64,000 nucleotides of DNA, from the sequence record LC739537.1; one strand, 5' to 3'. Under the pieces are notes generated by a model. That model had not been told where the DNA came from, did not search any database, and saw only the letters and a program-made list of their open reading frames with translations. This document shows, in pieces, positions 1 through 64,000 of the stretch (positions within the stretch are counted from its first letter, which is position 1; the number at the start of each line of letters is the position of its first letter). The stretch is from Escherichia phage phiWec188. The translations under genes were made by a program, and so were the position numbers.

Positions 1-343
1 TGACAACTCTGTTGTTCAACGTGCATTGGAAGTAACTCCTTCCGATCGTGGAGAACTGGAGATCACAGATATCAATCGCAGCTACCTCGAAGACAGGAAG
101 TTACAAGTGGAAGTTCTTGGAAGAGGATTCACTTGGTTGGATACAGGGACACACGCCAGTCTAATGGAAGCAGGTCAATTCGTGCAGACTATTGAGAACT
201 GCCAAGGATTGAAGATTGCGTGCCTGGAAGAGATTGCTTTCAAAAAAGGGTGGATTTCTTTAGAGACTTTGGTGTATCATGGCAACTCATTGAAGAAAAC
301 AGAGTACGGGCAATATCTGTTAAAATTAGCGGAGGGTAAATGA
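1..343 (+). CDS. rmlA: glucose-1-phosphate thymidylyltransferase, C-terminal part (5' end lies outside window)
   Basis: In-frame ORF open to window start; C-terminal sequence pattern typical of RmlA/RfbA; stop overlaps next start (ATGA). Confidence 0.75.
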
Positions 344-900
344 AAATAAAAGAATTAAGTATTCCTGGTCTGGTTGTCTTTAAACCTCAAGTTTACAAAG
401 ATGATCGTGGTTCCTTCACGGAGACGTTTAACGAGAAGATTTACGAAGAGGTTATTGGCAAACAAACGTTTGTTCAGGATAACCATTCATTCTCTACTTT
501 AGGTGTTCTTCGCGGAATGCACTTTCAAGTAAATAACCCGCAAGGTAAGCTTGTACGTTGCACACGAGGTGAAGTTTTTGACGTGGCTGTAGATCTTCGT
601 GAAGGTAGTCCAACCTTCGGACAATGGGAAGGTGTGATTCTTAGTGGGTGTAACAATAAACAGTTGTGGATTCCACCTGGCTTTGCACATGGTTTTGTTG
701 TAACCTCTTATGAAGCCAACTTTGAATACAAGTGCACCAACTACTACGATCCGGCATCTGAACGTAGTTTGTTGTGGAACGATCCTACTGTGAATATTGA
801 TTGGGGTTTTGATATGATTTTCAATGATGAGAATTTTGTACCCATCATTTCGGAAAAGGATGCACAAGCTAAAACACTGAAGGAGCTTATGGGATCATGA
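340..900 (+). CDS. rmlC: dTDP-4-dehydrorhamnose 3,5-epimerase
   Basis: 186 aa; cupin-type RmlC motifs ([36 protein letters not shown]); ATGA overlap with neighbours. Confidence 0.9.
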
Positions 901-1739
901 AAACATATTTAGTATTGGGTGGTAATGGTCAATTAGGTCAGGCACTGCGTAAAGTGGTGCCGGAGAATGTGACTTTGGTGTATCCAGAAAAGCGTGTAGA
1001 TATCACCAGTTTTGAAGCTGTGCGGAAAGCGATCATGGAAACCCCAAATATTAACGGTGTTATCAACTGTGCGGCATACACTGCTGTGGACAAAGCCGAG
1101 ACAGATGTTGATGCAGCTATGGCTGTAAATTTACACGGGGCAGCTAATATTGCTGCCTTCTGTAAGGCTTGGGATATTGACATGGTGCATATTTCTACTG
1201 ACTATGTGTTCAACAGCGATAAACCGTTGTTCCATCAGGATGAACCCAACCCTATCAATGTTTACGGGTTATCTAAAAGTTTGGGTGAAGCTGCTGTTCG
1301 TGGTATCTACCATAAAGCTTTTATTATCCGCACGGCTTCTGTGTATAGCGAGTTTGGTAACAACTTCCTGAAGACTATGGTATCTCGTTACAACGATGGT
1401 CAAAGAAACTTCTCGGTAGTTGCAGATCAAACATCTCGACCAACTTATGCCCCAGATTTGGCTAAGATGATTTTCCAAGTGTTGGAAACAGGATATAACA
1501 CCCGTACTTTGCATTACGCTGGGAACATCACTGTTTCGTGGCACCAGTTCGCAAAAATGATATTGACACGTATGCCTGAATCTGTTATTATACACCCGAC
1601 CTCTGCTGCAACCTATAATTCGGCAGCGATGCGACCAGCAAAGTCTATACTAATTACGTCTGGTTGGAACGAACCTTCAAGCGTCGGACAAGGTATTGAA
1701 GAATCTTTAGCAGTATTACTTAATAAGGAGAGAGCATGA
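897..1739 (+). CDS. rmlD: dTDP-4-dehydrorhamnose reductase-like (RmlD family, NAD(P)-binding)
   Basis: 280 aa; N-terminal Rossmann motif LVLGGNGQLG as in RmlD; follows rmlC in an operon-like arrangement. Confidence 0.7.
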   Translation: MKTYLVLGGNGQLGQALRKVVPENVTLVYPEKRVDITSFEAVRKAIMETPNINGVINCAAYTAVDKAETDVDAAMAVNLHGAANIAAFCKAWDIDMVHISTDYVFNSDKPLFHQDEPNPINVYGLSKSLGEAAVRGIYHKAFIIRTASVYSEFGNNFLKTMVSRYNDGQRNFSVVADQTSRPTYAPDLAKMIFQVLETGYNTRTLHYAGNITVSWHQFAKMILTRMPESVIIHPTSAATYNSAAMRPAKSILITSGWNEPSSVGQGIEESLAVLLNKERA

Positions 1740-1996
1740 ATTTTGTAATTTACGGCAAACCAAATTGCCAGTTCTGTGAAATGTCCAAACAACTCTTAAC
1801 TATGCGTGAAAAAGAGTTTGAATATCTGACATTAGATCAAGATTATGATTTTGAAGTGATGACTCAAGCAGTGATCGCAGCAACAGGAATTGCACCTCGC
1901 ACCTTCCCGCAGATCTTTGTGGAAGAGCTTGGAGCAGTAACCCACGTAGGCGGTTTTACCGAACTGCGTGATTTCATGGCTCAAATTGCGGAGTAA
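1736..1996 (+). CDS. glutaredoxin/thioredoxin-like protein (T4 NrdC-like)
   Basis: 86 aa; CQFC redox motif near N-terminus; C-terminal GGF-x-ELRDF resembles T4 NrdC. Confidence 0.75.
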   Translation: MNFVIYGKPNCQFCEMSKQLLTMREKEFEYLTLDQDYDFEVMTQAVIAATGIAPRTFPQIFVEELGAVTHVGGFTELRDFMAQIAE

Positions 1997-2001
1997 TATA
2001 A

Positions 2002-2151
2002 ATGAAAAGTAAACAGAAACGTAAGATCTTTTCTCGTGCTTTAGCAAACGAGCTTAAGTCCAACACAAAGAAGACGAAACCGAAACGTGAGACTTCTCCT
2101 GAACATTTACTGTTTGACGAACTGGATCACGGAGTAGAGGACGACGAATAA
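2002..2151 (+). CDS. small basic hypothetical protein (49 aa, not in ORF track)
   Basis: ATG 6 nt after upstream stop; Lys/Arg-rich N-terminus, acidic C-terminus; fills an otherwise empty gap. Confidence 0.4.
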   Translation: MKSKQKRKIFSRALANELKSNTKKTKPKRETSPEHLLFDELDHGVEDDE

Positions 2152-2159
2152 AGGAAAAC

Positions 2160-2663
2160 ATGGCTAAAAAAGTAGTAGATGAGTTTGACATGTTGGCTGT
2201 TGATGAAGGACTGAAGCTGACTGTTTACCCAGACACCTTGGGATATTGGACAGTCGGCATTGGACACCTCTTAACTAAAAAGAAAGATAAGGCGGAAGCT
2301 ATTCGTATTCTGGATGCTCTTGTTGGTCGCAAGACTAACGGAGTTATCACAGAGAAAGAAGCCCGTGCTATCTTTGCTGACGATGTTGAAAAGGCGAAAA
2401 AACAGATTAAAAACAGTTCCATTCTTGCCCCAATTTATGATAAGGTGAGTGAAACCCGTAAACTGGCAATCATCAATATGGTGTTCCAGTTGGGGTTAAC
2501 CGGAACGGAAGGCTTTAAAAATAGCTTGACTTTAATCAGTAATTCGTACTATACTCAAGCTGGTAAAAACATGAGAGCCAGTAAATGGTACTCTCAAACG
2601 CCAAACCGTGCAGAACGAGTAATCAAGGTTCTAACATCTGGGACTCTTGATTCTTACAACTAA
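2160..2663 (+). CDS. endolysin, T4 e-type lysozyme (GH24)
   Basis: 167 aa; near-collinear with T4 lysozyme (DEGLKL, GIGHLLTK, NGVIT, INMVFQ, WYSQTPNRA). Confidence 0.93.
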   Translation: MAKKVVDEFDMLAVDEGLKLTVYPDTLGYWTVGIGHLLTKKKDKAEAIRILDALVGRKTNGVITEKEARAIFADDVEKAKKQIKNSSILAPIYDKVSETRKLAIINMVFQLGLTGTEGFKNSLTLISNSYYTQAGKNMRASKWYSQTPNRAERVIKVLTSGTLDSYN

Positions 2664-2690
2664 CAAAGGGGCGCAAGCCCCTTCTATAAG
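2664..2690 (+). terminator. intrinsic terminator/attenuator hairpin between lysozyme and phoH
   Basis: aggggcGCAAgcccct stem-loop followed by tctat; sits just before the phoH RBS. Confidence 0.45.
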
Positions 2691-2700
2691 GAGTGCTACT

Positions 2701-3456
2701 ATGGGAAAAACAGCTACCGCTAAATCACCGCGCCAGAAGTTAGCTTCTAATGCGAAAGTAGAAAGTCGTTATGCTGCAAAAGCAGTTGGAAATGATGACT
2801 ATCGTTTAGATGGGTTTTCACCAGAAGGAGATCAGCAGCAAATCGTTCAAAGTATGATCTGGAATGATCTTACAGTCGTAAATGCTCCAGCAGGGACAGG
2901 CAAGACTTCCGTGACTTTATGGAAAGCTTTGCAGATGCTTCGAGCAGGAGATTTCCGTAAGCTTCTTTTTATTAAAAACCCGACTGAAGTTGGTGATGAT
3001 CAGATTGGTTTCCTTTCGGGAGATAAAACTGATAAACTGGCGGCGCACTACGAATCAACCAAACGAATCTTCCAGCAGTTTATGACTGCAAACAAATTAG
3101 AGAATGATATTGGTTCCGGTAAGATTGAACTTAATATCCCGAACTACCTACTGGGTGCTACCCTGGACAACACTATCGTGATCATTGATGAAGCACAGCT
3201 TATGTCTCCAGAAACATTAAAACTTCTGGTAGAGCGTGCAGGGATCAACACTCATGTTGTTGTTCTTGGAGATGTTCGTCAAACCTACGCTATCAAAAAG
3301 CGTGCAAACGGTTTGAAAGATCTTCTTGACAAAGTTGCCCCTGAAGGTGAAGATGGTGTTCGTGTCCCTCTGGTAGACTTTATCGGTTATGTGCAGTTAA
3401 CCACAGATGACAACAAACGATCTCGTTTGTCTAAGTTCATCACGGAAATTTATTAA
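2701..3456 (+). CDS. phoH: PhoH-like ATPase
   Basis: Walker A (NAPAGTGKTS) and Walker B (IVIIDEAQ) in PhoH arrangement; ATG 2701 preceded by aaggag. Confidence 0.85.
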   Translation: MGKTATAKSPRQKLASNAKVESRYAAKAVGNDDYRLDGFSPEGDQQQIVQSMIWNDLTVVNAPAGTGKTSVTLWKALQMLRAGDFRKLLFIKNPTEVGDDQIGFLSGDKTDKLAAHYESTKRIFQQFMTANKLENDIGSGKIELNIPNYLLGATLDNTIVIIDEAQLMSPETLKLLVERAGINTHVVVLGDVRQTYAIKKRANGLKDLLDKVAPEGEDGVRVPLVDFIGYVQLTTDDNKRSRLSKFITEIY

Positions 3457-3494
3457 TAACAAAAAGCAAGGATGCTTTATTAAAGGGAGGGTCG

Positions 3495-3992
3495 ATGGTA
3501 CAGACAATTATAGATCGGACTGGTATTGATGAATGTTACCAAACTGGGCTTGTGAAGCCTAACGAGTTCCGACAGATTTGCGTGAATCATATTGAGAAAG
3601 AAATTGCACTAACTTTGGAGAACCTTACCCTCCGAGACAAGCTGTCAATGTTTGTGGCTTGGTGTAAAGGTGAAGATTGGTTATTGGCCCATTTTCAAGA
3701 ACTTTCTGATAGTCAAGAAGGCTTATATGAATGTATAATAGGAATAGCTGGCTCCAATCCTGAACTTCTCCATTTGGAAGAAGAAGAGGCGAAGTTACTG
3801 TTCTTAAGCAACATGTTCAATCGTAAAGCATTGCTTGTTCGTGAGTGTAGTGATCTTTTAAATCATCCACTGGCGATCACAAACGAAATACTGGTTGACA
3901 AAGAGACATTACGTGCGATAGACTATCTGCGCAAGTATGTCAACGGCGGGAAAGCAGTTCTTAAAACATTAACAGAGGAGGAAGCAGAATGA
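3495..3992 (+). CDS. hypothetical protein
   Basis: 165 aa ORF; RBS-like aaagggaggg upstream; ATGA overlap with next gene. Confidence 0.5.
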   Translation: MVQTIIDRTGIDECYQTGLVKPNEFRQICVNHIEKEIALTLENLTLRDKLSMFVAWCKGEDWLLAHFQELSDSQEGLYECIIGIAGSNPELLHLEEEEAKLLFLSNMFNRKALLVRECSDLLNHPLAITNEILVDKETLRAIDYLRKYVNGGKAVLKTLTEEEAE

Positions 3993-4675
3993 CTACAATT
4001 ATCGCAACCAAAAACAAGATCCTTAGCGACGGTAAAGTAACTTTCGGTGGTCGTGTAGATTCAACCAATTTCAAGAAAGTACGTAAGATTGGGGATTATC
4101 TCGTAGGTGGCGCAGGGCGTTTAACTTCGGTTTTAGCTTTCTTCCAGTGGTTCGAACAGAACCTGCAATGTGAAGCGGCGCGTGAGGCAGTGCCTGGGTT
4201 GATGATCAGTTCTAACCCTGATCGTGAAGATGAAGAGTTTATTGCTCTCGTTGTTCACCCAGACGGACGTATTTTCCTGCATGAAGGTAATGATCCTACC
4301 CGTGCATACCCAATCGACGAAGAATACTACGCAGTAGGCAGTGGTTCCGATTTTGCGCTCGCAGCACTGGATGGTGGTGCTTCTCCAGAAGCTGCTATGG
4401 AGGTTGCCAAGAAGCGTGACGCATACTCTGGTGGCGAAACATTCGTTGAAGAATTAGACGAGATCATCGAACTGACTGACGAAGATCTCGAAAACTTCAC
4501 CAAACAAGAACTGATCAACCTGCTTAAGTTTGGCGATCCTGCTGGTGAAGAAACTCCTCGTGACGTGGCAGGTGACGAGACGGCAGGAGAAGTTGTAGTA
4601 GAAAAAGACTTGACTTCAAAACCGGAAAATATTAATCTCGTAAATGTAGCGGATTTCGAGAATCCCGCTTCTTAA
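3989..4675 (+). CDS. HslV/proteasome-like Ntn-hydrolase peptidase with acidic C-terminal extension
   Basis: 228 aa; N-terminal MTTII (Thr nucleophile after Met), KKVRK, GGAG, AVGSGSDFALAAL match HslV pattern; acidic tail about 70 aa. Confidence 0.55.
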   Translation: MTTIIATKNKILSDGKVTFGGRVDSTNFKKVRKIGDYLVGGAGRLTSVLAFFQWFEQNLQCEAAREAVPGLMISSNPDREDEEFIALVVHPDGRIFLHEGNDPTRAYPIDEEYYAVGSGSDFALAALDGGASPEAAMEVAKKRDAYSGGETFVEELDEIIELTDEDLENFTKQELINLLKFGDPAGEETPRDVAGDETAGEVVVEKDLTSKPENINLVNVADFENPAS

Positions 4676-4680
4676 TAAAA

Positions 4681-4702
4681 CTGCCCCTTCGGGGGCATTT
4701 CT
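4681..4702 (+). terminator. intrinsic terminator
   Basis: gccccTTCGggggc hairpin followed by atttctt, right after the stop at 4675. Confidence 0.6.
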
Positions 4703-4720
4703 TACGCAGAGGAGATTACT

Positions 4721-5158
4721 ATGTTGAACGTTCCTGTTAAATTCGTCGATAGCTGTGTTAATGCTTACCAACAAACTTGTAAACGTGCCTCAAACTGTTT
4801 GCAGTCTTTGATTCAAACGCGGTACGTGATCCAAAAGAAAAGAAAGTGGTTTGGTAAGGATTCTTATAGTGTTAATGCGTTCGGGGAGTATCAACTCCAG
4901 TATGACGATAACATGCAACACATCTTAGAGTTTTTACTGATAAAAGATAAAATCTCCCCTGCGGATTACCAGTTACTTAAATTCTACGATCAGAGTTTGT
5001 CTATTGAGGAAGTTATTCAAGATATCCTTTCTCGTAAGACAGATAAGAACACTGTTGGTATTACAAACTTAGAGATGCAATTGCTCAATGAGATCTTTTT
5101 GTTTGTGGAAGATGAGTCTGTAACTAAGGAGGAGCTTTTAAATGGCTTTAAGCTATGA
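4721..5158 (+). CDS. hypothetical protein
   Basis: 145 aa ORF; gaggag RBS upstream. Confidence 0.5.
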   Translation: MLNVPVKFVDSCVNAYQQTCKRASNCLQSLIQTRYVIQKKRKWFGKDSYSVNAFGEYQLQYDDNMQHILEFLLIKDKISPADYQLLKFYDQSLSIEEVIQDILSRKTDKNTVGITNLEMQLLNEIFLFVEDESVTKEELLNGFKL

Positions 5159-5650
5159 TCGTCCAGAGTCCGATTACTATCCGACTCCGCAAAAAGCGAT
5201 TAACTCGTTATTTAGCATTATTGATTTTAAAAATTTGAAAGAGGAAGGATTTACATTTGCAGAACCGTGTAGAGGACAAGCAGCGGCTATTTACCGTCAC
5301 TTTCCTGAAGGTTCTCAGTATTGTGAGCTTGAAGAAGGTAAAGATTATTTTAGTCACGTATGGGAAAATCGTCCCGACATTATAATCACGAATCCTCCAT
5401 TCAAGCTGGCATTAGAGTTCTTGGAAAAGAGCTTGAAAGAAGCAGACGTGTCAGTCTACCTGCTTCGCCTGGGATTCCTTGAGTCAAAGAAACGTCGAGC
5501 GTTTCATCAAGAAAACCCCCTACGAATTTGATTGTACTCTCCGAACGTCCTTCGTTCGTAGCAGGTGGAACAGATAAGACAGCGTATGCTTGGTACGTAT
5601 ACGATCCAAAACAAATTTTGGGTCTAACTCAACCATTTTATTTCGTTTAA
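5142..5650 (+). CDS. putative DNA N6-adenine methyltransferase, interrupted by an apparent -1 frameshift near 5512-5520
   Basis: YYPTP and IIITNPPF motifs; ORF stops at 5531 but the -1 frame continues (LIVLSERPSFVAGGTDKTAYAWYVYD) to stop at 5650; shift falls in an A4C5 run. Confidence 0.4.
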
Positions 5651-5660
5651 GGAGCACACT

Positions 5661-5897
5661 ATGGCTAAATTTACTATGACCGTTTCTATTGATTTTGATG
5701 ATGAGGACGGAGGCATTAACTTAGGTATTGCTCAGAGCCTGGAAGGTGATTTGAACCCGACACAAGCAGCTATGGCGGTATTCTTTAAAGATACCATAAC
5801 AGTTACAGCAACACATTCTGCAAATCAAACTGTAGATTACGGTAGCATGGTTCAAGCCTTGGTTGATGCTCAAAACGGTGAAGATTGGGATGATTAA
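5661..5897 (+). CDS. hypothetical protein
   Basis: 78 aa ORF; aaggag RBS upstream. Confidence 0.5.
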   Translation: MAKFTMTVSIDFDDEDGGINLGIAQSLEGDLNPTQAAMAVFFKDTITVTATHSANQTVDYGSMVQALVDAQNGEDWDD

Positions 5898-6100
5898 TGG
5901 CTTATAATTATTATTGCGTTTACGCAAATGAAGCAAAGAAAGGCGACACTGGCACTAACGTCTATGCAGAATCAGAAACACATGCAAAAGAAATTGGTGC
6001 GATCCTTCTGTCACGTTGGACAGGTGGTAACTATTCTGCTGTGGATTTGTTCGCAGAAATGGATGATACCATCCAAGAAGATACTATCACCACAACCTGA
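5897..6100 (+). CDS. hypothetical protein
   Basis: 67 aa ORF; ATGA-type overlap with upstream gene. Confidence 0.45.
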   Translation: MAYNYYCVYANEAKKGDTGTNVYAESETHAKEIGAILLSRWTGGNYSAVDLFAEMDDTIQEDTITTT

Positions 6101-6121
6101 TATTGCTTGAAGTAGTTGGTA

Positions 6122-6152
6122 CTCTCCTTGTTTCGGCAAGGAGGGTATTTTT
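6122..6152 (+). terminator. intrinsic terminator
   Basis: ctccttgTTTCGGcaaggag hairpin followed by ggtattttt. Confidence 0.6.
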
Positions 6153-6164
6153 AAGGAGGAAGTT

Positions 6165-6356
6165 ATGCAAGAGAATGAAGAGGTAGTTGTTAAAAAGTTC
6201 CCGACACGTACACAGGCAGTCAACTTTGCTTCTGATTTGCTTGTAGATGTGGAAGGAGTTCTCATTAGACATGAAGGGGATTCCTGGAATGTCTCTTATA
6301 ACGTAAACAGATCAATTATCTATTTAGGAGAAGAGAACTTCTCTCGTATAGATTGA
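6165..6356 (+). CDS. hypothetical protein
   Basis: 63 aa ORF; aaggagg RBS upstream. Confidence 0.45.
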   Translation: MQENEEVVVKKFPTRTQAVNFASDLLVDVEGVLIRHEGDSWNVSYNVNRSIIYLGEENFSRID

Positions 6357-6370
6357 TCGAAGGAGTAGTT

Positions 6371-6943
6371 ATGCGTTCTACTTACACAGGTAAGATTAAT
6401 TCTGGTATCATTTTAGCAGTAGCAGGAATCATCAGCAAAACTTTCAAAGTGGCAAACCTACCAGAGTGTGTAGATTTTGACCACGTATTCAATCCATTAA
6501 ATCCTTCTCGTTGTGTTGTTCGTAGCAACATTGAGAATCCAAACGAGAACTTGTTTTATGTAACATCGCCTTCACAAAGTATTCTAAACCAAGTGGAGGC
6601 TAAAATTATTACCGAAGGTAGTTATTTCTCATTGCTACCTTGTAAATCGGTGGCGATTGAAGATAGTATCACCTTCGCAAATAACTTGGTCTTGACCATG
6701 TTCATGGTTTCTGATAAAGACTGTGGAGAGGATATGGTTTTAGCTGTAAGGAATGTTTATGACACATTGGGTATTGCTTATAGCTGTAAGTTGTGCGATG
6801 ATTATAAATCTTGTTCAGACTTTTACATAAATGGTGTTCGGGTATGTCGTGTTGAATCCTACTGGGTGCAAGACACATACGTAACAGTAGCGAACGTGAT
6901 CAATGAACCTATGTTCAGCCACGCTTTAGCGTTAATCATTTGA
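6371..6943 (+). CDS. hypothetical protein
   Basis: ORF 6353..6943 in track; ATG 6371 chosen because of aaggag RBS. Confidence 0.5.
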   Translation: MRSTYTGKINSGIILAVAGIISKTFKVANLPECVDFDHVFNPLNPSRCVVRSNIENPNENLFYVTSPSQSILNQVEAKIITEGSYFSLLPCKSVAIEDSITFANNLVLTMFMVSDKDCGEDMVLAVRNVYDTLGIAYSCKLCDDYKSCSDFYINGVRVCRVESYWVQDTYVTVANVINEPMFSHALALII

Positions 6944-6953
6944 GGAGGAAGGG

Positions 6954-7283
6954 ATGGAAATTACTACAGAACAGGCTCTTATCGACGAAGGGCGTAAAAT
7001 CTTAGAGAAGCATTTGGGAGATATACATCAAACCCCTGGCTACTTAGGGTGGCGCATGGTTGAAGCTGTAGATTTCCTTCCTCGCACCAAACAAGACGTT
7101 GAAATGCGTTCTCTGTTTTTGCTTGTTAAGGTAGACGGAGATACGCCTTTCAAGCTGGCAGCTTCACACATTGAGAAGGTGGAGGAGAAAGCTTATTCAG
7201 AGTTTGCCGAACTCGTATTACAGGAGGATCTCGAAGGGAAGGTAAACATTTTTATTTTTCTGGATTTTGAGGAGGAGATATGA
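6954..7283 (+). CDS. hypothetical protein
   Basis: 109 aa ORF; gaggagg RBS upstream. Confidence 0.5.
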   Translation: MEITTEQALIDEGRKILEKHLGDIHQTPGYLGWRMVEAVDFLPRTKQDVEMRSLFLLVKVDGDTPFKLAASHIEKVEEKAYSEFAELVLQEDLEGKVNIFIFLDFEEEI

Positions 7284-8017
7284 TTTTATATAAAGAGATT
7301 ACCGTGGAGCAGGATCAAGACCTCTTCATTATCGGGGACTTGCATGGTTGCTACGATCTTTACTTGAAAGGTAAGAATTATCTTGGTATCCGAGATACAG
7401 ATGTGGTTGTGTCTCTCGGAGATTTGACAGATCGTGGTAAACAAAACTTCAAATGTGTTGTAGAGTTTTGTCGCAAAGAGAATCGTTATGCTCTCTGTGG
7501 TAATCACGAAGATATGATGATTAAAGGCTTACTGGAAGGGGATCGTCGTTACTACGAATGTTGGTATCAGAATGGTGGTCATACGGTATTGGCAGAATGT
7601 GATGAAGAAGGATCTACTCTGCTCGCTACGATGGTTGAGGACAACCCTGTGATTTTGGTTGTGAACTATCGAGGTATGAAGTTAGGGTTTATTCATGGTG
7701 GATATCCTTCCTCTTTTGAATATCTTCCCCTGACAGACATACCACACCTACGTATGAGCAAAGCAAAAGAAGCTACTTTCGCTGAAGCTTTGATGTGGGA
7801 TCGTGATATGGTGGAGTGTGCCAAAGAAGGCATGAAACTTCCGGTTGTTATGGGTGTTGATTATGTGTTTCACGGGCACTCTTATGTGAAAGAACCTTTG
7901 ATCAATGCTAATCGTGTTTATATGGATACTGGGTCTGTTTTCAATAACAACTTAACGTTTGCCTATTTTGATGCAGACGGTGGACTTCAGTTTTATTCAA
8001 CTTTACAGGAGGATTAA
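7280..8017 (+). CDS. Ser/Thr protein phosphatase (lambda-PPase-like metallophosphoesterase)
   Basis: GDLHG, GDLTDRG, GNHE motifs in canonical order; 245 aa. Confidence 0.85.
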   Translation: MILYKEITVEQDQDLFIIGDLHGCYDLYLKGKNYLGIRDTDVVVSLGDLTDRGKQNFKCVVEFCRKENRYALCGNHEDMMIKGLLEGDRRYYECWYQNGGHTVLAECDEEGSTLLATMVEDNPVILVVNYRGMKLGFIHGGYPSSFEYLPLTDIPHLRMSKAKEATFAEALMWDRDMVECAKEGMKLPVVMGVDYVFHGHSYVKEPLINANRVYMDTGSVFNNNLTFAYFDADGGLQFYSTLQED

Positions 8018-8310
8018 TGTATAAAATTACAATCGTAGAATCTGTGGGCGAGATTCGTAAAGAAATTATTCTGGAGACGGAAGATCTGGAACTGGTACGT
8101 GAAATCATAATTGGGAAGGATGTAGATAAGGTTGAGTCGGACGCTCCGAATCTGATGATCGATGATCAATATGCAGAATTTCGTCGTATTTTTGAGGAGG
8201 AAAGGAAGAAGTGGGGCAAAGAACCACACGTTTTTCGTCCTTATAATCCATATCCTTCTGGTGATCCGTGGATCATGACTAACAGAAACCCGTTTGAAAT
8301 AACCTGTTGA
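8017..8310 (+). CDS. hypothetical protein
   Basis: 97 aa ORF; ATGA overlap with phosphatase gene. Confidence 0.5.
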   Translation: MYKITIVESVGEIRKEIILETEDLELVREIIIGKDVDKVESDAPNLMIDDQYAEFRRIFEEERKKWGKEPHVFRPYNPYPSGDPWIMTNRNPFEITC

Positions 8311-8318
8311 GGTGGCTT

Positions 8319-8897
8319 ATGAGCAACCTATTTTACACAGGTGTGGGAAGTCGAGAGATAACCCACGAAGAATGGGATTTAATGGTCGCTGTAGCAAAGT
8401 GGTTGGCTAACTGTGGTTTTACTTTACGTTCAGGTAATGCAAACGGTAGTGACTCTGCTTTCGAAACTGGTGTAGAAGAATCTAAAAACAAAACTCTCAA
8501 GGAGATTTATATCCCTTGGGAGAAGTTTGAAGGTAATGATATCCCAGGTGAGAAAATAGTGCTTGCTAATCCTGACAGTATGAACTATGCTATCAGTCTC
8601 CAGTGGATAAAGGAAATCCATCCAGCATTTGATAAACTTAAACAAGGTGCACGTAAATTGCATCAACGTAACGTTCATCAGGTGTTGGGACAAGACCTGG
8701 AGCATCCTGTGCCTTCCTTATTCTTATTGGCATGTTCCAAAGAGGATAAGAAGGGAGATGTTATGGGTGGAACACGGACGGCGTGGCTCATCGCTAAAGC
8801 TAATAACGTTCCATGTTTTAACTTACGTGGTAAAACAAAGGAAGAACTTTATGCTTTTCTTAAACCGTTGGTCAAGGGGGCAATCAGTGGCAATTAA
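8319..8897 (+). CDS. Rossmann-like SLOG/DprA-type protein (putative)
   Basis: ORF 8307..8897; YTGVGSR and SGNANGSDSAFETG motifs resemble the DprA/SLOG fold; start ATG 8319. Confidence 0.4.
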   Translation: MSNLFYTGVGSREITHEEWDLMVAVAKWLANCGFTLRSGNANGSDSAFETGVEESKNKTLKEIYIPWEKFEGNDIPGEKIVLANPDSMNYAISLQWIKEIHPAFDKLKQGARKLHQRNVHQVLGQDLEHPVPSLFLLACSKEDKKGDVMGGTRTAWLIAKANNVPCFNLRGKTKEELYAFLKPLVKGAISGN

Positions 8898-9411
8898 GTT
8901 AGATCGTGCAAACGTAGGTAATCGTTTTAACCTTAGTCGTATAAACGAGGACACAGATGTTACAGCAGATATTGAAAAAATCATGCAGGGTATTGTCCAT
9001 CACGGTTTGCGTTTTGCCAGAGATTTGGTAATCTTTCGTTATGACGGAGAAGATGATCGTTCAAAGAATGATGGGATTATCTTCGTAGATAAAGATTTAA
9101 CCCAAGCAGATATTGAACAGATCAACCGTTATTTTATTGGTGTAGGGGATCTTCAAGACACGCAGCTTGCACGTATGGCAGAAATTCTGGCGAATAAATT
9201 GTTGCAAGATATCGGAAAAGTTCTTGACAAAAATCCAAAACATGTTATAGTGACTATCCACAAAATGAGTTTTATTAAGTATCTTAACAAACCTGGTAAA
9301 CTGGGTTATGGGTGGATACGCACAAGTGGACCACAAACCACTCTCGAAACCGAGATGTGCTATACAATTGAAGAAGTAAAACGTGAGGAGGGAGAGAATG
9401 GCGGAATTTAA
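8885..9411 (+). CDS. hypothetical protein (start uncertain, possibly GTG)
   Basis: Track ORF 8629..9411 overlaps previous gene; GTG at 8885 follows aaggggg and gives minimal overlap. Confidence 0.35.
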
Positions 9412-9688
9412 TGAAGTGAAAAGTTACGAAAGCAACTTCGTAAGCAATTGGGAAGCATGGGATGAGATGGGTGTTGGTGAACTCTATTTCTACAATGTAA
9501 CCCTTCGTCCAGAATATCAACATCTCATTCCAGAAGGCACTGTGCAGATCGGTATGTTCATGTCTTCTCAAGACGGTGTTGTGCAGTTTGAGTTTTACTC
9601 TGACACAGAACAGAACGAATTCACTTATCGTGCATTCAATATCGTATTAGCTTTAGGAGAGGAGAAATTTTATGACGACGAAGTATAA
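9398..9688 (+). CDS. hypothetical protein
   Basis: ORF 9383..9688; ATG 9398 preceded by gaggaggg. Confidence 0.5.
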   Translation: MAEFNEVKSYESNFVSNWEAWDEMGVGELYFYNVTLRPEYQHLIPEGTVQIGMFMSSQDGVVQFEFYSDTEQNEFTYRAFNIVLALGEEKFYDDEV

Positions 9689-9869
9689 AACAGTAGCAGA
9701 AGCACTGAAAGCAGCACACGAAGCCATTGCAGAAGCTGAACAATTGGCTGATGAAACTGGCACAAGTTTTCACTTCTCAGTTGAATATGGGATGGGTGGT
9801 ACTTATGACCCAGAAGATGAGAACGAATACACTGGGACCAACTGGCACCCATCTTCCCTCGGTTGTTAA
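9672..9869 (+). CDS. hypothetical protein
   Basis: 65 aa ORF; ggagagg RBS upstream. Confidence 0.45.
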   Translation: MTTKYKTVAEALKAAHEAIAEAEQLADETGTSFHFSVEYGMGGTYDPEDENEYTGTNWHPSSLGC

Positions 9870-9883
9870 TAAGGAGAAATAAA

Positions 9884-10102
9884 ATGAGTGATCGTAATGC
9901 ACAAGCATTAGCAGACAAAGCAAAAGCTATCATGTCCTTGGTAGATGAACTTACAAAAGAAGCAGAAAAGGAAGGTTTCGGTCTTAGCTTAGAAAACAAT
10001 GCAATCTGTTTTGAAGATTGGCAATCTTCTGCTTGCTACGGCGAAGCTGATGATGGTTTCACCGTTGACTCTGACGGTGTTTGGTACAGCAGTAATTGTT
10101 AA
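9884..10102 (+). CDS. hypothetical protein
   Basis: ORF 9863..10102; ATG 9884 preceded by aaggag. Confidence 0.5.
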   Translation: MSDRNAQALADKAKAIMSLVDELTKEAEKEGFGLSLENNAICFEDWQSSACYGEADDGFTVDSDGVWYSSNC

Positions 10103-10111
10103 GGAGGGATC

Positions 10112-10381
10112 ATGTCAGAAGGTATCGCCTTAATCAAGGCAAAAGTTAAAGAGATGGAAGCATCACAACAGAAGTTCCGCAACGAGATTGAAGAACTTTG
10201 TGAGCAGTTCCAAGAACAAGCGTGGATCGGTGATTACGGGAATGGGGAAACTTATTACCCAACAGGAACAAACGCAGAAGAACATTACCTCACCTATATC
10301 TGCGGAGATTATGATGTTGAGATTGACGAAAACGGTCTGATGACCCAAGGTCTTTGGGTGTCTTCCTCGGAAATGTGCTAA
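10112..10381 (+). CDS. hypothetical protein
   Basis: 89 aa ORF; aaggaggg RBS upstream. Confidence 0.5.
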   Translation: MSEGIALIKAKVKEMEASQQKFRNEIEELCEQFQEQAWIGDYGNGETYYPTGTNAEEHYLTYICGDYDVEIDENGLMTQGLWVSSSEMC

Positions 10382-10388
10382 TAAATAA

Positions 10389-10415
10389 TAACCCGCTTCG
10401 GCGGGTTTTTTATTG
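10389..10415 (+). terminator. intrinsic terminator
   Basis: acccgcTTCGgcgggt hairpin followed by tttttatt. Confidence 0.7.
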
Positions 10416-10423
10416 TGTGAGTG

Positions 10424-10452
10424 TTGACAAGACACGAAGAACCTGGTAGACT
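10424..10452 (+). promoter_or_regulatory. sigma70-like promoter candidate
   Basis: TTGACA, 17-bp spacer, TAGACT; immediately upstream of RBS and ATG 10481. Confidence 0.35.
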
Positions 10453-10480
10453 TGTCTCATCAACTAAGAGAGGAGGATAT

Positions 10481-11425
10481 ATGAAAGTATTAATCGGTAG
10501 TCGTGCGTTGGAAATGATTTGTCGTTCTCGTGGTGTAGAACTGTATCGTGCTTGCGTAGATCTGGATTACCTCTGCACTGAAGAAGAGTGGCAAGCAGAA
10601 GCCCAGAAATTCTCGAAAGATCGTTTCGTGGAAATTGTTGAACGTAAAGGTAACAAAGGGCATATCAAAATGATCGCGGGTGCTCATCTGGAATACGATA
10701 TTGCTCAACCAGGGGATTCTACAGAAGCATTGATCGAATATATTAAAGAGAATGCAGATCATCTGCCACATATTGGTTACGATGTGGTTGCACCTTTGGA
10801 TGTTTTGTATCTCCTGAAAATGAGTCACCGTTTTAAGAAGGACAGTCCTCACTTCCTGAAAACAATGAAGGATATCCACTTCATGCGCAACCTTGGAGCG
10901 AAGATCCCTGAAGAGTTGGAAGATACATACAAACTGCGTCAGAAGGAGTCCTATAATTACGGGCACCCTAATCTGAACGTGAAAAGTAAAGATTTCTTCA
11001 AGGGTGATGAAGTGCCTTATGTGTATGATCACGATACCATCCATGAAGCTGTTGCCGTGTTGGGTGATCCCGCTTATAAATCATACATGAAAGACGATAG
11101 CGAAGTGATGACCAGTAAAGAGAAGTTCTTTGCACAACCTAAACATATCCGTTTGCTGGGTGTTTACGAAGAAGCTTGTGTCCTGGCATTAGAGCGTTCA
11201 CAGATCCCGTTTGGGGAAGATGTAGATGGTCCAACTCCTAAACAAAGTTTTATGATGGCTTTATCCAAAGTTTGTACCTCGATCACCAGTGGATGGTTTC
11301 GTGAATATGCCTGGGAAAACTTCCAAGTTGTGGTAAAACTGTATGAGCAAATGGGCCAAGATGATTACGTGGCACGTTTTAAAGCAAATCTTCACATGGT
11401 GAAACCTTACGAAGGAGGTTATTGA
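10481..11425 (+). CDS. hypothetical protein
   Basis: ORF 10421..11425; ATG 10481 preceded by agaggagg; about 314 aa. Confidence 0.55.
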   Translation: MKVLIGSRALEMICRSRGVELYRACVDLDYLCTEEEWQAEAQKFSKDRFVEIVERKGNKGHIKMIAGAHLEYDIAQPGDSTEALIEYIKENADHLPHIGYDVVAPLDVLYLLKMSHRFKKDSPHFLKTMKDIHFMRNLGAKIPEELEDTYKLRQKESYNYGHPNLNVKSKDFFKGDEVPYVYDHDTIHEAVAVLGDPAYKSYMKDDSEVMTSKEKFFAQPKHIRLLGVYEEACVLALERSQIPFGEDVDGPTPKQSFMMALSKVCTSITSGWFREYAWENFQVVVKLYEQMGQDDYVARFKANLHMVKPYEGGY

Positions 11426-11426
11426 T

Positions 11427-11825
11427 ATGGGTTGGTGTGATCAGTCCCAAAGTTACTTCAAAGTAACACATGTGGATCTCAATAAAGCAAGAGTGAAGTT
11501 GTTGAGTATTGAAAAAGAAACAGCAGCTATTGACAAACGCCTCCGAGAGAGTAAAGTGGTAATCACTTCTTGGTTCGGACTGAAACGTAAAATCCTTACG
11601 CAGCGAGAGCATGTAATTAAAAATATGCATGGTTGGGCTTGGTTCCACGACATGGCAAAACACCTGGGGTACATTTCTACTGAAGAACACGACCTCTTGG
11701 AGCTACGTTATCGCCTTCCAGATGTAGAAGATTTAGACTTGTGGATCAGTTCCGAACAAATCTTCTTAACCGAGGGCGATTGGAAGAAAGTCAATATTTG
11801 TCTTAAATGGAGGGAGAATGAGTAA
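11427..11825 (+). CDS. hypothetical protein
   Basis: 132 aa ORF; gaaggagg RBS upstream. Confidence 0.5.
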   Translation: MGWCDQSQSYFKVTHVDLNKARVKLLSIEKETAAIDKRLRESKVVITSWFGLKRKILTQREHVIKNMHGWAWFHDMAKHLGYISTEEHDLLELRYRLPDVEDLDLWISSEQIFLTEGDWKKVNICLKWRENE

Positions 11826-12501
11826 AGTAGTTTTATCAACATTTGATGGATCTGGGATCATGGTACTTCGTTACGCAGAAGCAGGGCATAAATGCTACTG
11901 TGTAAATGCTGACGAAGGTGATCACGGGGCTTATGAAGTTCGCATGAAACATCCTAACATCACTTACGTGAACGCATGGATTGATTCCAACTTCAACCCT
12001 GAAGATTACGGTATTCCTAAGCCAGATATTATCTTTGGCTTCCCTCCATGTACCATGCTTGCTGGTTGCGGTAGTAAGCACGAACGTAGCGCAGAAGAAT
12101 TGGAAGAAGCTTTGGCTAACATTCGTATCGTGGAAGCTTTAGGAAATAAATACAACGTTCCGTGGATGATTGAGAATCCAGTGGGTAAACTGTCAACATT
12201 GTGGCGTAAACCGGATTTCTATTTCGATCCTTACGAATATGGCGGGTATCTGTTTGATGAAGAAGGCAGCTTCCACCCTAAAATGCCTACCCGCGACGGT
12301 TACACAAAGAAAACCTGTATTTGGCATGGCAATGGTTTTGTTAAGCCTGTGAAGAAGCCTGTGGAACATATTGGTTGCTTCTGGGGCTGGAAAAGTTTAG
12401 GCGGAGCAAGTGCGAAAACAAAACAACTCCGATCGTTAACTGCTCGCGGTTTTGCTCGTGCTGTGTTTTTATCTAACAACCTTTTAGATAAGGAGGAATG
12501 A
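11818..12501 (+). CDS. putative DNA (cytosine-5) methyltransferase-like protein, short
   Basis: Motif I-like FDGSG, motif IV-like GFPPCT (PC dipeptide), motif VI-like ENPVGKL; 227 aa, short for a complete C5-MTase. Confidence 0.4.
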   Translation: MSKVVLSTFDGSGIMVLRYAEAGHKCYCVNADEGDHGAYEVRMKHPNITYVNAWIDSNFNPEDYGIPKPDIIFGFPPCTMLAGCGSKHERSAEELEEALANIRIVEALGNKYNVPWMIENPVGKLSTLWRKPDFYFDPYEYGGYLFDEEGSFHPKMPTRDGYTKKTCIWHGNGFVKPVKKPVEHIGCFWGWKSLGGASAKTKQLRSLTARGFARAVFLSNNLLDKEE

Positions 12502-13166
12502 TGACCCATTTAAAACCTTTTGGTGGAAAACCTATTGTGGCGTATCAAGTAGATCGTGATGATTGGGAAGGCAGTGTAGTTGTCTTTGGTAATCATTTCT
12601 TTGCTGTGCGTCGTAAAGGCGCAAGTATGTTGGATTGTGAGGAGGAGTATTGTCATGTCTCCCGCGCCAAAGAATTCGACCAGTATGCAGAAAAAGGTTT
12701 TGTGCCTGTCAAAGCTTTACTGGAGGCAGGATGGTGGATACACTCTGCTCATGATGGTGTTAGACTTGACGAGTCTGTAGATAATCTTGAGGCAGATTTT
12801 GACGAATGGGAAGATGGCATGTATATTGAGGAGGATCTTGTATTTTCCCTTGACGAGAAAAGTGTGTGGAAGAACTGGGAAGAAATGGAACGTCACGCGC
12901 ATTTTATCAACAACGCTTTGATTCGTAAAGCCTGGTTCACAGAGGCGGTGAAGGTAGCGTATCCGCAATTCACCTTTACGGAGGTTTGGGGCGGTCCACA
13001 CCACATCACCCATACAGCATTTTTCGACTTCCCTGGTTCACGTTACAAAGGTAATGTAATGTGGGACTGGGATGAGAATGAAGTACCATCTGTTCAAGAC
13101 TTTCGTTGTTATGTTTGCCAAGGCGATCAAGAAGCCCTTGACAAATACCTGCAAAGTCTGGTATAG
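12498..13166 (+). CDS. hypothetical protein
   Basis: 222 aa ORF; ATGA overlap with upstream gene. Confidence 0.5.
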   Translation: MMTHLKPFGGKPIVAYQVDRDDWEGSVVVFGNHFFAVRRKGASMLDCEEEYCHVSRAKEFDQYAEKGFVPVKALLEAGWWIHSAHDGVRLDESVDNLEADFDEWEDGMYIEEDLVFSLDEKSVWKNWEEMERHAHFINNALIRKAWFTEAVKVAYPQFTFTEVWGGPHHITHTAFFDFPGSRYKGNVMWDWDENEVPSVQDFRCYVCQGDQEALDKYLQSLV

Positions 13167-13179
13167 TGCAAGCAACTGA

Positions 13180-13212
13180 ACAAAGCCTCCTTTTCAGGGG
13201 GCTTTTCTTTTA
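13180..13212 (+). terminator. intrinsic terminator
   Basis: agcctccTTTTCAgggggctt hairpin followed by ttcttttat. Confidence 0.55.
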
Positions 13213-13224
13213 TGAGGAGGGAAT

Positions 13225-13719
13225 ATGTTTCAAGTAGAAATCCATGTGCACAACAGTTGTTCAAATTGCGAAACTTGTGGTTACAATAGTTCAACCATGA
13301 TCACTATTAGCGGAGACTTAGGACATGCCAAGTTTGGCGAAGTCGCAAGCTGCTTCAGCGGAGAGGATGCAGATTGGCATGATATTGCTTTGTGGCTATG
13401 CGGAAGACTGAATGTAAATTGTAAAGACTTCCCTGAACTGTTGAGCCGAAATCTTGTCGATAGTCGGGAACAAGCCTACAATATTTATGCCGCTTCTGTT
13501 TATGTTGATCATAAATGGGTAGAAGATGAAGAAGCTGAACGTTTGCTACGCCTCTACTATGAAGCAGAGGAAGCTTATGATAACTATTACAGCATGTCCA
13601 ACATCCTGCGTTTGTTTGCAGAGTTTGATATTTACTTTGAAGTGAGTTATTCTGAAGATGAAGTGTATGATTTTGATGACGATGATTACGAGGAGGATGA
13701 AGAATGCCAAGACGATTAA
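13225..13719 (+). CDS. hypothetical protein with Cys-rich N-terminus and acidic C-terminus
   Basis: 164 aa; gaggagg RBS; CSNCETCG motif; C-terminus DFDDDDYEEDEECQDD. Confidence 0.5.
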   Translation: MFQVEIHVHNSCSNCETCGYNSSTMITISGDLGHAKFGEVASCFSGEDADWHDIALWLCGRLNVNCKDFPELLSRNLVDSREQAYNIYAASVYVDHKWVEDEEAERLLRLYYEAEEAYDNYYSMSNILRLFAEFDIYFEVSYSEDEVYDFDDDDYEEDEECQDD

Positions 13720-14507
13720 TAGTGATCAGCGGCGCTGGTCTAAGCGCCGATAGCGGTGTACAAACATTCCGTACAGAAACAGAGAGTGGAAAAGCATTAT
13801 GGGACGAGTACGATTTAGAGGAGGTTTGTAATATTGGGGCATTCCAGGCAGGTTATCGTAGACGTACATGTCCCGATTTACCTGTTATCGGAGGTGAGGA
13901 TGAGGAAGGATACAACCTCTACAACAAGACCCATGATTTCTATAACAAGCGTCGTATAGAGTTGGATAATATAGATCCAAACGCTGCACATCGTCTGATT
14001 GCTCGTTTATACTCAGAGTATGGCGCTGATCGTATTTTAAACATTACCACTAACGTAGACGATCTTTTGGAACGTGCTGGTGTTGTTCACGAAGATGTTC
14101 TGCATGTGCATGGCTACCTACCAGAAATTGTAGTGGATCGGAAGTTTATTAAAGAAATCGGTTATGCAAGTGTGGATGTGGATAAGTACGATTACGTGAA
14201 ACCTAACGTTGTCTTCTTCGGGGAATCTGCTCCGCTGTACACAGAGATGTACCATATGCTCGATAATCTCACATCTCAGGATATGGTGATTGTTGTAGGT
14301 TGCTCTAATCAAGTGATCAACTTCAACTGGGAGTTGTTCCCAGCCCTCAATACAGGAACAAAGATGGTCGTAGTTAATCCTGGGGTTAATTACGAAGAAA
14401 CACTTCTCTATGAAGATCGTGGAGTTTTTGTTTACCGAGAAAAAGCTGCAACAGCCTTCAGTAATGAAGGTTTCATTAAAATGATCGAAGACCACTTAAA
14501 CAAATAA
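13704..14507 (+). CDS. Sir2-family NAD-dependent protein deacylase/ADP-ribosyltransferase homolog
   Basis: Sirtuin motifs GAGLSADSGVQTFR, catalytic HG (VLHVHGY), VVFFGE; 267 aa. Confidence 0.8.
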   Translation: MPRRLIVISGAGLSADSGVQTFRTETESGKALWDEYDLEEVCNIGAFQAGYRRRTCPDLPVIGGEDEEGYNLYNKTHDFYNKRRIELDNIDPNAAHRLIARLYSEYGADRILNITTNVDDLLERAGVVHEDVLHVHGYLPEIVVDRKFIKEIGYASVDVDKYDYVKPNVVFFGESAPLYTEMYHMLDNLTSQDMVIVVGCSNQVINFNWELFPALNTGTKMVVVNPGVNYEETLLYEDRGVFVYREKAATAFSNEGFIKMIEDHLNK

Positions 14508-14512
14508 ACCAA

Positions 14513-14540
14513 CCAAGGGGCTACGGCCCCTTTCTTATTA
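14513..14540 (+). terminator. intrinsic terminator
   Basis: aaggggcTACggcccctt hairpin followed by tcttatt. Confidence 0.65.
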
Positions 14541-14550
14541 GGAGATTACT

Positions 14551-14823
14551 ATGCAACAAGAAACTTTCGATTTTTATCTCGCCAATTATGTCTACTACTT
14601 CTCTAATGGTACACAGAAAGGGGAAGGCAATCTTTACTTGGCTACCAACACTGGAGCAGGTGTTCGTAAAGCCAATATTGATTTAGCAAGAGAAACAGTT
14701 CGTTCTGGACTGGAAGAGACGCTTGAAACTCCAGTTGTTGTGGTTATACAAACTATCAGTTACCTTGCAACCTGTACTAAAGAGGATTTTGAGGCTCCTC
14801 AAACGCAATCTAACGAAGCATAA
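14551..14823 (+). CDS. hypothetical protein
   Basis: 90 aa ORF; aggag RBS upstream. Confidence 0.5.
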   Translation: MQQETFDFYLANYVYYFSNGTQKGEGNLYLATNTGAGVRKANIDLARETVRSGLEETLETPVVVVIQTISYLATCTKEDFEAPQTQSNEA

Positions 14824-14858
14824 AAGAAAGGCACCCACTTGGGTGCCTTTTCTATTTG
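14824..14858. terminator. bidirectional intrinsic terminator at convergent strand switch
   Basis: aaaggcacccACTTgggtgcctttt: hairpin with A-run on one side and T-run on the other; plus genes end and minus genes begin here. Confidence 0.7.
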
Positions 14859-14892
14859 AGAGCGTCTCTGTGCGATTTAAGGGGGTTCTCGG

Positions 14893-15123
14893 CTATTTGT
14901 GAAGTGCTCTCTCGTACAACTCGATAATCAACTCGTCTTCGGCAGTAATACGGGCCATTTGATCTGTCTTCAGGATTGCTGGTTGGTAATGATGCATTTC
15001 ACTGCTCAAGATACACTCCCACTCATCTTCCCCTACTCTCTCACCTACGTGAATCTTCACAGGATACCAGAAAGGATTGTCCACCAGGAATGCCATACAA
15101 CCTTCTTCGATTTTGCTCAACAT
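14893..15123 (-). CDS. hypothetical protein
   Basis: 76 aa ORF; gaggag-type RBS on minus strand. Confidence 0.5.
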   Translation of the reverse strand: MLSKIEEGCMAFLVDNPFWYPVKIHVGERVGEDEWECILSSEMHHYQPAILKTDQMARITAEDELIIELYERALHK

Positions 15124-15144
15124 AGTAATCTCCTTTGTTCAGAT

Positions 15145-15170
15145 ATGAAAAAACCCGCCGAAGCGGGTTC
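15145..15170 (-). terminator. intrinsic terminator (minus strand)
   Basis: Minus strand reads aacccgcTTCGgcgggtttttt. Confidence 0.65.
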
Positions 15171-15213
15171 ATGTGCTGCGGTAGGATCAGTATCCTACAA
15201 CAAGAATTGTTTG

Positions 15214-15498
15214 TCAACGTTTAGAGTAGAAAAACTCCTCGTATTCTGATCGTGTGACTATTGCTGGGCGACCTTTAGTGCCGAAGAAGTTTGCGCTTGG
15301 GCCTTGTGCCATACCTTTATTGAACAAGCAGTAATCCCCACGCATATAAATCCCAGAGAATGTTTCAACAACATCGTATTTGCCAACGCTGGAGAACTTA
15401 ATTTCTCCATCTGCATCTCGAACTGCGATCACAGCTTGTTCAGGCCATTCTTCGTTGAGAGCTTTAAGACCGTTGTAAACTTCTTGTACGAGTTCCAT
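15214..15498 (-). CDS. hypothetical protein
   Basis: 94 aa ORF; aggaggt RBS. Confidence 0.5.
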   Translation of the reverse strand: MELVQEVYNGLKALNEEWPEQAVIAVRDADGEIKFSSVGKYDVVETFSGIYMRGDYCLFNKGMAQGPSANFFGTKGRPAIVTRSEYEEFFYSKR

Positions 15499-15507
15499 AT
15501 TACCTCC

Positions 15508-15681
15508 TTAAAGTACGATTTTTTCTTCGTCTGGTTTGTCATAATTTGGAGAGTAGACATGTGAAGGGTTGAAACCCTTGAAGCTACCACGTCCTTTACG
15601 AGGACAGTTGAAAGTACGAGCCTGATGATCACCGAAAGACTTACCACAATGCACACATTTGAAGTTGGTAACTTTATTCAT
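15508..15681 (-). CDS. zinc-ribbon protein (CxxC...C)
   Basis: ORF 15508..15711; ATG 15681 preceded by aaaggag; KCVHCGK ... FNCPRKG. Confidence 0.5.
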   Translation of the reverse strand: MNKVTNFKCVHCGKSFGDHQARTFNCPRKGRGSFKGFNPSHVYSPNYDKPDEEKIVL

Positions 15682-15854
15682 GTTCTTCTCCTTTAGGTTA
15701 ATAGGCTGCACCTATTAAGATGCAGCTTTTGATAGATTATTTAGATGAGTCCAGAATATCTTTTACTTTGGCGATGATAACATCTTGATACTTATGGATG
15801 TGATATCCTACTACTAAACCTACGATAAATGCAATCATTATTTTCTCCTATTAT

Positions 15855-16436
15855 TTAAAATGAAGCTTGCACTGGCATATCGAACCAGTAGAAAGATTGC
15901 GCCTGTTGCGGCGTAACTTTGCTATTGGTTGCTACAGCCAACACTCCAACATTGATACCTATCTGATCGTCGTCGATCTTATAATCTGAAGACCAGAGCT
16001 TAAGAGTCAACGGTGTTTTTCCAACGAGAAGATCAAGTCCTGCGTTTCCCCAGAGATTCACTTCAATCGCCTCGTCTTGAGATACATCTTGCTCTACTTC
16101 CTGTAGTTTGTCAAACACTTTCTGCACATCTTTTGGGTTAAGACGGATACTGTGCAGATAGTCAAACATGTTCACAAAATCTTGTGCTCGTTTTGTGTTT
16201 TTAGATACAGGATGAAGACAGTGTGGCACTAACGGCGACACACGAATATATCCGCCCTCATCATACCAACGCACAATAAACACATCTCGACTTGGTTGAC
16301 GGTCTTTTGCTAAGATCGTAACTTCTTGACCCTCTTCAATGGATGGGTAGTCTGGATCATACGCTGATGCACCATAGACCAAAGCTATGTGTCCAACATC
16401 CAAAGGTGTTTTTCCGTCCCAATAAGTTGTTTCCAT
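15855..16436 (-). CDS. hypothetical protein
   Basis: 193 aa ORF; ggaggg RBS. Confidence 0.55.
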   Translation of the reverse strand: METTYWDGKTPLDVGHIALVYGASAYDPDYPSIEEGQEVTILAKDRQPSRDVFIVRWYDEGGYIRVSPLVPHCLHPVSKNTKRAQDFVNMFDYLHSIRLNPKDVQKVFDKLQEVEQDVSQDEAIEVNLWGNAGLDLLVGKTPLTLKLWSSDYKIDDDQIGINVGVLAVATNSKVTPQQAQSFYWFDMPVQASF

Positions 16437-16444
16437 TTTCCCTC

Positions 16445-16708
16445 CTAAATAAGATCTGTGAAGTAGTGAATAACTTCAATATTATGGAAAAGCGTTTTAC
16501 GCTCTTTTGTGTATTCTGTTGTCGTGACAGTCACCTTAGCCACCCCAAAATCTTTCATAGGGAACGTGGGTGCCTCTTTCAGAATATTCTGTACTGTTTG
16601 AATGGCTTCAAATTCTGTCTCCCAATAACTGAAGTAACCTTCGTCGTCCGTGACGAGATTCCTGCCTTCCAAGTTCACGAAACAATAAAACTCTCGCGGT
16701 GTTGTCAT
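16445..16708 (-). CDS. hypothetical protein
   Basis: 87 aa ORF; ATGA overlap with upstream small gene. Confidence 0.5.
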   Translation of the reverse strand: MTTPREFYCFVNLEGRNLVTDDEGYFSYWETEFEAIQTVQNILKEAPTFPMKDFGVAKVTVTTTEYTKERKTLFHNIEVIHYFTDLI

Positions 16709-16863
16709 TCCACCTTCTCCAGAGCTTTCTTGAAGAATGTGGCATGTAATAGATGACCCTCTGCATCAAACCATGTCACTTTACAGGAGTCCCCGTAGTC
16801 CTCTGTGACGGTCATGATAACGGCTTCCCCACGTAAGGTTACAACATCACCTACTGTAATCAT
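16705..16863 (-). CDS. DUF2158-like small protein (52 aa, not in ORF track)
   Basis: MITVGDVVTLRGEAVIMTV...CKVTWFDAEGHL matches the DUF2158/YodC pattern; aggagg RBS; fills gap between 16708 and 16860. Confidence 0.45.
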   Translation of the reverse strand: MITVGDVVTLRGEAVIMTVTEDYGDSCKVTWFDAEGHLLHATFFKKALEKVE

Positions 16864-17306
16864 AAATCCTCCGGTGTGCCAGCACGTAAAGCAGCTAAAG
16901 GTTCAGCCACAGCTTCCAGGGCAGCTTCAATCTGATCTTCAATCACATCACGAACCATTGCAATACGCTCATCGATATGCACAACGAAAGCATCGTTATA
17001 AGCACCAACTAACGTATTGTAAAATGTTTCTTGTGCGCTTAACGCGCCACTAAGAATGAAATTACGTTGATCTTCAGGTAGTTGTTGGTGCTCTTCATAT
17101 TTGGCAAACGTTTCACGGTTGATTTCCAACAGAGTCCCCATCATAAGGTCAAACTGCAACTCTTTGTCTGAGGGATTTCCCATTACAATGGTATTGTAAA
17201 TGTTCAGCAAGCTGGTGCTAACACGAGCATTGTTTTCTACACCTTCCATCTGACGGAAAATAGTTAACACATCAATAGTTTCTTCAATCTTTTCGTTTTG
17301 GTTCAT
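16860..17306 (-). CDS. hypothetical protein
   Basis: 148 aa ORF; gagga RBS. Confidence 0.55.
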   Translation of the reverse strand: MNQNEKIEETIDVLTIFRQMEGVENNARVSTSLLNIYNTIVMGNPSDKELQFDLMMGTLLEINRETFAKYEEHQQLPEDQRNFILSGALSAQETFYNTLVGAYNDAFVVHIDERIAMVRDVIEDQIEAALEAVAEPLAALRAGTPEDL

Positions 17307-17484
17307 ATACGTTCTCCTCTATCATTGGAAGATATCCTGTAGTTTTACAGGGATTGCACTCATAAAGCTGGCCTACATCAACCATAACGTAGCCTAAACC
17401 TCCACAATATGGACACTCCATAGGGGTACAAGGCACAGGTGTTGTTGTGGTTACATCTGCAACACAGGCAATTCTCATTCCCAT
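17284..17484 (-). CDS. small Cys-rich protein (CPYCGG...CNPC)
   Basis: 66 aa ORF with two CxxC pairs. Confidence 0.45.
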   Translation of the reverse strand: MGMRIACVADVTTTTPVPCTPMECPYCGGLGYVMVDVGQLYECNPCKTTGYLPMIEENVYEPKRKD

Positions 17485-17726
17485 TCTCCTATAAGCTGGG
17501 GATTCAAGGCGAATTGTGACATACGTTCAGTGGGAGAGTATAAGTACGGAGGTGTAATTTGCTCCAACACCTTAGCTGCACGTACCTCATCTTCCACTCC
17601 AATATGAAGCCCACGCTCCATAGTTAATACACCATGATCGTTAAGAAGGAATAGAGATTCTACCCCATCCACCTTATCAATTGCAACATAAAGTTTAGTC
17701 ATATTGTCTCCGTTACCATTCGGCAA
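17475..17726 (-). CDS. hypothetical protein
   Basis: 83 aa ORF. Confidence 0.45.
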   Translation of the reverse strand: MPNGNGDNMTKLYVAIDKVDGVESLFLLNDHGVLTMERGLHIGVEDEVRAAKVLEQITPPYLYSPTERMSQFALNPQLIGEWE

Positions 17727-18018
17727 TCAGTTGAGGTTTGACAGCAAAAGCTTGAAAGGTAGTAATATCGTAAAGAAAAACATTATCCAATTCCTTAAGT
17801 TTAGCCGTCATGCCAGCTTTAGTTTCTCCGTCCCACGGGAAGATAGCAACACCATGTTCCCCGACCAACCACCAGTGATAATTGCCGTCACGAAGATCTT
17901 TTGCTTTATAAAGATAATTAGTAATCATTGCCACATTTCTCCCATCTTTGCATCGCCTGTAACCAGCCCTCGGCTCTTTCCCTGGTTTCGAAGTAGACAG
18001 GAATACCCGTCCCTGCAA
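17713..18018 (-). CDS. hypothetical protein
   Basis: 101 aa ORF. Confidence 0.45.
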   Translation of the reverse strand: MQGRVFLSTSKPGKEPRAGYRRCKDGRNVAMITNYLYKAKDLRDGNYHWWLVGEHGVAIFPWDGETKAGMTAKLKELDNVFLYDITTFQAFAVKPQLIAEW

Positions 18019-18119
18019 ATGTGACCCACCAAGTGAAGATCCACCAACCTGTTTTTATGCGATATCCTGTTTCATATTCGACCACTTTCATGAGTCACCT
18101 TTAAAATCGTCTCACTATA

Positions 18120-18362
18120 TCATTTACTATGTGCGTCTGTCAAGTTTTTCTTAGGGAAGAAGAGATCGCAATGATGGATGTAGAAGAGTTCCACCAAAGC
18201 TGCCTCCCTGTACGACAAACACTGCTCATACAATTGTTGTTCTTTATCTGCCGTCATGTTGTTAAGTCTTATCGCTCCGAAGAACACCAAGAGGAAAATA
18301 CAGAATGCAACTATGACTGCTTGTAACCATTCTTTCACGATGTAACTCCAAAGTTTAGACAT
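18120..18362 (-). CDS. small membrane protein
   Basis: 80 aa ORF with hydrophobic segment AVIVAFCIFLLVFFGAI; aggag RBS. Confidence 0.45.
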   Translation of the reverse strand: MSKLWSYIVKEWLQAVIVAFCIFLLVFFGAIRLNNMTADKEQQLYEQCLSYREAALVELFYIHHCDLFFPKKNLTDAHSK

Positions 18363-18421
18363 GCCTTCTCCTGTTATTTTACATTAAAGCCTGGGTAACA
18401 ACCATCAGACAAATCTTAGTA

Positions 18422-18586
18422 TCATCTTATGGCTACAAGATAGAAACATAGAACACACCCAACCACACTTACTAAGAAACTAACATAAACAACAAGCTTG
18501 TTATCGTCCACAATAGCCACAGCTAATGCGGCAGATGTTACCACGAAAAGAACCATCAGCAGAATATCCCTGTTTACTACATCCAT
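18422..18586 (-). CDS. small membrane protein (54 aa, not in ORF track)
   Basis: ATG 18586 preceded by aagaggagg; mostly hydrophobic sequence. Confidence 0.4.
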   Translation of the reverse strand: MDVVNRDILLMVLFVVTSAALAVAIVDDNKLVVYVSFLVSVVGCVLCFYLVAIR

Positions 18587-18714
18587 AGACACCTCCTCTT
18601 GTTAGTTACAGAGAGTATAATACCGGAACGTTACGATTACAACTACGAAGAACGGGTGATTTTGATTGATAGGTAGGACTTATCTGAAAGGAATAATTGA
18701 TAGGGAACGCTGTA

Positions 18715-18743
18715 TTGACTTTTGCGAAAAAACATGCTACCCT
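18715..18743 (+). promoter_or_regulatory. promoter-like motif TTGACT-N17-TACCCT with TGc extension
   Basis: Shares TTGACTTT ... ATGCTACCCTA with the site at 56383-56412; lies in a 500-bp non-coding gap. Confidence 0.3.
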
Positions 18744-18872
18744 AAACATATGTTTACGAGCGATAGCGAGTAGTGATTTGTATAGTATTATTGCATGTTA
18801 CTCACGATAGGGAGTAAGCAATGTTAGTGAGGTAGACAGACTATGATCAACCATCTACCTACTAACTATCTA

Positions 18873-19076
18873 TTACTCAGAGAAGGTACATTCGAATACA
18901 GTCCAGACTAATATTACAGTCCAAGATGCTAACAGTATTCTGAAGATAGTCCACCAACTAAACACATCTACCGTAATCCAGTGTCCAGCTACCAGTGATC
19001 CTGCTAACCAACCTCCTACAACACTAATAATCCAAATAATAAAAGCTATTACGGAATACGTAGCAAATTTCATCAT
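18873..19076 (-). CDS. small membrane protein
   Basis: 67 aa ORF, two hydrophobic helices; ATGA overlap with upstream gene. Confidence 0.45.
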   Translation of the reverse strand: MMKFATYSVIAFIIWIISVVGGWLAGSLVAGHWITVDVFSWWTIFRILLASWTVILVWTVFECTFSE

Positions 19077-19354
19077 ACACCTCCTCTGTAAAGTTTGTCT
19101 TCTCGTTTAACTTCAATCTTACCATCCTTGTCTACAAGAATCAACACTGAACATGAGTAATATCCTTCTGCAACAGTCTCGATCTGTTCTTCCAGATCCT
19201 TCGTCAATTCTTCTCCCATAAGATAGAAGGCAAACTTCGTGCAATGTAATAACTCTTCCTTGAAGTTAACCATCTTGTAGATGTTCATCCCAGTCTTATG
19301 TTCATCTACTGTCCAACCGCTTGATCGAAGTCTGACTGCTGCGTTATGTCTCAT
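19073..19354 (-). CDS. hypothetical protein
   Basis: 93 aa ORF. Confidence 0.5.
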   Translation of the reverse strand: MRHNAAVRLRSSGWTVDEHKTGMNIYKMVNFKEELLHCTKFAFYLMGEELTKDLEEQIETVAEGYYSCSVLILVDKDGKIEVKREDKLYRGGV

Positions 19355-19490
19355 CGTCCGTTACCATTCAATTGATCACGTAGCTTTTCTGCATCCCGTT
19401 TCTGTGGAAACGTGGCAACAGAGACATTGAACTCATTAACAACAGAAAAGGACTTATCCAGATTTTCACGGATAGTAAAAGGTTTCTTGC

Positions 19491-19844
19491 TCATAATCTC
19501 CCTCCATCTTTAAGACGACTCTTAACCCAGTGCAGACGATCTGGATCTGTGTGTTGTGAAGCATTTTCCGCATCCAGTAAATAAGACTTTCTTCCGAACG
19601 GATATGTTTCACATAGCTCTGCTTCAATAAACTGATTATACATCTCTTTCATAGTATCTTCGATTAAATACCAGTCACCTTCTGGAAGGTCTAAATCATA
19701 CAACCAATACTCAAGATTGCCACACAAGCCTACAGAAGAGCTAAACACGTCTTCCATAACAAGGCCCGTCTCATCTCGATTTTCAGCCCAAGATAACCAA
19801 GCCTGATAAAAATCTAAAAGCAGTTTACTTGATGCAATCTTCAT
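19491..19844 (-). CDS. paralog family A member 1 (FY-WL-W / GLC-NL / PF / RL-WV family)
   Basis: ORF 19491..19880; shares LLDFYQAWLSW, GLCGNLEYW, YPFG, RLHWVKSRL with eight other ORFs in 19-36 kb. Confidence 0.55.
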   Translation of the reverse strand: MKIASSKLLLDFYQAWLSWAENRDETGLVMEDVFSSSVGLCGNLEYWLYDLDLPEGDWYLIEDTMKEMYNQFIEAELCETYPFGRKSYLLDAENASQHTDPDRLHWVKSRLKDGGRL

Positions 19845-19846
19845 AC

Positions 19847-20032
19847 TCACTCTCCTACACTTTCTGGTGTGCCATCCCAAGCACCTAAGACTTCTTTCAG
19901 GTGTGCACGGGGTTCTTTAAAATACTCTTCCATTTTATCCAGAAGATCGTCTGTGTTTGGGCTGTATCCCAACATCCCACGTAAAACTCTTTCTTCTTGC
20001 AAGACCAACCATCTATGATAGCTTCGAATCAT
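19847..20032 (-). CDS. hypothetical protein (start uncertain)
   Basis: ORF 19847..20164 overlaps neighbour; internal ATG at 20032 gives a compact 61-aa gene. Confidence 0.35.
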   Translation of the reverse strand: MIRSYHRWLVLQEERVLRGMLGYSPNTDDLLDKMEEYFKEPRAHLKEVLGAWDGTPESVGE

Positions 20033-20447
20033 AATATTCCTCCAGGAGTTTCTCAATTCTCTGAACGGTCTTAGTATCCCAATAAACCTTCTTAAAGTCA
20101 AGTGTTCCGTGTGCATTTCTTTTTGTTTCGAAGTAATAACCACCTTCGCGCTCCAAGCGATCACGGATCACTTCTATAAGATGATTTTTAGAGTTTTTTG
20201 TCAAGCAATAGTCATACTCTCCTTTTAAGAGATCTATAGAAGGTTGACGGTTATCTCCAACCTGGGAAATCTTCCAGCTAACCAGCGATCCTTGGATACC
20301 AACATCTGTCTGCTTCACAGAGAAGCCTTTTGAACCCCAGCCTCCCAATGTGACCATTGTTAGCGGTTCTCCTGTTAGAGAGCAGCTAAGGGTGTCATTA
20401 CGTGGTCCACCTAAAGTGGAAAACCATTTGAAAATCTTCTTAAACAT
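20013..20447 (-). CDS. hypothetical protein
   Basis: ORF 20013..20486; ATG 20447 preceded by gaggag. Confidence 0.5.
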   Translation of the reverse strand: MFKKIFKWFSTLGGPRNDTLSCSLTGEPLTMVTLGGWGSKGFSVKQTDVGIQGSLVSWKISQVGDNRQPSIDLLKGEYDYCLTKNSKNHLIEVIRDRLEREGGYYFETKRNAHGTLDFKKVYWDTKTVQRIEKLLEEYYDSKLS

Positions 20448-20473
20448 TTTATGCTCCTCTCGTTCAACATGCA

Positions 20474-20504
20474 CAAACAATAACACCCTCCGAAGAGGGT
20501 GTCA
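20474..20504 (-). terminator. intrinsic terminator (minus strand)
   Basis: Minus strand reads acaccctcTTCGgagggtgttattgtttg. Confidence 0.55.
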
Positions 20505-20508
20505 ATGA

Positions 20509-20718
20509 TTACTCGATCACAAAAAACGTAGCATTCAAACGTCTGAATGTCGCAGGGCTATATCCGTGATCACACTCTTCAATGAACTGATCTGTAGTCT
20601 GATCGTAACTATAATACTGATCATTTTGGAAATGGAAGGACGCACAGAACAAATCATCTCCTACAGTCCACACTGCCACAAAGTTCTTACCGAACGGATA
20701 ACCTTCAACTGCTTTCAT
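20509..20718 (-). CDS. hypothetical protein
   Basis: ORF 20509..20736; ATG 20718 preceded by gaggaggg. Confidence 0.5.
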   Translation of the reverse strand: MKAVEGYPFGKNFVAVWTVGDDLFCASFHFQNDQYYSYDQTTDQFIEECDHGYSPATFRRLNATFFVIE

Positions 20719-20729
20719 TTTCCCTCCTC

Positions 20730-20999
20730 TTACCAAGAAACATACATAGAGTAAACAAGATCATTACAGTCTGTCGAGAACGTAGCACTGCAACCTTGAG
20801 ATCTTAATTTGTCACAAATCCCGCGTACAATCGAAGCTTGTAGTTCTTTACCTTGCGGTAGACCTAAAGCTTTCACTGGGTGTTGAATCTGTATGCTGTA
20901 GTAACCCTCTTCGGCTGCTGTTGTGATTAAGGTTTTTGCTCGTTGGATATACTCAAAGTTCACAGAGTCTGCCAAAGCGTGTAAAGAATATGCGTCCAT
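20730..20999 (-). CDS. hypothetical protein
   Basis: 89 aa ORF; gaggagg RBS. Confidence 0.5.
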   Translation of the reverse strand: MDAYSLHALADSVNFEYIQRAKTLITTAAEEGYYSIQIQHPVKALGLPQGKELQASIVRGICDKLRSQGCSATFSTDCNDLVYSMYVSW

Positions 21000-21008
21000 G
21001 TTACCTCC

Positions 21009-21344
21009 TCAAGAACGATCGAGTTTCATTAAAAATACAATCATAGCTGCACGCAGGGGCTTATCGTCTCCACGGGACGGTACACCTTCTGTTTTCGCAA
21101 GCCAACCGCGAGGAAAACCATCTTCCCCTGTTACAGGACTGATACAAATCCTGTGTTTTACTATGATAGCCCAAGCATCTGCTGGATCATTGCAGTAATC
21201 ATACCAAGTGTAATTGCCGTTGCAGTCATTTCCCACTGATCGTCCATCTGCATTGTGCGGATAACCTAAAGGCTTGACACCGTGGACTGCTGCAAACACA
21301 CGCTTGTTGATTTCAAAATCACTCATTACTCCATATTCTGTCAT
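21009..21344 (-). CDS. hypothetical protein
   Basis: 111 aa ORF; ATGA overlap with upstream gene. Confidence 0.5.
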   Translation of the reverse strand: MTEYGVMSDFEINKRVFAAVHGVKPLGYPHNADGRSVGNDCNGNYTWYDYCNDPADAWAIIVKHRICISPVTGEDGFPRGWLAKTEGVPSRGDDKPLRAAMIVFLMKLDRS

Positions 21345-21670
21345 GTTTTCTCCTTGTTTTTGGATACTGGAAGGATGTTGATCATAACTACACCGTTATA
21401 ATCATAAGTATCGTTAATTTGAGTCTCTACTTCCCGAATATCATCCAGAGTGGGAGGCCAATTTGTAAATTGTACATCAATATTCCCCACACCCAGACTC
21501 TTACCCTCCCTCGGCCTGTAGTTGTACACAAAAACCGTATTGTAGGAGAGTTTTTGATGTTTGTTACGCTTCTTAAAAGTGCGGTCTAAGGCGTAGATGC
21601 TTCCTATGACACATACCGCTACAGCAACAACCACAATGTTAAAATAGAGTTCTTGTAGAATTGCACTCAT
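21341..21670 (-). CDS. membrane protein
   Basis: 109 aa ORF with N-terminal TM helix (NIVVVAVAVCVIGSIYAL). Confidence 0.5.
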   Translation of the reverse strand: MSAILQELYFNIVVVAVAVCVIGSIYALDRTFKKRNKHQKLSYNTVFVYNYRPREGKSLGVGNIDVQFTNWPPTLDDIREVETQINDTYDYNGVVMINILPVSKNKEKT

Positions 21671-21672
21671 TG

Positions 21673-22002
21673 TTATTTACCCCCTTTCAGTTTTGATTTA
21701 ACCCATGCCAACCGTTCTTTGTTCATATGTTGCGTGCCGTGCTCATAATCCTGCATATAAGCTAAGTCACCAAATGGGTACAAGGTGTCTTGGAAATCTT
21801 TGAAAAGCATTTCTGCAAATGCTTCGGTAACTTCGTCAATTTCTTTTAATGAAAACCCTTGTTCCAGTAACCAGTAAGACAAAGAGTCGCAAAGCCCAAC
21901 AAGTGTGCTGAAGGGTTTGACATTCTCTCTTTTCGGAGCCACTTCAGCCCAGGCTAACCATGCCTTAAGAAATTGTTGGATAATCACTTCGTTCTTTGTC
22001 AT
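21673..22002 (-). CDS. paralog family A member 2
   Basis: FLKAWLAW, GLCDSLSYW, YPFG, RLAWVKSKL; 109 aa. Confidence 0.55.
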   Translation of the reverse strand: MTKNEVIIQQFLKAWLAWAEVAPKRENVKPFSTLVGLCDSLSYWLLEQGFSLKEIDEVTEAFAEMLFKDFQDTLYPFGDLAYMQDYEHGTQHMNKERLAWVKSKLKGGK

Positions 22003-22010
22003 TTTAGCTC

Positions 22011-22685
22011 CTATTTAATGTTCAGTTTGTTAAGCAGACGTTGAACCGTATAAGGGTGCCATGTGGTACTGCCACGAACAGTTTCAATTTTCTCTTCAGT
22101 AAAGATCTCTGCGATTCGAGTCAGAGATGCTCCTGCTTTCCTCATTAACGTAACTTTATCACGAAGCTTCTCGGCATACAAGGTGCTTTTATCATTTTTT
22201 CGAGATTGTCTGTAATCTTTACGAGACTCTTTATATTTTGGAGATGCAGATCCTAAGAGAATACCTTTGCTCTTAGCTACTGCCAAACCTTTTTTGATAC
22301 GATCTGCCATACCACGTACTTCCTGTTCTGCAAGGACAGATAGAAGCTGAATAACCATCTTGTCTGCATCCGGCATGATCGCAATCTTAACGTCAATCAT
22401 TTCCAAGAGGATTGCTACCGAGGCGTTGTTACGACCTAAACGGTCCACTTTAGCTACCAAAAGCGTTGCTCCTGTAGCTTTACACATCTCAACAGCCTTG
22501 ACAAGTTCTTTACGTTGCTTCCAGTCGCCTTTACCTGAATAAAATTCAGAAAACTCTCCGATCACTTCAGCCTCCGGCACAGATTCCAAGAAATAACGGA
22601 TATCGTTTTCCTGGCTCTGCATACCATACTGGGCTTCACCTTTCTTCTGTTTAGACAAACGGCTGTAAACAACAAACTTTTTCAT
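22011..22685 (-). CDS. serine recombinase (resolvase/invertase family) with C-terminal HTH
   Basis: N-terminal YSRLS with catalytic Ser context, VAKVDRLGRN motif, C-terminal HTH-like GASLTRIAEIF; about 224 aa. Confidence 0.7.
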   Translation of the reverse strand: MKKFVVYSRLSKQKKGEAQYGMQSQENDIRYFLESVPEAEVIGEFSEFYSGKGDWKQRKELVKAVEMCKATGATLLVAKVDRLGRNNASVAILLEMIDVKIAIMPDADKMVIQLLSVLAEQEVRGMADRIKKGLAVAKSKGILLGSASPKYKESRKDYRQSRKNDKSTLYAEKLRDKVTLMRKAGASLTRIAEIFTEEKIETVRGSTTWHPYTVQRLLNKLNIK

Positions 22686-22695
22686 GATCAACTCC

Positions 22696-22923
22696 TCAAT
22701 CGTTATCAGGATTCCATTTTACAAACTTGAAGCAGTTATTGTCAAGGAATTTATTGGCATCTTTTTCCTGTTTCCAAACGGTGCATTGTTCTTTAAGGGC
22801 TATCTGCTCATTCTGCACGTCTGATACCGCATTAGCAAAGAGGATCAGAAATCCAAAAAAGACCAACATCAATAACAGATTAAAGAAAGTTTGAAAACTC
22901 ATACATCCTCCCATTTGATCCAC
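22696..22923 (-). CDS. small membrane protein
   Basis: 75 aa ORF with hydrophobic core (FNLLLMLVFFGFLILFA). Confidence 0.45.
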   Translation of the reverse strand: MDQMGGCMSFQTFFNLLLMLVFFGFLILFANAVSDVQNEQIALKEQCTVWKQEKDANKFLDNNCFKFVKWNPDND

Positions 22924-23153
22924 AGAATCATTTCTTCAACGTAAACCTCTTTACCTTTGTTATTGATGAAAGTGTATTCTATGAACTCCGCTGTATACTT
23001 TTTGTTGTATTGCTCCGCTGCTGGGATCGGACACTTTGTCATACGTGTCTCAACCCATTGACGATGAATCGTTGCCTTGTTTTTGGGGTCAAACGGGTGT
23101 AAATAGTGCGGTTCTCCCTCTTGACTATGCCCCATTTTATTCTTCTTCGCCAT
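22899..23153 (-). CDS. hypothetical protein
   Basis: ORF 22899..23273; ATG 23153 preceded by ggaggagg; avoids long overlap with upstream gene. Confidence 0.45.
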   Translation of the reverse strand: MAKKNKMGHSQEGEPHYLHPFDPKNKATIHRQWVETRMTKCPIPAAEQYNKKYTAEFIEYTFINNKGKEVYVEEMILWIKWEDV

Positions 23154-23481
23154 GCTGCACCTCCTCCAGACGGTCATACACCCAAGCAAGACGATCGAAG
23201 TTTTTGTGTTGGGTGCCGGACTTCTTCTCAATCCAATAACAAGGAATCCAACCTGACAGATCCCACTCGCCATCGAACGGATAGTTCCATTCTAAACCTT
23301 CCGCTTCAAACTGCTCTACCATTTCATCAGAGAGGGAAAGATACAAATCTTGGTCTTCCCCGCAATACACTTCCACTGCATGACACAAACCGCAAGCTTT
23401 GATGTTTTCGTTCGGATCTTGGCTCATAGCCTGATCCAACCACCACTCATAAAATTCCAGTAAAGCTTCACTTGACCTCAT
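23137..23481 (-). CDS. paralog family A member 3
   Basis: LLEFYEWWL, GLCHAVEVY, YPFDG, RLAWVYDRL; ATG 23481 with RBS. Confidence 0.55.
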   Translation of the reverse strand: MRSSEALLEFYEWWLDQAMSQDPNENIKACGLCHAVEVYCGEDQDLYLSLSDEMVEQFEAEGLEWNYPFDGEWDLSGWIPCYWIEKKSGTQHKNFDRLAWVYDRLEEVQHGEEE

Positions 23482-23854
23482 TTTCTTCCCCTCCCCCTTT
23501 TCCAATAAGCGGCGAAGCCGCGATCATCGACTTATAGACAACTTCGGCTGTTCGGGTTAGCCCCGTCCAGTCCTTCGCTGCCTCCAACATTTCTGGGGTA
23601 GGCTCTTTCGGGACCAAGACATACCCTTCTGGGATACACATTCCACTCGCTTTCTTTTCAGCTTCTTCCGACATAACTTGCCACACTCCGTAGCTGCAAT
23701 TCTCGAACAAACAATAGAGTTCAGATCCTTCATCATCCACGACAATGAAACAGTTCTCATCTGCTACTTTGGCGTTGTAAATCCGACCTATGGTCAAATA
23801 GTCTCGGACATTAATAAACTTAGAGGCAAGAAACTTCACACGAATGTTTTTCAT
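23468..23854 (-). CDS. hypothetical protein
   Basis: 128 aa ORF. Confidence 0.5.
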   Translation of the reverse strand: MKNIRVKFLASKFINVRDYLTIGRIYNAKVADENCFIVVDDEGSELYCLFENCSYGVWQVMSEEAEKKASGMCIPEGYVLVPKEPTPEMLEAAKDWTGLTRTAEVVYKSMIAASPLIGKGGGEENEVK

Positions 23855-24090
23855 TTCTTAAACTCCGAAAAGCAACCCAAAGAGATGACCCCGCCATTAT
23901 AGACGATAGCAAACTGGCACCCTGTCTTTGTGTCTGTGATGATGTAATCTAAAGCCCCAGTCATGCCAGTTTGAACAAAGCGATCCTTGGTTACAACTTT
24001 TGAGTCCGAGAAGCCGTTAACTTCCGGCACAGTGTCTGCCATAACAGCAGGAGTCACCAGAAACAATGCGATCAGTAATGCCTTTTTCAT
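23851..24090 (-). CDS. small secreted protein (signal peptide)
   Basis: MKKALLIALFLVTPAVMADT signal-peptide-like N-terminus; 79 aa. Confidence 0.5.
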   Translation of the reverse strand: MKKALLIALFLVTPAVMADTVPEVNGFSDSKVVTKDRFVQTGMTGALDYIITDTKTGCQFAIVYNGGVISLGCFSEFKK

Positions 24091-24111
24091 AAACCCTCCA
24101 GTAACCTTTGG

Positions 24112-24426
24112 TTAGCCTTGAAATGAATTGCGACGACCAATACGGGCACAGCGATCACCTTCATAAGAGGTGAAATCCAAACTCACTCGGAAGCCAGGGT
24201 GGGTATCAGAGATCCCCACATTCTTCACCCACATCTCGAAACTGCCGATATGTAAGGTCATAATGTTTACATACCATTCCAGCGTCACTTCTGTGCCGTC
24301 TACACCTGTGATGTAAAACTCACGAGCGAAATGGGTGTCGTGCTTCTCTTTCTGACGCTCATACTTAGCGATTGCACCTTTCTCAACAGCCGCTTTCAGG
24401 ATCACTTCTAATTCTTCTATTTGCAT
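24112..24426 (-). CDS. hypothetical protein
   Basis: 104 aa ORF; gaggagag RBS. Confidence 0.5.
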   Translation of the reverse strand: MQIEELEVILKAAVEKGAIAKYERQKEKHDTHFAREFYITGVDGTEVTLEWYVNIMTLHIGSFEMWVKNVGISDTHPGFRVSLDFTSYEGDRCARIGRRNSFQG

Positions 24427-24481
24427 GTTCTCTCTCCTCTTGTTGTTGATGCAATCACTATAATATGTCTGACACTCTCTG

Positions 24482-24697
24482 TCAAATGTTTTCTGCTTCC
24501 AGTACTACTCTCTGGATCTGCACATCATCAATGTTTGCAAGACAAGTCCCTAAGATAAGACCTGCTCGGAAAGGGGCTTGGAATTTGGACGAAGCTCCCA
24601 CTCGGACAGAGTATTCCACACCACACATGGTGTAATCTACACGATACATATTCAAACCCATGAACATCAGTTCTTCTTCCGACTCTTCGATTTGCAT
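24482..24697 (-). CDS. hypothetical protein
   Basis: 71 aa ORF; gaggag RBS. Confidence 0.45.
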   Translation of the reverse strand: MQIEESEEELMFMGLNMYRVDYTMCGVEYSVRVGASSKFQAPFRAGLILGTCLANIDDVQIQRVVLEAENI

Positions 24698-24709
24698 TTT
24701 TATCTCCTC

Positions 24710-25264
24710 TTAGTTCCAACTTATAATGATGTGTTTGATAATCCCAAAAATACTGTGCTCTGCGTTTGCCAACGTTACATCCAAACCTTTTGCACGTAAC
24801 ATTGTAGCTACAACATTTACCCCTCTTTTCTGTTCACTTATCTGCTCATAAGAAGAAGGGCTATTGCACAAACCAAAACTGGAAGGTTCAAAGTATTTTT
24901 CAAACTTCCCTTGCTCCGCACAATCTTCGATCTCTAACAGAACGGAGTCTACCATCTCTGTAAAATGAGAATTTGCTTGCAGTGCTTTATTACGCAGTTT
25001 ATCACGTAAACTTCCCACATACGCTTCCTGACCTTCTTCCTGCTCTTCTTCGTAAAAAGGATGAAGTTCAGCCCACTCCCAAACATCTCCCTCTAAAGCA
25101 AACGTGGTGTTGTAGTTGAAGAAGGTGCAACGTGGAAGTTCCCCGTTGAAAGAGTCCTTCAGCAAAATGTATTTCTTACCATTTGCGTGGAAGAGTTCTC
25201 CTTTGATAACCTTGCCTCTCTGGATATCGCTGTTGGTGGAACGGGTGCAGATAAACTGTTTCAT
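24710..25264 (-). CDS. hypothetical protein
   Basis: 184 aa ORF; gaggag RBS. Confidence 0.55.
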   Translation of the reverse strand: MKQFICTRSTNSDIQRGKVIKGELFHANGKKYILLKDSFNGELPRCTFFNYNTTFALEGDVWEWAELHPFYEEEQEEGQEAYVGSLRDKLRNKALQANSHFTEMVDSVLLEIEDCAEQGKFEKYFEPSSFGLCNSPSSYEQISEQKRGVNVVATMLRAKGLDVTLANAEHSIFGIIKHIIISWN

Positions 25265-25318
25265 GATTTTCTCCTCTCTGTTTCGATGAGATGATTATGC
25301 CAAAGACAGATCCTTCTG

Positions 25319-25645
25319 TCAACCAATTATTTCTTCTGCTACACGTTCTTTTACCCAGTTCACACGATCCACATTCAAATGACAACGGCTTTTTTCCGCT
25401 TCTAAGGTGTACTTTCCAAAATTACTATTGAAAGGCAACACCATAACCAAATCTTTGTGGTAGAACTGCTCATGCATTTCATCCAGTACAGGTTCGTATC
25501 GTTCGCTTTCTCCCATATCGTAAAAATCATAGAGGTTCGTGCACAAACCTGTGCAACGGGTGAACGGTTTACCTTCAGGAGCACCAGCTTCCAACCATGC
25601 CAAATACGTGCGGTAAAATGTTAATAGTTCTTCGCTCATTTCCAC
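25319..25645 (-). CDS. paralog family A member 4
   Basis: LLTFYRTYLAWLEAGAP, GLCTNLYDF, LPFN, RVNWVKERV; 108 aa. Confidence 0.55.
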   Translation of the reverse strand: MEMSEELLTFYRTYLAWLEAGAPEGKPFTRCTGLCTNLYDFYDMGESERYEPVLDEMHEQFYHKDLVMVLPFNSNFGKYTLEAEKSRCHLNVDRVNWVKERVAEEIIG

Positions 25646-25848
25646 TCTCCTTCGTGATAGTAAACCTCAAAAGAATAGTAAGTGAACATGCTCATTGTAA
25701 CACCTCCCATTTCTGGATCAACGGAAGTGTTGTTATATATGTCAACTACTGCCTGACCCGCTGCTTTGGCATGTGCTGCCGAATCACAGGCACAAACATC
25801 TTTCTCCCACGGAAACTTGCCATCATACTTAAGACGGACAATCCACAT
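25636..25848 (-). CDS. hypothetical protein
   Basis: 70 aa ORF. Confidence 0.45.
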   Translation of the reverse strand: MWIVRLKYDGKFPWEKDVCACDSAAHAKAAGQAVVDIYNNTSVDPEMGGVTMSMFTYYSFEVYYHEGEWK

Positions 25849-25850
25849 GC

Positions 25851-26078
25851 TTATTCCTCCATCTCAAACCATTCAGGGAACACTTTACGGAAGACACGGG
25901 TTGTTTCCAAAAGGAATTCCAATTCTTTTTCCAGATCTGCGTTCCAATCATGCACTTTAACATTGATCGCCAATGCACTTGCACGACGACTCAATTCTTG
26001 ACAGATCGGGTCGCGCAACACTATTGAATCATAAAACTGACAAACAGCTTCAAGTTCATACCAATTATAAGCAGCCAT
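25851..26078 (-). CDS. hypothetical protein
   Basis: 75 aa ORF. Confidence 0.45.
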   Translation of the reverse strand: MAAYNWYELEAVCQFYDSIVLRDPICQELSRRASALAINVKVHDWNADLEKELEFLLETTRVFRKVFPEWFEMEE

Positions 26079-26404
26079 TATTCATCCTCCTCTGCAATAC
26101 GATCTCTCACCCAATTAATCCTGTCCACGTTCAGGTGACAGGCATCTGCGTCTGACTCTAAAACATATGCATCATAGTTCTCATTGAAAGGGAGTTCTTG
26201 ACTCAACCCTTTATAGTGGAACTGCGCGTGCATTTCATCTGATAAGGTTGTTATAATAGGATTGTAATTATCTCTGTGCACGTAATCGAACAAATTGGCA
26301 CACAAACCACAATTTGGCAGAAACGGTCTACCGTAAGGGGCACCATCTTCGATCCAGGCAAGGTACTTTTTGTAAAACTTCATCAGATCTTTACTTGTTT
26401 TCAT
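26078..26404 (-). CDS. paralog family A member 5
   Basis: LMKFYKKYLAWIEDGAP, GLCANLFDY, LPFN, RINWVRDRI; about 50 percent identical to member 4. Confidence 0.55.
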   Translation of the reverse strand: MKTSKDLMKFYKKYLAWIEDGAPYGRPFLPNCGLCANLFDYVHRDNYNPIITTLSDEMHAQFHYKGLSQELPFNENYDAYVLESDADACHLNVDRINWVRDRIAEEDE

Positions 26405-26642
26405 TTAGCCACCTCGTCAGTTTTTCTTGCTCTTTGTTTGCGCGTTCTAAGCTTCTAAACTTTGAACAAAGGGAAAGAGTATCCATACCCATGCACAAGC
26501 TTTCATCTAAACTGTGCTCCCCGACCAACCAAAGAGAATATGTTTGAACATCTAACCCGTAGTTTCTGTCTTTCCATAATCTGACCCCAACAACATCAAA
26601 AGGCGCTTCCGCGACTAAAGAAAGAAACCGATCTTTATTCAT
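26391..26642 (-). CDS. hypothetical protein
   Basis: 83 aa ORF. Confidence 0.45.
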   Translation of the reverse strand: MNKDRFLSLVAEAPFDVVGVRLWKDRNYGLDVQTYSLWLVGEHSLDESLCMGMDTLSLCSKFRSLERANKEQEKLTRWLNENK

Positions 26643-26643
26643 G

Positions 26644-26988
26644 TTACACCACCTCTACCACATGAATGGACACATCGTCACGGTAGTATTTATCATCCCC
26701 GTAAATCTGACCCAAACGTACACATGCGTCGTAGATAGAAAGGGCTGGGATCTGATAAGTTTTAATACTGCCGTTATCTTTTGTATATCGGATTTCGAAG
26801 AGACGCATCACATCTTCAGCTACCACCTCAAAAGTGGCGCACCCCATTCTCAACTCAATAACACAATCTGTTCCGTCATCACTATTGATCCAGTAGTAAT
26901 CTACATCCTCGTCCGTATTTGTCACAGGGTATTGCTTACCAACAGTGAAATATGGAACGGAAGATGATACGCACAAAAGTTTAGTCAT
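26644..26988 (-). CDS. hypothetical protein
   Basis: ORF 26644..27045; ATG 26988 preceded by aaggagag. Confidence 0.5.
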   Translation of the reverse strand: MTKLLCVSSSVPYFTVGKQYPVTNTDEDVDYYWINSDDGTDCVIELRMGCATFEVVAEDVMRLFEIRYTKDNGSIKTYQIPALSIYDACVRLGQIYGDDKYYRDDVSIHVVEVV

Positions 26989-27048
26989 TTTTCTCTCCTT
27001 ATTGTCTTGATGTGGTAAGCATACCATACAGAAATCAGGTGTCAAGCT

Positions 27049-27249
27049 TTATCGACACAGATAGTTGTAACGATCTGCTTTATCCTCTGCTTCAGCAAAG
27101 TCAGCAATCAAGGAAGTTTTGAGTTCTTCCAACTCTTTCACCCAAGAGTCGTAATCACTCTGTGTTTCCCCAATGGTTTGGAGAAAACAATCGTCGTAGC
27201 CGATAGACATGGCTAACTCGATAATACGTTCCAGTTTTTCTTCCATCAT
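27049..27249 (-). CDS. hypothetical protein
   Basis: 66 aa ORF; ATGA overlap with upstream gene. Confidence 0.45.
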   Translation of the reverse strand: MMEEKLERIIELAMSIGYDDCFLQTIGETQSDYDSWVKELEELKTSLIADFAEAEDKADRYNYLCR

Positions 27250-27770
27250 TTCTCTCCTTCTACAGATTCTTGCTTAATATGATAATAGGCACCCCGTGCC
27301 AGATACACTTCGTGTTCTACATCGCTGATCGGGAACCCATCAGGACTGGAAAGTCCTTGCTCAATAGTGAGAATAAGGCTTCGCAAACTAAGAGCCAGCA
27401 ATTCTATACGTGCTTCAAGCACACGGTTGTGTTTACGAGAAATATCGTAGTTGCGCTGCGCTTCCTTCCATTGTTCAACGGCATGTTCCAGACTACGGAG
27501 AAGGGTAGCTTTCTCCTGTTCAGCCTTAGATACTTCCCAGTTCACAGAAGTGTCAGCAGGAACAAGAATGAAAGGTTCTTCTTTCTCTCCCACAATAGAC
27601 CAACGCCCCAGCTTACTATCTTTCAATGTATCCCACGCATAGTCCCCATCGTCACAAGTAAATCGGAATACCTCTCCTTCCTTGTCCTCCCATTCAGCCT
27701 CGTAAGTTTTACCAGTGGTAACAAAGGAATGCTTAGAGAGACTACAGTAAACAGCGAATACCTTGCTCAT
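27246..27770 (-). CDS. hypothetical protein
   Basis: 174 aa ORF; gaggagg RBS. Confidence 0.55.
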   Translation of the reverse strand: MSKVFAVYCSLSKHSFVTTGKTYEAEWEDKEGEVFRFTCDDGDYAWDTLKDSKLGRWSIVGEKEEPFILVPADTSVNWEVSKAEQEKATLLRSLEHAVEQWKEAQRNYDISRKHNRVLEARIELLALSLRSLILTIEQGLSSPDGFPISDVEHEVYLARGAYYHIKQESVEGEK

Positions 27771-28012
27771 TCTACCTCCTCATTGGAGATTACAGACAAA
27801 GAGAGCGTAGCTAAACCTACAGAGATTGCTCGCCCCTCGTCAATAGCTTCGTTAATCATATAACTTACCAAACTGGTAGTGGCAAAATCACCATCTTCGG
27901 TAAGGCGAAACACTTCTTGATCCGGTTCGGTAATGAAAGGCAGAAGGTATTCTTTCTTTGTATCCAGGAAACGTACTACATGGAATAAACGGGTTTTATT
28001 TCCGTAAGACAT
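27767..28012 (-). CDS. hypothetical protein
   Basis: ORF 27767..28132; ATG 28012 preceded by aaggagag. Confidence 0.45.
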   Translation of the reverse strand: MSYGNKTRLFHVVRFLDTKKEYLLPFITEPDQEVFRLTEDGDFATTSLVSYMINEAIDEGRAISVGLATLSLSVISNEEVE

Positions 28013-28277
28013 TCTTTCTCTCCTTTGCTTTGGGATACTCCCAACCCTCTGGGAGATCTTCGTTAAGCATCCACTCAAAAGGCCAGCGACAATAGCTATG
28101 CCACTTTCCATCCAAGTAGAGGCAATCTTCATCTACTGGTCCACAAGGATTGATAACTACAACACACCCTTTTGCTCGCCAATACTGAACTATTTCAGGG
28201 TAAAAACAAGAAACGTCAGTCCACTCCCAAACACGTTCATCATTCAGACGATATGCTGCTGGTAATGTTTCTTTCAT
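27996..28277 (-). CDS. hypothetical protein (start uncertain)
   Basis: ORF 27996..28463 overlaps 28282..28728 in another frame; internal ATG 28277 removes the conflict. Confidence 0.4.
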   Translation of the reverse strand: MKETLPAAYRLNDERVWEWTDVSCFYPEIVQYWRAKGCVVVINPCGPVDEDCLYLDGKWHSYCRWPFEWMLNEDLPEGWEYPKAKERKNVLRK

Positions 28278-28281
28278 AGTA

Positions 28282-28728
28282 TTAAACCTGAACCAAGGAA
28301 TCACGCCAATCTTTACTGCTACCCACGCCAAGGAAGTAATAGTCTGAGGTACTAACAGAAGTACGCCAAGCATGAATCCAATCAGGAACCTCCGGCTTAT
28401 GGCTGTAGCCATAGCGATCACCACTTGAGTCTGTTGCGATGTAATTGACAAACTCTGGCACATCTAAAGTTTCACCTTGATACTCTACACGCTTGAAGCC
28501 ATCTTCCACTTGTTCCTCCCCTTCCACCAGAAGGGCAAGAAGCTGAATATGTGGACAAGTGAAGTCTTGCCCTGGATAACGGGAGCGAATATCTGTTAAC
28601 AGTGCGATCACTGCCTTCGACAGGGTTTCATAATCTTCATACTTCACATATGTCCCTTCTGTCGGATCATCCGAACACATAAGCCAAGCGTCGTTGGGAT
28701 TTACACCATAATGTTTCACTTTACTCAT
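28282..28728 (-). CDS. hypothetical protein
   Basis: 148 aa ORF; aggagg RBS. Confidence 0.55.
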   Translation of the reverse strand: MSKVKHYGVNPNDAWLMCSDDPTEGTYVKYEDYETLSKAVIALLTDIRSRYPGQDFTCPHIQLLALLVEGEEQVEDGFKRVEYQGETLDVPEFVNYIATDSSGDRYGYSHKPEVPDWIHAWRTSVSTSDYYFLGVGSSKDWRDSLVQV

Positions 28729-28809
28729 TTAAACCTCCTACTCGTACATTAAGAAACCTAAAATAATAATCAGGACAACGAAAATAATAGTCTCTATCAT
28801 ACCACATTC

Positions 28810-29022
28810 TCACTTATTCATAGAAGCAGGAAGAATCGAGTGACACTTCCTGCACACTTTCACTTTAACAAGATTATCACTACATTCTGCGTAAATCAAG
28901 GCTTCTTTCAACTTATTCCCACATGAACAATACCCTGTTAGGTCCAGAGGAACATCAAAAAGCCCATAATCACTCTCATATTGCTTTTCACACAACGAAA
29001 TAACTCTTGTAAAGTAAGACAT
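28810..29022 (-). CDS. small zinc-ribbon-like protein
   Basis: 70 aa; CSCGNK ... CRKCH cysteine pairs. Confidence 0.45.
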   Translation of the reverse strand: MSYFTRVISLCEKQYESDYGLFDVPLDLTGYCSCGNKLKEALIYAECSDNLVKVKVCRKCHSILPASMNK

Positions 29023-29185
29023 TTCCTATCCTTCTGCTTGATTAATTAATTCTTTACACCTTAAGGCAAACTCTCGTGTAGACTGGAAGTGGACGTAAGC
29101 TGTTGACCACTTTTGGAGTTCTTCTCTACCAAGGGCTATCAACTCTTTATCTGTAAGTTTCATAGCTTCTTGTACTGTCATCGCG

Positions 29186-29407
29186 TTATTCCTCGATCAC
29201 TTCCACATCCCAAGAGAAGAATACATAGTCGCAACCTTCCCAAACATCATCTTCCAGGATCTCACAACCTTCCACTTTAGCCATCTCCTCTTGGGAAACG
29301 AAGAATGTTTGCAAATCATCGCTGAAAAGGTGTGCTTCAACAACAAAAGGAAGTTGAACATTTTCAAAACCTACGTAACCTGTAACATCGATAACTTTAA
29401 TCTTCAT
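29186..29407 (-). CDS. hypothetical acidic protein
   Basis: 73 aa ORF. Confidence 0.45.
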   Translation of the reverse strand: MKIKVIDVTGYVGFENVQLPFVVEAHLFSDDLQTFFVSQEEMAKVEGCEILEDDVWEGCDYVFFSWDVEVIEE

Positions 29408-29619
29408 GAGGGTTCTCCTTTATAAAGTAAACCTCTTAGTTCACATTCCGCAACCAATAGACGGTTAGCTTGATTGTCCATAGACACGTCTATCTCCACA
29501 CTCCAAGCATTAATATACACTTCGTTGATCTTTGCGTCAAGCATTTGTGCAACTAAAGCTACCGCTCCGGCGTACTCCAGTTTAATCTCTATAATCATTT
29601 GAGATGATCCCTTACCCAT
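29404..29619 (-). CDS. hypothetical protein
   Basis: 71 aa ORF. Confidence 0.45.
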   Translation of the reverse strand: MGKGSSQMIIEIKLEYAGAVALVAQMLDAKINEVYINAWSVEIDVSMDNQANRLLVAECELRGLLYKGEPS

Positions 29620-29882
29620 TGGATACGGACAGCATTGAGATGAGAACCATCTTCCTTATACTCTCTCGCGTAATCATCCCAATCTTTATTGAACGGGAGT
29701 TCTGGGTCCAACCCCGCAGCTTCGAACTGCTTTGACATTTCATATAGCAAATCATCATCACAATAACCGAAGAAATAGAGATTAGTGCATAAACCCCATT
29801 CACGGCGGAAAGGATTGCCGTCTGGCGCTCCCGCGTCCACCCAATCTGCGTAAGCTTGATAGAACTCTCGTAATGTTTTCAT
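29595..29882 (-). CDS. paralog family A member 6
   Basis: FYQAYADWVDAGAP, GLCTNLYFF, LPFN, RIQWVRDHL; 95 aa. Confidence 0.55.
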   Translation of the reverse strand: MKTLREFYQAYADWVDAGAPDGNPFRREWGLCTNLYFFGYCDDDLLYEMSKQFEAAGLDPELPFNKDWDDYAREYKEDGSHLNAVRIQWVRDHLK

Positions 29883-30235
29883 CGTTTAATGTTCTCCATC
29901 AAAAATTTGATAGCCTCTGCCTGGTCTTGACGGTGATCCAGGTACTCTTTATCCCAATTTATATTGTAACCGCCCTGAATACAAGGGTGAATGACCCCAC
30001 GAATCAGATCGTAGTTATCAATCAGACGGATAACCTTAATATCATCGATCAGAATCCTCCAACCTGGCGGCAAATCTACAGGAACGCCGAGAAACAATGG
30101 CAGATCCTTCGCAGGTTCTTGATAAAGAGCGATCAGGTCTTCCAGGGTTTCAATTAAAAGCTGTGCAGTGACCGATGGATTTGAGAGGCTCATATAAGCA
30201 TCACGTAGGTTTTCGTAGTAAGCTAATGTTTTCAT
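29879..30235 (-). CDS. hypothetical protein
   Basis: ORF 29879..30271; ATG 30235 preceded by aaaggagaaa. Confidence 0.5.
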   Translation of the reverse strand: MKTLAYYENLRDAYMSLSNPSVTAQLLIETLEDLIALYQEPAKDLPLFLGVPVDLPPGWRILIDDIKVIRLIDNYDLIRGVIHPCIQGGYNINWDKEYLDHRQDQAEAIKFLMENIKR

Positions 30236-30543
30236 TGGTTTTCTCCTTTTTCTAAGTGGTTTCTTACCCAAGCAATACGATTAAGGTCAAGGTGCATGTT
30301 GTTTTGGTCCAAACATAAATCAAAAGCTTCTTCCCCGAAAGGATAGGCAGCAGAGAGTCCCGCATCTTCAAACTGATCGGCAAGTTGACGCTCTAAGCGA
30401 GTAAGTATCGAGATATTGTCAGCGCCAGTGTAATATCGAAGATTGCTACACAGCCCTACACCACGGGAGAAAGGTCGGTAAGGCGGAGCGCCATTATCTA
30501 ACCAATCTGCGTATGCCTTGTAATACCCTTCTAATGTTTTCAT
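30232..30543 (-). CDS. paralog family A member 7
   Basis: YYKAYADWLDNGAP, GLCSNLRYY, YPFG, RIAWVRNHL; ATG at 30543. Confidence 0.55.
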   Translation of the reverse strand: MKTLEGYYKAYADWLDNGAPPYRPFSRGVGLCSNLRYYTGADNISILTRLERQLADQFEDAGLSAAYPFGEEAFDLCLDQNNMHLDLNRIAWVRNHLEKGENQ

Positions 30544-30698
30544 AACCACCCCTTATCTTGATAACCTTTAGAAAACCCTTCTTCCCACTCTTGAAACTTT
30601 TCAGGATGTTTATTGGGATCGTAAGGATTGTGGCGGCAAAACATACCGAATTTATAACCCTGTGCGTAGCCTTTATCGAATGCGTTCTTACTCTCCAT
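30540..30698 (-). CDS. small hypothetical protein (52 aa, not in ORF track)
   Basis: ATG 30698 preceded by gaggagaga; stop overlaps family A member 7 start (ATGA). Confidence 0.4.
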   Translation of the reverse strand: MESKNAFDKGYAQGYKFGMFCRHNPYDPNKHPEKFQEWEEGFSKGYQDKGWL

Positions 30699-30710
30699 TG
30701 TTCTCTCCTC

Positions 30711-30983
30711 TTATTCAACGTTCCAGAAAACACCACGTTTGTCTGTAATGTCTATATGATACTCCTCCCACATCTTAGTTACAAGAGGTCTTTCCACATA
30801 ACCATGAAAATAAACTTCAGAATGCACCCCGTAAGCTGTGTAATTGTCAACAGTCCCTTCTACCTTGAAGATCACCATGTCCCCACCTAAAAATCTTTCA
30901 AAGACCAAGGTGAAACAGTCGAACTTAACAACGTCTCCCTCGAAGAGGGAGATATCTTTCACCTTACAGAAATGTCCGATCAT
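30711..30983 (-). CDS. hypothetical protein
   Basis: 90 aa ORF; aaggagag RBS. Confidence 0.5.
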   Translation of the reverse strand: MIGHFCKVKDISLFEGDVVKFDCFTLVFERFLGGDMVIFKVEGTVDNYTAYGVHSEVYFHGYVERPLVTKMWEEYHIDITDKRGVFWNVE

Positions 30984-30992
30984 TTTCTCTCC

Positions 30993-31184
30993 TTAATACA
31001 CATCACCTACAAACCAGATTTCTGGATCGCCATACTGATCCTTCTCGTAAGATTTGTAGACACTACAGCAATATTTCAAAACACCGTCCACAAGGATTGT
31101 TGATCTTTCTTCTGGAATCTCTGTGATCTCCCCTTTACGGGTTTCGAAGATGGTATCACCCTTTTCAATCAGTCGGATTTTCAT
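30993..31184 (-). CDS. hypothetical protein
   Basis: 63 aa ORF; aggagg RBS. Confidence 0.45.
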   Translation of the reverse strand: MKIRLIEKGDTIFETRKGEITEIPEERSTILVDGVLKYCCSVYKSYEKDQYGDPEIWFVGDVY

Positions 31185-31185
31185 A

Positions 31186-31383
31186 TCATGCCTCCTTCAG
31201 TGCGATTAGTGCGTTCACCAGATTATCAACACCTTGATCATCCAGTGCAATAACATCAAAGTTAAACCCTGTATCAGTTGGTACTTTACGTGTTATGGTG
31301 TAATAGTCCCCTGCATGACGTTCAACATATGCGTATGGGTAACTGGTGTTCGGATCATGTTTTACGCGAATAGATGTTTTCAT
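31186..31383 (-). CDS. hypothetical protein
   Basis: 65 aa ORF. Confidence 0.45.
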   Translation of the reverse strand: MKTSIRVKHDPNTSYPYAYVERHAGDYYTITRKVPTDTGFNFDVIALDDQGVDNLVNALIALKEA

Positions 31384-31853
31384 GTTTTGTTCTCCTCTTT
31401 AGTTGCAACACGGAACTTATTAGCTTCTCTCACCTGGAACATGAAGTCTTTCTTCTTCATAATCCCGATGGACATTTCATCCAGTTCTTCTGGGTGGATC
31501 TGGAGATTACGGCGATCAGACAGGAACCAAGTTTTCTCCCACCAGAAGCGTTGATCCTCTTCTTCGTGATACCTGTATGCCTCTTTCTCTTCTTCGGTGA
31601 GAAGTTTGAAGCGATTCTTTCCTTCCCAACGCATTGCTGTGTTAAAAGGAATACCGTTATCCCCATTATACACTGCGGAAGTAGGAAGGCAATAGCCAGT
31701 TTCTGCGTCGATCATTTGGTAGTGAAATTCACATCCCAGTTCAACGTACTCTAAATCCCCATAAAAATCACTGATCAAGAAAGCAATGTAAGTTTCACCA
31801 TGTTCGGGAACAAATTCTTGCTTTGTCAACATTTCCAGTTTCAAACCTGCCAT
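31380..31853 (-). CDS. hypothetical protein
   Basis: 157 aa ORF; aaggagaaag RBS. Confidence 0.55.
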   Translation of the reverse strand: MAGLKLEMLTKQEFVPEHGETYIAFLISDFYGDLEYVELGCEFHYQMIDAETGYCLPTSAVYNGDNGIPFNTAMRWEGKNRFKLLTEEEKEAYRYHEEEDQRFWWEKTWFLSDRRNLQIHPEELDEMSIGIMKKKDFMFQVREANKFRVATKEENKT

Positions 31854-31865
31854 TGCTTTCTCCTT

Positions 31866-32117
31866 TTAGTCGAACCAGTTATATTCGGAAGGGTAACGCG
31901 CATAGTTTGGCTTATACCCCAGCCTTTTCATCTTAACAGACATACGAGTGAAGCCAAAGGTTTTTTTGCCCTTAGACATAAACTTCTTCCCACTCTTCAT
32001 TGGCTTCTTAGGATCTTTGATCGTCTGGTTTAACGCTCGCGCAAGCCACAAAGTGTATGCGCTCGGCACTTGATTAACTTTCATCTTGTTACCTTTCATT
32101 ATTTCACCTCCGACCAA
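31866..32117 (-). CDS. small basic protein
   Basis: 83 aa Lys-rich ORF. Confidence 0.45.
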   Translation of the reverse strand: MVGGEIMKGNKMKVNQVPSAYTLWLARALNQTIKDPKKPMKSGKKFMSKGKKTFGFTRMSVKMKRLGYKPNYARYPSEYNWFD

Positions 32118-32398
32118 TCAACAGTGATCCACTCATATGCTCCATCAGAGTCCATTTCTCTATAAACAACAAGCCCACGCTCACGAAGAATTGCTACTGC
32201 TTCATCCATCCACTTCACTTGATTGGAGATCGCCTCTGGATGGATAGGCGAATTAGCCAAACCAAAATCAGAGGGCGTGAAATTCTTTGAGAAGTTTCCC
32301 GCCCGTGCTTCAGAAAAACAGGTTTCAATCACCTCTTCAATAGGGAATTGGAAGGAAGCCTCTTTTGCAATACGGCGCAGTTGATCAGTCAAATTCAT
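32099..32398 (-). CDS. hypothetical protein
   Basis: 99 aa ORF; gaggagaaatg context. Confidence 0.5.
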   Translation of the reverse strand: MNLTDQLRRIAKEASFQFPIEEVIETCFSEARAGNFSKNFTPSDFGLANSPIHPEAISNQVKWMDEAVAILRERGLVVYREMDSDGAYEWITVDWSEVK

Positions 32399-32463
32399 TT
32401 CATTTCTCCTCTCATTTGTGTATGCAATGATTATCTACCAACGTGATCCTTATGTCAAGCTAT

Positions 32464-32976
32464 TTATTCAAAATAAACTTTAACTTGTGCCGTGCTGTAG
32501 CGATTGTAAATCTCAACCACGGCTTTAGCGTTATCTTCTTTATAGGATTGTGCCAGATCTTCCGCATCTCGGATATTTCCGGCAACACCCACGAGAACAA
32601 GATCCACCATTACAAGATATTTTTTATCTTCTGGACTCTCTTGAGAAGGCTCTTGTACTGGCTCTTCCTTTGGTTCTGGTGGCAAACCAACCTCTGCCTC
32701 AACATAAGAGTCAAACCAAGTGATATCGTTAAAATGCTTTAACTCATGTTTGGACAGCAACATACCACAATCAACGAAAGCACCTGCATTAGCTTCAAAG
32801 ACATGTCCTTCAAATGTTTGGAACTTAACCACATCCCCTTTTTCTGTTGTCTCCAACACCAGGAAGTGTTTTGGACCCAGCAGATCTGAAATCTTACGGT
32901 TCAGATTGACAGCTTCACGGAACGCATTGTACTCTTTTGTATTTTTGAATTTATAGGAATGCCCTTGAATAAACAT
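32464..32976 (-). CDS. paralog family B member 1
   Basis: 170 aa; C-terminal half (VGLPP..., LVMVDLVLVGV, EIYNRYSTAQVKV) aligns with adjacent 32989..33507. Confidence 0.55.
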   Translation of the reverse strand: MFIQGHSYKFKNTKEYNAFREAVNLNRKISDLLGPKHFLVLETTEKGDVVKFQTFEGHVFEANAGAFVDCGMLLSKHELKHFNDITWFDSYVEAEVGLPPEPKEEPVQEPSQESPEDKKYLVMVDLVLVGVAGNIRDAEDLAQSYKEDNAKAVVEIYNRYSTAQVKVYFE

Positions 32977-32988
32977 AATAGTCTCCTC

Positions 32989-33507
32989 TTAGTCAAATAT
33001 CACATTACTTACGAGTTTCGCTGTGCTACGCAGAGTATAAATCTCCACAAGCTTCCCTGGACTCTCTTTCTTCGCTTTCGTGGCTCTTTCTTGCGCCTCT
33101 GAAAAAGATGATACAGTATGCACTACTACGTAGTCAACAATAACTGCAAACTTTTTAGGCACAATATCTGCATCAGGGCGATCGTCGTGTGCGGAAACCT
33201 CCTTGCCTGGCTGCGGTGCCAGCGGCGGCAAGCCCACCATTAACAACGGACCTCCGTCAAAGAAATATCCGATCTCATCGTGCCCAATAAGGAAGCGATC
33301 CATTTGAGCATCACCTACTCCCTGATCCCAGAACAGCTTCTTATCTTCTACGAAGATGATAAGAGATAGGACATTCCCGTAAGCGTCTGTTTTGACTACT
33401 TCAAACCAAAACTCTCCGATCGCTTCAGCCAACTTTTTAGAAATTGATTGAAACAACTCTTGGTACGTGCCTTGTCTGAAACGATAGATATTACCTGGTT
33501 TAAACAT
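32989..33507 (-). CDS. paralog family B member 2
   Basis: 172 aa; VGLPPLAPQP, AVIVDYVVVHTV, EIYTLRSTAKLV shared with 32464..32976. Confidence 0.55.
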   Translation of the reverse strand: MFKPGNIYRFRQGTYQELFQSISKKLAEAIGEFWFEVVKTDAYGNVLSLIIFVEDKKLFWDQGVGDAQMDRFLIGHDEIGYFFDGGPLLMVGLPPLAPQPGKEVSAHDDRPDADIVPKKFAVIVDYVVVHTVSSFSEAQERATKAKKESPGKLVEIYTLRSTAKLVSNVIFD

Positions 33508-33529
33508 TAGTGTCTCCTCTTATGTTAAA

Positions 33530-33988
33530 TTATTGTTCTACTTCACGCAACCACGCTAAAGCCTCTTCTGGAGATTTATCGAAGTCGTTGAGCAGTTCCT
33601 GCTCCAACTCCTCTTTCATTTCATTCAGCACTTGTAGTTGACGTGCCTTTTTCCACAAGGCTACACGATAATCAACACCTTGTGGTGCTTCTTCTGCCAC
33701 TTTTACATTACCTGTCGGGCAGCGAGGAAGATAGTCTTCAATATCTTCCAAGGCACGGCGATAATTGGGGTCCATGTAGTTCACACGAACACGATTACAT
33801 TCTAACAAAGTGGCACGGAACACTTCATAACGTGTTTCGGATAGAATGTGTTTCACACAGACAGCACCAGTATCTTCTGAAATTACACTATACACTTCCA
33901 GTAGGCTGGAGTTTCTCTTGACATAATCTGTAACACATTGCACATATGCTCCCAATATTGTGGAAGCTCTCACTGGTTTTTCGCTCAT
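33530..33988 (-). CDS. hypothetical protein
   Basis: 152 aa ORF; ggggagg RBS. Confidence 0.55.
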   Translation of the reverse strand: MSEKPVRASTILGAYVQCVTDYVKRNSSLLEVYSVISEDTGAVCVKHILSETRYEVFRATLLECNRVRVNYMDPNYRRALEDIEDYLPRCPTGNVKVAEEAPQGVDYRVALWKKARQLQVLNEMKEELEQELLNDFDKSPEEALAWLREVEQ

Positions 33989-34224
33989 TTTCTACCTCCC
34001 CATAATGCCACCATTTTATTAAAGATGGAAGCGCGTCGTGCACGAGATGCTAACATACGATTGGCTTCTTCGTAGCCATCGAACAAACGATCTGTCAATA
34101 CCAACGCCAGTGTCTTCTCTTGCAGAGACTGGCAATTATGTTCAGGACGACAGTCGTGCCCTGCATCGAAGTACAGATTGTTCAGATAATTGTTTGCTCT
34201 CTCATTCTGCTTTGCAGTGATCAC
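33985..34224 (-). CDS. hypothetical protein
   Basis: 79 aa ORF; aaggaggg RBS. Confidence 0.5.
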   Translation of the reverse strand: MITAKQNERANNYLNNLYFDAGHDCRPEHNCQSLQEKTLALVLTDRLFDGYEEANRMLASRARRASIFNKMVALWGGRK

Positions 34225-34233
34225 AATCCCTCC

Positions 34234-34464
34234 TTAGTGAACAATTTCATATTCATGAGGAAGGAAAACATAATCTTCCCCTTCACCTGCATCTTCTTCA
34301 TCCCAGAAGAAACCTGGTATCTCAATCATCTTCGAAAAGCGCACATGGGCCAGCCCACTATACCCTATTTGTGCATTCAGCACAACGGGTAACTCTGCAC
34401 CAATCAGACCTACATACCCACAAGCGGTTTCAATACGAATTTTCATACGTTTCATGTTATGCAT
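34234..34464 (-). CDS. hypothetical protein
   Basis: 76 aa ORF. Confidence 0.45.
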   Translation of the reverse strand: MHNMKRMKIRIETACGYVGLIGAELPVVLNAQIGYSGLAHVRFSKMIEIPGFFWDEEDAGEGEDYVFLPHEYEIVH

Positions 34465-34666
34465 CTTTCATATTCTCCACGAAGTGACGAGCAACAGGAT
34501 TCCCGTAGAAATATTCATTGATGAAATCGATCACACACGTTTCACTGCCTGTCACAACGGACGGTGCGAAGTTTCGGAACTGCACGAGTACACGACTTGC
34601 GTTAGCAAGGGTGTGCACACGATCAGTGTTAGCTAAATACAAGGATACAGTTTTCATATTTGACAT
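34457..34666 (-). CDS. hypothetical protein
   Basis: 69 aa ORF; gaggag RBS. Confidence 0.45.
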   Translation of the reverse strand: MSNMKTVSLYLANTDRVHTLANASRVLVQFRNFAPSVVTGSETCVIDFINEYFYGNPVARHFVENMKDA

Positions 34667-34725
34667 TTCAATCTCCTCATTGGCTATCTGTTATGCGCGG
34701 TATGCAAACCACTATACAGACATTT

Positions 34726-35088
34726 TTATTCAATGCAAGCATTATTTACATCTTCGATACGATCTTCCACCCATTGCACACGCAGTTTGTTGAGATGACA
34801 TTTTCTGTTTTCACATTCTTCCTCGTAGTCGAAGAAGTCAGTATTGAAAGGTGTGCTTTTAGACAACCCTGCATAGATAAACTGTATCATCATTTCATCA
34901 CCTAAAGCTTCACGCATCTCCCAGAACATATCCACATCAGCCCCATGCTTCGGATATAATACTTCCCATGCAAAATTGCCTAAACATACGCACAAGCCAT
35001 TCGCTGTGTTCGCCAACTCACTACGGTTAGCCATCCAATTCTTATAGAACATCAGAAGAGTATCACTACTCAAGGGAATATTTTTCAT
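34726..35088 (-). CDS. paralog family A member 8
   Basis: LLMFYKNWMA, GLCVCLGNF, TPFN, RVQWVEDRI; 120 aa. Confidence 0.55.
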   Translation of the reverse strand: MKNIPLSSDTLLMFYKNWMANRSELANTANGLCVCLGNFAWEVLYPKHGADVDMFWEMREALGDEMMIQFIYAGLSKSTPFNTDFFDYEEECENRKCHLNKLRVQWVEDRIEDVNNACIE

Positions 35089-35089
35089 A

Positions 35090-35557
35090 TCAGGCTCCTT
35101 TACGATTATGCAAACAATCTTTCACTCGTTCTTGCACCCACTCTACACGAAGCTTGTTTTCATGCGCTCTGCTGTGGTTATACTCTCGCACATATTCTTC
35201 GTAGTTCACATTAAAGGGAACACTGACAGACAATCCTGCGCAACGGAATTGTTTCTTCATTTCTTTTAATGTTGCATCACTTATGGCACAAAGCTGTTTT
35301 GCCTGTTCCTCACTGAAATTACGGTCCCACATCTCATCCCAGATAAAGGTATCCAAGCATACACATAACCCATTCCTTGTGCGCTCTTTGGTATGATGAT
35401 CAGCAAGCCAACTTTCATAGAAGGCTAACAACATTGGACTACTCAACGGAACATTTTTACTCTCTTGCATGATAATCTCCTCTCTTGGTTTCATGACAAA
35501 CATCGTAACTCTCAACGAGGAACATCTTACGATCAATCCTCGGCAATTACAATTCAT
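35090..35557 (-). CDS. paralog family A member 9 (start uncertain)
   Basis: LLAFYESWLA, GLCVCLDTF, VPFN, RVEWVQERV; likely starts at internal Met (MQESKN...). Confidence 0.5.
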   Translation of the reverse strand: MNCNCRGLIVRCSSLRVTMFVMKPREEIIMQESKNVPLSSPMLLAFYESWLADHHTKERTRNGLCVCLDTFIWDEMWDRNFSEEQAKQLCAISDATLKEMKKQFRCAGLSVSVPFNVNYEEYVREYNHSRAHENKLRVEWVQERVKDCLHNRKGA

Positions 35558-35814
35558 TTATCATTGGTATTCCCTATCAATTATTCCATATATACCTGTT
35601 ATTTTTGACACCCCTTTGGTCAAATATTAATCGGCAAAATATCTGGGGGGAGAGATTATTTCGATACCCTCTGTTCCTGCGATTTATCGGCAAGAATATC
35701 ATCGGCAAAGAGACAGAAAAGCCTTTGGTAGCAAGGATTTATGGCGAGTACGTCAGGACTGCTGAACGCGAATTTTCCGGCCCCTCCACTTCTGCGCGCC
35801 GGAATCTTCAAATA

Positions 35815-36020
35815 TCAATGAGAATAATTATCATTATCATTCGCATTCAATAACTTAGGCGATCTTTTCCCCTGCTATAAGGTTGGGCCTAACTTAAGCA
35901 CTACTTTTTAAACAATCCTTTATCAATCAACTACTTAACAACCTAAACATATGATTACTACGGTGTAAAGGTGCCGCCCATAACAGACTACCTATAAAAT
36001 AAATGAGAATGATTATTATT
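35815..36020. repeat. two copies of a TGAGAAT-N-ATTCTCA-type palindrome (Fur-box-like)
   Basis: atgagaataattatcattatcattcg near 35817 and aatgagaatgattattattc near 35998; same motif recurs six times at 48.85-49.07 kb. Confidence 0.45.
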
Positions 36021-36317
36021 CAGACAATTCTTACAACAAATCGACCAATAAATCAAGATTTTTCTGATTTTATTTACGTTTAAGAGAACGTGCTCAACAT
36101 ATCCGCCATAGGCGGCTATCTTTCCCCCGCAAACATTAAGCCTTTATCTTTCATCTTTCTGTATATCTGTACACTATGCAACCTGTCGCTATTCGCTCAT
36201 GTTGCTACGTGCTAATCCTTCACCATGCTAATGATGATCACACTGAACGATAGTGATAACTCATGTAATAATTACATTGATTATTATATTACGCTTAACT
36301 ATTCTTACATACAATGC

Positions 36318-36440
36318 TAATAATAAGCCAGCGTAATTAGTGTAAGCGTAATACGCTTGCAATAATTGCAAGCTACATAATCACAAGAAATAACTATCAC
36401 CGATAGTTATGATTGTGGGGGTGTAGTTGGCTTATTATTA
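36318..36440. repeat. large imperfect palindrome with a perfect 19-bp core
   Basis: gcttgcaatAattgcaagc (36355-36373) flanked by inverted 11-mers aataataagcc / ggcttattatt about 110 bp apart. Confidence 0.5.
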
Positions 36441-36519
36441 GCTCGCTACGTGTCCGGCGTAGCGTGCTAATGATGAGGCTTGGAATGATTCATTTTACAA
36501 TTATTACAGTCTTCACTAT

Positions 36520-36990
36520 TTCGGCAATAGGCACTATTTTACTAATAGTTGTTATTTTAATGATTTCATTTGTTATCGTTAGTTAGTTGGTTGTTTTGTC
36601 GTGTTATCGTTATCTTGCTTAGTATTCATCATGGTTTGATTGTTTGTCGTTATCAATCATCTTTCTATTATTCCTTTGATTATGATTAGTTTGCTTATTG
36701 TTTTAGGTTGTTGGTTGGTTAGTTGTTGCGAACTATTATCAACATTATAGTTATGCACTTATATTGCATAGATACGCAAGGTTAGATGATAATGGTTATC
36801 ATTGCACTGGAAAGGAGGAAAACAGCCTTTTTCGGTTGTTTGTTGTTGGTTGTTGATCGATTTTAACCGCTCTAAATAGCTCTCTAACAGCCTGTTGCCC
36901 TGGGAGGTATGGTTATTCGTTTGCTGGTTGATTAGCTCGATACCGCGATTTATTCATTTTTGTTCTGTGTCGGTTTTTCATAGGCGGAAG
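36520..36990. repeat. G+T-rich low-complexity region with iterated gttatcgtt / ttggttgtt motifs
   Basis: Plus strand almost devoid of C/A runs; repeated gttatcgtt, ggttggtt; no ORF of 60 aa or more across 35.85-36.9 kb. Confidence 0.5.
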
Positions 36991-37009
36991 CTATCAACAT
37001 TATTTGGAC

Positions 37010-37040
37010 AAAAAGAAAGGGCGCTTAGTGCGCCCCTTGT
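37010..37040 (-). terminator. intrinsic terminator (minus strand)
   Basis: Minus strand: ggggcgcACTAAgcgccc then tttcttttt; just 3' of gene 37052..37471. Confidence 0.7.
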
Positions 37041-37051
37041 TTTGTTGTCGA

Positions 37052-37471
37052 TTATAAAGCTTCATAGATTGAGTATATCCGGTTCGCCAGGTCATTACGA
37101 AAGCGGAATTTTTCATCACGTTTAATCATCAGATCCTTAAAACCGCATTCTTTCAATGCTTCGTTAACTTTACTGCGGCATACTTTCATATTGTCCTGCG
37201 CGTCACCAATAAACTTATTGCTATGATGCATTGCTTTGATCTCTTCTTCCAGGACCAGGGCAACTACACGGATCGGATCAAGCTGATACGCGGTAACATC
37301 CATGCGGCATTGTAAACGGCTTTTAACGTCTGCCACCGGATATACTGCAACCTCTTCCCCGTCAACGTTCACGATAACCAGTTTACCATCAATTTCGAAG
37401 CCTTTAGCGGCGCTACCGTGACAAAAAGCGTTGTCGAAGGAGTAAGCTGGATTATTTGATTTAATGTTCAT
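37052..37471 (-). CDS. hypothetical protein
   Basis: 139 aa ORF; aaggacaacacc ATG context. Confidence 0.55.
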   Translation of the reverse strand: MNIKSNNPAYSFDNAFCHGSAAKGFEIDGKLVIVNVDGEEVAVYPVADVKSRLQCRMDVTAYQLDPIRVVALVLEEEIKAMHHSNKFIGDAQDNMKVCRSKVNEALKECGFKDLMIKRDEKFRFRNDLANRIYSIYEAL

Positions 37472-37577
37472 GGTGTTGTCCTTTGTTTCGTTTCGTTGTT
37501 TGCTGCCAGTGAGTTAAATATAATATAACGCCGATCCCCTGTCAATAGGGGATAGCGCATTATTTACATTTCTTTAC

Positions 37578-37605
37578 GTTAAAGGGCGCTTAGTGCGCCC
37601 TTGTA
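37578..37605 (-). terminator. intrinsic terminator (minus strand)
   Basis: Same gggcgcTTAGTgcgccc hairpin as at 37010; 3' of gene 37611..37979. Confidence 0.55.
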
Positions 37606-37610
37606 CAATC

Positions 37611-37979
37611 TTACTTTGTGCGGTTGTAAACGTTATCGCGTTCAACCATCAAGGCAAGGCGGATCAGTTGATCAGTTGTATCGCGTAAGCTGTCAGGCCA
37701 TGTTTTATTGTTCCAGCTATCTAAATTTGATTGAATATAGGTTTCAATGGCTTGATCCATATTGTCGAACAAGTTTGCCTCCAGGCTCTCGGCTGTTTCA
37801 CACTGGAAAGCATCAGCGACACTATTAATCAATAAGCAAGCCAGTAGATCAGCGTTGCGCCAATTTTTACGGATAGTTTCATCTTTCAGATAACCAACGA
37901 GATCAACCTTTGCGCCAGTGGTGGACGTTGCGATCACTTCTTGCGCTTTTTCAACTGCTTTAATTGCTGATTTGCTCAT
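37611..37979 (-). CDS. hypothetical protein
   Basis: 122 aa ORF; gaggaaaag RBS. Confidence 0.55.
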   Translation of the reverse strand: MSKSAIKAVEKAQEVIATSTTGAKVDLVGYLKDETIRKNWRNADLLACLLINSVADAFQCETAESLEANLFDNMDQAIETYIQSNLDSWNNKTWPDSLRDTTDQLIRLALMVERDNVYNRTK

Positions 37980-38057
37980 CTTCTTTTCCTCTTTGTGGGC
38001 TTGCTGTATTGCTCGCCCTACGCAATAACTATAAGTTAACAGGGTGTATAAAGCAAG

Positions 38058-38291
38058 CTATTTTTTATAAAATTTTTCTGCTGTGATATTCTTCCCTGTA
38101 GGCTTAACCGCTTGCAAGATCTTATCATGCGCCGGACGTCCAAAGGAATAAGATCCATAAACGGTAAACCAATAATCCCCGTCAGGTTGAACGGTTACGG
38201 CGGCGTAGGGTGTACCTCTCTCATTATCACCGATAAAGTGTGAAACATTGCCGTTAACGTTCGATTTAGTGCTTTTAATTTGTCCGATCAT
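38058..38291 (-). CDS. hypothetical protein
   Basis: 77 aa ORF; followed upstream by promoter-hairpin cassette at 38310-38370. Confidence 0.5.
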   Translation of the reverse strand: MIGQIKSTKSNVNGNVSHFIGDNERGTPYAAVTVQPDGDYWFTVYGSYSFGRPAHDKILQAVKPTGKNITAEKFYKK

Positions 38292-38309
38292 GGTGTTATT
38301 CCTATATTA

Positions 38310-38370
38310 GACGGGAAACATTCCCGCCCTACGTGATAAATAATAATATAAGCGTGATCCGGTGTCAATA
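38310..38370 (-). promoter_or_regulatory. promoter plus 5' hairpin cassette (copy 1 of 24)
   Basis: Minus strand: TTGACA, 17 bp, TATTAT, then cgggaaTGTTtcccg hairpin, then RBS/ATG of 38058..38291. Confidence 0.5.
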
Positions 38371-38542
38371 GGTAGAATTGTAAAGATTTGATAGTTTATC
38401 TCTTTGATGTTTTGTTGTTTGATAGGTGTTAGCTATCAATATATAGCGGGGTCGTCCGGTGATTACCTCCCCCGTTGCCAGTGCCGCCCGTTCAATAAGC
38501 ATAACAAAAAACAGGACAAAAACAAGCCCTGTTTTGTAAAGA

Positions 38543-38746
38543 TTAGATGATCTGCATATCCTCCACGATAATTTCTAATTTCCAAACAAGATGATCTAAG
38601 CTCCCTGATAAAAATGATTCCGATACATAACCGCCATCGGACACCGTAGCAAGGATCTCGCCATTTGCTTGCTCTTTGATTTGAACATCCAGGCGGTTAG
38701 CCTTTGCTTTATTCAGGACGGCGATCAGGCGGTTAGCTGTAGTCAT
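38543..38746 (-). CDS. hypothetical protein
   Basis: ORF 38543..38779; ATG 38746 lies after the hairpin and ggaagg RBS. Confidence 0.5.
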   Translation of the reverse strand: MTTANRLIAVLNKAKANRLDVQIKEQANGEILATVSDGGYVSESFLSGSLDHLVWKLEIIVEDMQII

Positions 38747-38765
38747 GGTGTTTTTCCTTCCAGTT

Positions 38766-38826
38766 GTGAGCGGCACCATTGCCGCCCTACGAAATACATC
38801 TTACACTATCCGGCACATCATGCAAG
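38766..38826 (-). promoter_or_regulatory. promoter plus 5' hairpin cassette
   Basis: Minus strand: TTGCAT, 16 bp, TGtaAGAT, then ggcggcAATGgtgccgc hairpin. Confidence 0.5.
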
Positions 38827-38831
38827 CTATT

Positions 38832-39023
38832 TTATACTTCGTCACCTATATAATCAGATCTGTTCTTCTCTGTCATACGCTTAAGCAATTCCTGCATATG
38901 GCTTATAGCTTGCAATGTGTCTTCTTCCAGGCTTGAATCCACATAATCAGGATCATTCTTTACCTTGCTATGGTTGTGATAACGCAACGCTGCTAATACC
39001 TTTCTAACTTGTTCTGCATTCAT
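38832..39023 (-). CDS. hypothetical protein
   Basis: 63 aa ORF; aggag RBS. Confidence 0.45.
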   Translation of the reverse strand: MNAEQVRKVLAALRYHNHSKVKNDPDYVDSSLEEDTLQAISHMQELLKRMTEKNRSDYIGDEV

Positions 39024-39035
39024 TTTTATTACTCC

Positions 39036-39170
39036 TTAAAACCAGGTGCCAACCGTTTCCAATAGGTCACTGACTACCAGAACAACACCGATTAGCACAT
39101 ATTTAACCAGGAAGGGGATTAGCGCCAGCGTTGCTACTATGATCCCCATTGTCATGATTACCTTTCTCAT
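39036..39170 (-). CDS. small membrane peptide (44 aa, not in ORF track)
   Basis: Hydrophobic (GIIVATLALIPFLVKYVLIGVVLVV); start overlaps stop of 39167..39457 (ATGA). Confidence 0.35.
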   Translation of the reverse strand: MRKVIMTMGIIVATLALIPFLVKYVLIGVVLVVSDLLETVGTWF

Positions 39171-39457
39171 TGTTGGCGGTTTACGTAAGCTTTACCGTTT
39201 ACGGTCATCGGTATGGCCTCAAGGTCTGGATCTTCCTTAAGGTCGCGTGCAAGCTCACCGCACCGGACACCCTCGAATCCGTGGTATTCTGTTTCCCCGT
39301 CCTTAAAAGTTTTAGCGGCAAGGCATAGGCGATAATTAACCCCGATCCGGTTTACTGCGTTGATATCGGTTAACGTGATCGATTCAGGCAAATCGTTAGC
39401 CATTACAGGCGCGTTAATACCAACAACCAGGGCAACTACTGCGATCATCTTTTTCAT
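39167..39457 (-). CDS. small secreted protein (signal peptide)
   Basis: MKKMIAVVALVVGINAPVMA signal-peptide-like N-terminus; 96 aa. Confidence 0.5.
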   Translation of the reverse strand: MKKMIAVVALVVGINAPVMANDLPESITLTDINAVNRIGVNYRLCLAAKTFKDGETEYHGFEGVRCGELARDLKEDPDLEAIPMTVNGKAYVNRQQ

Positions 39458-39508
39458 GTTGTCTATCCTCTTCCTATTGCGTTTAATGGGGCGTTGCCGC
39501 CCCGCTGA

Positions 39509-39733
39509 TTAATTACGTTGGCTGTTTTCTACTATCGACTTTAAAATAAAGTCAGTTACGCCCTTTGTGTCATCCGGCGGGAAGTTATCAGCATAGCACC
39601 AGGCATAAGCGCCATCAACTGGAAGCGGGAAGATATGCACGCTTAGATCCCCATAATCATATTCAGTTATTTCTACCTTGAGATCCGACAATTCAGCCAG
39701 TTTAATAGCTTGTAACATTCTAACAATACTCAT
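39509..39733 (-). CDS. hypothetical protein
   Basis: 74 aa ORF; preceded by ggggcg..cgcccc hairpin element. Confidence 0.5.
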   Translation of the reverse strand: MSIVRMLQAIKLAELSDLKVEITEYDYGDLSVHIFPLPVDGAYAWCYADNFPPDDTKGVTDFILKSIVENSQRN

Positions 39734-39772
39734 AATCTTTTCCTTTCTGATAGTGGGGCGTTGCCGCCCTTT

Positions 39773-40018
39773 TTAGAATTGACGCGTTACGCGATCGGTG
39801 TTTTCTTCCTTTACAACCTTACCTGTTGCTACCATTTCGCTGATTTTTTCATCGTTGATAATGTTGTTATTCTCTTTGATCCAGGTCCAACGATTACCCA
39901 TCAAAGTATTCCCTTTTAACGCATAATACCAAATGTTGTTAGGCATTTTGATCCAAGCCATACCGCGCGAATTTTTCGGGTCGTGGTAGATATTGCCAAT
40001 TTTAGTTGTCTGGTACAT
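39773..40018 (-). CDS. hypothetical protein
   Basis: 81 aa ORF; cassette at 40042-40098 upstream. Confidence 0.5.
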   Translation of the reverse strand: MYQTTKIGNIYHDPKNSRGMAWIKMPNNIWYYALKGNTLMGNRWTWIKENNNIINDEKISEMVATGKVVKEENTDRVTRQF

Positions 40019-40041
40019 GATGTTTTACCTTTTTCCAGGAA

Positions 40042-40098
40042 GCGGGAACTATTCCCGCCCTACGTGGTAAATATTATCATATTGACGATCCGTGTCAA
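40042..40098 (-). promoter_or_regulatory. promoter plus 5' hairpin cassette
   Basis: TTGACA, then TGATAATAT-type -10, then gcgggaATAGTtcccgc hairpin. Confidence 0.5.
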
Positions 40099-40118
40099 TA
40101 GTTTTTTGGAGTTTTTAC

Positions 40119-40520
40119 TTACAGGCCCAAGATAGCCCGTGCATCGTTACGCTGTTTAGTCTCAGTCATGATCATATTTAAAATGGTCGGATTAATATAA
40201 CCTTTCTCCATAGCTTCGCGGACTGGTACATCATAAGCACCGAAACCAGTGCGAACGATACGCACATCATTCAGATTAGTGTTATAGATCCCGCCTAAAT
40301 CAACCGACTGGAAAACGGCATCAACACTATATTCAGTGTTGCCATCGTTGACGTTTTCGATCTCAATGTTGCGAGACACCGCCCAACGTTTACAGCCTCC
40401 AATCAGGTAGCATTGTTCCTTTGTCAGATTACCATTGGAAACCGCATATTTCAGGGCTTCAGCGCCGAAAGTTTTAGCAATGTTAACAACGTCAGTATAA
40501 GAAAGGATCGTAATGTTCAT
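40119..40520 (-). CDS. hypothetical protein
   Basis: 133 aa ORF; cassette at 40541-40597 upstream. Confidence 0.55.
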   Translation of the reverse strand: MNITILSYTDVVNIAKTFGAEALKYAVSNGNLTKEQCYLIGGCKRWAVSRNIEIENVNDGNTEYSVDAVFQSVDLGGIYNTNLNDVRIVRTGFGAYDVPVREAMEKGYINPTILNMIMTETKQRNDARAILGL

Positions 40521-40540
40521 GGTTATAACTCCAAATGGTG

Positions 40541-40597
40541 AGCGGCACCATTGCCGCCCTACGTGGTAAATATTATCACACTGGTGATCTGTGTCAA
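40541..40597 (-). promoter_or_regulatory. promoter plus 5' hairpin cassette
   Basis: Minus strand TTGACA ... -10 ... ggcggcAATGgtgccgc ... RBS. Confidence 0.5.
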
Positions 40598-40622
40598 TAC
40601 TATTTATTCAATATAAATAAAA

Positions 40623-40847
40623 TTATGATGTGCGCTCAATTATGATAATGGTCTGTGGGATCTCGTTTTCTGCCACTATCAGGGCTTTTTTCTGCGTGAT
40701 AGTTATTTTAACACGTTGCAACGATGCGGTAAAGTCTTTCATTTCGTTATGTGCGGACTTGCTGCAATGCCAGATCTCAGGCTTACCAACTTGTAAGCCG
40801 CGTAAAAATTCCGTTTTGCCTGCTTTGTTCGTGAACATTTGTTTCAC
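40623..40847 (-). CDS. hypothetical protein
   Basis: 74 aa ORF. Confidence 0.45.
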   Translation of the reverse strand: MKQMFTNKAGKTEFLRGLQVGKPEIWHCSKSAHNEMKDFTASLQRVKITITQKKALIVAENEIPQTIIIIERTS

Positions 40848-40848
40848 C

Positions 40849-40953
40849 TTAACCGATACCGTGAGAAGATAGGATCATATTAGCCATAGTTGCAACCACT
40901 CCAACCGATAACGCCAGGCCAACTATTGCAACCGTGAAAATTTTCTCTAACAT
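40849..40953 (-). CDS. small membrane peptide (34 aa; start uncertain)
   Basis: ORF 40849..41052; ATG 40953 preceded by gaggg and located after the hairpin element. Confidence 0.3.
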   Translation of the reverse strand: MLEKIFTVAIVGLALSVGVVATMANMILSSHGIG

Positions 40954-41036
40954 GATGCTACCCTCTTTAATGGGCGTTGCCTTATTGCCCCGCCCTACGT
41001 GATACACTTTACCAGAAAACAAAATACTGTCAAGAT

Positions 41037-41174
41037 TTATTTTACTTCCCAAACGGAAAATTCACTACCTGGCGGGATCATTCTTTTAATCTTGTTTGCT
41101 GCTGCTACCAGGTCCACGGCTTGCACTGTAATAATATAACCAATTGTCGAGGCTGTTGCATTGAAAGTTTTCAT
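41037..41174 (-). CDS. small hypothetical protein (45 aa, not in ORF track)
   Basis: ATG 41174 preceded by gaggg; cassette hairpin at 41193-41210 just upstream. Confidence 0.35.
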   Translation of the reverse strand: MKTFNATASTIGYIITVQAVDLVAAANKIKRMIPPGSEFSVWEVK

Positions 41175-41232
41175 TATATTACCCTCACCATCGGCGGCAC
41201 CATTGCCGCCCTACAAGATGAATACTACGCGC

Positions 41233-41415
41233 TTACTTTGCTGTTGTCAACAAGGGGCGAAAAAACTTTTTGATCTGGCTTGCTGTTAGGCGCATATCTG
41301 CTTTGAGCGTTGCCAGGCGATAAGCCTTACCCTTAATCAGTTTATGGTGTCCGGTGCCGTTGCCGATGATAACATCAATTTCACACAATACACGGGAAGA
41401 ATCAATCTTTTTCAT
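41233..41415 (-). CDS. hypothetical protein
   Basis: 60 aa ORF. Confidence 0.45.
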   Translation of the reverse strand: MKKIDSSRVLCEIDVIIGNGTGHHKLIKGKAYRLATLKADMRLTASQIKKFFRPLLTTAK

Positions 41416-41463
41416 CTTGTTACCTTTCTTGTTATGGGGCGCTTGTCGCCCCTGGTTTATGGT

Positions 41464-41649
41464 TTATTTGACTATGTGACGATCATTATATTCAGTGTAA
41501 AACTCGCAACCATCGTCACGACTATCAAGTTTAACAATGTAACCAGTTTGATAACGTTCAATAGATACCATTGCATAAAACTTACCATTCAGGATATTTC
41601 TAACCAGATCGCCTTTTACCAATTCTTTCGTTTTCTTGTAAGTAGTCAT
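41464..41649 (-). CDS. hypothetical protein
   Basis: ORF 41464..41700; ATG 41649 downstream of hairpin. Confidence 0.5.
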   Translation of the reverse strand: MTTYKKTKELVKGDLVRNILNGKFYAMVSIERYQTGYIVKLDSRDDGCEFYTEYNDRHIVK

Positions 41650-41669
41650 GATGTTTTCTCTTCTGTTAG

Positions 41670-41726
41670 GCGGGGCGCTTGTCGCCCCTATGTGATACAT
41701 CTTATCAGGTTGATTCAGCTTGTCAA
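41670..41726 (-). promoter_or_regulatory. promoter plus 5' hairpin cassette (stem variant ggggcg/cgcccc)
   Basis: TTGACA, spacer, TGATAAGAT, then ggggcgACAAGcgcccc hairpin. Confidence 0.5.
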
Positions 41727-41727
41727 A

Positions 41728-41907
41728 CTATTTGTTAGCCGGATTATATGCCAGGACCGCGCCACTTGCTTTCACGCTTTCCGCTTCATAGTTGCGCAGA
41801 TCGTTTTCTGTAAGATTGAGCGCGATCACTTCCTCGATCTCAATACCAGTGGCAAGGGCGATCTCTTTAATGATGTTTGATGATCTGATAACGTTTACTG
41901 TTTTCAT
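41728..41907 (-). CDS. hypothetical protein
   Basis: ORF 41728..41964; ATG 41907 chosen (MKTVNV...). Confidence 0.45.
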   Translation of the reverse strand: MKTVNVIRSSNIIKEIALATGIEIEEVIALNLTENDLRNYEAESVKASGAVLAYNPANK

Positions 41908-41917
41908 GGTGTGCACC

Positions 41918-42037
41918 TTATAAGATGATTGATAAGATAGTGATAACGAAAGCGATAACACCAACGGCGATCGTAGTCTTACGCCCTTCGGATACTGCCG
42001 GATTCTCTACCGTGTATTCTACTGTGTATTTGTTCAT
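41918..42037 (-). CDS. small membrane peptide (39 aa, not in ORF track)
   Basis: ATG 42037 preceded by gagagga; C-terminal TM segment IAVGVIAFVITILSII. Confidence 0.3.
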   Translation of the reverse strand: MNKYTVEYTVENPAVSEGRKTTIAVGVIAFVITILSIIL

Positions 42038-42136
42038 TGTGTTATCCTCTCGCTTGCTTTGGGAACTATTCCCGCCGCCCTATGAATTAAATATACACTA
42101 TCTCAAAATGATTGCAAACCTTTTTCTAAATTATTT

Positions 42137-42421
42137 TTATGCAGTAAATAAACCATCGTTTACAACGGCGGCGATGATCTCCCGTGCCATTGATTCAGGG
42201 AACGGGGCGCTATAGTCCTGGCTTGTCTCGTCGCTGTCTGTTACCCAATGATAAGCCAACGAGTAAAAGCCTTTACTCCCTGTTTTCAGTGAAACGATGA
42301 TCACTCGGTTAAGTCCATCGGTAAACGTTGCCGTTAATGTGCTATCATCTTGCGTCATGTTGGACAAGTAAGCGGCATCATTAACCAGGGAAAACAGTAG
42401 CACCGTGTTAGCTTTAACCAT
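42137..42421 (-). CDS. hypothetical protein
   Basis: ORF 42137..42451; ATG 42421 after hairpin. Confidence 0.5.
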   Translation of the reverse strand: MVKANTVLLFSLVNDAAYLSNMTQDDSTLTATFTDGLNRVIIVSLKTGSKGFYSLAYHWVTDSDETSQDYSAPFPESMAREIIAAVVNDGLFTA

Positions 42422-42440
42422 AGTTTGATCCTCAAACGAG

Positions 42441-42497
42441 CGCGGTACCATTGCCGCCCTACGTGATACATCTTATCAGGTCTGATTATGGTGTCAA
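42441..42497 (-). promoter_or_regulatory. promoter plus 5' hairpin cassette
   Basis: TTGACA, 16 bp, TGATAAGAT, gtatcacgtag, then ggcggcAATGgtaccgc hairpin. Confidence 0.55.
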
Positions 42498-42503
42498 CCA
42501 CTT

Positions 42504-42689
42504 TTAAAGATATTTTATACTGATAACATTTTCAGGTTTAACCTGGTTATGATAAGCATCAATGTAAATCAAACCATCATTAGATAAGCCCAGGATCACG
42601 CCTTGCGCAATAAATCCGTATTCGTCGCGGTAACGGGCTGCTACTTTGTTCGTTGCGTTGTAGGCGGTTTTAATCTCGTTTAAGGTCAT
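42504..42689 (-). CDS. hypothetical protein
   Basis: 61 aa ORF. Confidence 0.45.
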   Translation of the reverse strand: MTLNEIKTAYNATNKVAARYRDEYGFIAQGVILGLSNDGLIYIDAYHNQVKPENVISIKYL

Positions 42690-42713
42690 GTGCTGTTATC
42701 CTCTCGTTAGATA

Positions 42714-42745
42714 TAAGAAAGGGCGCTATTTGCGCCCTTGTTTTG
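42714..42745 (-). terminator. intrinsic terminator (minus strand)
   Basis: gggcgcAAATAgcgccc hairpin with flanking A/T runs; third copy of this terminator type. Confidence 0.5.
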
Positions 42746-42892
42746 TTAGTCTTCCAGGTCCAGCCATGCACGTTTATCGGTGCGGTCGCGCTTAGTCTTG
42801 TTGCGCTTGTCGCCCTTGCGGACCACTTCTTCATTCCACGCTGCGCGAGTTTTGGAAGATTGGATTTTTTCGGCGCGATTAGATGTATTCAT
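42746..42892 (-). CDS. small basic protein (48 aa, not in ORF track)
   Basis: ATG 42892 preceded by agagga and the cassette at 42914-42972; replaces shadow plus ORF 42743..42982. Confidence 0.4.
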   Translation of the reverse strand: MNTSNRAEKIQSSKTRAAWNEEVVRKGDKRNKTKRDRTDKRAWLDLED

Positions 42893-42913
42893 GATGTTTC
42901 CTCTTTTTGTTGT

Positions 42914-42972
42914 GAGCGGCACCATTGCCGCCCTACGTGTTTAAATTTACTTTATTGTTTGATGCCTGTCAA
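42914..42972 (-). promoter_or_regulatory. promoter plus 5' hairpin cassette
   Basis: TTGACA ... -10 ... ggcggcAATGgtgccgc. Confidence 0.5.
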
Positions 42973-42988
42973 CTACTTTTAAAACTTT

Positions 42989-43342
42989 TTATTCGTGGGA
43001 AAGTGCAAGGATCACTCCTGCAAGGTATAGCCAATAGTTTTCCCTTTCTTTCTGGATCTTGCTTTCGCTGCTACGCTCGCTAATGTATCCCCAGGATGTT
43101 AACAACCGATCTACTTCCCAATATTCGAAAGCGATATTGATATCTGACGGTAAACCTTGTAACCATGAGGCTATTGCTCTGATAACGTTATGATTGTAGT
43201 ATTCTTGGTTATAGGGATACCAGTACTCATTCTTAAAACGTCGCATCAATTCCGCGATCTTCTCTTTCTCTTCTGTGATGCTATACTCGCTATAATCAAT
43301 TGAGGCCAGAATATAAAGTTTAATTGCATTTTGTGCTTTCAT
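42989..43342 (-). CDS. hypothetical protein
   Basis: 117 aa ORF; cassette upstream at 43362-43420. Confidence 0.55.
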   Translation of the reverse strand: MKAQNAIKLYILASIDYSEYSITEEKEKIAELMRRFKNEYWYPYNQEYYNHNVIRAIASWLQGLPSDINIAFEYWEVDRLLTSWGYISERSSESKIQKERENYWLYLAGVILALSHE

Positions 43343-43361
43343 GGTGTCTCTCTTCTGTTGT

Positions 43362-43420
43362 GAGCGGCACCATTGCCGCCCTACGTGTTACATCTTACCG
43401 GATTTTTAAAACTTGTCAAT
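43362..43420 (-). promoter_or_regulatory. promoter plus 5' hairpin cassette
   Basis: TTGACA, spacer, TAAGAT, then canonical hairpin. Confidence 0.5.
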
Positions 43421-43641
43421 CATTTTTCTACTATCATTTGATATCCTGTTTCAATGTTAGTAAACACCGTGATCCCGTCCTGGCGTTCACTCATAAGGAA
43501 GCAAGGCGCTAACATCCTTCCTACTTCCTTGCACTCGTTATAAGCGGCGGTGATATCTCCTGCTGCTTTGTCTTCGGTGGTGAATGTATCGTTCACGTAA
43601 ACTTGACCAGCGACAACGGCGACAATAGCGAAAGTGATCAT
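43420..43641 (-). CDS. hypothetical protein
   Basis: 73 aa ORF. Confidence 0.45.
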   Translation of the reverse strand: MITFAIVAVVAGQVYVNDTFTTEDKAAGDITAAYNECKEVGRMLAPCFLMSERQDGITVFTNIETGYQMIVEK

Positions 43642-43721
43642 GATGTTTTCTCTCTTTGTGATAAGTGGTTTCTCTTCTCAATAGCGCCTATTGAGCGGGG
43701 CGCTATTACGAAGGGCTAACC

Positions 43722-43889
43722 TTATTTGTTACGGCTTAACGTGCCCAAGTTATCAGCATGACGCAGACCAGGGAAGATCCACGCGCCTGATGTATCTTTT
43801 ACAGGGGCTTTAAGCGTAGCGCCCAGGTTGGCGGCGTTAACTTTACGTGCAACGTTGCGAGCGGCTTCACGGGTAGTAAAAGTAATCAT
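43722..43889 (-). CDS. small hypothetical protein (55 aa, not in ORF track)
   Basis: ATG 43889 preceded by agaggaaaa; hairpin variant ggcggtgg..ccgccgcc upstream. Confidence 0.4.
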   Translation of the reverse strand: MITFTTREAARNVARKVNAANLGATLKAPVKDTSGAWIFPGLRHADNLGTLSRNK

Positions 43890-43978
43890 GATGTTTTCCT
43901 CTTCTCTTTGTTAGGCGGTGGACCATTCCGCCGCCTTGATGTAATACAGTTTACTTTATTTTATGGGGATTGCAAGCT

Positions 43979-44194
43979 TTAATTTAAGATTGTTAGTGTA
44001 AAATTGTAATCCCCTGCCTGATATACTACCTTGTTGCTAAAAGTTCCAACACGTTTCACATTGCAATATATACCCATAACACTTTTTACATCTTTGATGT
44101 TCTTAACGCCTGTAATGTCTTTATTGAAATAATCGTGATCGGAAAATAAAACTCGACTTGCATTTTTTAACAGTGTGCGGATATTAGCCATCAT
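43979..44194 (-). CDS. hypothetical protein
   Basis: ORF 43979..44224; ATG 44194 after hairpin. Confidence 0.5.
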   Translation of the reverse strand: MMANIRTLLKNASRVLFSDHDYFNKDITGVKNIKDVKSVMGIYCNVKRVGTFSNKVVYQAGDYNFTLTILN

Positions 44195-44213
44195 GATAAT
44201 CTCTCTTCTTGCT

Positions 44214-44270
44214 GGCGGCACCATTGCCGCCCTACGTAATACAGTTTACTCTTTTTCTTTCCCGTGTCAA
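44214..44270 (-). promoter_or_regulatory. promoter plus 5' hairpin cassette
   Basis: TTGACA ... ggcggcAATGgtgccgcc. Confidence 0.5.
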
Positions 44271-44279
44271 CAATCTTTT

Positions 44280-44507
44280 TCAGATTAATTCGTCCAGGCA
44301 TAACAGGCGATCAACGTTGAGATCGGTCAGGCTGATGGTTGGCACCTGATAAGATTCGATGTACTCAACGCTCGCATATTCCCCAAAATTAGCAATAGCC
44401 CACTTATTCAAGATCTCACATACATCATTAATCTTTTTATTTGTTACAACGGCTATAACCTGGGAAGTGCCAACGGTGCCGGATACGCGAACAATATTGA
44501 TAGCCAT
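44280..44507 (-). CDS. hypothetical protein
   Basis: 75 aa ORF. Confidence 0.5.
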   Translation of the reverse strand: MAINIVRVSGTVGTSQVIAVVTNKKINDVCEILNKWAIANFGEYASVEYIESYQVPTISLTDLNVDRLLCLDELI

Positions 44508-44594
44508 GATTTTTCTCTCTTCTGTTAGGCGGGGCGCTTGTCGCCCCTATGTGATACATCTTACACTAATTTAAAACGTTGTCAACTGTTTTTA

Positions 44595-44834
44595 TTACAT
44601 TCCGACCATCGCGGCGCGGATCGCAGTAGTGCTATATTTGAAACCGTCTGGAGTCTTATCTTGTCCAGTCTCTTGTAAAAATAGCATCATATGACGGGCC
44701 GCATCATTGCGATTAGTGCTATCGTTAATAAAGTCCAGGGCCAACCGATACAATGATTCATCGTTGTTAATCCAAAGGCTTACATTCCAATGATTTTTAT
44801 TTTTGTGACCTAAGAACATTTTTGATTTAGCCAT
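44595..44834 (-). CDS. hypothetical protein
   Basis: 79 aa ORF. Confidence 0.5.
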   Translation of the reverse strand: MAKSKMFLGHKNKNHWNVSLWINNDESLYRLALDFINDSTNRNDAARHMMLFLQETGQDKTPDGFKYSTTAIRAAMVGM

Positions 44835-44923
44835 GATGTTAATCTCTCTTTGAGTGGGGCGGGAACTATTCCCGCGCCCTATGTAATACAGTTTACTCTT
44901 TTTATTCGTGCTGTCAACGTCTT

Positions 44924-45289
44924 TTATAAATCTTTTTTACGCTTAACATCGCTTGCATGACTGTATACAGCGATCCCATTGTCACGGCAAAAACGGGAAA
45001 GATAGCTGCCGCGTGAAAATTCTTTGCCTTCAAGGTTGATAACCTTGCTAAATTCTTCCAGGGCGACGGTATCAAAATGATCACCATAGCCATATTGAAA
45101 CGGAACGTTAACCACTTCAATCAATTTACCGCAGATCTCGACGTCCACACTTAAAGAAAAATATGTATTACCGTAGGACTGTTGAAACCAGCGACGGGCG
45201 CTAATGTGCACTGCTTCAATGCTGGATAGTTCGATTTTAGCAGTGTTAGCCAGGGTAGCATAAGCGGACACATTGATATTTTTAGCCAT
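44924..45289 (-). CDS. hypothetical protein
   Basis: 121 aa ORF. Confidence 0.55.
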   Translation of the reverse strand: MAKNINVSAYATLANTAKIELSSIEAVHISARRWFQQSYGNTYFSLSVDVEICGKLIEVVNVPFQYGYGDHFDTVALEEFSKVINLEGKEFSRGSYLSRFCRDNGIAVYSHASDVKRKKDL

Positions 45290-45386
45290 GTTCTTACTCT
45301 CTCTTTTTGGTTAGTGGGAAGTATTCCCGATAAAAGTTATTATGCTTGTACTATCGCCTATTGTCAATAGCACAAGACTAAAACTT

Positions 45387-45566
45387 TTAACGATAATCAT
45401 TATAGGCTTGATTGACCTGACGAATGTAACATTCGAAAGCAAGATCAATATATTCGTATTCATGCACATAATCCCCATAGGTTACTACATACATTCCTAA
45501 CGTTTCCTTATATGTCAGAAGAATGGAATCTAAGCCCACGATTTCAGTTTTTGCAATGATAGCCAT
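45387..45566 (-). CDS. small hypothetical protein (59 aa, not in ORF track)
   Basis: ATG 45566 located after cassette hairpin 45588-45605. Confidence 0.4.
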   Translation of the reverse strand: MAIIAKTEIVGLDSILLTYKETLGMYVVTYGDYVHEYEYIDLAFECYIRQVNQAYNDYR

Positions 45567-45587
45567 GATGATAACCTTTTTATTGTT

Positions 45588-45644
45588 GGCGGCACCATTG
45601 CCGCCCTACGTGATAAACTATAACAGAATTTTAAACAGTGTCAA
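45588..45644 (-). promoter_or_regulatory. promoter plus 5' hairpin cassette
   Basis: TTGACA, spacer, TAGTTTATCAC -10 region, then ggcggcAATGgtgccgcc. Confidence 0.5.
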
Positions 45645-45655
45645 ACGTTTTTTTC

Positions 45656-45901
45656 TTAGTTTGCGAAATATGGTGCGGCGGCTGATGCCGTTAAGCTCCA
45701 AGTGATTTGGCTATCGATCAAGTATTCTTCATTCTTGATCCGCACGGTATCAATCGAGAAGTTACTAAAAGGCTTGCTTTTAATTTTACGAACAACCGTT
45801 ACACGACGGTTATTTTTCATCTCTTTTAACTGAATCCAGGCGTAACCTTTTTCATTAACAAAGATTTCATTGTGATTGGTGATAGATGATAAGTGTTTCA
45901 T
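45656..45901 (-). CDS. hypothetical protein
   Basis: 81 aa ORF. Confidence 0.5.
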   Translation of the reverse strand: MKHLSSITNHNEIFVNEKGYAWIQLKEMKNNRRVTVVRKIKSKPFSNFSIDTVRIKNEEYLIDSQITWSLTASAAAPYFAN

Positions 45902-45991
45902 GATATTCTCTCTTCTGTTTTGAGCGGTGGACCATTCCGCCGCCCTATGTGATACAGCTTACTACTTTTTGAAACGTTGTCAAGGATATTT

Positions 45992-46273
45992 TTAACTGTA
46001 TGATCCGCACCGCTCGCAATAGTGATCATCGTCGTCATCTGCCGCCTGGCTGATAAAGTGATCAACCTTTGATTTCAGGCTTTTATAATTGTTCTCAACT
46101 TCCTGTAGTCGTCGCTGGTAATATTCCAGGGCTTGCACATATGCCGCTTGTTCGGTTTTCGCTTGCATCGATAAATTCATGCCGCGCGTTTCATCGTATA
46201 GCCAATAACCATCGTTGCATTCACTGATCGATAGGGTAGGGCTTAGTTTTTCGTGACTAATTACCTTGCTCAT
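45992..46273 (-). CDS. hypothetical protein (C-terminal CxxC)
   Basis: 93 aa ORF. Confidence 0.5.
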   Translation of the reverse strand: MSKVISHEKLSPTLSISECNDGYWLYDETRGMNLSMQAKTEQAAYVQALEYYQRRLQEVENNYKSLKSKVDHFISQAADDDDDHYCERCGSYS

Positions 46274-46283
46274 AGTGTCCGCC

Positions 46284-46475
46284 TTATAGAATGACTACGT
46301 TATCTTTTTCGTGCAATGTGGCGGTAATGTTACGCCCCTTGTTGCAAGTTAGCGAGATCTTGCGGTGATGCGGTGGCACTTTTTCAATGTGCGCTACTGT
46401 CATTGTGATCCGGTGCAATTCTACCTTGTCACCTGCTTTCAATGTTGCTACGTTGCCAGTGATATTTTTAAACAT
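46284..46475 (-). CDS. hypothetical protein
   Basis: 63 aa ORF. Confidence 0.45.
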   Translation of the reverse strand: MFKNITGNVATLKAGDKVELHRITMTVAHIEKVPPHHRKISLTCNKGRNITATLHEKDNVVIL

Positions 46476-46485
46476 GGTGTGCCCC

Positions 46486-46596
46486 TTACTTGAAAATGAT
46501 TGTTGTGATAACTGCTACGGTGATCCAAAATGGAACAACCAAGATAATAGCGTTAATCGTTCCAACTGTCAAACTGTTTTCTTTCTTGATCATCAT
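46486..46596 (-). CDS. small membrane peptide (36 aa; start uncertain)
   Basis: ORF 46486..46716 trimmed to ATGATG at 46596; a second 27-aa hydrophobic ORF (46604..46687) lies just upstream. Confidence 0.3.
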   Translation of the reverse strand: MMIKKENSLTVGTINAIILVVPFWITVAVITTIIFK

Positions 46597-46761
46597 GTTT
46601 TCCTTACAGTGTCCAAAGAATGATTTCAAGTGCAGCACGGAAACCAGGAATAAAATTGATTGCAAAAAACAGGGAAGTAGTAAACATTTTTCTATCCTTT
46701 CGGTTGTGAGCGGCACCGTTGCCGCCCTATGAGTTAACTATAAGTGATCACGTTTTACCTG

Positions 46762-47319
46762 TCAACCTAAATCATCAAAATAAAGATAATTTTTTTCGGC
46801 TTCTTTCTTCTCTTCTTGTGATGCCTCAAAGACTGGAAGGAAGTGATCAAAGGTGATGCACTCAACCGCGTGATCGTCTTCCTCTTCCTGGTCTTCCTCC
46901 TGGGCTATGGCTGCAATTTTGGCCAATTTCCTTTCAGCTTGGATCAGCTTACCATCTAATACGCTTTTTGCAGTACTGTACGCCGTCCAGGTGATGCGCT
47001 TACTTTCGAGCGCGGCATCAAGCGCCGCTATCTTGCTGGGGTATTCATCCAGGACACGAAAAGCCGGATCTACCTTGTACAGCGGATTATCTTTCGCGCC
47101 GTCGCTATCATCTGCGGCGCTTGCAATGTCAGCGTTACCATTTGCCAGCCAACCAGGGCGATCGCTGCGTGTTTTGGTATTCCCATGACTACGCGCCGAT
47201 CTGTTGCCTACTTGCTCGCCACTATAGCCAGGAGCATGATCGATCATGTCGTCCGGTATAATGCGCGGATCATTAACGTCATGTTTTACCCAGGACTGGA
47301 TCACATATTCGCGCCCCAT
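46762..47319 (-). CDS. hypothetical acidic protein
   Basis: 185 aa ORF; acidic C-terminal third. Confidence 0.55.
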   Translation of the reverse strand: MGREYVIQSWVKHDVNDPRIIPDDMIDHAPGYSGEQVGNRSARSHGNTKTRSDRPGWLANGNADIASAADDSDGAKDNPLYKVDPAFRVLDEYPSKIAALDAALESKRITWTAYSTAKSVLDGKLIQAERKLAKIAAIAQEEDQEEEDDHAVECITFDHFLPVFEASQEEKKEAEKNYLYFDDLG

Positions 47320-47579
47320 TATACACCCCTTTTAACAATCATTTCACACACAAAAAATAAGCTGGCGGAATCACGGCAAGGATAGAAAGATGTACGATAA
47401 TCTCTCACCCCTCCTTTTATGATCTCCGTGGTTTTACCTGATAGCACATTGTAAATAGTGTAACTTGTCGGACTGTTTTTATATACCTTGCCAGGGTAGA
47501 TCATAACATAACGAGCAAGGTTATAAAATTCCTCATTACGAAAGGCTATGATCTTCCCGCATACCTTAAGAAAGTGCAC
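47319..47579 (-). CDS. hypothetical protein
   Basis: 86 aa ORF. Confidence 0.45.
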   Translation of the reverse strand: MHFLKVCGKIIAFRNEEFYNLARYVMIYPGKVYKNSPTSYTIYNVLSGKTTEIIKGGVRDYRTSFYPCRDSASLFFVCEMIVKRGV

Positions 47580-47589
47580 GTTAGCCCCC

Positions 47590-47862
47590 TTACAGCAAAA
47601 AGTTTACTTGTCTTGCTGTTAATGTAGTATCAACCATTTTCGGGCTTTTATAATCCACAAAGCGCGCGGTTTTTTCAATAGCGAAACCTAAATAATCTTG
47701 CTTGTTGAAATTACATTCTTTCTTAAATGTTTCCCGCGCTACGGCGATCGCTGCGTCCAGGGATAAGCGCCCGTCAATATTGATGTTAGCGAAAGATCCG
47801 CCACCGCTCATAGGTTTGCCAGTGGTGCCAGTTACGATCATTGTTGCGCTATATGATGCCAT
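47590..47862 (-). CDS. hypothetical protein
   Basis: ORF 47590..47898; ATG 47862 follows the hairpin. Confidence 0.5.
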   Translation of the reverse strand: MASYSATMIVTGTTGKPMSGGGSFANINIDGRLSLDAAIAVARETFKKECNFNKQDYLGFAIEKTARFVDYKSPKMVDTTLTARQVNFLL

Positions 47863-47884
47863 GATGATAATCTCTCTTAGTTGT

Positions 47885-47946
47885 GAGCGGTGGACCATTC
47901 CGCCGCTCTACGTGATACATCTTATCAGGTTGTTGCGTATTGTCAA
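47885..47946 (-). promoter_or_regulatory. promoter plus 5' hairpin cassette
   Basis: TTGACA, 16 bp, TGATAAGAT, gtatcacgtag, then gagcggcggAATGGtccaccgctc hairpin. Confidence 0.55.
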
Positions 47947-47952
47947 TACTTT

Positions 47953-48150
47953 TTATTCTTCACCCGCGATACGGCGGACACGTTCGGATTTAGTAGCGTG
48001 TTGGTCTTCTGTAATGACTCCCATTTCTAACAGGGAATCAATGAAAGATAGCACCGTTTCATGATCATCTTGAGGATGACTAAATTCAGTAAAGCCGTTT
48101 ACCACTACGTTGATTTGTCCTGCTTTCGCTACTATGTGCAATGTTGCCAT
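47953..48150 (-). CDS. hypothetical protein
   Basis: ORF 47953..48240; ATG 48150 downstream of cassette. Confidence 0.5.
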   Translation of the reverse strand: MATLHIVAKAGQINVVVNGFTEFSHPQDDHETVLSFIDSLLEMGVITEDQHATKSERVRRIAGEE

Positions 48151-48169
48151 GATCTTAACTCCAGATAGT

Positions 48170-48230
48170 GAGCAGCACCATTGCCGCCCTACGTGATGAA
48201 TAGTACGCCGCCACCTGGCGAACGTCAACC
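48170..48230 (-). promoter_or_regulatory. promoter plus 5' hairpin cassette (last copy)
   Basis: TTGACG -35 variant; hairpin with one G-U pair (ggcggcAATGgtgctgc). Confidence 0.45.
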
Positions 48231-48337
48231 ACTTTTTCAATCTTTTTCATTTCTTTTTTGCTTGCTATATATAAAGGAAAGGGCTATTATCTTTCTACCG
48301 CGCCAACCAGGGCGCACAACAAAGAAAGGGCGACACC

Positions 48338-48604
48338 ATGACAACTACTACATTACACCTTATGCACTCTTTAGGCTGGCAAGGCGGCACGGTCCACCAG
48401 GTAGCAAGCGCAACGGGCTTAAAGGTTGAAACCGTTCTCACCTTGGGCGATCATAAAGTGGAAGATATAGACCATTTTGATCCGTTCGCTGATGGTTATT
48501 TATGGGCTTGCAGTGGCGGCGGTGAAAACAAGATACCGCCAGGGGCGCGGGGTGATATGTATTTTTGGTTAGGCGTTCTTGCCTGGCAAGAAGACAAAAA
48601 ATAG
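48338..48604 (+). CDS. hypothetical protein
   Basis: 88 aa ORF on plus strand; agaaaggg RBS. Confidence 0.5.
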   Translation: MTTTTLHLMHSLGWQGGTVHQVASATGLKVETVLTLGDHKVEDIDHFDPFADGYLWACSGGGENKIPPGARGDMYFWLGVLAWQEDKK

Positions 48605-48606
48605 TC

Positions 48607-48635
48607 TTGACAAGCCCAGGGATCGGGCTTATACT
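48607..48635 (+). promoter_or_regulatory. near-consensus sigma70 promoter (TTGACA-N17-TATACT) with no ORF downstream
   Basis: Perfect -35, 17-bp spacer, TATACT -10, right after the stop at 48604. Confidence 0.5.
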
Positions 48636-48649
48636 GTTTTACATACAGA

Positions 48650-48740
48650 AGAGGAAGCGCCACCCCCCACGGCGTAAAGGCGGGGCTAACATACCAGGGG
48701 CACCGGTTGGAAGGTCGATCGCCGGGAGGCTGGGCGCTAT
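48650..48740 (+). ncRNA. candidate structured small RNA (GC-rich, ends gcgcc/ggcgc can pair)
   Basis: About 90 nt of locally high GC with several self-complementary segments directly downstream of the promoter; no RBS/ATG. Confidence 0.25.
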
Positions 48741-48847
48741 ATATTTGTAAAGAAATGTAAAGATAAAATAATCGCTTGCTTTCCTGGCTGGATCTGTTAT
48801 TCTTATTACATGGCGAGGGGACACGGGAGCGCGAGATAATCACCGGA

Positions 48848-49070
48848 CCTGCCCGTCATTCTCTAAATGAGAATGATTATCATTTACCTTATTGAATAAA
48901 AATCAATCTTATTTGGATAGTTGAATGAGAATCAATCTCATTCGCAAGGTGAGAATAAATCTCATTTACGCTATTGAATGCGAATCATTCGTATTTACCA
49001 TGTTAAATGAGAATCATTATCATTCTCATTCGTATTTCGATTTTAAGTGAGAATAATTCTCATTTCGGTA
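48848..49070. repeat. six tandem copies of the TGAGAAT-N-ATTCTCA palindrome (Fur-box-like)
   Basis: aatgagaatgattatcattta, aatgagaatcaatctcattcg, ggtgagaataaatctcattta, aatgcgaatcattcgtattta, aatgagaatcattatcattctcattcg, agtgagaataattctcatttcgg. Confidence 0.55.
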
Positions 49071-49080
49071 ATTTTCACGC

Positions 49081-49330
49081 AAACTTTAGAATTTGCTTTT
49101 CAACTTTCACTTTTGTAAAAGCAAAAAAACTTTAAATACCTGGTGCGCGCGACTTTTTTAAAAATTTTTCTCGGTTTTTTGTTTTGCAATCTGGTCCACC
49201 CATTTGAGATAATGTGTGTAAACTTTAGAATTTGGTTTTGGATTCTCGTTTTTGTAAACTCATAAAAAGTTTAAATAATTGTAGGGATTTTTGAGATAGT
49301 TTGCTTGTAAGATTTGAGATAATCTTTCCT
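49081..49330. repeat. direct repeats (about 40 bp, two copies) plus three tttgagata motifs
   Basis: aaactttagaatttgcttttcaactttcacttttgtaaaagc (49081) versus aaactttagaatttggttttggattctcgtttttgtaaactc (49224); tttgagata at about 49203, 49291, 49313. Confidence 0.5.
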
Positions 49331-49517
49331 GAAGATGCTACGCAGCCTACAACCTACCTGAATGCTCGTCTAACGAGGTTAACTCTAAAAGATGAGTGTT
49401 GGTGTAGCTAAAGAGAAAAAGGCTCTCTACGGAGGTTGTAGGAGCCTTTTTCTGTGGCACAAAGTTGACGTATTCTTTTTAAAAACGAATTTTTTCAAAA
49501 TATCACGAATATCGCCT

Positions 49518-50045
49518 TTATGGTATTTTGGCTGGGAACAGGATTTTAATCAGATTGTTGTGGTATTGTCCTAAAAGATTCTGCCCTTTCCAGTTGGCAG
49601 GATTAAGCACCCCTGGTTCATACATACCCATTCCAATTCCGTAAACCTTATCGTAAGGGCTGGCCTCAACGAATGTTTTGAATTGATACAGGCGCAAGTC
49701 AGAGTAAAGATCAGGGTTCTGTGTATACTTCAAGCATAAGCCTCGCATTACGATACGCTCTCGGTGCTCTTCCCACACGTCATTATTAAAACCAGACACC
49801 GCTCGACCCATACGTTTGTAGTACGCCTGTCCCTTCTCGTCGTCACGCTTCATTGAGTGATAAAGGATAGCTGCTGCGATTACCTGATCCTTGAACAGCA
49901 AAGCCTTACGCCACATCATGTATTGCTCTACACAACAGAAAGTGTCACTGTACCCTGGTTCCGTCTCTGTAAATGGCGCAATGTACCAATTGCTAAACAC
50001 ATCTTTATGTGAAAAGAAGAATACATATTCATCAGTTATTCGCAT
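49518..50045 (-). CDS. NADAR-domain protein (YbiA/DUF1768-like)
   Basis: 175 aa; FSNW, VEQYMMWRKA, NLLGQY segments parallel the conserved NADAR blocks of E. coli YbiA. Confidence 0.6.
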   Translation of the reverse strand: MRITDEYVFFFSHKDVFSNWYIAPFTETEPGYSDTFCCVEQYMMWRKALLFKDQVIAAAILYHSMKRDDEKGQAYYKRMGRAVSGFNNDVWEEHRERIVMRGLCLKYTQNPDLYSDLRLYQFKTFVEASPYDKVYGIGMGMYEPGVLNPANWKGQNLLGQYHNNLIKILFPAKIP

Positions 50046-50256
50046 TTTTCATACCTCTTAAGACTTCAGCTTGCCCGTCTTGAAAAGCTTTCATCAGAAC
50101 TATCTTAAGATTGACTTCCAAGCGTTCTTCATCCTCTTTATAACAATCCAACACTGCCTTAAGTTCATTATAGTGGTTCAGAATAGGTTTAAAGATTTCA
50201 TGATCTGCTAAACGTGCCATAGTTTCTCCTTTGTTAGTCCATCCACCAGTAGCCAT
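50032..50256 (-). CDS. hypothetical protein
   Basis: 74 aa ORF. Confidence 0.45.
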   Translation of the reverse strand: MATGGWTNKGETMARLADHEIFKPILNHYNELKAVLDCYKEDEERLEVNLKIVLMKAFQDGQAEVLRGMKNANN

Positions 50257-50599
50257 AAACTGCGTCTGCGTCGATGAGTTTGTGTTTGTTGTTCCGCATG
50301 TAGTCTAAGATAAGTAGACGTTTATTGTATCTGGAGAGATTATGACCCTCTTTTCCGCCATAGTCAAAATATTTTGCAAGATCTTTACACTCAAACAAAA
50401 TCAGTTCTGGAGTTTCTTCACATTGGTCTGTCTGGTACACTTGACGGATGATCATGTATACGTCATCGTCTTCCGTTAAGTGCTCTACTGGTCCACACCC
50501 AGCAGGAATAAATTCATAGTCCCATCGAATCAGATGTTTCTCTACTGCTTCAAAGAAATCCATTTTTTCGTTACGCATGATTTGAACATCAACTAACAT
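50234..50599 (-). CDS. hypothetical protein
   Basis: 121 aa ORF; ggaggaaa RBS. Confidence 0.5.
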   Translation of the reverse strand: MLVDVQIMRNEKMDFFEAVEKHLIRWDYEFIPAGCGPVEHLTEDDDVYMIIRQVYQTDQCEETPELILFECKDLAKYFDYGGKEGHNLSRYNKRLLILDYMRNNKHKLIDADAVYGYWWMD

Positions 50600-50644
50600 A
50601 ATTTTCCTCCGTATATGAGAAATGCCCCTTGCGGGGCATCTTTA

Positions 50645-51784
50645 TCAGAACACACTGCTCAGTGTTGCAGATCGTGTAGTGGTTGGTTCCAGAACCACGC
50701 GGAACGTATCTCCAGGTTTATCGCTCACTACTACAATCTTACCACCTTCAATCAGGTCACACTTCAAACCTTCGGCGGTAGCTTTCAGGTCGATGCGTGG
50801 ATCACCATCATCATCCAGGATGACGTAGCTGCTATCTTCGAGAGGCTCCAGTTCTTCGTCCTTCACTGCTTCCAGGTAGATGTTCAGTTCACATGCACCA
50901 GACAAGAACTTGGTAGGAGTGAACTCATGCCAGTTGTTGACCCAGTTAGGCTTGATAGCTTTACCGTTGACAACAATAGAGCTAATCGTCCAGCGTGCAT
51001 CGTTACCCAGAGAGATACCCATCATCTCCAGACAGGTCTTGAACGTCATTTTCGGATAGAAGTTTAACTCTTCTACGATCCCTTGAATAACATCGAAAGA
51101 CAGTTCAGTGCTAACATCCCACAAACGTTGGAAGCTTTCAACATGTTTGCGATTCTTCAGATTCTTGTCCAAGTAGTCCAGCATAGTTTCAATAGACAGC
51201 TTGTCGTAGTTGAAGCTATAGAAGATACGGCTCGGACGGTTGACGAAGTATTCCGAGATGTATCCACTGTTCTTTGTCAGCATGAACAGTTTGTTACCGC
51301 TACCTGTGCCATCCAGCAGAGTCAGCAGTGCTTCCTGATCTTCCTTCTTGGAATACACTTTGTCGAACTCATCGAACAGTACTACTGCGCGTTCAGAGAT
51401 CTTACTCATGAACTCCAGGAAGTTGGCATCAGAATATGGCTGCGTTACCAGAATAGTTGGGATTCCCAGGTCTTCCGCTTCCAACAGAGTGTTACTGATC
51501 AGTTTTGCCAGCATTGTCTTGCCACTGCCTTTTGTACCCGACAACAGGACACCTGTGTTCTTACCTTCTTTACTACGACGAGCGAAGGTACGGATAACGT
51601 GGGCTGCACGTTCTTTGGTTTCCCCGTACAGGCGATCAGGAATCGTGAACTTATCAGCACGACTAAGAGAGTAGTTACCATGTGGATCACAATTGACAGT
51701 CCAAACGCCAGCGGGGAGTTTATCAACCTCTACACCGAAGTCTTTATTAACAATAGCAACATCCCCGTACACTGTGTATTTCAT
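50645..51784 (-). CDS. AAA+ family ATPase
   Basis: 379 aa; Walker A GTKGSGKT, Walker B VVLFDEFDK; agaggagag RBS. Confidence 0.75.
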   Translation of the reverse strand: MKYTVYGDVAIVNKDFGVEVDKLPAGVWTVNCDPHGNYSLSRADKFTIPDRLYGETKERAAHVIRTFARRSKEGKNTGVLLSGTKGSGKTMLAKLISNTLLEAEDLGIPTILVTQPYSDANFLEFMSKISERAVVLFDEFDKVYSKKEDQEALLTLLDGTGSGNKLFMLTKNSGYISEYFVNRPSRIFYSFNYDKLSIETMLDYLDKNLKNRKHVESFQRLWDVSTELSFDVIQGIVEELNFYPKMTFKTCLEMMGISLGNDARWTISSIVVNGKAIKPNWVNNWHEFTPTKFLSGACELNIYLEAVKDEELEPLEDSSYVILDDDGDPRIDLKATAEGLKCDLIEGGKIVVVSDKPGDTFRVVLEPTTTRSATLSSVF

Positions 51785-51852
51785 TTAATCTCTCCTCTTC
51801 TGTTGGAATAGACGTATTATCTCTTGTCTAATACGTCTTGTCAATACTTATT

Positions 51853-52212
51853 TTAGATCCCTTCGCCTTTAGTGATGATAGCTTCCATCACCACAGCTTT
51901 CTTCTTCTGTTGAACATCTTGACGGATCAGGAGGCTACCGCCTTGATCATCCTTATACTGCTTCATGATGATGAAGTTGTTGCCACACACAGCGCCGATA
52001 GCCACGTATGGGCGATTAGAATTATCCACATCCACAGACGGGGTTACATCCGTGCAAGTAAAGAACTTGCCATCAGGATCAGTATAAGCAAAGTGGCCTT
52101 TAGCAGTTACTGCAACTTCTCCGGTGCTTGTGGACTGTGCAGCCACAAACGGCGCAGCAGATGCTACGAAACTTGCAGACAGCAGGGCTACAGCTAAAAT
52201 AATCTTTTTCAT
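51853..52212 (-). CDS. secreted protein (signal peptide)
   Basis: MKKIILAVALLSASFVASAA signal peptide; 119 aa. Confidence 0.55.
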   Translation of the reverse strand: MKKIILAVALLSASFVASAAPFVAAQSTSTGEVAVTAKGHFAYTDPDGKFFTCTDVTPSVDVDNSNRPYVAIGAVCGNNFIIMKQYKDDQGGSLLIRQDVQQKKKAVVMEAIITKGEGI

Positions 52213-52224
52213 GGTGATCTCCTC

Positions 52225-52386
52225 TTATTCCAACAACATACACAATGCAGCTACAACCAAGAACAGAGTAGCCACGCTTAAAGCGATAAACATTCCTAAT
52301 TGAGAATGAAATTCGCCTATGATAGGTGCAGACAACGCACTTAGCAAACAACCTGTCAAACTTGATTTGATAATAAGATCTAACAT
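52225..52386 (-). CDS. small membrane protein (53 aa, not in ORF track)
   Basis: ATG 52386 preceded by gtaggaggta; two hydrophobic stretches; replaces Cys-rich shadow ORF 52100..52351. Confidence 0.4.
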   Translation of the reverse strand: MLDLIIKSSLTGCLLSALSAPIIGEFHSQLGMFIALSVATLFLVVAALCMLLE

Positions 52387-52394
52387 ATTACCTC

Positions 52395-52646
52395 CTACAA
52401 TTCCACAATAGTTTTATCTAAGTGGTGTGCCTCAACTTGAGATAAGGTTAGCACTTCAACCAAACCTCTGTCAATGCCTAATTTGATCACTTGCAAATAA
52501 TCACCGAAAAGATCAGAGATTTCAATCTGGTGTTCAGTAACCACCACGACCTCGTTACCCTTGGTATACTCTCTCCAGATTCGTCCACACTTATAAATGA
52601 AATCTTTCTGGTCTTCACTAATCATCTTAGGCTTAACGCTTAACAT
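52395..52646 (-). CDS. hypothetical protein
   Basis: 83 aa ORF. Confidence 0.5.
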   Translation of the reverse strand: MLSVKPKMISEDQKDFIYKCGRIWREYTKGNEVVVVTEHQIEISDLFGDYLQVIKLGIDRGLVEVLTLSQVEAHHLDKTIVEL

Positions 52647-52984
52647 TACATACTCCCGTAGTCTGGTTCAATATGGTGTTTACGACAAACAGCATCCCAA
52701 CGTTCACTACCGAAACCCCGTCCGTGTAGTGCATCGTAGGCGAAATGTTCTGCCAACCACAATACTACACCATCTGGTTCAGTGTCAAGAGGAATTCGAA
52801 ATTCTCGATCATAACGCATACGGAGAACAAACTCATTACCGTCTTCCAACAGGTGCATATGACTTTTAGCTCGTGATGCCAAGTCAAAGAAAGGTGCTTC
52901 ATCTTTCCAAACCTGGCGCTCAACCTCAATACCGTGATCAACTACCAGGGTAGCAATCACATCTTTCATTTCTTTACTAAACAT
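52646..52984 (-). CDS. hypothetical protein
   Basis: 112 aa ORF; aaggaggg RBS. Confidence 0.5.
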   Translation of the reverse strand: MFSKEMKDVIATLVVDHGIEVERQVWKDEAPFFDLASRAKSHMHLLEDGNEFVLRMRYDREFRIPLDTEPDGVVLWLAEHFAYDALHGRGFGSERWDAVCRKHHIEPDYGSM

Positions 52985-52993
52985 ATTCCCTCC

Positions 52994-53182
52994 TTAACTA
53001 ATTAGTTGAACTGCCTTGCAGATGTAAATCCAAACAGGACTAAGCATAAGAGCTATACCGAATGTACAAGCCCACTTAATTCCCATATTCTCTATTAGAG
53101 ACATGATTAAGCCAACAGCATTAATAACCAGATAAATCCCTAAGAAAACCACTGTAAAAAATTCAGACATAGTTAGCTCCAC
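52994..53182 (-). CDS. small membrane protein
   Basis: 62 aa, two hydrophobic helices. Confidence 0.45.
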   Translation of the reverse strand: MELTMSEFFTVVFLGIYLVINAVGLIMSLIENMGIKWACTFGIALMLSPVWIYICKAVQLIS

Positions 53183-53505
53183 AAGTTATGAAAGTATTCA
53201 GCAAACAGGCAACGACCTTCCATTTTATCTGTTTTGGTCATAACTGATTCAGGTTTAAAACCTTCGATCATTTGATCAATAATGGATAACCACTCCACTG
53301 TAGCTTCCCGCTCCTGCTCTTCTGTTAGTTTACGGTAATCTGACACATATTTAGCCCAAATCTTAGATGGGATAAGGATATCCCCTCGTTCCACAATACG
53401 TGCCTTGAACGCATACAGTCCAGCACAGATAATCGCGGAGAACGTATCGTCCAAATCTTGCAGATCTTCTACGTCAAACTGTAATTCATCATGGATAAGT
53501 TTCAT
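53173..53505 (-). CDS. hypothetical protein
   Basis: 110 aa ORF. Confidence 0.5.
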   Translation of the reverse strand: MKLIHDELQFDVEDLQDLDDTFSAIICAGLYAFKARIVERGDILIPSKIWAKYVSDYRKLTEEQEREATVEWLSIIDQMIEGFKPESVMTKTDKMEGRCLFAEYFHNLWS

Positions 53506-53789
53506 TTTGTTTCTCCTCGTTCTGCGTCCAATTTCAATAAGAAGGCTGCATACTCTTCCGAGCCTTTGTGTAAGAACATACGATAAGAACTCACCAGTTT
53601 CTTCGTTGTCGTATAACGTTCCATTTCCCCAACAACACCTCCGCCCAGAGTGTAGAGAACAACGCCTTCAACCCCGACATGGGTTACTACTTCAACCATG
53701 TCCGTGTTATCCCAGTGATATTTAGGGGATACAATAAGATCGCCAACTGCTAATTTGATGTTTGCCACTTCGTCTTGTGAATAGTACAT
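53502..53789 (-). CDS. hypothetical protein
   Basis: ORF 53502..53888; ATG 53789 preceded by agaggagaa. Confidence 0.5.
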   Translation of the reverse strand: MYYSQDEVANIKLAVGDLIVSPKYHWDNTDMVEVVTHVGVEGVVLYTLGGGVVGEMERYTTTKKLVSSYRMFLHKGSEEYAAFLLKLDAERGETK

Positions 53790-53826
53790 TTTGTTCTCCT
53801 CTCTTAGTTGATGGAAGTAGTATACC

Positions 53827-54318
53827 TTACCACATAATCTCGCGCAACTCTTTTTCTTCTTTAAAATTACGTAAGTTCTCGATCGCACGGTTTAATTCTT
53901 GTTCAGTCTCTGCTTTCTGAACTTTTTCCATCATTTTTGCAACAATATCTTTCTTAACTTGAAGATCTGGAATAGGCATACGTTTTTCCATTTCATAAAC
54001 TTCTCGTCTGTGACGTTCCTCCATCTCTGCCTTTTCTTTCACCCAATCCGCCTCGTCCATTGCGCCTTTGCAGACACAAGTGTAACCTTTAATATCATAA
54101 TCCCCATGCTCAATACCAGGCTGAAGGGATAAGGCTTCATTTCCGCAATACGCGCACAATGGACGACCTGGCATTTTCAAAGTTTTGGTGGCCTTAGCAC
54201 CACATTGACTATCCCAGCTTGTTTTATAACTGGAACCACCATCCCCGTGAGAACGACCAACCAAGAAGTTACGGAAGAAGCCAGTAGCACGTTCGTCGAT
54301 GTAGTCAGGGTAAGCCAT
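53827..54318 (-). CDS. hypothetical protein (Cys-containing, C-terminal coiled-coil-like)
   Basis: 163 aa ORF; gaggagaaatac RBS. Confidence 0.55.
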   Translation of the reverse strand: MAYPDYIDERATGFFRNFLVGRSHGDGGSSYKTSWDSQCGAKATKTLKMPGRPLCAYCGNEALSLQPGIEHGDYDIKGYTCVCKGAMDEADWVKEKAEMEERHRREVYEMEKRMPIPDLQVKKDIVAKMMEKVQKAETEQELNRAIENLRNFKEEKELREIMW

Positions 54319-54331
54319 TGTATTTCTCCTC

Positions 54332-54622
54332 TCACATTAAGACACGTTTTGTGTCGATGGGTGCATTATCAAACATCCGAAGAACGTTGTCAAGCAGTTT
54401 TACTAATTCATTTGTAATTTGTTCCTCTGAACGAGAAGAAGTAAGTACCTTACTCTCACCAACGATGTGCATCACCTTGATAGGAGCATTCAGGATAACA
54501 TTGTGCTTTTCATCTTCTTCGAAAGATGCTAACCACTTCTCATTATTCCCGTGCAAAGCCACGATAACACCAAAACCGTTGATAGTTTGTGAAATGTTCT
54601 TAGTTGCTAATGTAATATTCAT
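54332..54622 (-). CDS. hypothetical protein
   Basis: 96 aa ORF; agaggtgaac RBS. Confidence 0.5.
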   Translation of the reverse strand: MNITLATKNISQTINGFGVIVALHGNNEKWLASFEEDEKHNVILNAPIKVMHIVGESKVLTSSRSEEQITNELVKLLDNVLRMFDNAPIDTKRVLM

Positions 54623-54681
54623 TGTTCACCTCTCTTAATAATGTAGGGCTATTGTACACTAAAAATATTTCAGGTCAAGTG

Positions 54682-54709
54682 TTGACAAGCTTTTTGGTTC
54701 TGTTATGAT
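54682..54709 (+). promoter_or_regulatory. sigma70 promoter at divergent strand switch (TTGACA-N16-TATGAT)
   Basis: Consensus -35 and good -10, 30 bp upstream of RBS/ATG of 54740..55156. Confidence 0.55.
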
Positions 54710-54739
54710 TAGCTCATACCAAATGAGAGGAGAAAACAA

Positions 54740-55156
54740 ATGCAAAACATCAAACTGACTTGGACCGAAGCTAAAGAAGCAATGAAGGAAGGTAGACGTG
54801 TGGAGCACCGCCATTTTTGTGGTGGCGAATGGTTTGAGATGCGAGATGGTGTTATTCTCGACGAACAAGGTTATAACATGGAAACTTGGTTCAGAGGGGA
54901 AGCTTGGCAGGAAGAGGGTTGGTCTGTAATTGAGGAAGAAGACAATAAGGAAGAACGCGAAATGCGTGAAACAAAGATGCCTGAACTGGACTACCATTGC
55001 CTGGAACTTCTTGTGGCAGCATCTTTCGCTACTGGAGATACAATGTGGCAAACTCCGGTGTCCCGTGTCGATAACCAAAATAAACCGTCTGCCCGTAATC
55101 ACAAGCTTTACAAAGGTAAAGGTCATAACAAACTGAAGAAAGGAAAGAAGAAATGA
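54740..55156 (+). CDS. hypothetical protein with basic C-terminal tail
   Basis: 138 aa; gagaggag RBS; N-terminus LTWTEAKEAMKEGRRV resembles DUF2829-type phage proteins (from memory). Confidence 0.5.
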   Translation: MQNIKLTWTEAKEAMKEGRRVEHRHFCGGEWFEMRDGVILDEQGYNMETWFRGEAWQEEGWSVIEEEDNKEEREMRETKMPELDYHCLELLVAASFATGDTMWQTPVSRVDNQNKPSARNHKLYKGKGHNKLKKGKKK

Positions 55157-55299
55157 TCTACAAAAACAAGTTCACTGGTTGTCTACGTAAGTTTGTCGAT
55201 AAGAAAGGTTATGTTTCGCTTGACAACGGGACTACATGGGTGCAGAATGGGACTTCAGAACAATTGATCAAGGCTCTGCCTTACTACGAGGAGGTTTAA
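55153..55299 (+). CDS. small hypothetical protein (48 aa, not in ORF track)
   Basis: ATGA overlap with upstream stop and TAAATG junction with downstream start. Confidence 0.4.
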   Translation: MIYKNKFTGCLRKFVDKKGYVSLDNGTTWVQNGTSEQLIKALPYYEEV

Positions 55300-55623
55300 A
55301 TGTCCAACAATCTGTTTAGCGTGTCAATCGCACCGCGTGTTAATATTCGCTGCCAGTTTGTTACCTTACCAGGCGTGACACACATTACTTTAGAGTATGA
55401 TCCTCGTTCACGAGAGAACCCAATTACAGGTAAGATTGATTCAGCCTACGGCGACTTCCTGATGGATCACCAAGCGATCTTATGTTGTGTGCAACGCTTA
55501 CAGGCAGGGTCTTTATACATCTTTAAGAAGTCTGTGTTCCAAGAGATTGCTCAAGCAGTTGAAAGCGGTATGGAGACTCTTAACGCTATGATTGAAGCAG
55601 CCAACAAGAAGGAGGTTTTATGA
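55300..55623 (+). CDS. hypothetical protein
   Basis: 107 aa ORF; gaggagg RBS. Confidence 0.5.
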   Translation: MSNNLFSVSIAPRVNIRCQFVTLPGVTHITLEYDPRSRENPITGKIDSAYGDFLMDHQAILCCVQRLQAGSLYIFKKSVFQEIAQAVESGMETLNAMIEAANKKEVL

Positions 55624-55880
55624 CACTTTATCACGTAACTACAGAAGGTGACTGTGAAGGCCGCACTACAAAAGATTTGGGGTATGTTGAAGCAGATTCA
55701 CCTGAACATGCTATCAAATACCTGCATTCCATCGGGAAGTATGCGGGTTATGAGTATACTATCTACGAGGTTGAAATTATTAACCTTATACAAGTGGCAA
55801 CTCCTGTGGCAGAGTTGAAACATCTTAAGGCAAAAGTAAGACCTGGTATAGTGTCCGATTACAAAGGGGAAGTAAAATGA
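55620..55880 (+). CDS. hypothetical protein
   Basis: 86 aa ORF; aaggagg RBS. Confidence 0.5.
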   Translation: MTLYHVTTEGDCEGRTTKDLGYVEADSPEHAIKYLHSIGKYAGYEYTIYEVEIINLIQVATPVAELKHLKAKVRPGIVSDYKGEVK

Positions 55881-56086
55881 GTGGATGGATTAAAGTATCT
55901 GGCACCGAGGATGTTCCTGTCGGAGAGTGGTTTGTAATCATGGCAAACGGTAAGAAGGGATTCTGTGAAGTTAACAAAACACGCAATGGCACGATAGCTG
56001 TTATCAATGGTCATTTTTATTTTGACTTGGCACCTGTGATCGCATATCATGAACTACCAACTTATGAAGAGGAGACTAACAAATGA
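55877..56086 (+). CDS. hypothetical protein
   Basis: 69 aa ORF; ATGA overlap. Confidence 0.5.
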   Translation: MSGWIKVSGTEDVPVGEWFVIMANGKKGFCEVNKTRNGTIAVINGHFYFDLAPVIAYHELPTYEEETNK

Positions 56087-56379
56087 GCCTTACCACTATG
56101 CACAAAACACTGCTCAAACTATTTAACAATCAACGTAATCTTTTGATCGAAGATTTCCGTAGCTTTAAACGTAACAAGATCAATCGTGCCTACATGCCTC
56201 ATTCAGCCTTTGATGCCACGTTAAAAGAGTTTCGTAACCGTATCTCTGAAATGGATGCTTACATCCGTGGCACAAAGCTTGCACGCACAGTAACTATCCA
56301 AACAGGGTTGTTGCACTTTTATGATGGAACTACCGGATCGATCTACAATCCAGACAGCATAGAGAATTATTTAAAATAG
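56083..56379 (+). CDS. hypothetical protein
   Basis: 98 aa ORF; ATGA overlap. Confidence 0.5.
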   Translation: MSLTTMHKTLLKLFNNQRNLLIEDFRSFKRNKINRAYMPHSAFDATLKEFRNRISEMDAYIRGTKLARTVTIQTGLLHFYDGTTGSIYNPDSIENYLK

Positions 56380-56382
56380 TTG

Positions 56383-56412
56383 TTGACTTTGATATACGAA
56401 GTATGCTACCCT
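56383..56412 (+). promoter_or_regulatory. promoter-like motif TTGACT-N18-TACCCT with TGc extension
   Basis: Shares TTGACTTT ... ATGCTACCCTA with the site at 18715-18743; upstream of plus gene 56580..56777. Confidence 0.35.
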
Positions 56413-56579
56413 ACCCACGAAGTGCCGAGCGGGAGCGAGGTATAAGTGTTACCCTCCCGTTAGGGTAGAGGGTAGTAATTATAGTTTCTATCGTTAGATT
56501 GTTCGAAGAACAGAAACTTAGATCTTGTTCTTATCGTTAGATGATCGTAAGATCAAGAACATAATATAGAGGAGGTGCT

Positions 56580-56777
56580 ATGTTAATTAATGGTATACTG
56601 CCCGACTCGAATGGTAATAGGATCACTGTGGATTGGTTCCCTGGGACTGGCGTATTAGATCTTACTGCTGAATGGGCTGGTGATATTTATGGTGAAGGTG
56701 TGCTCTCATTGTCTACAGAACAAATGATTATCCTTCGTGACTTCTTAAACTGTTTAAACTTAGGAGATAAAGAATGA
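56580..56777 (+). CDS. hypothetical protein
   Basis: 65 aa ORF; gaggagg RBS. Confidence 0.5.
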   Translation: MLINGILPDSNGNRITVDWFPGTGVLDLTAEWAGDIYGEGVLSLSTEQMIILRDFLNCLNLGDKE

Positions 56778-57310
56778 AATTGTTAGACTATGCGATGGTT
56801 ATGGATCTTAGTGTGCTTCGTGACGATGCTCAATACATGACACAGAACCAGGATGGCACCTTAAACCTGTATTCTGCCTATCCACGTAATCATGGCCCAG
56901 TTACAACTTACGGTTGGGGTGATAGCAACTTCCTGGATTACTACCCAGCGCCACGTAGCTTGGAAACTGCTGAAGATTGGTTCCACTCTATTATCAACTT
57001 GCAAGCAATCCGTGACTACCAAGAGAGTGGGTCAGATAGCAACCTGGCAAATACATTGGGAACATTGAATACCATCTCTTACACAGAGAAGCCACCTAAG
57101 CTTTACTTCCTGCGGGATATTCCAGAAGGCACTTTCTTTGTCTATGGCGGTGCTGACGCTTCTGGTGAGCCTCCTATCTGGCAGAAAGTAGATGGCGGTT
57201 TAGCAGTTATGTTTGATACGGGGATCACTTCTCCGCAAGATACCTTCTCTCAAGATCGTGTGTGGAAAATCTTGAAAGCGCATCTGACTGTCAGCCCTAT
57301 CCGAGAATAA
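56774..57310 (+). CDS. hypothetical protein
   Basis: 178 aa ORF; ATGA overlap. Confidence 0.55.
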   Translation: MKLLDYAMVMDLSVLRDDAQYMTQNQDGTLNLYSAYPRNHGPVTTYGWGDSNFLDYYPAPRSLETAEDWFHSIINLQAIRDYQESGSDSNLANTLGTLNTISYTEKPPKLYFLRDIPEGTFFVYGGADASGEPPIWQKVDGGLAVMFDTGITSPQDTFSQDRVWKILKAHLTVSPIRE

Positions 57311-57388
57311 TCTTAATCTGCAAATAAGTCTTGATCACGAGGTTGTATTCTGATAGAATGCAATCTCACTAAACAAAAGGAGATTTAA

Positions 57389-57586
57389 ATGGCTACGAAG
57401 AAACAAAAAATGAAATGTCTGTCACTGACTCAACTGGGGCACAGTGCAGGTTGTGTGACGATCGGTAAAACCTACTCTACCACTTTGAATAAAGAGAACA
57501 ATAGCTTTACATTCAAAGATGACAATGGTAATATGCAGGTGGGGATTTACCCTGAGTGTGCATTCGGCACTTGGGAAAAAGTGTAA
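57389..57586 (+). CDS. hypothetical protein
   Basis: 65 aa ORF; aaggag RBS. Confidence 0.5.
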   Translation: MATKKQKMKCLSLTQLGHSAGCVTIGKTYSTTLNKENNSFTFKDDNGNMQVGIYPECAFGTWEKV

Positions 57587-57605
57587 TTAACTGATCGGAG
57601 GGAGT

Positions 57606-57779
57606 ATGCAAGACAAGAAAAATAATGTTCGTTATGCTTTGTACGGACGTATGGGCGTAGACTGCGAATGGAGACTTCTGTTACAGCGTATTCCCTCTTA
57701 TCAAGAAGCTATGACGAAGCGAGAATATTACAAGAAGACGTGGAGACACGTTGTTTGCAAACATTACGAGGAGGCATAA
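57606..57779 (+). CDS. small basic protein (57 aa, not in ORF track)
   Basis: ATG 57606 preceded by ggaggg; stop overlaps ATG of next gene (TAATG); contradicts N-terminal part of track ORF 57668..58087. Confidence 0.45.
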   Translation: MQDKKNNVRYALYGRMGVDCEWRLLLQRIPSYQEAMTKREYYKKTWRHVVCKHYEEA

Positions 57780-58087
57780 TGAGCACATTATCAACAGCAG
57801 TCAAGTTTCACCAGGATTATGAAGAAGCTGTCAAAGATGCTGACAATCCTTCCTCGTTAGTGTTTGAGGATCGTACAGGTTTAAAGTGGGTTAAATCTTT
57901 CGATGAGATCTATTTCTGGTATCCGCAGGGAGCCACAAGCAATAGTTCTCTGTATAGCTACGAACTGGAATACCGTGGCCCTGTAGACGAAGATGAAAAC
58001 TTTATCATGTATTTCGTAAATAATGGTTGCGGTGAAACGTTTAATGTTGTATTCTCTAAAGCAGATGAGTCTGACGAGGAGGTGTAA
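57779..58087 (+). CDS. paralog family C member 1
   Basis: ATG 57779 preceded by gaggagg; C-terminal block ELEYRGPVDEDENFIMYFVNNGCGETFNVVF matches the next gene. Confidence 0.5.
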   Translation: MSTLSTAVKFHQDYEEAVKDADNPSSLVFEDRTGLKWVKSFDEIYFWYPQGATSNSSLYSYELEYRGPVDEDENFIMYFVNNGCGETFNVVFSKADESDEEV

Positions 58088-58392
58088 TGCAGTACAATAC
58101 GACTTTAAGTTTGGCAGTTGCAGCCCACATGCTGTACAATGATTCTGTGAAGGATGAGTTGTCGCCTGTGAGTTTAGCTTTCTATCTGATAGACAGGGAT
58201 TGGATGTTCTCTGGTGAGGATGAAATCTACTACGTAAATTCGCGTGGTTTTATTGAAAGTTTTGAACTTGAACATCGCGCACCAACAGCAGAAGATGATC
58301 GTTTTATCATGTTCTCTGTAAACGATGGTTACGGAGATGTATATGACGTAGTATTCTTCAAAAACCGACAGAAGACTGAAGAGGAATTCTAA
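58087..58392 (+). CDS. paralog family C member 2
   Basis: ELEHRAPTAEDDRFIMFSVNDGYGDVYDVVF aligns with upstream paralog; same length. Confidence 0.5.
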   Translation: MQYNTTLSLAVAAHMLYNDSVKDELSPVSLAFYLIDRDWMFSGEDEIYYVNSRGFIESFELEHRAPTAEDDRFIMFSVNDGYGDVYDVVFFKNRQKTEEEF

Positions 58393-58755
58393 ATGAAAAA
58401 GCTACTTTGTGTCCTGATGTTGATGATTGCCACCAATGCTACAGCCGCCCGTGACGGTTTCAAGATTGGGGTGGAAGGTAGCCAATTCTTCACTTGGTAC
58501 GGTGGTGAAGCTGTCTACCAGGTGGATGATAAAAAGTATAACTGTAAGTTTGATCGTATAGATCGTGGAGTAGATAATTGGGGCGACGCTTATAAAGCAA
58601 CAGGTTTTTATTGCACCAAAGAAATCTACATTACGGTCAAAGAACCACAAGATAACCGAAAAGTGTTGTTTATTGTGATAAACCCTGCTAAGTTTGAAGA
58701 ACGTAAAGCTTATTATGCAGATATGTTCATTGAATACAAAAAGGAGGAAAAATGA
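58393..58755 (+). CDS. secreted protein (signal peptide)
   Basis: MKKLLCVLMLMIATNATAARD signal peptide; 120 aa. Confidence 0.55.
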   Translation: MKKLLCVLMLMIATNATAARDGFKIGVEGSQFFTWYGGEAVYQVDDKKYNCKFDRIDRGVDNWGDAYKATGFYCTKEIYITVKEPQDNRKVLFIVINPAKFEERKAYYADMFIEYKKEEK

Positions 58756-59114
58756 GAGAAACAATCGTAGATGTTGTTATTAATGGTCAACGTTATGTGC
58801 CTGTTGTAGAGAAAGCTGAACCAGACGCTTTAGATGTTGTCTTTGAGGATGATGATCTTGGCACTGTTACTGTACGTGAATATTTCAGACGACTGCTCTC
58901 TACACTTTGGGAAGAAGAAGACAGTTTCAGTGGAAAACGACCTTTTGGTAACTCTTGCTGGCAGTTCGATTTGATTATCGGTTTGATCGATGCTGGCTAC
59001 CTGGAGGGTAAAGTTTATCGTGACGAAGATGGCGGTATAGAAGATACTGATTATGATCGTGAAGAAGCAGATAAACTTATTCAAGGTCTAATTTCACGTA
59101 TGTGTTTGGGGTAA
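58752..59114 (+). CDS. hypothetical protein
   Basis: 120 aa ORF; ATGA overlap. Confidence 0.5.
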   Translation: MRETIVDVVINGQRYVPVVEKAEPDALDVVFEDDDLGTVTVREYFRRLLSTLWEEEDSFSGKRPFGNSCWQFDLIIGLIDAGYLEGKVYRDEDGGIEDTDYDREEADKLIQGLISRMCLG

Positions 59115-59115
59115 T

Positions 59116-59484
59116 ATGAAAGTCTTGAACTTCTACCATTTAGGTAAAGTTGTTCCCGACACTGCAACATACATTGGACGCGCGATGCCCCACTTCGGGT
59201 TGAAAGCGTCAAAGTTTGCCAACCCGTTCAAACTGAAAGAGGACGAACCAAGAGGTGCTACCATTCAAAGATACAAAGAGTGGTTGTGGGATCAGATTCG
59301 TTCTGGTAAGATAACTCTTGAAGATTTGTTGGAGTTGGAAGGTAAAGATGTAGTCTGCTTTTGCTCGCCACAACCGTGCCACGGAGATGTGCTCGTTGCA
59401 GCCGTGACATGGGCGAGAAGGGAATACGATAGACGTAATCCACCGTTTGTGGATGGGTATTGGAACTGGGAGGAGAATCTATGA
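59116..59484 (+). CDS. DUF4326-domain protein
   Basis: YIGR, NPF, Y-x-EWLW and CFCSPQPCHGDVL motifs match the DUF4326 pattern (from memory). Confidence 0.6.
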   Translation: MKVLNFYHLGKVVPDTATYIGRAMPHFGLKASKFANPFKLKEDEPRGATIQRYKEWLWDQIRSGKITLEDLLELEGKDVVCFCSPQPCHGDVLVAAVTWARREYDRRNPPFVDGYWNWEENL

Positions 59485-59834
59485 AGAACATTGTTGCGGT
59501 GGATGTATTTGGTGCAAGCGTCTTGCAAGACAAGCAAGCTCTACTGTACCACTATGAAGAAGACAAGCTTACGTACATTTATGTCGGGTCAGAAAAGTAT
59601 CGTATCTTTGATTTGGCTTTGTTGAAAGAGGGTGATCTACCTTTAACAGAGAAGCTATACGGCTTCAAATTCAGACGAGATGTAAAGCTTGATGGGAAGA
59701 TTGCAGTGATTCAAGTTGACGCGTATTATATCATTACCTTTGTCACCCCTGTGTTCAGCGATCTGAACGGAGAAGGTGCTATTAATGATGTGATCGTCCT
59801 GAAAGTAGGTAATGCACTGCACGATGTGAAATAA
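59481..59834 (+). CDS. hypothetical protein
   Basis: ORF 59460..59834; ATG 59481 preceded by ggaggag. Confidence 0.5.
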   Translation: MKNIVAVDVFGASVLQDKQALLYHYEEDKLTYIYVGSEKYRIFDLALLKEGDLPLTEKLYGFKFRRDVKLDGKIAVIQVDAYYIITFVTPVFSDLNGEGAINDVIVLKVGNALHDVK

Positions 59835-59845
59835 CAGGAGGTAGT

Positions 59846-60355
59846 ATGTTCTTTGACGTAGATTCCTTATTCGTTGCCACTGCTGGACAATCTGCGGTTA
59901 ACGCAGAGTTTGAAGAAAGGGAGGCGTGGATTGATGCTCATAACTATGATCCTACAAACCTAAACTGGTGCCGTATGGATATCAAAGGTATGAGCAGGGA
60001 TAGTGCGTTTAGGGCATACTACGCTGTATATACTCTTGACAATCTTTATCAGTATTTTGTATTCCGTAATATGATTGTCAACCTTAATCTTGCTGGGAGG
60101 CTCAAGAACAAGAAAGAGTTTACCCTGGGTCACTACATACCGTTCAAAAAAGGTGGTGAACATTTTCCTTCCAATTGGACAGTGCAAATAAGAGTTGAAA
60201 ATAACCATGCAGGTGATACAATACCAAAAGTCAAAACAAAATGGTCATGGGAGAAACAGGAACGTTATATACGTTCCCATCTCCCACCAAACTTGAGAGA
60301 GCCGTATGCGAGTCGGGCCTTTCATTTAATGAATATTGTCAAGAGTTTTTACTAA
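59846..60355 (+). CDS. hypothetical protein
   Basis: 169 aa ORF; aggaggt RBS. Confidence 0.55.
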   Translation: MFFDVDSLFVATAGQSAVNAEFEEREAWIDAHNYDPTNLNWCRMDIKGMSRDSAFRAYYAVYTLDNLYQYFVFRNMIVNLNLAGRLKNKKEFTLGHYIPFKKGGEHFPSNWTVQIRVENNHAGDTIPKVKTKWSWEKQERYIRSHLPPNLREPYASRAFHLMNIVKSFY

Positions 60356-60365
60356 GGAGGATTTA

Positions 60366-61967
60366 GTGTCTAATAATTTGAGTTTCACTCCAACCGAAGA
60401 GCAATTTGCTATTGAGCGTGCTTTCGGGGAAAACCGTTTTGTAACTATTCAAGCAAAATCTGGTTCGGGGAAAACATCTACCCTATACATGCTGGCAAAT
60501 GGCACAGACAAGAGCATCCTGTACCTGGCATTCAACAAAAGCATGGCAGAAGAAGCGCGTCGTAAGATGCCGAGTAATGTAGAGTGTCGAACTCTGCACT
60601 CAATCTGCTATCAGAAGCTTCCGCAAAATTTACGTCACAAACTCTCACGTCCTGAAGGAAAATATGTGAATGTGGCGGGAACAGGTAGCGAAATCGCCAA
60701 GAAGTTTAAGATCCAAAACCTTATTGATAAAAACGGAAAGACTTTGGTCACTCGTGCTATGATCGGTTTAATGGTTAAACAAACTTTGGCTAAATATGAG
60801 TTTTCAGATGATGAGCATATCTCTTTGAAACACTTCCCTAAAATGCACATTTCTGACCTTAAACGTAAGAATGTGAATGAGAATAAGCTGATCGCAGAAG
60901 TCGTTAAATATGCAAAACAATTGTGGCGTGAGCGTATTGATCCTAACTCGGAAACGATCATGACTCATGACACCTATGTGAAACTGTTCGAACTATCGGG
61001 CGAAGATTTAGGGTATGATATCATCTTTGGGGATGAGTTCCAGGATGTTAACCCTGCGTTTCTGTCTATCCTGCGTAACGCAGAAAAGGCCAGTCGTATT
61101 GTGGTTGTAGGTGATGAGTTCCAGAGTATTTATCAGTTCCGAGGTAGTCAGAACATGATGAAAGAGACGGCTCAATATGGTGTAGAATTACCATTGACAG
61201 CATGTTTCCGTTTTGGTCCTAAAGTGGCAGACATTGCTAATGCGATCCTTAGCGATAAAACTCCGCTGGCCCATCCGCTGGTAGGGAAAGGGTATAACAC
61301 GGTGACAGGTAGCTTCCACTCGGATATAGTGGACTTCTCCAAGCCGTACACAATCATCTTCCGTAAAAACCTGACGTTGCTTATGGATGCAATGGATCGT
61401 ATTGCGAACGGAGAAGATATCAATATTAACGTTGATACCAAAGATTTTATTGCTATGGTGGACAGTGTGAATGCATTGCGTCGCGGAGATATTGATAAAG
61501 TGAAGCATGAGACTGTCCTCCCTTATGCAGACTGGCAGGAGTTTGTGGATTGTGCAGAATCAGATCCAGACGCTAAACGTCTACTGAATATTGTTGTTTC
61601 AGGTAAAGCTAACAACATTGCGTACACACTCCGTATGCACCGTAACTCACCTACAGCAAAGGTGACGCTGACCACAGCACACAAATCGAAAGGTTTGGAA
61701 TGGGACCAAGTTATCGTTGCAAATGACTTCCCTTCGAACTATGATAAGAAGACACGCGAGTGGGTAGGACTGGAAGAATCTGAACGTAACCTTCTATATG
61801 TTGCTCACACACGTTGTATTAAATGTTTGCAGTGGAATGAGACAGTGCATGAGATCTTAACCATGCAGCAATTAGGGGGAGACACATCTCCTAAAATGAC
61901 TGAAGAAGATGAGATGGTTGCAGCATTGGCTCGTAAGATCAAGCAGATTCGATGTGAGGAGTATTAA
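60366..61967 (+). CDS. UvrD/Rep-family (SF1) DNA helicase
   Basis: Walker A AKSGSGKTS, DEFQD (Walker B) and QSIYQFRG (motif III) in SF1 order; likely GTG start at 60366 after taaggagg. Confidence 0.75.
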   Translation: MSNNLSFTPTEEQFAIERAFGENRFVTIQAKSGSGKTSTLYMLANGTDKSILYLAFNKSMAEEARRKMPSNVECRTLHSICYQKLPQNLRHKLSRPEGKYVNVAGTGSEIAKKFKIQNLIDKNGKTLVTRAMIGLMVKQTLAKYEFSDDEHISLKHFPKMHISDLKRKNVNENKLIAEVVKYAKQLWRERIDPNSETIMTHDTYVKLFELSGEDLGYDIIFGDEFQDVNPAFLSILRNAEKASRIVVVGDEFQSIYQFRGSQNMMKETAQYGVELPLTACFRFGPKVADIANAILSDKTPLAHPLVGKGYNTVTGSFHSDIVDFSKPYTIIFRKNLTLLMDAMDRIANGEDININVDTKDFIAMVDSVNALRRGDIDKVKHETVLPYADWQEFVDCAESDPDAKRLLNIVVSGKANNIAYTLRMHRNSPTAKVTLTTAHKSKGLEWDQVIVANDFPSNYDKKTREWVGLEESERNLLYVAHTRCIKCLQWNETVHEILTMQQLGGDTSPKMTEEDEMVAALARKIKQIRCEEY

Positions 61968-61968
61968 T

Positions 61969-62220
61969 ATGGCGGGTTATCATTTAATAGATATTGAGAA
62001 ACAACCTTACGGCAGTATTGAAAAGATTCAAGAAGAAGTTTATGAACTTTTTGATGCTGTCGAACAGGATTGCAGACTTATGCAATTGGTTGAATTGTCT
62101 GATATTGTGGGTGCTGTTGAAGGTGTGCTGGAGACACAGTTTCCTGGGATGACGTTGCAAGATTTGATCACTATGTCAGATCTTACCAAACGTGCTTTCC
62201 GCACAGGAGGAAGATCATGA
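61969..62220 (+). CDS. small all-alpha protein, possibly MazG/HisE-like NTP pyrophosphohydrolase
   Basis: ORF 61909..62220; ATG 61969 preceded by gaggag; EEVYELFDAVE ... ELSDIVGAVEGVL resembles the MazG-like fold (weak, from memory). Confidence 0.3.
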   Translation: MAGYHLIDIEKQPYGSIEKIQEEVYELFDAVEQDCRLMQLVELSDIVGAVEGVLETQFPGMTLQDLITMSDLTKRAFRTGGRS

Positions 62221-62780
62221 ATGGGGAAGTCATTGCCAATGCGATCCACTATTACGGACGCTACGCACAAATGATTCAAGTACCTTACCTGGTAGATGCA
62301 GATATTCTTGCATACACACTACCAGAAGGTAAAGAGGATCGCCCTTTGGGGCATCCTAATGGGAGATTCTATGTTGCCAGCGCAGAACAATCCTTCCTCC
62401 AGATGGAGAAAGATGGTTTTGAGTTTGTAGCAGAACACCCTTATATGGCATTGACCCCATGTTATCGCACAGAAGATGTTCTTGATGAAAGTCATTTTAA
62501 CATCTTTCTGAAACTGGAATTGATTGAGTTTTATCCGAAACATGGACCTATAGCATATGCAAAGGATATGTGTAATTTTCTTTGGACCTATTATAGTCTG
62601 GAAACACGTATAGTAAAAACTGAAATAGGGTTTGACGTGGAAGACAAATATGGGTTAGAATTAGGGTCATTCGGAATGAGGAATTCTCCGAAAGGTCATC
62701 CGTATATGTATGCCACAGGCATAGCAGAACCACGAGCATCTATTGCTCTTAACCACAGAGAGGGGTTTATTTATGAATAA
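62217..62780 (+). CDS. hypothetical protein
   Basis: 187 aa ORF; ATGA overlap with upstream gene. Confidence 0.5.
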   Translation: MNGEVIANAIHYYGRYAQMIQVPYLVDADILAYTLPEGKEDRPLGHPNGRFYVASAEQSFLQMEKDGFEFVAEHPYMALTPCYRTEDVLDESHFNIFLKLELIEFYPKHGPIAYAKDMCNFLWTYYSLETRIVKTEIGFDVEDKYGLELGSFGMRNSPKGHPYMYATGIAEPRASIALNHREGFIYE

Positions 62781-64000
62781 GTCGATGGAAGAATTGGTTA
62801 AATATTATGTCCACACAGAAGACCTGACAGATGCAGAGTTTACCAAGATCTATGATCTTTGCGAGCAGATTCAGCAAGGTCCGTGGGACAACGAAGAAGA
62901 TTTTCGTAATGATGTAGGCGCAGAGACAGGGTTTTTGTTCTTTGATCCGTCTAATGGTATTGATGCTACACACTCCGAGGATTATCTGCCAGCAGGTGTT
63001 TCTTCTGTTACCACTACCGAACATTTTATTGATCTGCTTTTGGAGACAGCCTGGTGTGATTCGAAGCCTATCTACTACTGCATGAAGGATACGCTTCGTA
63101 TGGCAGCAAGTCGCCTGTATGACGGGAACTCCCGCTTATATACGGCTGTAGCCGAACTTTACGGTAATGGTTGGACTGCCGATCAACTCCAAAAAGCTTG
63201 GGAAGAAGGACGTGGTGGGCGTGACGTTGTTATTTTCTCTGAAGTTTTAGGGGTGGATTCTATCGCCTATGAAAATATTCCACGCTTAGGGACAAAACCA
63301 GAAATCATTGATGGAGAAGAAATGTTAGATCTTATTTTAGCTAAAGTGGCAGGGCGATCTATTCACGAAGTGTGCGTACCTACCAGAAAGATCTCCACAA
63401 GTCAAGTGGAGTCTCTTTTAAAGATTTTCAGCTTAGTTACTGGTGAAGGATATTGGAAAGATGCTGAACACTTCCTATCTTACAGTCGTGGTCTGTCCGA
63501 ACACTACTCTTTTTATAGTTCTAAGTCGGGGATTGATGGTCACAACTCTCCACAAGGATCAAAAGTAGGTGTTGACGAATTTATCGAGATGTTTTTGAAA
63601 CATTTAGGTATTGACAATACCGAGAAATCATTGGAAGATATCATTGCTGACTTAACAAAAGAAGGAGAAGAAGTGGAAGAGAATACTTTTGAAGTTGAAG
63701 AATATGTGGAAGAATACCTTCCGAACCCTGGGTTCCCTCCAGAGGGTAATCCTTACGTGAAGATCGTCTGCCGTAACGGGCAAACTTTCACAGGCCCAGC
63801 CGACGACATGGGTTGGAGAGTCGATGAGAACCATCCTGATAATTGGGATCTGGTGAAATACATGATTGTTCCGCGTGTAGCTAAAGTGGGGGCTGTTCGA
63901 GATGATGTGGTTGCTCCGGTATATGCACCTAAACCACGTTATCGCAAGACTCGCCAAAAACCTCCTGTAGGCAAGAAGCCAGTTGTGCGTATTCTCTACA
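62773..64000 (+). CDS. hypothetical protein, 3' end lies outside window
   Basis: ATG 62773 begins an ORF that stays open to the window end (over 400 codons). Confidence 0.55.
   Translation, partial: MNKSMEELVKYYVHTEDLTDAEFTKIYDLCEQIQQGPWDNEEDFRNDVGAETGFLFFDPSNGIDATHSEDYLPAGVSSVTTTEHFIDLLLETAWCDSKPIYYCMKDTLRMAASRLYDGNSRLYTAVAELYGNGWTADQLQKAWEEGRGGRDVVIFSEVLGVDSIAYENIPRLGTKPEIIDGEEMLDLILAKVAGRSIHEVCVPTRKISTSQVESLLKIFSLVTGEGYWKDAEHFLSYSRGLSEHYSFYSSKSGIDGHNSPQGSKVGVDEFIEMFLKHLGIDNTEKSLEDIIADLTKEGEEVEENTFEVEEYVEEYLPNPGFPPEGNPYVKIVCRNGQTFTGPADDMGWRVDENHPDNWDLVKYMIVPRVAKVGAVRDDVVAPVYAPKPRYRKTRQKPPVGKKPVVRILY

Follow-up and report, generated by a model that had tools for sequence, protein, structure and literature searches.

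What use do some 130 sequenced lytic coliphages have for the four glycosyltransferases (GTs) and the four-enzyme sugar pathway that they maintain under purifying selection? This puzzle is raised by the opening genes of a 64,000-nucleotide stretch of Escherichia phage phiWec188 DNA (LC739537.1), hereafter the window. Within its positions 1-1739, consecutive plus-strand genes encode the 3' part of rmlA (glucose-1-phosphate thymidylyltransferase; positions 2..343, comprising the last 113 codons and the stop of a gene cut by the window edge), rmlC (dTDP-4-dehydrorhamnose 3,5-epimerase; 340..900, 186 amino acids) and rmlD (dTDP-4-dehydrorhamnose reductase; 897..1739, 280 amino acids). A glutaredoxin gene of the NrdC/GrxA type follows on the same strand (1736..1996, 86 amino acids; PF00462, E 1.3e-10), a neighbour outside the rhamnose pathway. 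ATGA start/stop overlaps join rmlA to rmlC (340-343), rmlC to rmlD (897-900) and rmlD to the glutaredoxin gene (1736-1739). An earlier sequence-only reading had described an RmlA C-terminus, RmlC and RmlD as consecutive, ATGA-overlapping genes followed by phage genes; the open reading frame coordinates, the sequence and the family scores bear this out, as do the family matches of the glutaredoxin, a T4-e-type lysozyme (2160..2663; PF00959) and PhoH (ending at 3456; PF02562). Searches for tRNAs and Rfam families found none in the window, and a promoter and terminator scan around the rml cassette gave counts not above those of shuffled sequence and is thus uninformative on transcription units.

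Profile searches assign each gene product to its pathway step. The RmlA fragment matches positions 176-286 of the 286-position TIGR01207 model (E 3.1e-45, 154.5 bits) and also PF00483. RmlC covers positions 1-175 of 176 in TIGR01221 with 243.6 bits (cutoff 155.75), and matches PF00908 with 234.8 bits (E 5.8e-70). Its best solved relative is Pseudomonas aeruginosa RmlC (2ixi, E 6e-61), with whose His65, Lys74, Tyr134 and Asp171 the phage residues H61, K70, Y130 and D174 align; we take His65/Tyr134 to be the catalytic pair of the P. aeruginosa enzyme and Lys74 and Asp171 to be supporting residues. RmlD matches PF04321 (E 7.9e-74) and, at 244.5 bits, barely exceeds the TIGR01214 cutoff of 224.05; against the enterobacterial model NF007440 it falls below the cutoff (107 versus 308). 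Its GxxGxxG motif for NAD(P)H (G8/G11/G14) and its catalytic triad T101/Y123/K127 are invariant across 30 phage and bacterial sequences of 39-95% identity. The best solved relative is Bacillus anthracis RfbD (3sc6), and the phage reductase is nearer to Bacillus and Bacteroidota types (172 bits versus B. anthracis RfbD) than to Salmonella RmlD (95 bits).

The absence of rmlB from the window, reported by the sequence-only reading, holds inside the window and is explained by where the window starts. The record LC739539.1, from phiWec190 (Phapecoctavirus, a 150.7-kb lytic myovirus), is 100% identical to the window and carries rmlB together with full-length rmlA directly upstream of the window start, exactly where that reading had advised looking. 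This rmlB (dTDP-glucose 4,6-dehydratase; positions 10464-11456 of locus L001, outside the window) scores 429.2 bits against TIGR01181 (cutoff 365.1), and the 292-residue RmlA encoded by this record scores 464 bits against TIGR01207 (cutoff 360.65). With these two genes just upstream, the order is rmlB-rmlA-rmlC-rmlD, positions 1-1739 hold the distal two-thirds of the cassette, and the pathway is complete; all four enzymes, as full-length genes with rmlA and rmlB taken from LC739539.1, exceed their equivalog cutoffs. RmlB, RmlA, RmlC and RmlD would thus turn glucose-1-phosphate and dTTP into dTDP-L-rhamnose during infection. Since RmlD and Tll-type reductases are inseparable by sequence, the product may alternatively be the 4-epimer, dTDP-6-deoxy-L-talose.

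The pathway itself is already known from these phages. The GenBank record of phiWec190 names rffG, rfbC and rfbD, Olsen et al. 2020 (PMC7552041) reported a dTDP-rhamnose pathway in Phapecoctavirus and phi92-like phages, and Maffei et al. 2021 and Nicolas et al. 2023 mention it. The one function offered in these papers is a guess of DNA glycosylation, and our literature search found no functional study of phage rml genes. The four enzyme families and their catalytic residues are those of bacterial RmlABCD (rfbBDAC in E. coli and Salmonella, rmlBDAC in P. aeruginosa). The arrangement is not, and the earlier remark that the gene order departs from the usual bacterial operon is correct: the phage order is B-A-C-D as against rfbB-D-A-C in E. 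coli, and the cassette is embedded in an nrd operon, coupled through ATGA to the glutaredoxin gene, and lacks O-antigen glycosyltransferase, flippase or polymerase genes nearby.

Could the cassette nevertheless have strayed in from the host, as a recently acquired and perhaps decaying O-antigen fragment that the phage does not use? The sole point in favour is that the enzyme families are bacterial in origin. The sequence-only reading had dismissed host DNA, and its position is upheld: nrdA/nrdB and other phage genes lie upstream, with no O-antigen cluster or prophage boundary seen; the match to E. coli DNA is weak; and the nearest cellular protein shares only about 43% identity with RmlD. The best E. 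coli DNA match has 65.8% identity, covers at most 38% of the cassette and leaves rmlD uncovered. The cassette was not found in any E. coli genome by DNA search, nor was a close E. coli allele. The roughly 55 best relatives of RmlD (47-95% identity) come mostly from large phage-type contigs of about 150 kb, many others being short fragments, and the matches that follow are Bacteroidota proteins at 42-44% identity; by sequence, the phage RmlD forms a clade of its own. The rml genes have a G+C content of 0.40-0.43 against 0.42 for the window, with the codon-position G+C of the phage. Relative to phage PsgM04F (97.7% identical), pN/pS of rmlB, rmlA, rmlC and rmlD is 0.04-0.26, indicating purifying selection. 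About 131 of 132 related phage genomes have the cassette, its catalytic residues are invariant and its genes are translationally coupled to phage genes. Together, these results refute a host remnant, which we regard as virtually discounted.

Comparison with relatives indicates how the cassette arrived. In phiWec190 nrdA/nrdB precede it and the glutaredoxin gene (grx) follows it; rV5 and Klebsiella phage BIS47 have the order thyX-nrdA-nrdB-grx-...-phoH without rml genes, grx directly following nrdB. Judged by gene order, the rml cassette has thus been inserted between nrdB and grx; it would have entered this nucleotide-metabolism operon in an ancestor of the Stephanstirmvirinae. Klebsiella phage phi1_175008 carries rmlC-rmlD alone at the nrdB/grx site, and ESCO37 is without rmlA and rmlB (PMC10269720). 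Synonymous divergence also divides the cassette, with pS of 0.36-0.42 in rmlB-rmlA versus 0.04-0.05 in rmlC-rmlD, a contrast that identifies rmlB-rmlA as a recombination patch. DNA resembling the rmlB-rmlA part is present in 5426 of 5426 E. coli genomes. We propose that RmlC-RmlD form the conserved core and that RmlB-RmlA are exchangeable, since dTDP-4-keto-6-deoxyglucose is in any case produced by every E. coli as a precursor of enterobacterial common antigen (ECA); the phage would thereby secure the last two pathway steps regardless of host serotype. Neither the nrdB/grx insertion, nor the split into rmlCD core and rmlBA accessory, nor the link to a GT cassette described below is in the papers that reported the pathway.

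A core of RmlC and RmlD would also fit a purely metabolic effect, in which the two enzymes drain dTDP-4-keto-6-deoxyglucose from ECA and dTDP-rhamnose feedback-inhibits the RmlA/RffH of the host, synthesis of the receptor used by the phage falls, and the sugar is a by-product. RmlA is allosterically inhibited by dTDP-rhamnose, ECA is the shared primary receptor, and some relatives do retain rmlC-rmlD alone. Yet in most members, this phage included, RmlA and RmlB are present too and kept by purifying selection, and these two enzymes raise the supply of the intermediate; rV5-type phages, which use the same receptor, have no rml genes; and the account leaves a co-inherited GT block unexplained. 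We consider such metabolic diversion very improbable.

That GT block suggests instead where the sugar goes. In phiWec190 four GT genes lie about 75 kb downstream of the rml cassette on the same strand, within the replication module, where the endolysin and primase/helicase genes flank them and the DNA polymerase gene is nearby. They encode GT4, a GT-A and two paralogous GT-B enzymes; GT4 is here the name of the small GT-A-like enzyme of the block and is distinct from the GT4-type fold. None of the four has a transmembrane segment (maximum Kyte-Doolittle value 1.37, 19-residue window), and of the codon differences in GTB1, 16 are synonymous and 1 is non-synonymous. Across the phage collection, NrdB is found at 80% identity or more in 132 records, RmlC at 60% or more in 131 and GT-A at 60% or more in 126, and rV5-type phages are absent among the RmlC and GT-A matches listed. 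Within the Stephanstirmvirinae the co-occurrence of rml and GT genes counts as a single phylogenetic event. We propose that the dTDP-sugar would be consumed by these four soluble enzymes of the phage itself, a step that is moderately supported.

The trio of GT-A, GT-B and GT4 recurs, at 39-47% identity to the phiWec190 enzymes, in unrelated phages. In 10 HK97-like loci it lies between the major capsid and head-tail connector genes, and in one locus (L049) the stop of GT4 and the start of the connector gene overlap; another (L056) has it between the portal and capsid genes, and in at least 8 further loci it stands directly upstream of the terminase. The G+C content of the cassettes tracks that of each phage, from 0.35 to 0.67. 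In three lineages, namely an Enterobacter prophage (L007), a 135-kb myovirus contig (L018) and L031, the homologous cassette includes an SDR resembling NDP-hexose 4,6-dehydratases (TIGR01181, 171-180 bits, with STDE and YxxxK motifs). Most cassette-bearing phages lack a sugar-nucleotide gene within 10 kb, and the donor therefore need not be a 6-deoxyhexose. Both the association of the GT block with rml phages and the mobile GT trio are new here.

To what acceptor might these enzymes transfer the sugar? When the three GT types were compared by sequence with solved structures, nothing usable came up. The AlphaFold model of GT-A (pLDDT 87.7) matches GT-A folds, namely STIV A197, vaccinia H3 and TarP, and that of GT-B (pLDDT 95.3) matches the GT4-type folds GlgM, PglA, SdgB and TarM; such fold matches are generic and uninformative on the acceptor. 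The sequence-only reading had put forward host surface polysaccharide, phage DNA and proteins as candidates. These are not equally likely, and the genomic contexts of the GTs favour virion proteins.

Phage DNA was the role that Olsen et al. 2020 (PMC7552041) proposed as a guess: the GTs would transfer the dTDP-sugar to a hydroxylated pyrimidine and so protect the DNA against nucleases. The rml cassette does lie within a nucleotide-metabolism operon and the GT block beside primase/helicase and DNA polymerase genes, although the location next to nrdB is accounted for by insertion. GT-A has a partial match over 63 residues (18-80) to phrog_842, a beta-glucosyl-HMC-alpha-glucosyltransferase (E 3e-7), and a match to the TET-associated GT family (TAGT) at 18.4 bits, below the cutoff of 27.5; T4 alpha- and beta-glucosyltransferases, however, are not among the best 50 fold matches of GT-B. 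There is also precedent for a phage nucleotide-sugar pathway and several GTs acting on DNA, since the glucosylated hydroxymethylcytosine of T4 and the poly-arabinosyl-5-hydroxycytosine of RB69/DLP3, made with a phage UDP-arabinose pathway (PMC13326640), share this general design. But systems of this type need a ThyA-family enzyme for hydroxylated pyrimidines and give restriction-resistant DNA, and in this phage group neither of the two is found or on record. The sole thymidylate-synthase-like gene annotated is thyX (PF02511), which is common to rV5, a phage without rml genes and GTs, and the annotation of PsgM04F contains no ThyA-type hydroxymethylase, 5-hydroxy-dCMP synthase or TET/JBP dioxygenase. 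Homologous GT cassettes, moreover, lie among the head genes of small temperate phages with no base-modifying enzyme seen nearby. Finally, published plating data show phi92-like sisters that share these genes to be 'exceptionally susceptible' to restriction-modification systems (PMC8594841), and because of this sensitivity DNA glycosylation becomes less likely; we judge it improbable.

The host envelope is a less remote candidate. Here the GTs would modify LPS core, O-antigen or ECA from the cytoplasm, either blocking superinfection or keeping progeny off debris. Surface glycans of enterobacteria normally contain rhamnose, the PHROGs classification places the GTs under 'moron / host takeover', and inserts in the head-tail operons of temperate phages are, by textbook account, often host-directed morons. 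The primary receptor of these phages is ECA and the secondary receptor is the LPS core (PMC8594841). Against this stand the strictly lytic life of the phage and the features of the cassettes themselves: in temperate phages the cassette sits in a late operon, once with translational coupling to a connector gene, and expression in lysogens is therefore not expected; its G+C content is fully ameliorated in phages of 35% to 67% G+C, unlike that of recent morons. The GTs have no membrane segment and are not accompanied by a flippase, polymerase, ligase or Gtr-type membrane protein, and glycolipid export late in infection would presumably alter an existing surface little. Nor does a lytic 150-kb myovirus in which no integrase is annotated match lysogenic conversion of the prophage Gtr type, in which a temperate phage carries GtrA/GtrB/GtrC or an O-acetyltransferase by its attachment site. 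Remodelling of the envelope seems unlikely to us, if by no means far-fetched.

We therefore return to virion proteins, on which the GT block would build a short rhamnose-containing glycan. Virion proteins are the most probable acceptor, judged from gene context. As a whole, the reading of a phage-adapted rmlBACD cassette that feeds the phage's own GTs and leads to a glycan on virion proteins is put forward tentatively, as coming close to an even call without quite reaching it. The phiWec190 GT block is itself not among head genes, which counts against a virion role; inserts in head-tail operons can also be host-acting 'morons'; and Ser/Thr-rich C-terminal tails are absent from the three protein types of PsgM04F looked at, namely the capsid, decoration and tail-tube proteins. 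The broader proposal is more doubtful: possibly, phapecoctaviruses and phi92-like coliphages, both in wide use in therapeutic cocktails, coat virion proteins with a rhamnose-containing glycan by means of RmlBACD and a hitherto uncharacterised GT4/GT-A/GT-B cassette that occurs in hundreds of phages of Gram-negative bacteria, usually in head-morphogenesis operons; this would constitute the first virion glycosylation system described in such phages.

If virion glycans prove real, antibody recognition, clearance and stability would be affected in phages common in therapeutic collections, and a glycosylation module would be widespread in phages of Gram-negative bacteria. In mycobacteriophages, virion glycans reportedly shield the particle from antibodies (Freeman et al. 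2023). Were DNA or the host envelope to carry the product, the genes would represent a new rhamnose-based mechanism of counter-defence or exclusion.

Virus-encoded synthesis of activated L-rhamnose, with transferases for the virus's own capsid or fibril glycans, is known from giant viruses (the R141/L780 pathway to UDP-L-rhamnose in Mimivirus and the A064R rhamnosyltransferases of chlorovirus PBCV-1; PMC9614988). Their route is a two-enzyme UDP pathway of eukaryotic type with unrelated transferases and eukaryotic hosts, whereas the phage route is the bacterial four-enzyme dTDP pathway. A parallel among phages is offered by the mycobacteriophages Che8, Corndog and Myrna, in which, according to the account of Freeman et al. 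2023 (Cell Host Microbe) given in PMC11256854, phage-encoded soluble GTs decorate capsid and tail proteins in lytic growth. Those phages use host sugar donors, whereas phiWec190 encodes its donor pathway; and Che8 carries its glycans on the kind of Ser/Thr-rich tail that the PsgM04F proteins lack. Direct homology to Che8 gp108-110 was considered and rejected (BLASTP E 0.22, 1.7 and 2.2). Other cultured-phage relatives of the phiWec190 GT-A are limited to mycobacteriophages, about 166 of which encode such a GT at the right end of the genome (identity about 25%, E about 1e-7), and some GTs of cluster-F phages other than Che8 match GT-A weakly. Among GT-B homologues, one in Trinickia lies in a non-phage context, where it adjoins an invasin-like gene.

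Gene calls at the start of the window were made from a six-frame ORF listing and a reading of the sequence itself. The plus strand encodes four translationally coupled genes with an ATGA start/stop overlap at every junction: the C-terminal third of rmlA (2-343, a partial gene open from base 2 with its stop at 341-343; TIGR01207, E 3e-45), rmlC (340-900, 186 codons; TIGR01221, 243.6 bits against a curated cutoff of 155.75), rmlD (897-1739, 280 codons; TIGR01214, 244.5 bits against a curated cutoff of 224.05) and a glutaredoxin gene (1736-1996, 86 codons; Pfam). Pfam agrees with the TIGR family calls for the rml ORFs and identifies glutaredoxin, a T4-e-type lysozyme and PhoH, in that order, downstream of rmlD. 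These ORFs and scores bear out every detail of the sequence-only reading, which had described an RmlA C-terminus, RmlC and RmlD with ATGA overlaps, followed by phage genes. The phage carries two lysozyme-type genes. The T4-e-like gene adjoining grx (2160-2663, PF00959) is labelled variously in public records as lysozyme, baseplate hub/tail lysozyme or hypothetical; the second, at 5012-5533 of locus L005, is annotated as an endolysin in the near-identical phage PsgM04F and lies just upstream of a block of glycosyltransferase (GT) genes. Genes of host-takeover type also lie downstream of the rml cassette, encoding an HslV/proteasome-like peptidase (3989-4675, weak PF00227 match), a Ser/Thr phosphatase (7280-8017) and a Sir2/CobB-like NAD-dependent deacylase (13704-14507).

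Escherichia phage phiWec190 (LC739539.1), a lytic myovirus of 150.7 kb in the genus Phapecoctavirus, subfamily Stephanstirmvirinae, matches bases 1-4000 at 100% identity; over 16 kb a single base differs, in a C5/C6 run. Upstream of the window, phiWec190 encodes nrdA, nrdB, four small ORFs, rmlB (rffG) and full rmlA, the last two both exceeding equivalog cutoffs. With these genes just upstream, the dTDP-rhamnose pathway is complete in phiWec190, in the gene order B-A-C-D. The earlier remark that rmlB is missing is thus true of the window, but as a mere effect of its edge. The same upstream region contains neither an O-antigen cluster nor a prophage boundary, the features named beforehand as marks of a host locus, and the assignment to a phage locus stands. 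That the phage encodes RmlA and RmlB contradicts an alternative role, the diversion of enterobacterial common antigen (ECA) precursors. The single differing base lies at 5516-5520, where the window has C5 and the phiWec190 record C6; its loss cuts a 169-aa NPPF-motif (N6-adenine methyltransferase-like) ORF (5142-5650) into 5142-5531 and 5528-5650, and may stem from a sequencing mistake or be a frameshift variant of the homopolymer. Public records assigned to phages of Pseudomonas, Campylobacter or Acinetobacter share 78-98% identity with Stephanstirmvirinae coliphages in this region, and the host labels of OR584014.1 (PsgM04F), MG065650.1 and other 'Campylobacter' phages, and OP562383.1 (Acinetobacter phage ABPW7) look doubtful.

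RmlC aligns over its full length with P. aeruginosa RmlC and retains H61 and Y130, the catalytic His/Tyr pair, together with K70 and D174, the supporting Lys and Asp. The GxxGxxG motif and Thr/Tyr/Lys triad of RmlD are invariant in 30 sequences from phages and bacteria, whose identity spans 39-95%. Relative to PsgM04F (97.7% identity), pN/pS is 0.10 for rmlB, 0.04 for rmlA, 0.26 for rmlC and 0.12 for rmlD. That the phage makes a dTDP-6-deoxy-L-hexose is well supported; the RmlD product may be L-rhamnose or its 4-epimer 6-deoxy-L-talose, which sequence cannot tell apart.

As a phage gene set, the cassette is old and ameliorated. The ~55 best RmlD relatives (47-95% identity) come mostly from large, ~150-kb phage-type contigs, many others being short fragments; Bacteroidota RmlD proteins follow at 42-44%, and the closest solved structure is that from Bacillus anthracis, not Salmonella. 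Both the G+C and the third-position G+C of the four genes are those of adjacent phage genes. Across 5426 complete E. coli genomes, DNA matching the cassette reaches at best 65.8% identity, spanning no more than 38% of its length, and rmlD has no DNA match. Phage-type relatives, phage-like G+C and poor E. coli matches uphold the initial judgment that these genes are not stray host DNA, a reading hereby refuted.

rV5 (Vequintavirus) and the Klebsiella phage BIS47 (Mydovirus) share a syntenic thyX-nrdA-nrdB-grx-...-phoH module in which grx directly follows nrdB. This contiguity indicates that the rml cassette of Stephanstirmvirinae is an insertion into the nrd operon. The site 'in the DNA metabolism region' prompted the published guess of DNA glycosylation (Olsen 2020, PMC7552041); because the cassette is an insertion, its position need not have functional meaning. 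DNA glycosylation has precedent in RB69 and DLP3 (PMC13326640) and draws on weak partial GT matches, but the sole thymidylate-synthase-like gene is ThyX, present in rV5 too, and phi92-like sister phages are exceptionally restriction-sensitive (PMC8594841). At the same site Klebsiella phage phi1_175008 carries rmlC-rmlD only, and ESCO37 lacks rmlA and rmlB (PMC10269720). Identity to PsgM04F falls to 80-90% at 10790-11990 of L001, the phiWec190 locus with rmlB and rmlA (this stretch is the rmlB 3' half plus rmlA; it lies ahead of the window and overlaps its bases 1-343), between flanks at 96-99%. Since synonymous divergence between phiWec190 and PsgM04F is 0.36-0.42 in rmlB-rmlA versus 0.04-0.05 in rmlC-rmlD, the rmlB-rmlA half is a recombination patch. 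DNA similar to this half occurs in every one of the 5426 E. coli genomes, in agreement with the universal presence in E. coli of rffG/rffH of the common-antigen pathway. We conclude that RmlC-RmlD form the core of the cassette and that the phage secures the final two reactions irrespective of host serotype.

The part of the PsgM04F genome matching the window contains no glycosyltransferase annotation. Four GT genes lie ~12 kb past the window end, on the same strand and ~75 kb from rmlD, between endolysin on one side and primase/helicase and DNA polymerase genes on the other. They encode a small enzyme (187 aa, RDTDT motif), here named GT4, a GT-A (227 aa, DDD motif) and two paralogous GT-B proteins (315 aa each), and are under strong purifying selection. 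In the phage collection, record counts are nearly equal for the lineage marker NrdB (132 at ≥80% identity), RmlC (131 at ≥60%) and GT-A (126 at ≥60%), with no rV5-type phages among the RmlC or GT-A matches listed. This co-occurrence is only suggestive of a link, because it represents one phylogenetic event. Remodelling of the host envelope is conceivable, ECA and LPS core being receptors of these phages (PMC8594841), yet none of the four GTs has a membrane segment, and the idea fits poorly with late-operon expression, with a phage that is strictly lytic and with a gene set that includes no export or membrane component.

GT4, GT-A and GT-B homologues (39-47% identity) occur in that order in Enterobacter huaxiensis and Serratia prophages, and GT-A and GT-B in a Pseudomonas silvicola prophage; in all three, they sit between lysis genes and the small terminase gene. 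An IMG/VR scan gave at least 483 GT-B relatives. Among 79 loci annotated with purpose-made profiles, nearly all with GT-B above ~36% identity also encode GT-A, and most encode GT4. The block is a mobile cassette: it occurs in three different gene orders, its G+C tracks that of each phage (0.35 to 0.67), and the trio lies between the HK97-type major capsid and head-tail connector genes (10 loci, one of which, L049, has its GT4 stop codon overlapping the start of the connector gene), between portal and capsid genes (L056), directly upstream of terminase (at least six further IMG/VR loci) or adjoining primase/helicase (rV5-supergroup myoviruses). Its place among head genes of small temperate phages, with no base-modifying enzyme near, further argues against DNA glycosylation. 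An NDP-hexose 4,6-dehydratase-like SDR (TIGR01181, 171-180 bits; STDE and YxxxK motifs) lies between GT4 and GT-A in three lineages, namely the Enterobacter prophage, a 135-kb myovirus contig (L018; 55% SDR identity to the former) and L031, which ties the cassette to 6-deoxyhexose chemistry independently of Stephanstirmvirinae.

We find moderate support for the dTDP-6-deoxy-L-hexose feeding the phage's own GT cassette. Context suggests that the cassette glycosylates a virion component, because it usually lies inside morphogenesis operons, in lytic and temperate phages alike. Against over-confidence, most cassettes in the 79 loci have no sugar-nucleotide gene nearby, and the phiWec190 GT block is in the replication module. 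No Che8-like Ser/Thr tails occur on capsid, decoration or tube proteins, none of the GTs matches Che8 gp108-110, and their fold matches are generic. The gene directly preceding the GT-A/GT-B pair and terminase genes in the P. silvicola prophage (L006 8871-9302) codes for a protein of 143 aa that has a Big_2 Ig-like domain; because such domains typically decorate virion surfaces, this protein is a candidate acceptor. Outside any prophage, a bacterial GT-B homologue on a Trinickia symbiotica contig (L014 8001-9026, 42% identity) has as its neighbours a gene for an invasin/intimin-like protein of 1128 aa and further genes without annotation; here the family could have a surface protein of the bacterium as its target.

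GenBank annotations and the literature (PMC7552041, PMC10269720, PMC8594841) already record the pathway in phapecoctaviruses and phi92-like phages, and the rml enzymes are ordinary family members. In the literature searched, the insertion-site analysis, the split between rmlCD core and rmlBA accessory genes, and the three-enzyme GT cassette with its head-morphogenesis-operon and 4,6-dehydratase associations appear undescribed. Together they predict that coliphage virions bear rhamnose-containing glycans, a concrete claim that is cheap to test. Elsewhere, an intergenic element of ~75 nt recurs at least 12 times within window positions 38288-48229; it consists of a GC-rich hairpin (GCGGCACCATTGCCGC), then CCTACGTGATACATCTTA and TGTCAA. 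On the minus strand the order is TTGACA, ~17 nt, TAAGAT and lastly the hairpin, so that the element resembles a repeated cassette of early promoter and 5' stem-loop ahead of the many small early ORFs.

Follow-up and report, generated by a model that had tools for sequence, protein, structure and literature searches.

The question raised by this locus is what kind of proteasome-family peptidase a phage encodes in a gene that resembles hslV and carries a long C-terminal extension, and whether the product depends on an unfoldase. The locus lies in a stretch of 64,000 nucleotides from Escherichia phage phiWec188 (LC739537.1), hereafter the window, which is 100% identical to Escherichia phage PhiWec190 (Stephanstirmvirinae); the PhiWec190 genome paper makes no mention of the peptidase gene. 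In the ORF listing of the window, positions 3989-4675 of the plus strand form a single open reading frame of 228 codons and a stop, with an ATG start and no upstream in-frame alternative. A Shine-Dalgarno sequence, GAGGAGG, can be read at 3975-3981, 7 nt 5' of the ATG. The start codon shares the tetranucleotide ATGA (3989-3992) with the stop codon of the upstream reading frame, which suggests translational coupling between the two. Downstream, a terminator-like GC hairpin (GCCCC-UUCG-GGGGC, 4682-4697, plus strand), found by consensus scan and RNA folding, begins 7 nt past the stop codon and is followed by a T-rich stretch. With a folding energy of -17.6 kcal/mol and a z-score of -2.3, this hairpin is the probable end point of a transcription unit made up of PhoH, orf165 and the peptidase gene, although the evidence is weak, since terminator-like sites in the scan were no more numerous than in shuffled sequences.

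The identity of the product was assessed by profile, sequence and structure comparisons. The first-pass annotation had proposed an HslV/proteasome-like Ntn peptidase from the motifs MTTII (residues 1-5), KKVRK (29-33), GGAG (40-43), AVGSGSDFALAAL (115-127) and EELDEIIELTDEDLE (154-168), all of which are present, and profile searches bear this proposal out. The PHROG family phrog_1040, 'peptidase HslV family', matches with an E-value of 3.4e-58. Residues 1-199 align with profile positions 14-206 of 277; that is, the last ~70 positions, which correspond to the C-terminal module of longer family members, are missing from this protein. The Pfam Proteasome family (PF00227) is matched with 25.5 bits, a narrow pass over the gathering score of 22.4. 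The best sequence matches in the PDB are HslV chains. In an AF2 monomer model with a mean pLDDT of 80, most 10-residue blocks of the core are predicted confidently; confidence dips at residues 21-30 and 71-80. When this model was compared with the PDB using Foldseek, the top matches were HslV, the group I homologue BPH from Thiobacillus denitrificans (PDB 5ovs/5ovt) and 20S beta subunits, both archaeal and eukaryotic, with a probability of 1.00 and E-values of about 1e-10; the TM-score was lower for BPH (0.45) than for HslV (0.53-0.55). The peptidase as modelled is thus an alpha-beta-beta-alpha sandwich of the proteasome-beta/HslV type. The catalytic core spans residues 1-156 (3989-4456), on the evidence of AF2, Foldseek, conservation and dN/dS.

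To evaluate the active site, we mapped the catalytic positions and their conservation among 70 diverse, non-redundant phage relatives. Threonine directly follows the initiator methionine, whose removal, exposing the threonine, follows from the known specificity of MetAP. This residue, Thr2 (codon 3992-3994), is conserved in 97% of the relatives, Asp14 (4028-4030) and Lys30 (4076-4078) in 100%, and Gly43 (4115-4117) in 96%; the anticipated threonine nucleophile with its aspartate and lysine partners is therefore a near-constant feature of the family. Ser118 (4340-4342) is found in 97% and Asp144 (4418-4420) in 89%, and position 147 (Ser147, 4427-4429) is serine or threonine in 93%. In HMMER alignments, Asp14 and Lys30 fall on Asp17 and Lys33 of HslV. 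The RD..SGG motif around Asp144 and Ser147 is, we presume, closer to 20S beta subunits than to HslV. Values of dN/dS for the core are ~0.1, as derived from more distant pairs; the comparison with the closest relative is of no use for the core, where dS has reached saturation. By homology and conservation, the protein would be a catalytically competent N-terminal-threonine enzyme.

It is not, however, an HslV in the strict sense. Against the NCBIfam HslV equivalogs (the TIGR03692/PRK05456 pair), the scores were 30.9 bits versus a cut-off of 157.75 and 32.4 versus 137. In addition, helix H2 is absent. The AF2 model contains a single long helix at residues 45-67, followed by a non-helical segment, and DSSP assigns no helix between residues 68 and 83. 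Residues 66-84, EAVPGLMISSNPDREDEEF (4184-4240), are aligned opposite H2 residues 72-92 of E. coli HslV and carry a net charge of -5, at the place where HslV has helix H2 and the pore loop. The helices H3 and H4, by contrast, are intact in the model, at 120-128 and 133-143. In HslV, the pocket that receives the HslU tail uses F54, F57, A79, K80 and Q114 (PMC6429459). A79 and K80 would lie within H2, by our reading of the HslV sequence; the F54 and F57 positions are hydrophobic in the phage protein (L49 and F52), whereas the A79/K80 segment is acidic and non-helical. Given the scores below both equivalog cut-offs and the loss of H2, we conclude that the peptidase is not a true HslV.

The extension beyond the last core strand comprises residues 157-228. 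It is, as had been noted, acidic and foreign to bacterial HslV, with 72 residues, 20 Asp/Glu against 5 Lys/Arg, a net charge of -15 and a pI of 4.05. The description as a uniform acidic tail does not hold for its first ~26 residues, which form a helical motif; that is, the extension has two parts, a conserved helical motif at 160-182 and a disordered, fast-evolving stretch at 183-228. The first, IELTDEDLENFTKQELINLLKFG (4466-4534), was delimited by AF2 helices (164-169 and 172-181, pLDDT 83-87), conservation and dN/dS. It follows the pattern LT.E.L..F(S/T)KE.LI.LL.FG, with the clade consensus (I/L)T.E.L..(F/M)(S/T)KE(Q/E)LL.(L/M)(L/I)(L/F)(T/G/P)G, and is found in 70 distinct extended homologues, those of Vibrio and Aeromonas phages among them. 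The second part, the distal tail (4535-4672), was defined by pLDDT, identity, charge and dN/dS. It is predicted to be disordered, with pLDDT below 50 for residues 189-228, and is only 7-26% identical between proteins whose cores are ~80% identical, but all extended homologues keep a net negative charge in it. The distal tail thus keeps its acidic composition alone, not its sequence. Constraint accordingly falls along the protein, from the core to the two-helix motif (dN/dS 0.19-0.28) to the distal tail (0.5-0.9). The extension is missing from 56 of 70 family members and is therefore dispensable for the basic activity. Pfam searches with the extension and with the tails of longer homologues returned the Proteasome domain and nothing in the tails; a HeH/SAP-like terminal motif, suspected by eye in the longer ones, was not borne out by any tool.

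The first-pass annotation had called such phage-encoded proteases uncommon, and per genome this is correct. A tblastn search with this query alone found relatives in 193 of 50,697 phage records, and they occur also in at least 294 IMG/VR stretches. The family as such is not obscure; it has a PHROG entry and a published description, and 4,741 clusters at 50% identity reach E<=1e-10. Phage proteasome homologues are thus rare per genome, yet form a large catalogued family, whose phages infect hosts of many phyla. In our literature search, no experimental study of a phage HslV-like or PPH protein came to light, PPH and RPC being the phage proteasome homologues of Fuchs et al. 2021, whose core lacks helix H2 (PMC8665760).

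We then considered the gene neighbourhood. The order in the window is RNR, dTDP-sugar genes, thioredoxin, lysozyme, PhoH, orf165 and peptidase, followed by methyltransferase, phosphatase, DprA and Sir2. Vibrio phage qdvp001 has the same lysozyme-PhoH-x-peptidase order, adjoining ligase and rIIA/B genes. By gene order, then, the peptidase is made with DNA-metabolism and host-takeover genes, not with head genes. When 1,553 ORFs from 85 loci were clustered, the only recurrent neighbours were PhoH (16 loci) and lysozyme (14 loci). Clp, HslU, Lon and AAA were absent among the 25 most frequent of 63 Pfam families in 109 neighbours from 23 lineages, and HslU, ClpX and Lon were absent from the full annotation of PsgM04F, a phage 97% identical to this one. 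A conserved unfoldase neighbour was therefore rejected within the 85-locus clustering and the Pfam families listed. The flanking ORFs were also considered as degenerate alpha-like paralogues and discarded, with hhalign probabilities, family against peptidase family, of 0.2% for the upstream 165-residue product and 0.7% for the downstream 145-residue one. Compared by BLASTP, the ORFs that precede the peptidase gene in E. coli, Vibrio and Aeromonas phages did not match one another. Separately, the Aeromonas phages carry a true second peptidase paralogue upstream.

The reading that we prefer, and regard as reasonably likely when taken as a whole, is that of a stand-alone, BPH-like intracellular peptidase from the phage PPH/RPC-type branch, which corresponds to PHROG 1040, and equipped with a docking-type extension. 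After removal of the methionine, threonine would become residue 1 and attack as the nucleophile with the help of Asp14, Lys30 and the oxyanion hole at Gly43; this scheme is modelled on HslV and the 20S beta subunits, by homology and conservation. The protein would assemble into a HslV/BPH-like ring, act without a dedicated AAA+ unfoldase, and cleave peptides, or else unfolded or disordered host or phage proteins. The extension would point outward from this assembly. Within it, the motif at 160-182 would be the functional part, most likely a site for docking or for stabilising the oligomer, to judge from its conservation, and residues 183-228 would be a weakly constrained disordered appendage.

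Three observations argue for stand-alone action. First, the peptidase lacks H2, which in HslV is part of the pocket for the HslU tail. Second, an acidic segment occupies the pore-loop position, as in BPH, which is described as having a long, acidic pore loop and, as far as is known, no unfoldase partner (PMC8665760). Third, an unfoldase gene never accompanies the family in the neighbour families listed or in the PsgM04F annotation. The same observations admit other readings. The loss of H2 could equally signal another quaternary structure or a monomer, and Fuchs et al. caution that some new proteasome homologues may not form rings (PMC8665760). The use of host HslU, ClpX or ClpA is likewise compatible with the missing adjacent unfoldase gene.

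This last possibility strikes us as unlikely. In it, the phage protein would take the place of host HslV, or combine with it, and be powered by HslU of E. coli or another host AAA+ protein such as ClpX or ClpA. If it were true, ATP-dependent degradation would be redirected to targets useful to the phage. As no phage unfoldase is evident, the host is the obvious source of one; moreover, the closest solved relatives are HslV proteins, the N-terminal MTTII is nearly the same as MTTIV of E. coli HslV, and the hydrophobic H1 positions of the HslU-tail pocket are retained as L49 and F52 (PMC6429459). Against this stand the missing H2, which takes with it the place of A79 and K80, the scores far below the HslV equivalog thresholds at ~25% identity to E. 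coli HslV, and the spread of the family over phages of hosts from many phyla. Lys28 of HslV, which we take to pair with the C-terminal carboxylate of HslU, aligns to Ser25 of the peptidase and would also count against such a partnership.

A different use of the same fold would be connectase-like: an enzyme, monomeric or at least not ring-forming, that processes or ligates in a sequence-specific manner and so cuts or joins a single defined protein of host or phage instead of degrading proteins in bulk. The proteasome-like family does include connectase, a monomeric ligase, and Fuchs et al. anticipate that the new homologues will include quaternary structures without precedent (PMC8665760). The loss of H2 changes the surface for ring stacking and activator contact, and a conserved, peptide-like docking motif would suit the recruitment of a specific substrate. 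The secondary structure of the AF2 model, however, contains canonical elements only, with no insertion over the active site of the type to which connectase owes its specificity, and the ring-ring contact helices H3 and H4 are intact. We consider this alternative quite unlikely.

The docking motif itself permits a bolder proposal. It ends in (D/E)-L-(I/L)-x-(L/M/Y)-(L/I/F)-(L/F), which is similar to the activating peptide at the HslU C-terminus (EDLSRFIL, DLAKYLL). It is conceivable, though highly doubtful, that the motif is a built-in activator or docking peptide for the intersubunit pockets of the phage ring, or that it inserts into host HslV or HslU. In the first variant the phage ring would be constitutively active without an ATPase, and in the second the host HslUV protease would be subverted; either would amount to a new form of regulation for a proteasome-family peptidase and a new device of phage takeover.

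The window does encode an AAA+ ATPase, at 50645-51784 on the minus strand (379 residues, PF00004, E 3.5e-9), exactly as first annotated, and its partnership with the peptidase had been left as a question. That the two form a phage-encoded ATP-dependent protease is very improbable. In favour of it, the ATPase is a protein of the classic AAA clade that finds its best PDB matches in D2 modules of the unfoldases p97/Cdc48, and both genes are found throughout the Stephanstirmvirinae. Beyond this group, however, the distributions part. The ATPase family occurs mainly in Enterococcus, Bacillus, Staphylococcus, Lactobacillus, Lactococcus and crAss-like phages, groups that are absent among the 10 peptidase genera listed of 21, whereas the peptidase is found in Vibrio, Rhizobium, Caulobacter and Shewanella phages. 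A search of the complete 134.7 kb record of phage qdvp001, whose peptidase has the extended tail, gave no ATPase homologue (best E 0.4). In addition, the ATPase lacks an aromatic-hydrophobic-Gly pore loop, and a distance of 46 kb separates the two genes, which lie on opposite strands and belong to different gene and transcription blocks. With no co-distribution among the genera listed or in qdvp001, the ATPase was rejected as the partner.

A role in head maturation, also raised at first, is extremely unlikely in this phage. Some distant homologues do sit in head modules: in one lineage (L043) the order is terminase, portal, homologue, two other genes and a Mu gpT-like capsid gene, and in two T7-like lineages (L019, L024) it is portal, scaffold, homologue and Gp10A capsid. 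As the gene lies inside head modules in these few other lineages, the family may not have one role. In PsgM04F, however, a Peptidase_S78_2 (XkdF-type) gene, at 48.1 bits over a cut-off of 24, already fills the place of the protease between the portal and scaffold genes, and ~35 kb separate the head module from the peptidase gene, which is encoded on the opposite strand amid DNA-metabolism genes; these two facts make the role improbable. The searched text of the mass-spectrometry paper on the rV5 virion, moreover, mentions no protease (PMC3606486). Finally, that the protein is a non-catalytic decoy, whose HslV-like body or tail sequesters or poisons HslU/HslV of the host, is barely credible, for although its overall shape is HslV-like by Foldseek and an acidic, disordered tail could mimic substrates, the full catalytic set is near-invariant across a very diverse family and the core is under strong purifying selection, as expected of an active enzyme.

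The family is thus already known, both catalogued (PHROG 1040) and published (Fuchs et al. 2021), and what is added here is a well-characterised example and the description of a motif, not a new kind of system. Since this copy comes from a cultivable phage of E. coli, it offers a convenient entry point to the family, from which two questions can be addressed: whether these enzymes act as stand-alone peptidases and remodel the proteome of the infected cell, and what the clade-specific C-terminal motif binds.

How, then, does the peptidase compare with known systems? The prohead proteases (S78/XkdF, U35/HK97, S49/ClpP-like and T4 gp21) are likewise phage-encoded, but they are unrelated to it in fold and catalytic type; only a few of its distant homologues fill, as they do, the protease slot of head modules. 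With the 20S beta subunits (PF00227, MEROPS T1) it shares counterparts of Thr1, Asp17, Lys33, Gly47, Ser129, Asp166 and Ser169. It differs from them in being smaller, in its phage context, and in having no propeptide, alpha-subunit partner or H2. With HslV it has in common the fold, the MTT(I/V) N-terminus, the Thr1 nucleophile and residues of the Asp17/Lys33/Ser124 type; it is set apart by its low identity, by the 72-residue extension, by the absence of H2 and its HslU-pocket residues, and by the absence of hslU among the families listed near the gene and in the PsgM04F annotation. BPH, for its part, possesses H1 as well as H2 and assembles as a tetradecamer, whereas a ring of the phage protein is a prediction. 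The closest likeness is to PPH and RPC, represented by WP_042125023.1 and WP_140207863, respectively (PMC8665760). This likeness is one of published description and holds for PPH and RPC as a pair. RPC has been published from proteobacterial genomes only, whereas the present protein is phage-borne, and the division of the phage extension into a two-helix motif and an acidic tail is not part of the accessible description of either group (PMC8665760). Like RPC, the peptidase has a C-terminal region without a known structural match, here of 72 residues and with no Pfam match. It is encoded by a tailed phage, in line with the description of the pair as borne by tailed phages or prophage regions. 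Like both, it lacks a propeptide, its sequence beginning with MTT, lacks H2, and has a compact core of ~140-155 residues with a Thr1/Asp/Lys triad and an oxyanion glycine. The peptidase is therefore a member of PHROG 1040 that, by published description, resembles the PPH/RPC phage proteasome homologues.

The single plus-strand ORF at 3989-4675 (228 aa, ATG start) encodes, by sequence comparison and a structural model, a proteasome-family Ntn peptidase whose active site is intact. A PHROG profile search matched the product to phrog_1040, 'peptidase HslV family' (E 3.4e-58), Pfam Proteasome scored 25.5 bits (gathering score 22.4), and the best PDB sequence matches were HslV chains (T. maritima 1m4y, E 1.3e-8). 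The peptidase was modeled with AlphaFold2 from 25 homologues, with a mean pLDDT of 80; most 10-residue blocks of the core (residues 1-156) are confident, with dips to pLDDT 76 at 21-30 and 68 at 71-80. Foldseek comparison of this model with the PDB returned HslV, the bacterial proteasome homologue BPH, and archaeal and eukaryotic 20S beta subunits (E ~1e-10, probability 1.00). HMMER alignments place Asp14, Lys30 and GSGS (117-120) opposite Asp17, Lys33 and GSGG of HslV. Across 70 non-redundant relatives, mostly IMG/VR viral contigs with a few annotated phage records, Asp14 and Lys30 are conserved in 100%, Thr2 in 97%, Gly43 in 96%, Gly117-Ser118-Gly119 in 97-100%, Asp144 in 89%, and Ser or Thr at position 147 in 93%; dN/dS of the core against relatives is ~0.1. 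The motifs quoted in the first-pass annotation were all found (residues 1-5, 29-33, 40-43, 115-127 and 154-168), and the profile search and structure comparison that it had proposed both lead to the proteasome family (PHROG, Pfam, Foldseek), with the Thr/Asp/Lys catalytic set conserved. Because this set is conserved and the fold is that of a proteasome beta subunit, neither a missing catalytic set nor a non-proteolytic fold, the outcomes that would speak against an Ntn peptidase, was found. The conservation of the active site also contradicts the notion of a pure decoy.

The C-terminal extension, residues 157-228, had been described as acidic. Its net charge is indeed -15, but it is not homogeneous, as residues 160-182 form a conserved helical motif. 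This segment, IELTDEDLENFTKQELINLLKFG, fits (I/L)T.E.L..(F/M)(S/T)KE(Q/E)LL.(L/M)(L/I)(L/F)(T/G/P)G, which is kept in 70 distinct extended sequences; it is modeled as two short helices (pLDDT 83-87), and certain homologues terminate right behind it. The distal tail, residues 183-228, is predicted to be disordered, with pLDDT below 50 from 189 on, and shares only 7-26% identity with relatives whose cores are ~80% identical; its net charge is nonetheless negative in every extended homologue. Constraint thus declines from the core (dN/dS ~0.1) through the motif (0.19-0.28) to the distal tail (0.5-0.9). Most of the 70 relatives (56) continue for no more than 12 residues beyond the core. The remaining 14 carry extensions of 24 to 139 residues and belong to rV5/phi92-like coliphages, to myoviruses of Vibrio and Aeromonas, and to a few contigs from metagenomes. 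Relatives of 276-379 aa have additional C-terminal modules, corresponding to phrog_1040 profile positions 207-277 and missing from the peptidase; a Pfam search of these longer tails recognized nothing. Aeromonas phages carry two tandem paralogues (4432-4983 and 5001-5885 in phage 4L372D, and likewise at four further loci), both matching phrog_1040: a short one of 183-185 aa, starting MTCII and with GCGE replacing GSGS, and a long-tailed one of 275-294 aa. These could form a hetero-oligomer.

The peptidase gene has a ribosome-binding site, GAGGAGG, 7 nt 5' of its ATG, and its start codon shares ATGA with the stop of a 165-aa ORF upstream (3495-3992, phrog_14834), to which it is predicted to be translationally coupled. 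This upstream ORF, confined to Stephanstirmvirinae-like phages, is predicted to encode a helical bundle (pLDDT 91) and gave no informative sequence or structure match; sequence and profile comparison of the window's flanking ORFs revealed lineage-specific genes with no kinship to the peptidase family. On the plus strand 3' of the gene, sequence and RNA folding identify a GC hairpin with a UUCG loop and then a T-rich tail (4682-4697). It resembles another GC-rich tetraloop hairpin at 2665-2684 (GCCCC-TTCG-GGGGC and GGGGC-GCAA-GCCCC, respectively), and the PhoH, orf165 and peptidase genes lie between the two, which may delimit a PhoH-orf165-peptidase transcription unit. Over window positions 3000-6000 the DNA matches Escherichia phage PhiWec190 at 100% identity and 'Pseudomonas' phage PsgM04F (OR584014.1) at 97%. 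PhiWec190 is a myovirus in Stephanstirmvirinae, placed in the proposed genus 'Wecvirus', and its genome paper does not discuss the peptidase gene (PMC12695924). Given the 97% identity between PsgM04F and PhiWec190 over this 3-kb query, Pseudomonas looks a doubtful host for PsgM04F.

A role in head maturation, raised in the first-pass annotation, is unlikely for this phage. In PsgM04F the peptidase lies within a long co-directional block (RNR, dTDP-sugar enzymes, thioredoxin, lysozyme, PhoH, orf165, peptidase, methyltransferases, NinI-like phosphatase, DprA-like protein, Sir2), and Vibrio phage qdvp001 repeats the order lysozyme-PhoH-x-peptidase beside ligase and rIIA/rIIB; that is, the gene resides in an expression context of DNA metabolism. 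The PsgM04F head module (terminase, portal, a 159-aa gene, a 372-aa gene that is a putative scaffold, decoration protein, major head protein) is ~35 kb away on the opposite strand. Its 159-aa gene (25160-25639 of PsgM04F, outside the window), between portal and putative scaffold, carries the annotation 'DNA methyltransferase', yet it hits Pfam Peptidase_S78_2 (XkdF) at 48.1 bits against a cut-off of 24, along with PHROG head-maturation-protease families; the label is probably wrong and the gene the real prohead protease. With such a gene in its head module, the phage therefore has a conventional prohead protease. Elsewhere, a distant homologue occupies the protease slot of a head module in one metagenomic locus (4479-10308: terminase, SU10-like portal, homologue, two small ORFs, Mu gpT-like capsid), and in two T7-like contigs (3445-8737 and 3227-8605) homologues lie between scaffold and capsid genes (portal, T7 scaffold, (lysozyme), homologue, Gp10A capsid). 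These arrangements suggest a morphogenetic role in those lineages, and the family may thus serve more than a single role.

Within the window, the dTDP-sugar genes occupy 26-1739 (the 3' end of a glucose-1-phosphate thymidylyltransferase-like ORF, dTDP-4-dehydrorhamnose 3,5-epimerase and a reductase-like ORF), followed by a glutaredoxin/thioredoxin-like ORF at 1736-1996. A related genome has four glycosyltransferases near its DNA polymerase gene, and the pathway may possibly serve DNA or surface glycan modification. A methyltransferase-like gene at 5142-5650, of 169 aa in PsgM04F, is here split into ORFs of 129 and 40 aa by a 1-nt deletion near 5519 (AACCCACCT to AACCC-CCT), which reflects a genuine frameshift or else an error in sequencing.

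No support was found for a partnership with the phage's AAA+ ATPase (50645-51784, minus strand), a possibility noted earlier. This protein, a classic-clade AAA of phrog_2376 with weak similarity to p97/Cdc48 D2, has no aromatic-hydrophobic-Gly pore loop, though Walker A and B are present, and its gene sits in another, divergently oriented block of small early genes. The two distributions differ: ATPase relatives come mostly from Enterococcus, Bacillus, Staphylococcus, Lactobacillus, Lactococcus and crAss-like phages, whereas the peptidase occurs in Escherichia, Vibrio, Aeromonas, Klebsiella, Rhizobium, Caulobacter and Shewanella phages, and the complete qdvp001 record holds no ATPase homologue (best tblastn E 0.4). 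The phrog_2376 family is common to Herelleviridae, crAss-like and several jumbo phages; the window's member has a C-terminal domain of ~170 aa with no assigned function and is 100% identical in PsgM04F and PhiWec190. When 1,553 ORFs surrounding family members at 85 loci were clustered, only PhoH (16 loci) and lysozyme (14 loci) recurred as neighbors. Among 109 larger neighbors from 23 lineages, Pfam identified integrases, exonucleases, polymerases, portals and capsids; Clp, HslU, Lon and AAA were absent from the 25 most frequent of 63 matched families, and these families and the 85 loci revealed no co-inherited unfoldase gene. In qdvp001, which has an extended-tail peptidase, gp140 (22981-25155; 724 aa, annotated ClpX) has two Clp/Hsp100-like AAA+ modules and could be an unfoldase partner in that lineage; neither the window nor PsgM04F has a homologue. 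In nine related loci of one lineage (1670-2839 in one of them), the gene directly 3' of the peptidase gene encodes a small heat-shock protein, Hsp20 (phrog_432, E 2e-40), an adjacency that links the peptidase to protein quality control.

Use of the host HslU is disfavored because helix H2 is missing. Where HslV has H2 and a short pore loop, the peptidase model shows one long helix (45-67) and then an acidic segment that contains Pro and is not helical (66-84, net charge -5). The HslV pocket for the HslU C-terminal tail involves F54, F57, Q114, A79 and K80 (PMC6429459); by our reading, A79 and K80 would lie in H2. The earlier HslV-like call therefore holds at the superfamily level, in fold and active site, but 'HslV' is too specific, given the absence of H2 and scores of 31-32 bits for two NCBIfam HslV equivalogs with cut-offs of 137-158.

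We propose that the peptidase, which has no propeptide, would lose its initiator Met, as E. coli HslV (MTTIV) does, exposing Thr1, and would self-assemble into rings through its intact H3/H4 face. It would need no dedicated ATPase, acting on peptides or on unfolded or disordered proteins. The extension would be directed away from the ring, with its motif as a docking or stabilizing element; Fuchs et al. argue for such an orientation of C-termini in general (PMC8665760). The phage might benefit if the peptidase recycled host protein, removed particular host factors or degraded early phage proteins. Alternatively, the peptidase may be a connectase-like enzyme that forms no ring and acts specifically. 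For the ATPase-independent ring, the analogue is BPH, whose pore loop is acidic and which apparently lacks an unfoldase (PMC8665760).

The architecture itself has precedent. Fuchs, Alva and Lupas (2021) described the H2-less form and call the phage and proteobacterial groups PPH and RPC the 'sole exceptions' without H2 (PMC8665760). Given this description and the phrog_1040 match, the gene thus belongs to an already catalogued family, and many of its relatives in GenBank are labeled 'peptidase HslV family'; our literature search found no experimental study of the phage HslV-like/PPH family. It is also a sizeable one: in a profile search of 1.84 billion representative proteins, 11,437 clusters reached E<=1e-3, 4,741 reached E<=1e-10 and 57 reached E<=1e-30. 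In BFVD, 45 viral structures share the fold (E<1e-3). To this known family the peptidase adds one member, the modest new element being the anatomy of its extension.

Follow-up and report, generated by a model that had tools for sequence, protein, structure and literature searches.

At issue at this locus was whether a methyltransferase-like gene of Escherichia phage phiWec188, broken into two reading frames within a short homopolymer context, is a pseudogene, an intact gene with a base-call error, or a gene whose full-length product is regulated by slippage. These three options had been left side by side by a sequence-only reading of the window, i.e., the whole stretch of 64,000 nucleotides of the phiWec188 record (LC739537.1; genome size 149,831 bp) that was analysed. 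The first two remain; the slippage-regulated methyltransferase was unsupported by the single ORFs of relatives, the RNA fold and the heptamer class. What the locus shows is a commonplace homopolymer indel in a gene of a known, biochemically uncharacterised phage family; it is not a new system, nor is it a site of recoding.

The upstream ORF (5142–5531; plus strand, as are all parts of the split gene) starts with an ATG located 8 nt downstream of a Shine-Dalgarno-like AAGGAGG (5127–5133) recognised by sequence inspection. It ends in ...AFHQENPLRI and the premature TGA at 5529–5531, in agreement with the end originally read for the ORF carrying IIITNPPF. Its 129 residues comprise the N-terminal three quarters of a methyltransferase-like protein (residues 1–126) followed by the out-of-frame residues LRI. 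Two recognisable motifs are included: a motif I-like SAM-binding loop, FAEPCRGQAAAIY (5256–5294; residues 39–51, with strand 39–41 in the AlphaFold model), and motif IV, IIIT-NPPF (5379–5402; residues 80–87, with strand 80–83 in the model), containing the putative catalytic (D/N)PP(Y/F) loop after strand beta-4. This truncated form is already in GenBank as a 'hypothetical protein', since the phiWec188 entry BDU13251.1 (129 aa), which falls in the 90% protein cluster of the phiWec190 protein, is identical to ORF 5142–5531.

The frame is lost in gaaaaccccc, found at exactly 5511–5520, where the join had been placed, through a single missing base inside the A4C5 run (5512–5520; A4 at 5512–5515, C5 at 5516–5520), which is read in the zero frame as GA[A AAC CCC] CTA. 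The aligned sequences show a C, rather than an A, to be missing (C6 to C5). The −1 frame, expected to continue to 5650, was stop-free from 5483 to the TAA at 5648–5650, reading ...SRKPPTNLIVLSERPSFVAGGTDKTAYAWYVYDPKQILGLTQPFYFV, and from 5516 to 5650 it encodes the C-terminal remnant PPTNLIVLSERPSFVAGGTDKTAYAWYVYDPKQILGLTQPFYFV, corresponding to residues 126–169 of the intact protein. The remnant is nucleotide-identical to phiWec190 and holds the invariant residues R136, P137 and F139 together with the predicted strands 129–132, 149–154 and 166–168. ORF 5142–5531 is identical to the phiWec190 protein BDU13652.1 as far as the missing C, and adding one C back gave a product of 169 aa, the length foreseen for the fused protein, that was 100% identical to BDU13652.1. 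The suspicion that the downstream frame encodes a genuine C-terminus was upheld: base for base it is as in the intact gene of relatives, it carries residues that are invariant or near-invariant across 70 family members, and this frame-matched agreement, as read in the sequence, is far beyond chance. The TGA overlaps a TTG (5528–5530) that is the formal start of a 40-aa remnant ORF, and the resulting TTGA stop/start overlap (5528–5531) is probably accidental.

Megablast of positions 4700–6100 against GenBank phages retrieved 70 Stephanstirmvirinae records (Phapecoctavirus-like myoviruses), with phiWec190 as the best match (LC739539.1; 99.9% identity), and each close relative aligned over 1402 bases vs. 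1401 in phiWec188. The site itself was compared in 12 relatives, namely phiWec190, PsgM04F, phiWec179, nieznany and eight IMG/VR contigs. All 12 have an intact 510-nt ORF encoding 169 aa with a lone terminal stop, and none of these 12 ends at the position of 5531. The annotation of each of the four named phages has a single CDS of 510 nt here. In phiWec190 (LC739539.1, 15431–15940) it is a single ORF with an uninterrupted C run and 100% nucleotide identity bar the missing C; orthologues in phiWec179, phiWec181, phiWec186 and Pseudomonas phage PsgM04F (WYA84417.1, 'DNA methyltransferase') are likewise single 510-nt ORFs, in contrast to the split gene of phiWec188, as is gp51 of Phapecoctavirus nieznany ('putative DNA methyltransferase'), with approximately 76% nucleotide identity. 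The gene order is common to phiWec188 and these orthologues: an HslV-like peptidase gene, a 145-aa ORF, the methyltransferase-like gene and two small ORFs. The first of these, a 228-aa ORF at 3989–4675 two genes upstream, is annotated as 'peptidase HslV family' in PsgM04F, and its metagenomic orthologue has a faint precomputed match to the Pfam Proteasome family. PsgM04F (OR584014.1) was reported on Pseudomonas coronafaciens pv. garcae and shares 99% identity with these E. coli phages across 1.4 kb of this region, an unusual host for so close a relative of E. coli phages.

The peptide around the site is kept as N/H-P-P-T/N among the 12 relatives. Its Pro-Pro is written CC(A/T) CC(A/T), with an interrupted C run, in 11 of them and CCC CCT only in phiWec190, indicating that the C6 tract arose recently, by synonymous change, in the phiWec188/phiWec190 lineage. 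An A-to-C change from CCA CCT to CCC CCT, leaving Pro-Pro unchanged, would have made it. IMG/VR viral contigs contained neither the exact C5 allele nor the C6 allele, and JGI metagenome contigs likewise lacked the exact C5 allele; an exact-protein search with the 129-aa product gave no match. A nieznany-like metagenomic contig (ENA ERZ17292900 k87_3490150, 19.5 kb) has the orthologue at 1283–1791 split into ORFs of 80 and 96 aa through the loss of another base, around codon 75 (GGGAAAA to GGGAAA), which indicates that occasional gene breaks, or assembly slips, occur elsewhere at other positions.

The repaired 169-aa protein matched PHROG 799, 'DNA methyltransferase', over residues 4–157 and thus across the break (E = 9.5e-55, 187.6 bits); this name, in PHROG as in the databases, is an annotation and not an experimental function. 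A database search gave at least 260 homologues, nearly all of 165–180 aa, and Pfam domains were absent from all of them. Conservation was read from an alignment of 70 homologues, in which T15, E41, P42, C43, Y69, N84, P85, P86, F93, R118, R136, P137 and F139 were invariant and G45, G143, D145, Y149, W151 and D155 nearly so. The family consensus of motif I is FxEPCRGxGAIY (residues 39–51), with the second glycine replaced by Ala (GQA) in phiWec188, and this motif precedes motif IV by about 40 residues with no domain between them. The gene had been likened to Dam methyltransferases, a label that did not hold: the repaired protein reached no Pfam or NCBIfam family and had no match to Dam (PF05869) or MethyltransfD12 (PF02086) at E ≤ 1. 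Membership in the Dam type was rejected on these absent Pfam matches and the lack of anything meaningful in NCBIfam. Only the motif IV region gave sub-threshold Pfam matches (EcoRI_methylase, MTS), and PF05869 was touched by one of the 70 family members, weakly (E = 0.0011). Searching PDB sequences with the single protein produced chance matches only (MglB, eS10), and with the family profile only weak motif IV matches, to DpnA and PacII.

AlphaFold2 with the family alignment gave a confident model with a pLDDT of 91 and a pTM of 0.87, with strands at 39–41, 80–83, 103–109, 129–132, 149–154 and 166–168, showing the class I (Rossmann-like, seven-stranded) SAM-methyltransferase fold. Foldseek ranked M.TaqI at the top (E = 2.5e-4). 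In the fold comparison, 141–158 residues aligned to catalytic domains alone; the whole protein has 169 aa and a target-recognition domain is absent. On this model, the intact protein is a minimal stand-alone gamma-class (NPPY/F) amino-methyltransferase domain of the class I, SAM-dependent type. Fold and motif together favour adenine N6 as the putative methylation target, and adenine N6 in phage DNA is the substrate that we infer as most likely for the intact protein, whose activity would guard the phage against host restriction. As far as the literature search went, there was no published activity or substrate test for any family member, and the literature on these phages that was looked through, including PMC12695924, did not mention the methyltransferase gene.

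Both phiWec188 and phiWec190 come from urban sewage in Japan, were isolated on E. coli TK001 and have been proposed as a single species, 'Wecvirus wec188'; they infected the same panel strains (PMC12695924), indicating that the gene is dispensable on that panel. Their genomes were assembled by Velvet 1.2.10, a short-read assembler (PMC12548472). All 64 kb of the window were aligned to phiWec190 (LC739539.1). There were no substitutions and two differences, namely the missing C and a deletion of approximately 800 bp. Within the first 21,080 bases, the sole difference was one gap at 5521, against position about 15561 of LC739539.1: AAAACCCCC-T in phiWec188 vs. AAAACCCCCCT in phiWec190. Across the 64 kb, phiWec190 has only three C/G runs of at least 6 nt, the C6 tract among them, and of all homopolymers of the window (241 runs of at least 5 nt, 42 of at least 6 nt) only this tract differed between the two phages. 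Over this stretch, the differences between phiWec188 and phiWec190 all belong to the two fastest classes of mutation; the record lengths imply approximately 57 bp more of difference beyond the 64 kb examined.

The second difference has its junction at 41645–41697 (LC739539.1 about 129122–129922) and takes out three small early CDSs, BDU13841–BDU13843. At both deletion ends phiWec190 has the repeat GTCATGAT(G/T)TTTTCTCT(C)TTCTGTT beside different GC-rich hairpins, and short direct repeats within the array of small ORFs appear to have recombined to produce the deletion. Separately, 20933–21080 matches both ends of LC739539.1, as the phiWec190 record starts and finishes with the same exact 148 bp; from its sequence, this repeat is an assembly overlap or a terminal-repeat fragment in a linear record.

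We consider it probable, with moderate confidence, that the C5 run reflects a genuine and very recent loss of one C by replication slippage, which created a null allele (pseudogene). In this scenario, the C6 tract would lose one C by slippage to give the C5 of phiWec188, and translation from the ATG at 5142 would halt at the TGA at 5529–5531. The 129-aa product would retain the SAM loop and the NPPF loop but lose residues 127–169, including the last three predicted strands and R136-P137-x-F139. Because these strands and the invariant R-P-x-F are gone, the product is probably misfolded or inactive. The competing explanation, which we regard as possible although rather improbable, is that the phage truly has C6 and an intact 169-aa gene, one C having been dropped from the deposited phiWec188 consensus. 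The two records differ here by one base in the length of a G/C homopolymer, the classic site of indel miscalls. Since the 64 kb show not one substitution relative to phiWec190, a true point difference would be rare a priori; moreover, the protein becomes 100% identical to that of phiWec190 once the base is restored, all 12 relatives have an unbroken gene, and the C5 allele had no independent sighting in IMG/VR or JGI metagenome contigs. Against such an error, the other 240 homopolymers of at least 5 nt were equal in both assemblies, so the assemblies are not generally unreliable in homopolymers, and general miscalling was ruled out with one differing run in 241. Furthermore, assembly by Velvet implies a short-read platform and depth at which runs of 5–6 nt are usually called correctly. 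The deletion of approximately 800 bp also marks the two isolates as really different genotypes. We therefore infer that the missing C is a property of the phage and not only of its assembly. In either case, an ordinary mutation or a sequencing slip is at hand, and not a regulatory device.

That the A4C5 tract serves −1 ribosomal frameshifting, transcriptional slippage or phase variation, and thereby yields a regulated or on/off full-length methyltransferase, is very unlikely. The zero-frame A_AAC_CCC at 5513–5519 formally fits X_XXY_YYZ, and a −1 tandem slip would yield ...QENPPTNL..., exactly the wild-type protein, but this outcome is automatic for any homopolymer deletion. The tract length does differ between two sister isolates; however, five or six C are well short of the tract lengths at which RNA polymerase slippage or phase variation becomes appreciable. 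No long mononucleotide tract kept in relatives was found, the run of 5–6 nt being unique to the phiWec188/phiWec190 pair and the polymorphism confined to two isolates. The split layout is not conserved, as all 12 relatives have one ORF and 11 have a run interrupted by CCA or CCT codons, and the sequence on either side of the site does not differ from that in the intact phiWec190 gene, which argues that nothing was shaped for frameshifting. A hairpin of −20.4 kcal/mol was predicted 5 nt downstream of the site, but it was no better than shuffled sequence (z = −1.2, with 24 of 200 shuffles as good) and the same sequence is present in the intact gene of phiWec190. Sharma et al. (2014; PMC4066793) reported weaker average shifting for CCN codons in the A site, and their list of efficient E. 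coli motifs does not contain A_AAC_CCC. A programmed frameshift was rejected on conservation, downstream fold and heptamer class.

Two further ideas deserve even less weight. It is highly improbable that the newly arisen C6 tract acts as a mutational switch in this lineage, with C5/C6 mixed stocks turning a minimal orphan adenine methyltransferase on and off, or that low −1 slippage at A_AAC_CCC restores the protein, with a methylation-heterogeneous phage population as the result; if true, C5/C6 heterogeneity would be a bet-hedge against methylation-dependent and methylation-sensitive host restriction. We give hardly any credence to the rebuilding of an active enzyme from the 129-aa product and a separately translated 40-aa fragment that would start at TTG 5528 by termination-reinitiation. 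The TTGA overlap would suit it, as would the position of the break, which in the model lies in the loop between helix 119–124 and strand 129–132; yet the frame change itself produces this overlap, in a sequence that otherwise equals the intact gene, there is no Shine-Dalgarno before 5528, and a split-protein layout occurred in none of the 12 relatives. Complementation of a seven-stranded sheet by a 40-residue piece is also unlikely without selection.

Returning to the null allele and its main competitor, the finding has a modest but real practical value. Behind the deposited 129-aa 'hypothetical protein' lies a frameshifted methyltransferase-like gene, and the annotation needs either a pseudogene flag or a correction. 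Should the deletion be real, phiWec188 and phiWec190 constitute a near ready-made knockout/wild-type pair for a widespread, uncharacterised family of approximately 170 aa. The finding bears on neither recoding nor gene regulation.

Compared with known systems, the site shares a formal X_XXY_YYZ heptamer and a −1 downstream ORF with programmed −1 sites such as dnaX (A_AAA_AAG) and the G/GT of phage tail chaperones, but unlike these its two-ORF layout is not conserved, a stimulatory structure is unsupported and its heptamer falls outside the efficient class. With phase-variable methyltransferases (type III mod genes) and homopolymer pseudogenes it has in common that a one-base change of a run within a methyltransferase coding sequence switches the frame; in contrast to mod-type tracts, that of phiWec188 is short (5–6 nt), of recent synonymous origin and absent from relatives, with no sign of selection for variability. 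As for the protein itself, the rRNA and tRNA m6A enzymes METTL5, PH1948, Erm, KsgA and TrmM had a fold score for the phage protein equal to that of DNA enzymes, and since they are equally close, the fold does not single out DNA as the substrate. From the gamma-class N6-adenine DNA methyltransferases M.TaqI, MmeI, M.BseCI and type I HsdM, the phage protein differs by its size of 169 aa without a target-recognition domain and by a sequence likeness limited to motif IV, whereas the order of motif I followed by motif IV and the N-P-P-F loop are common to them all.
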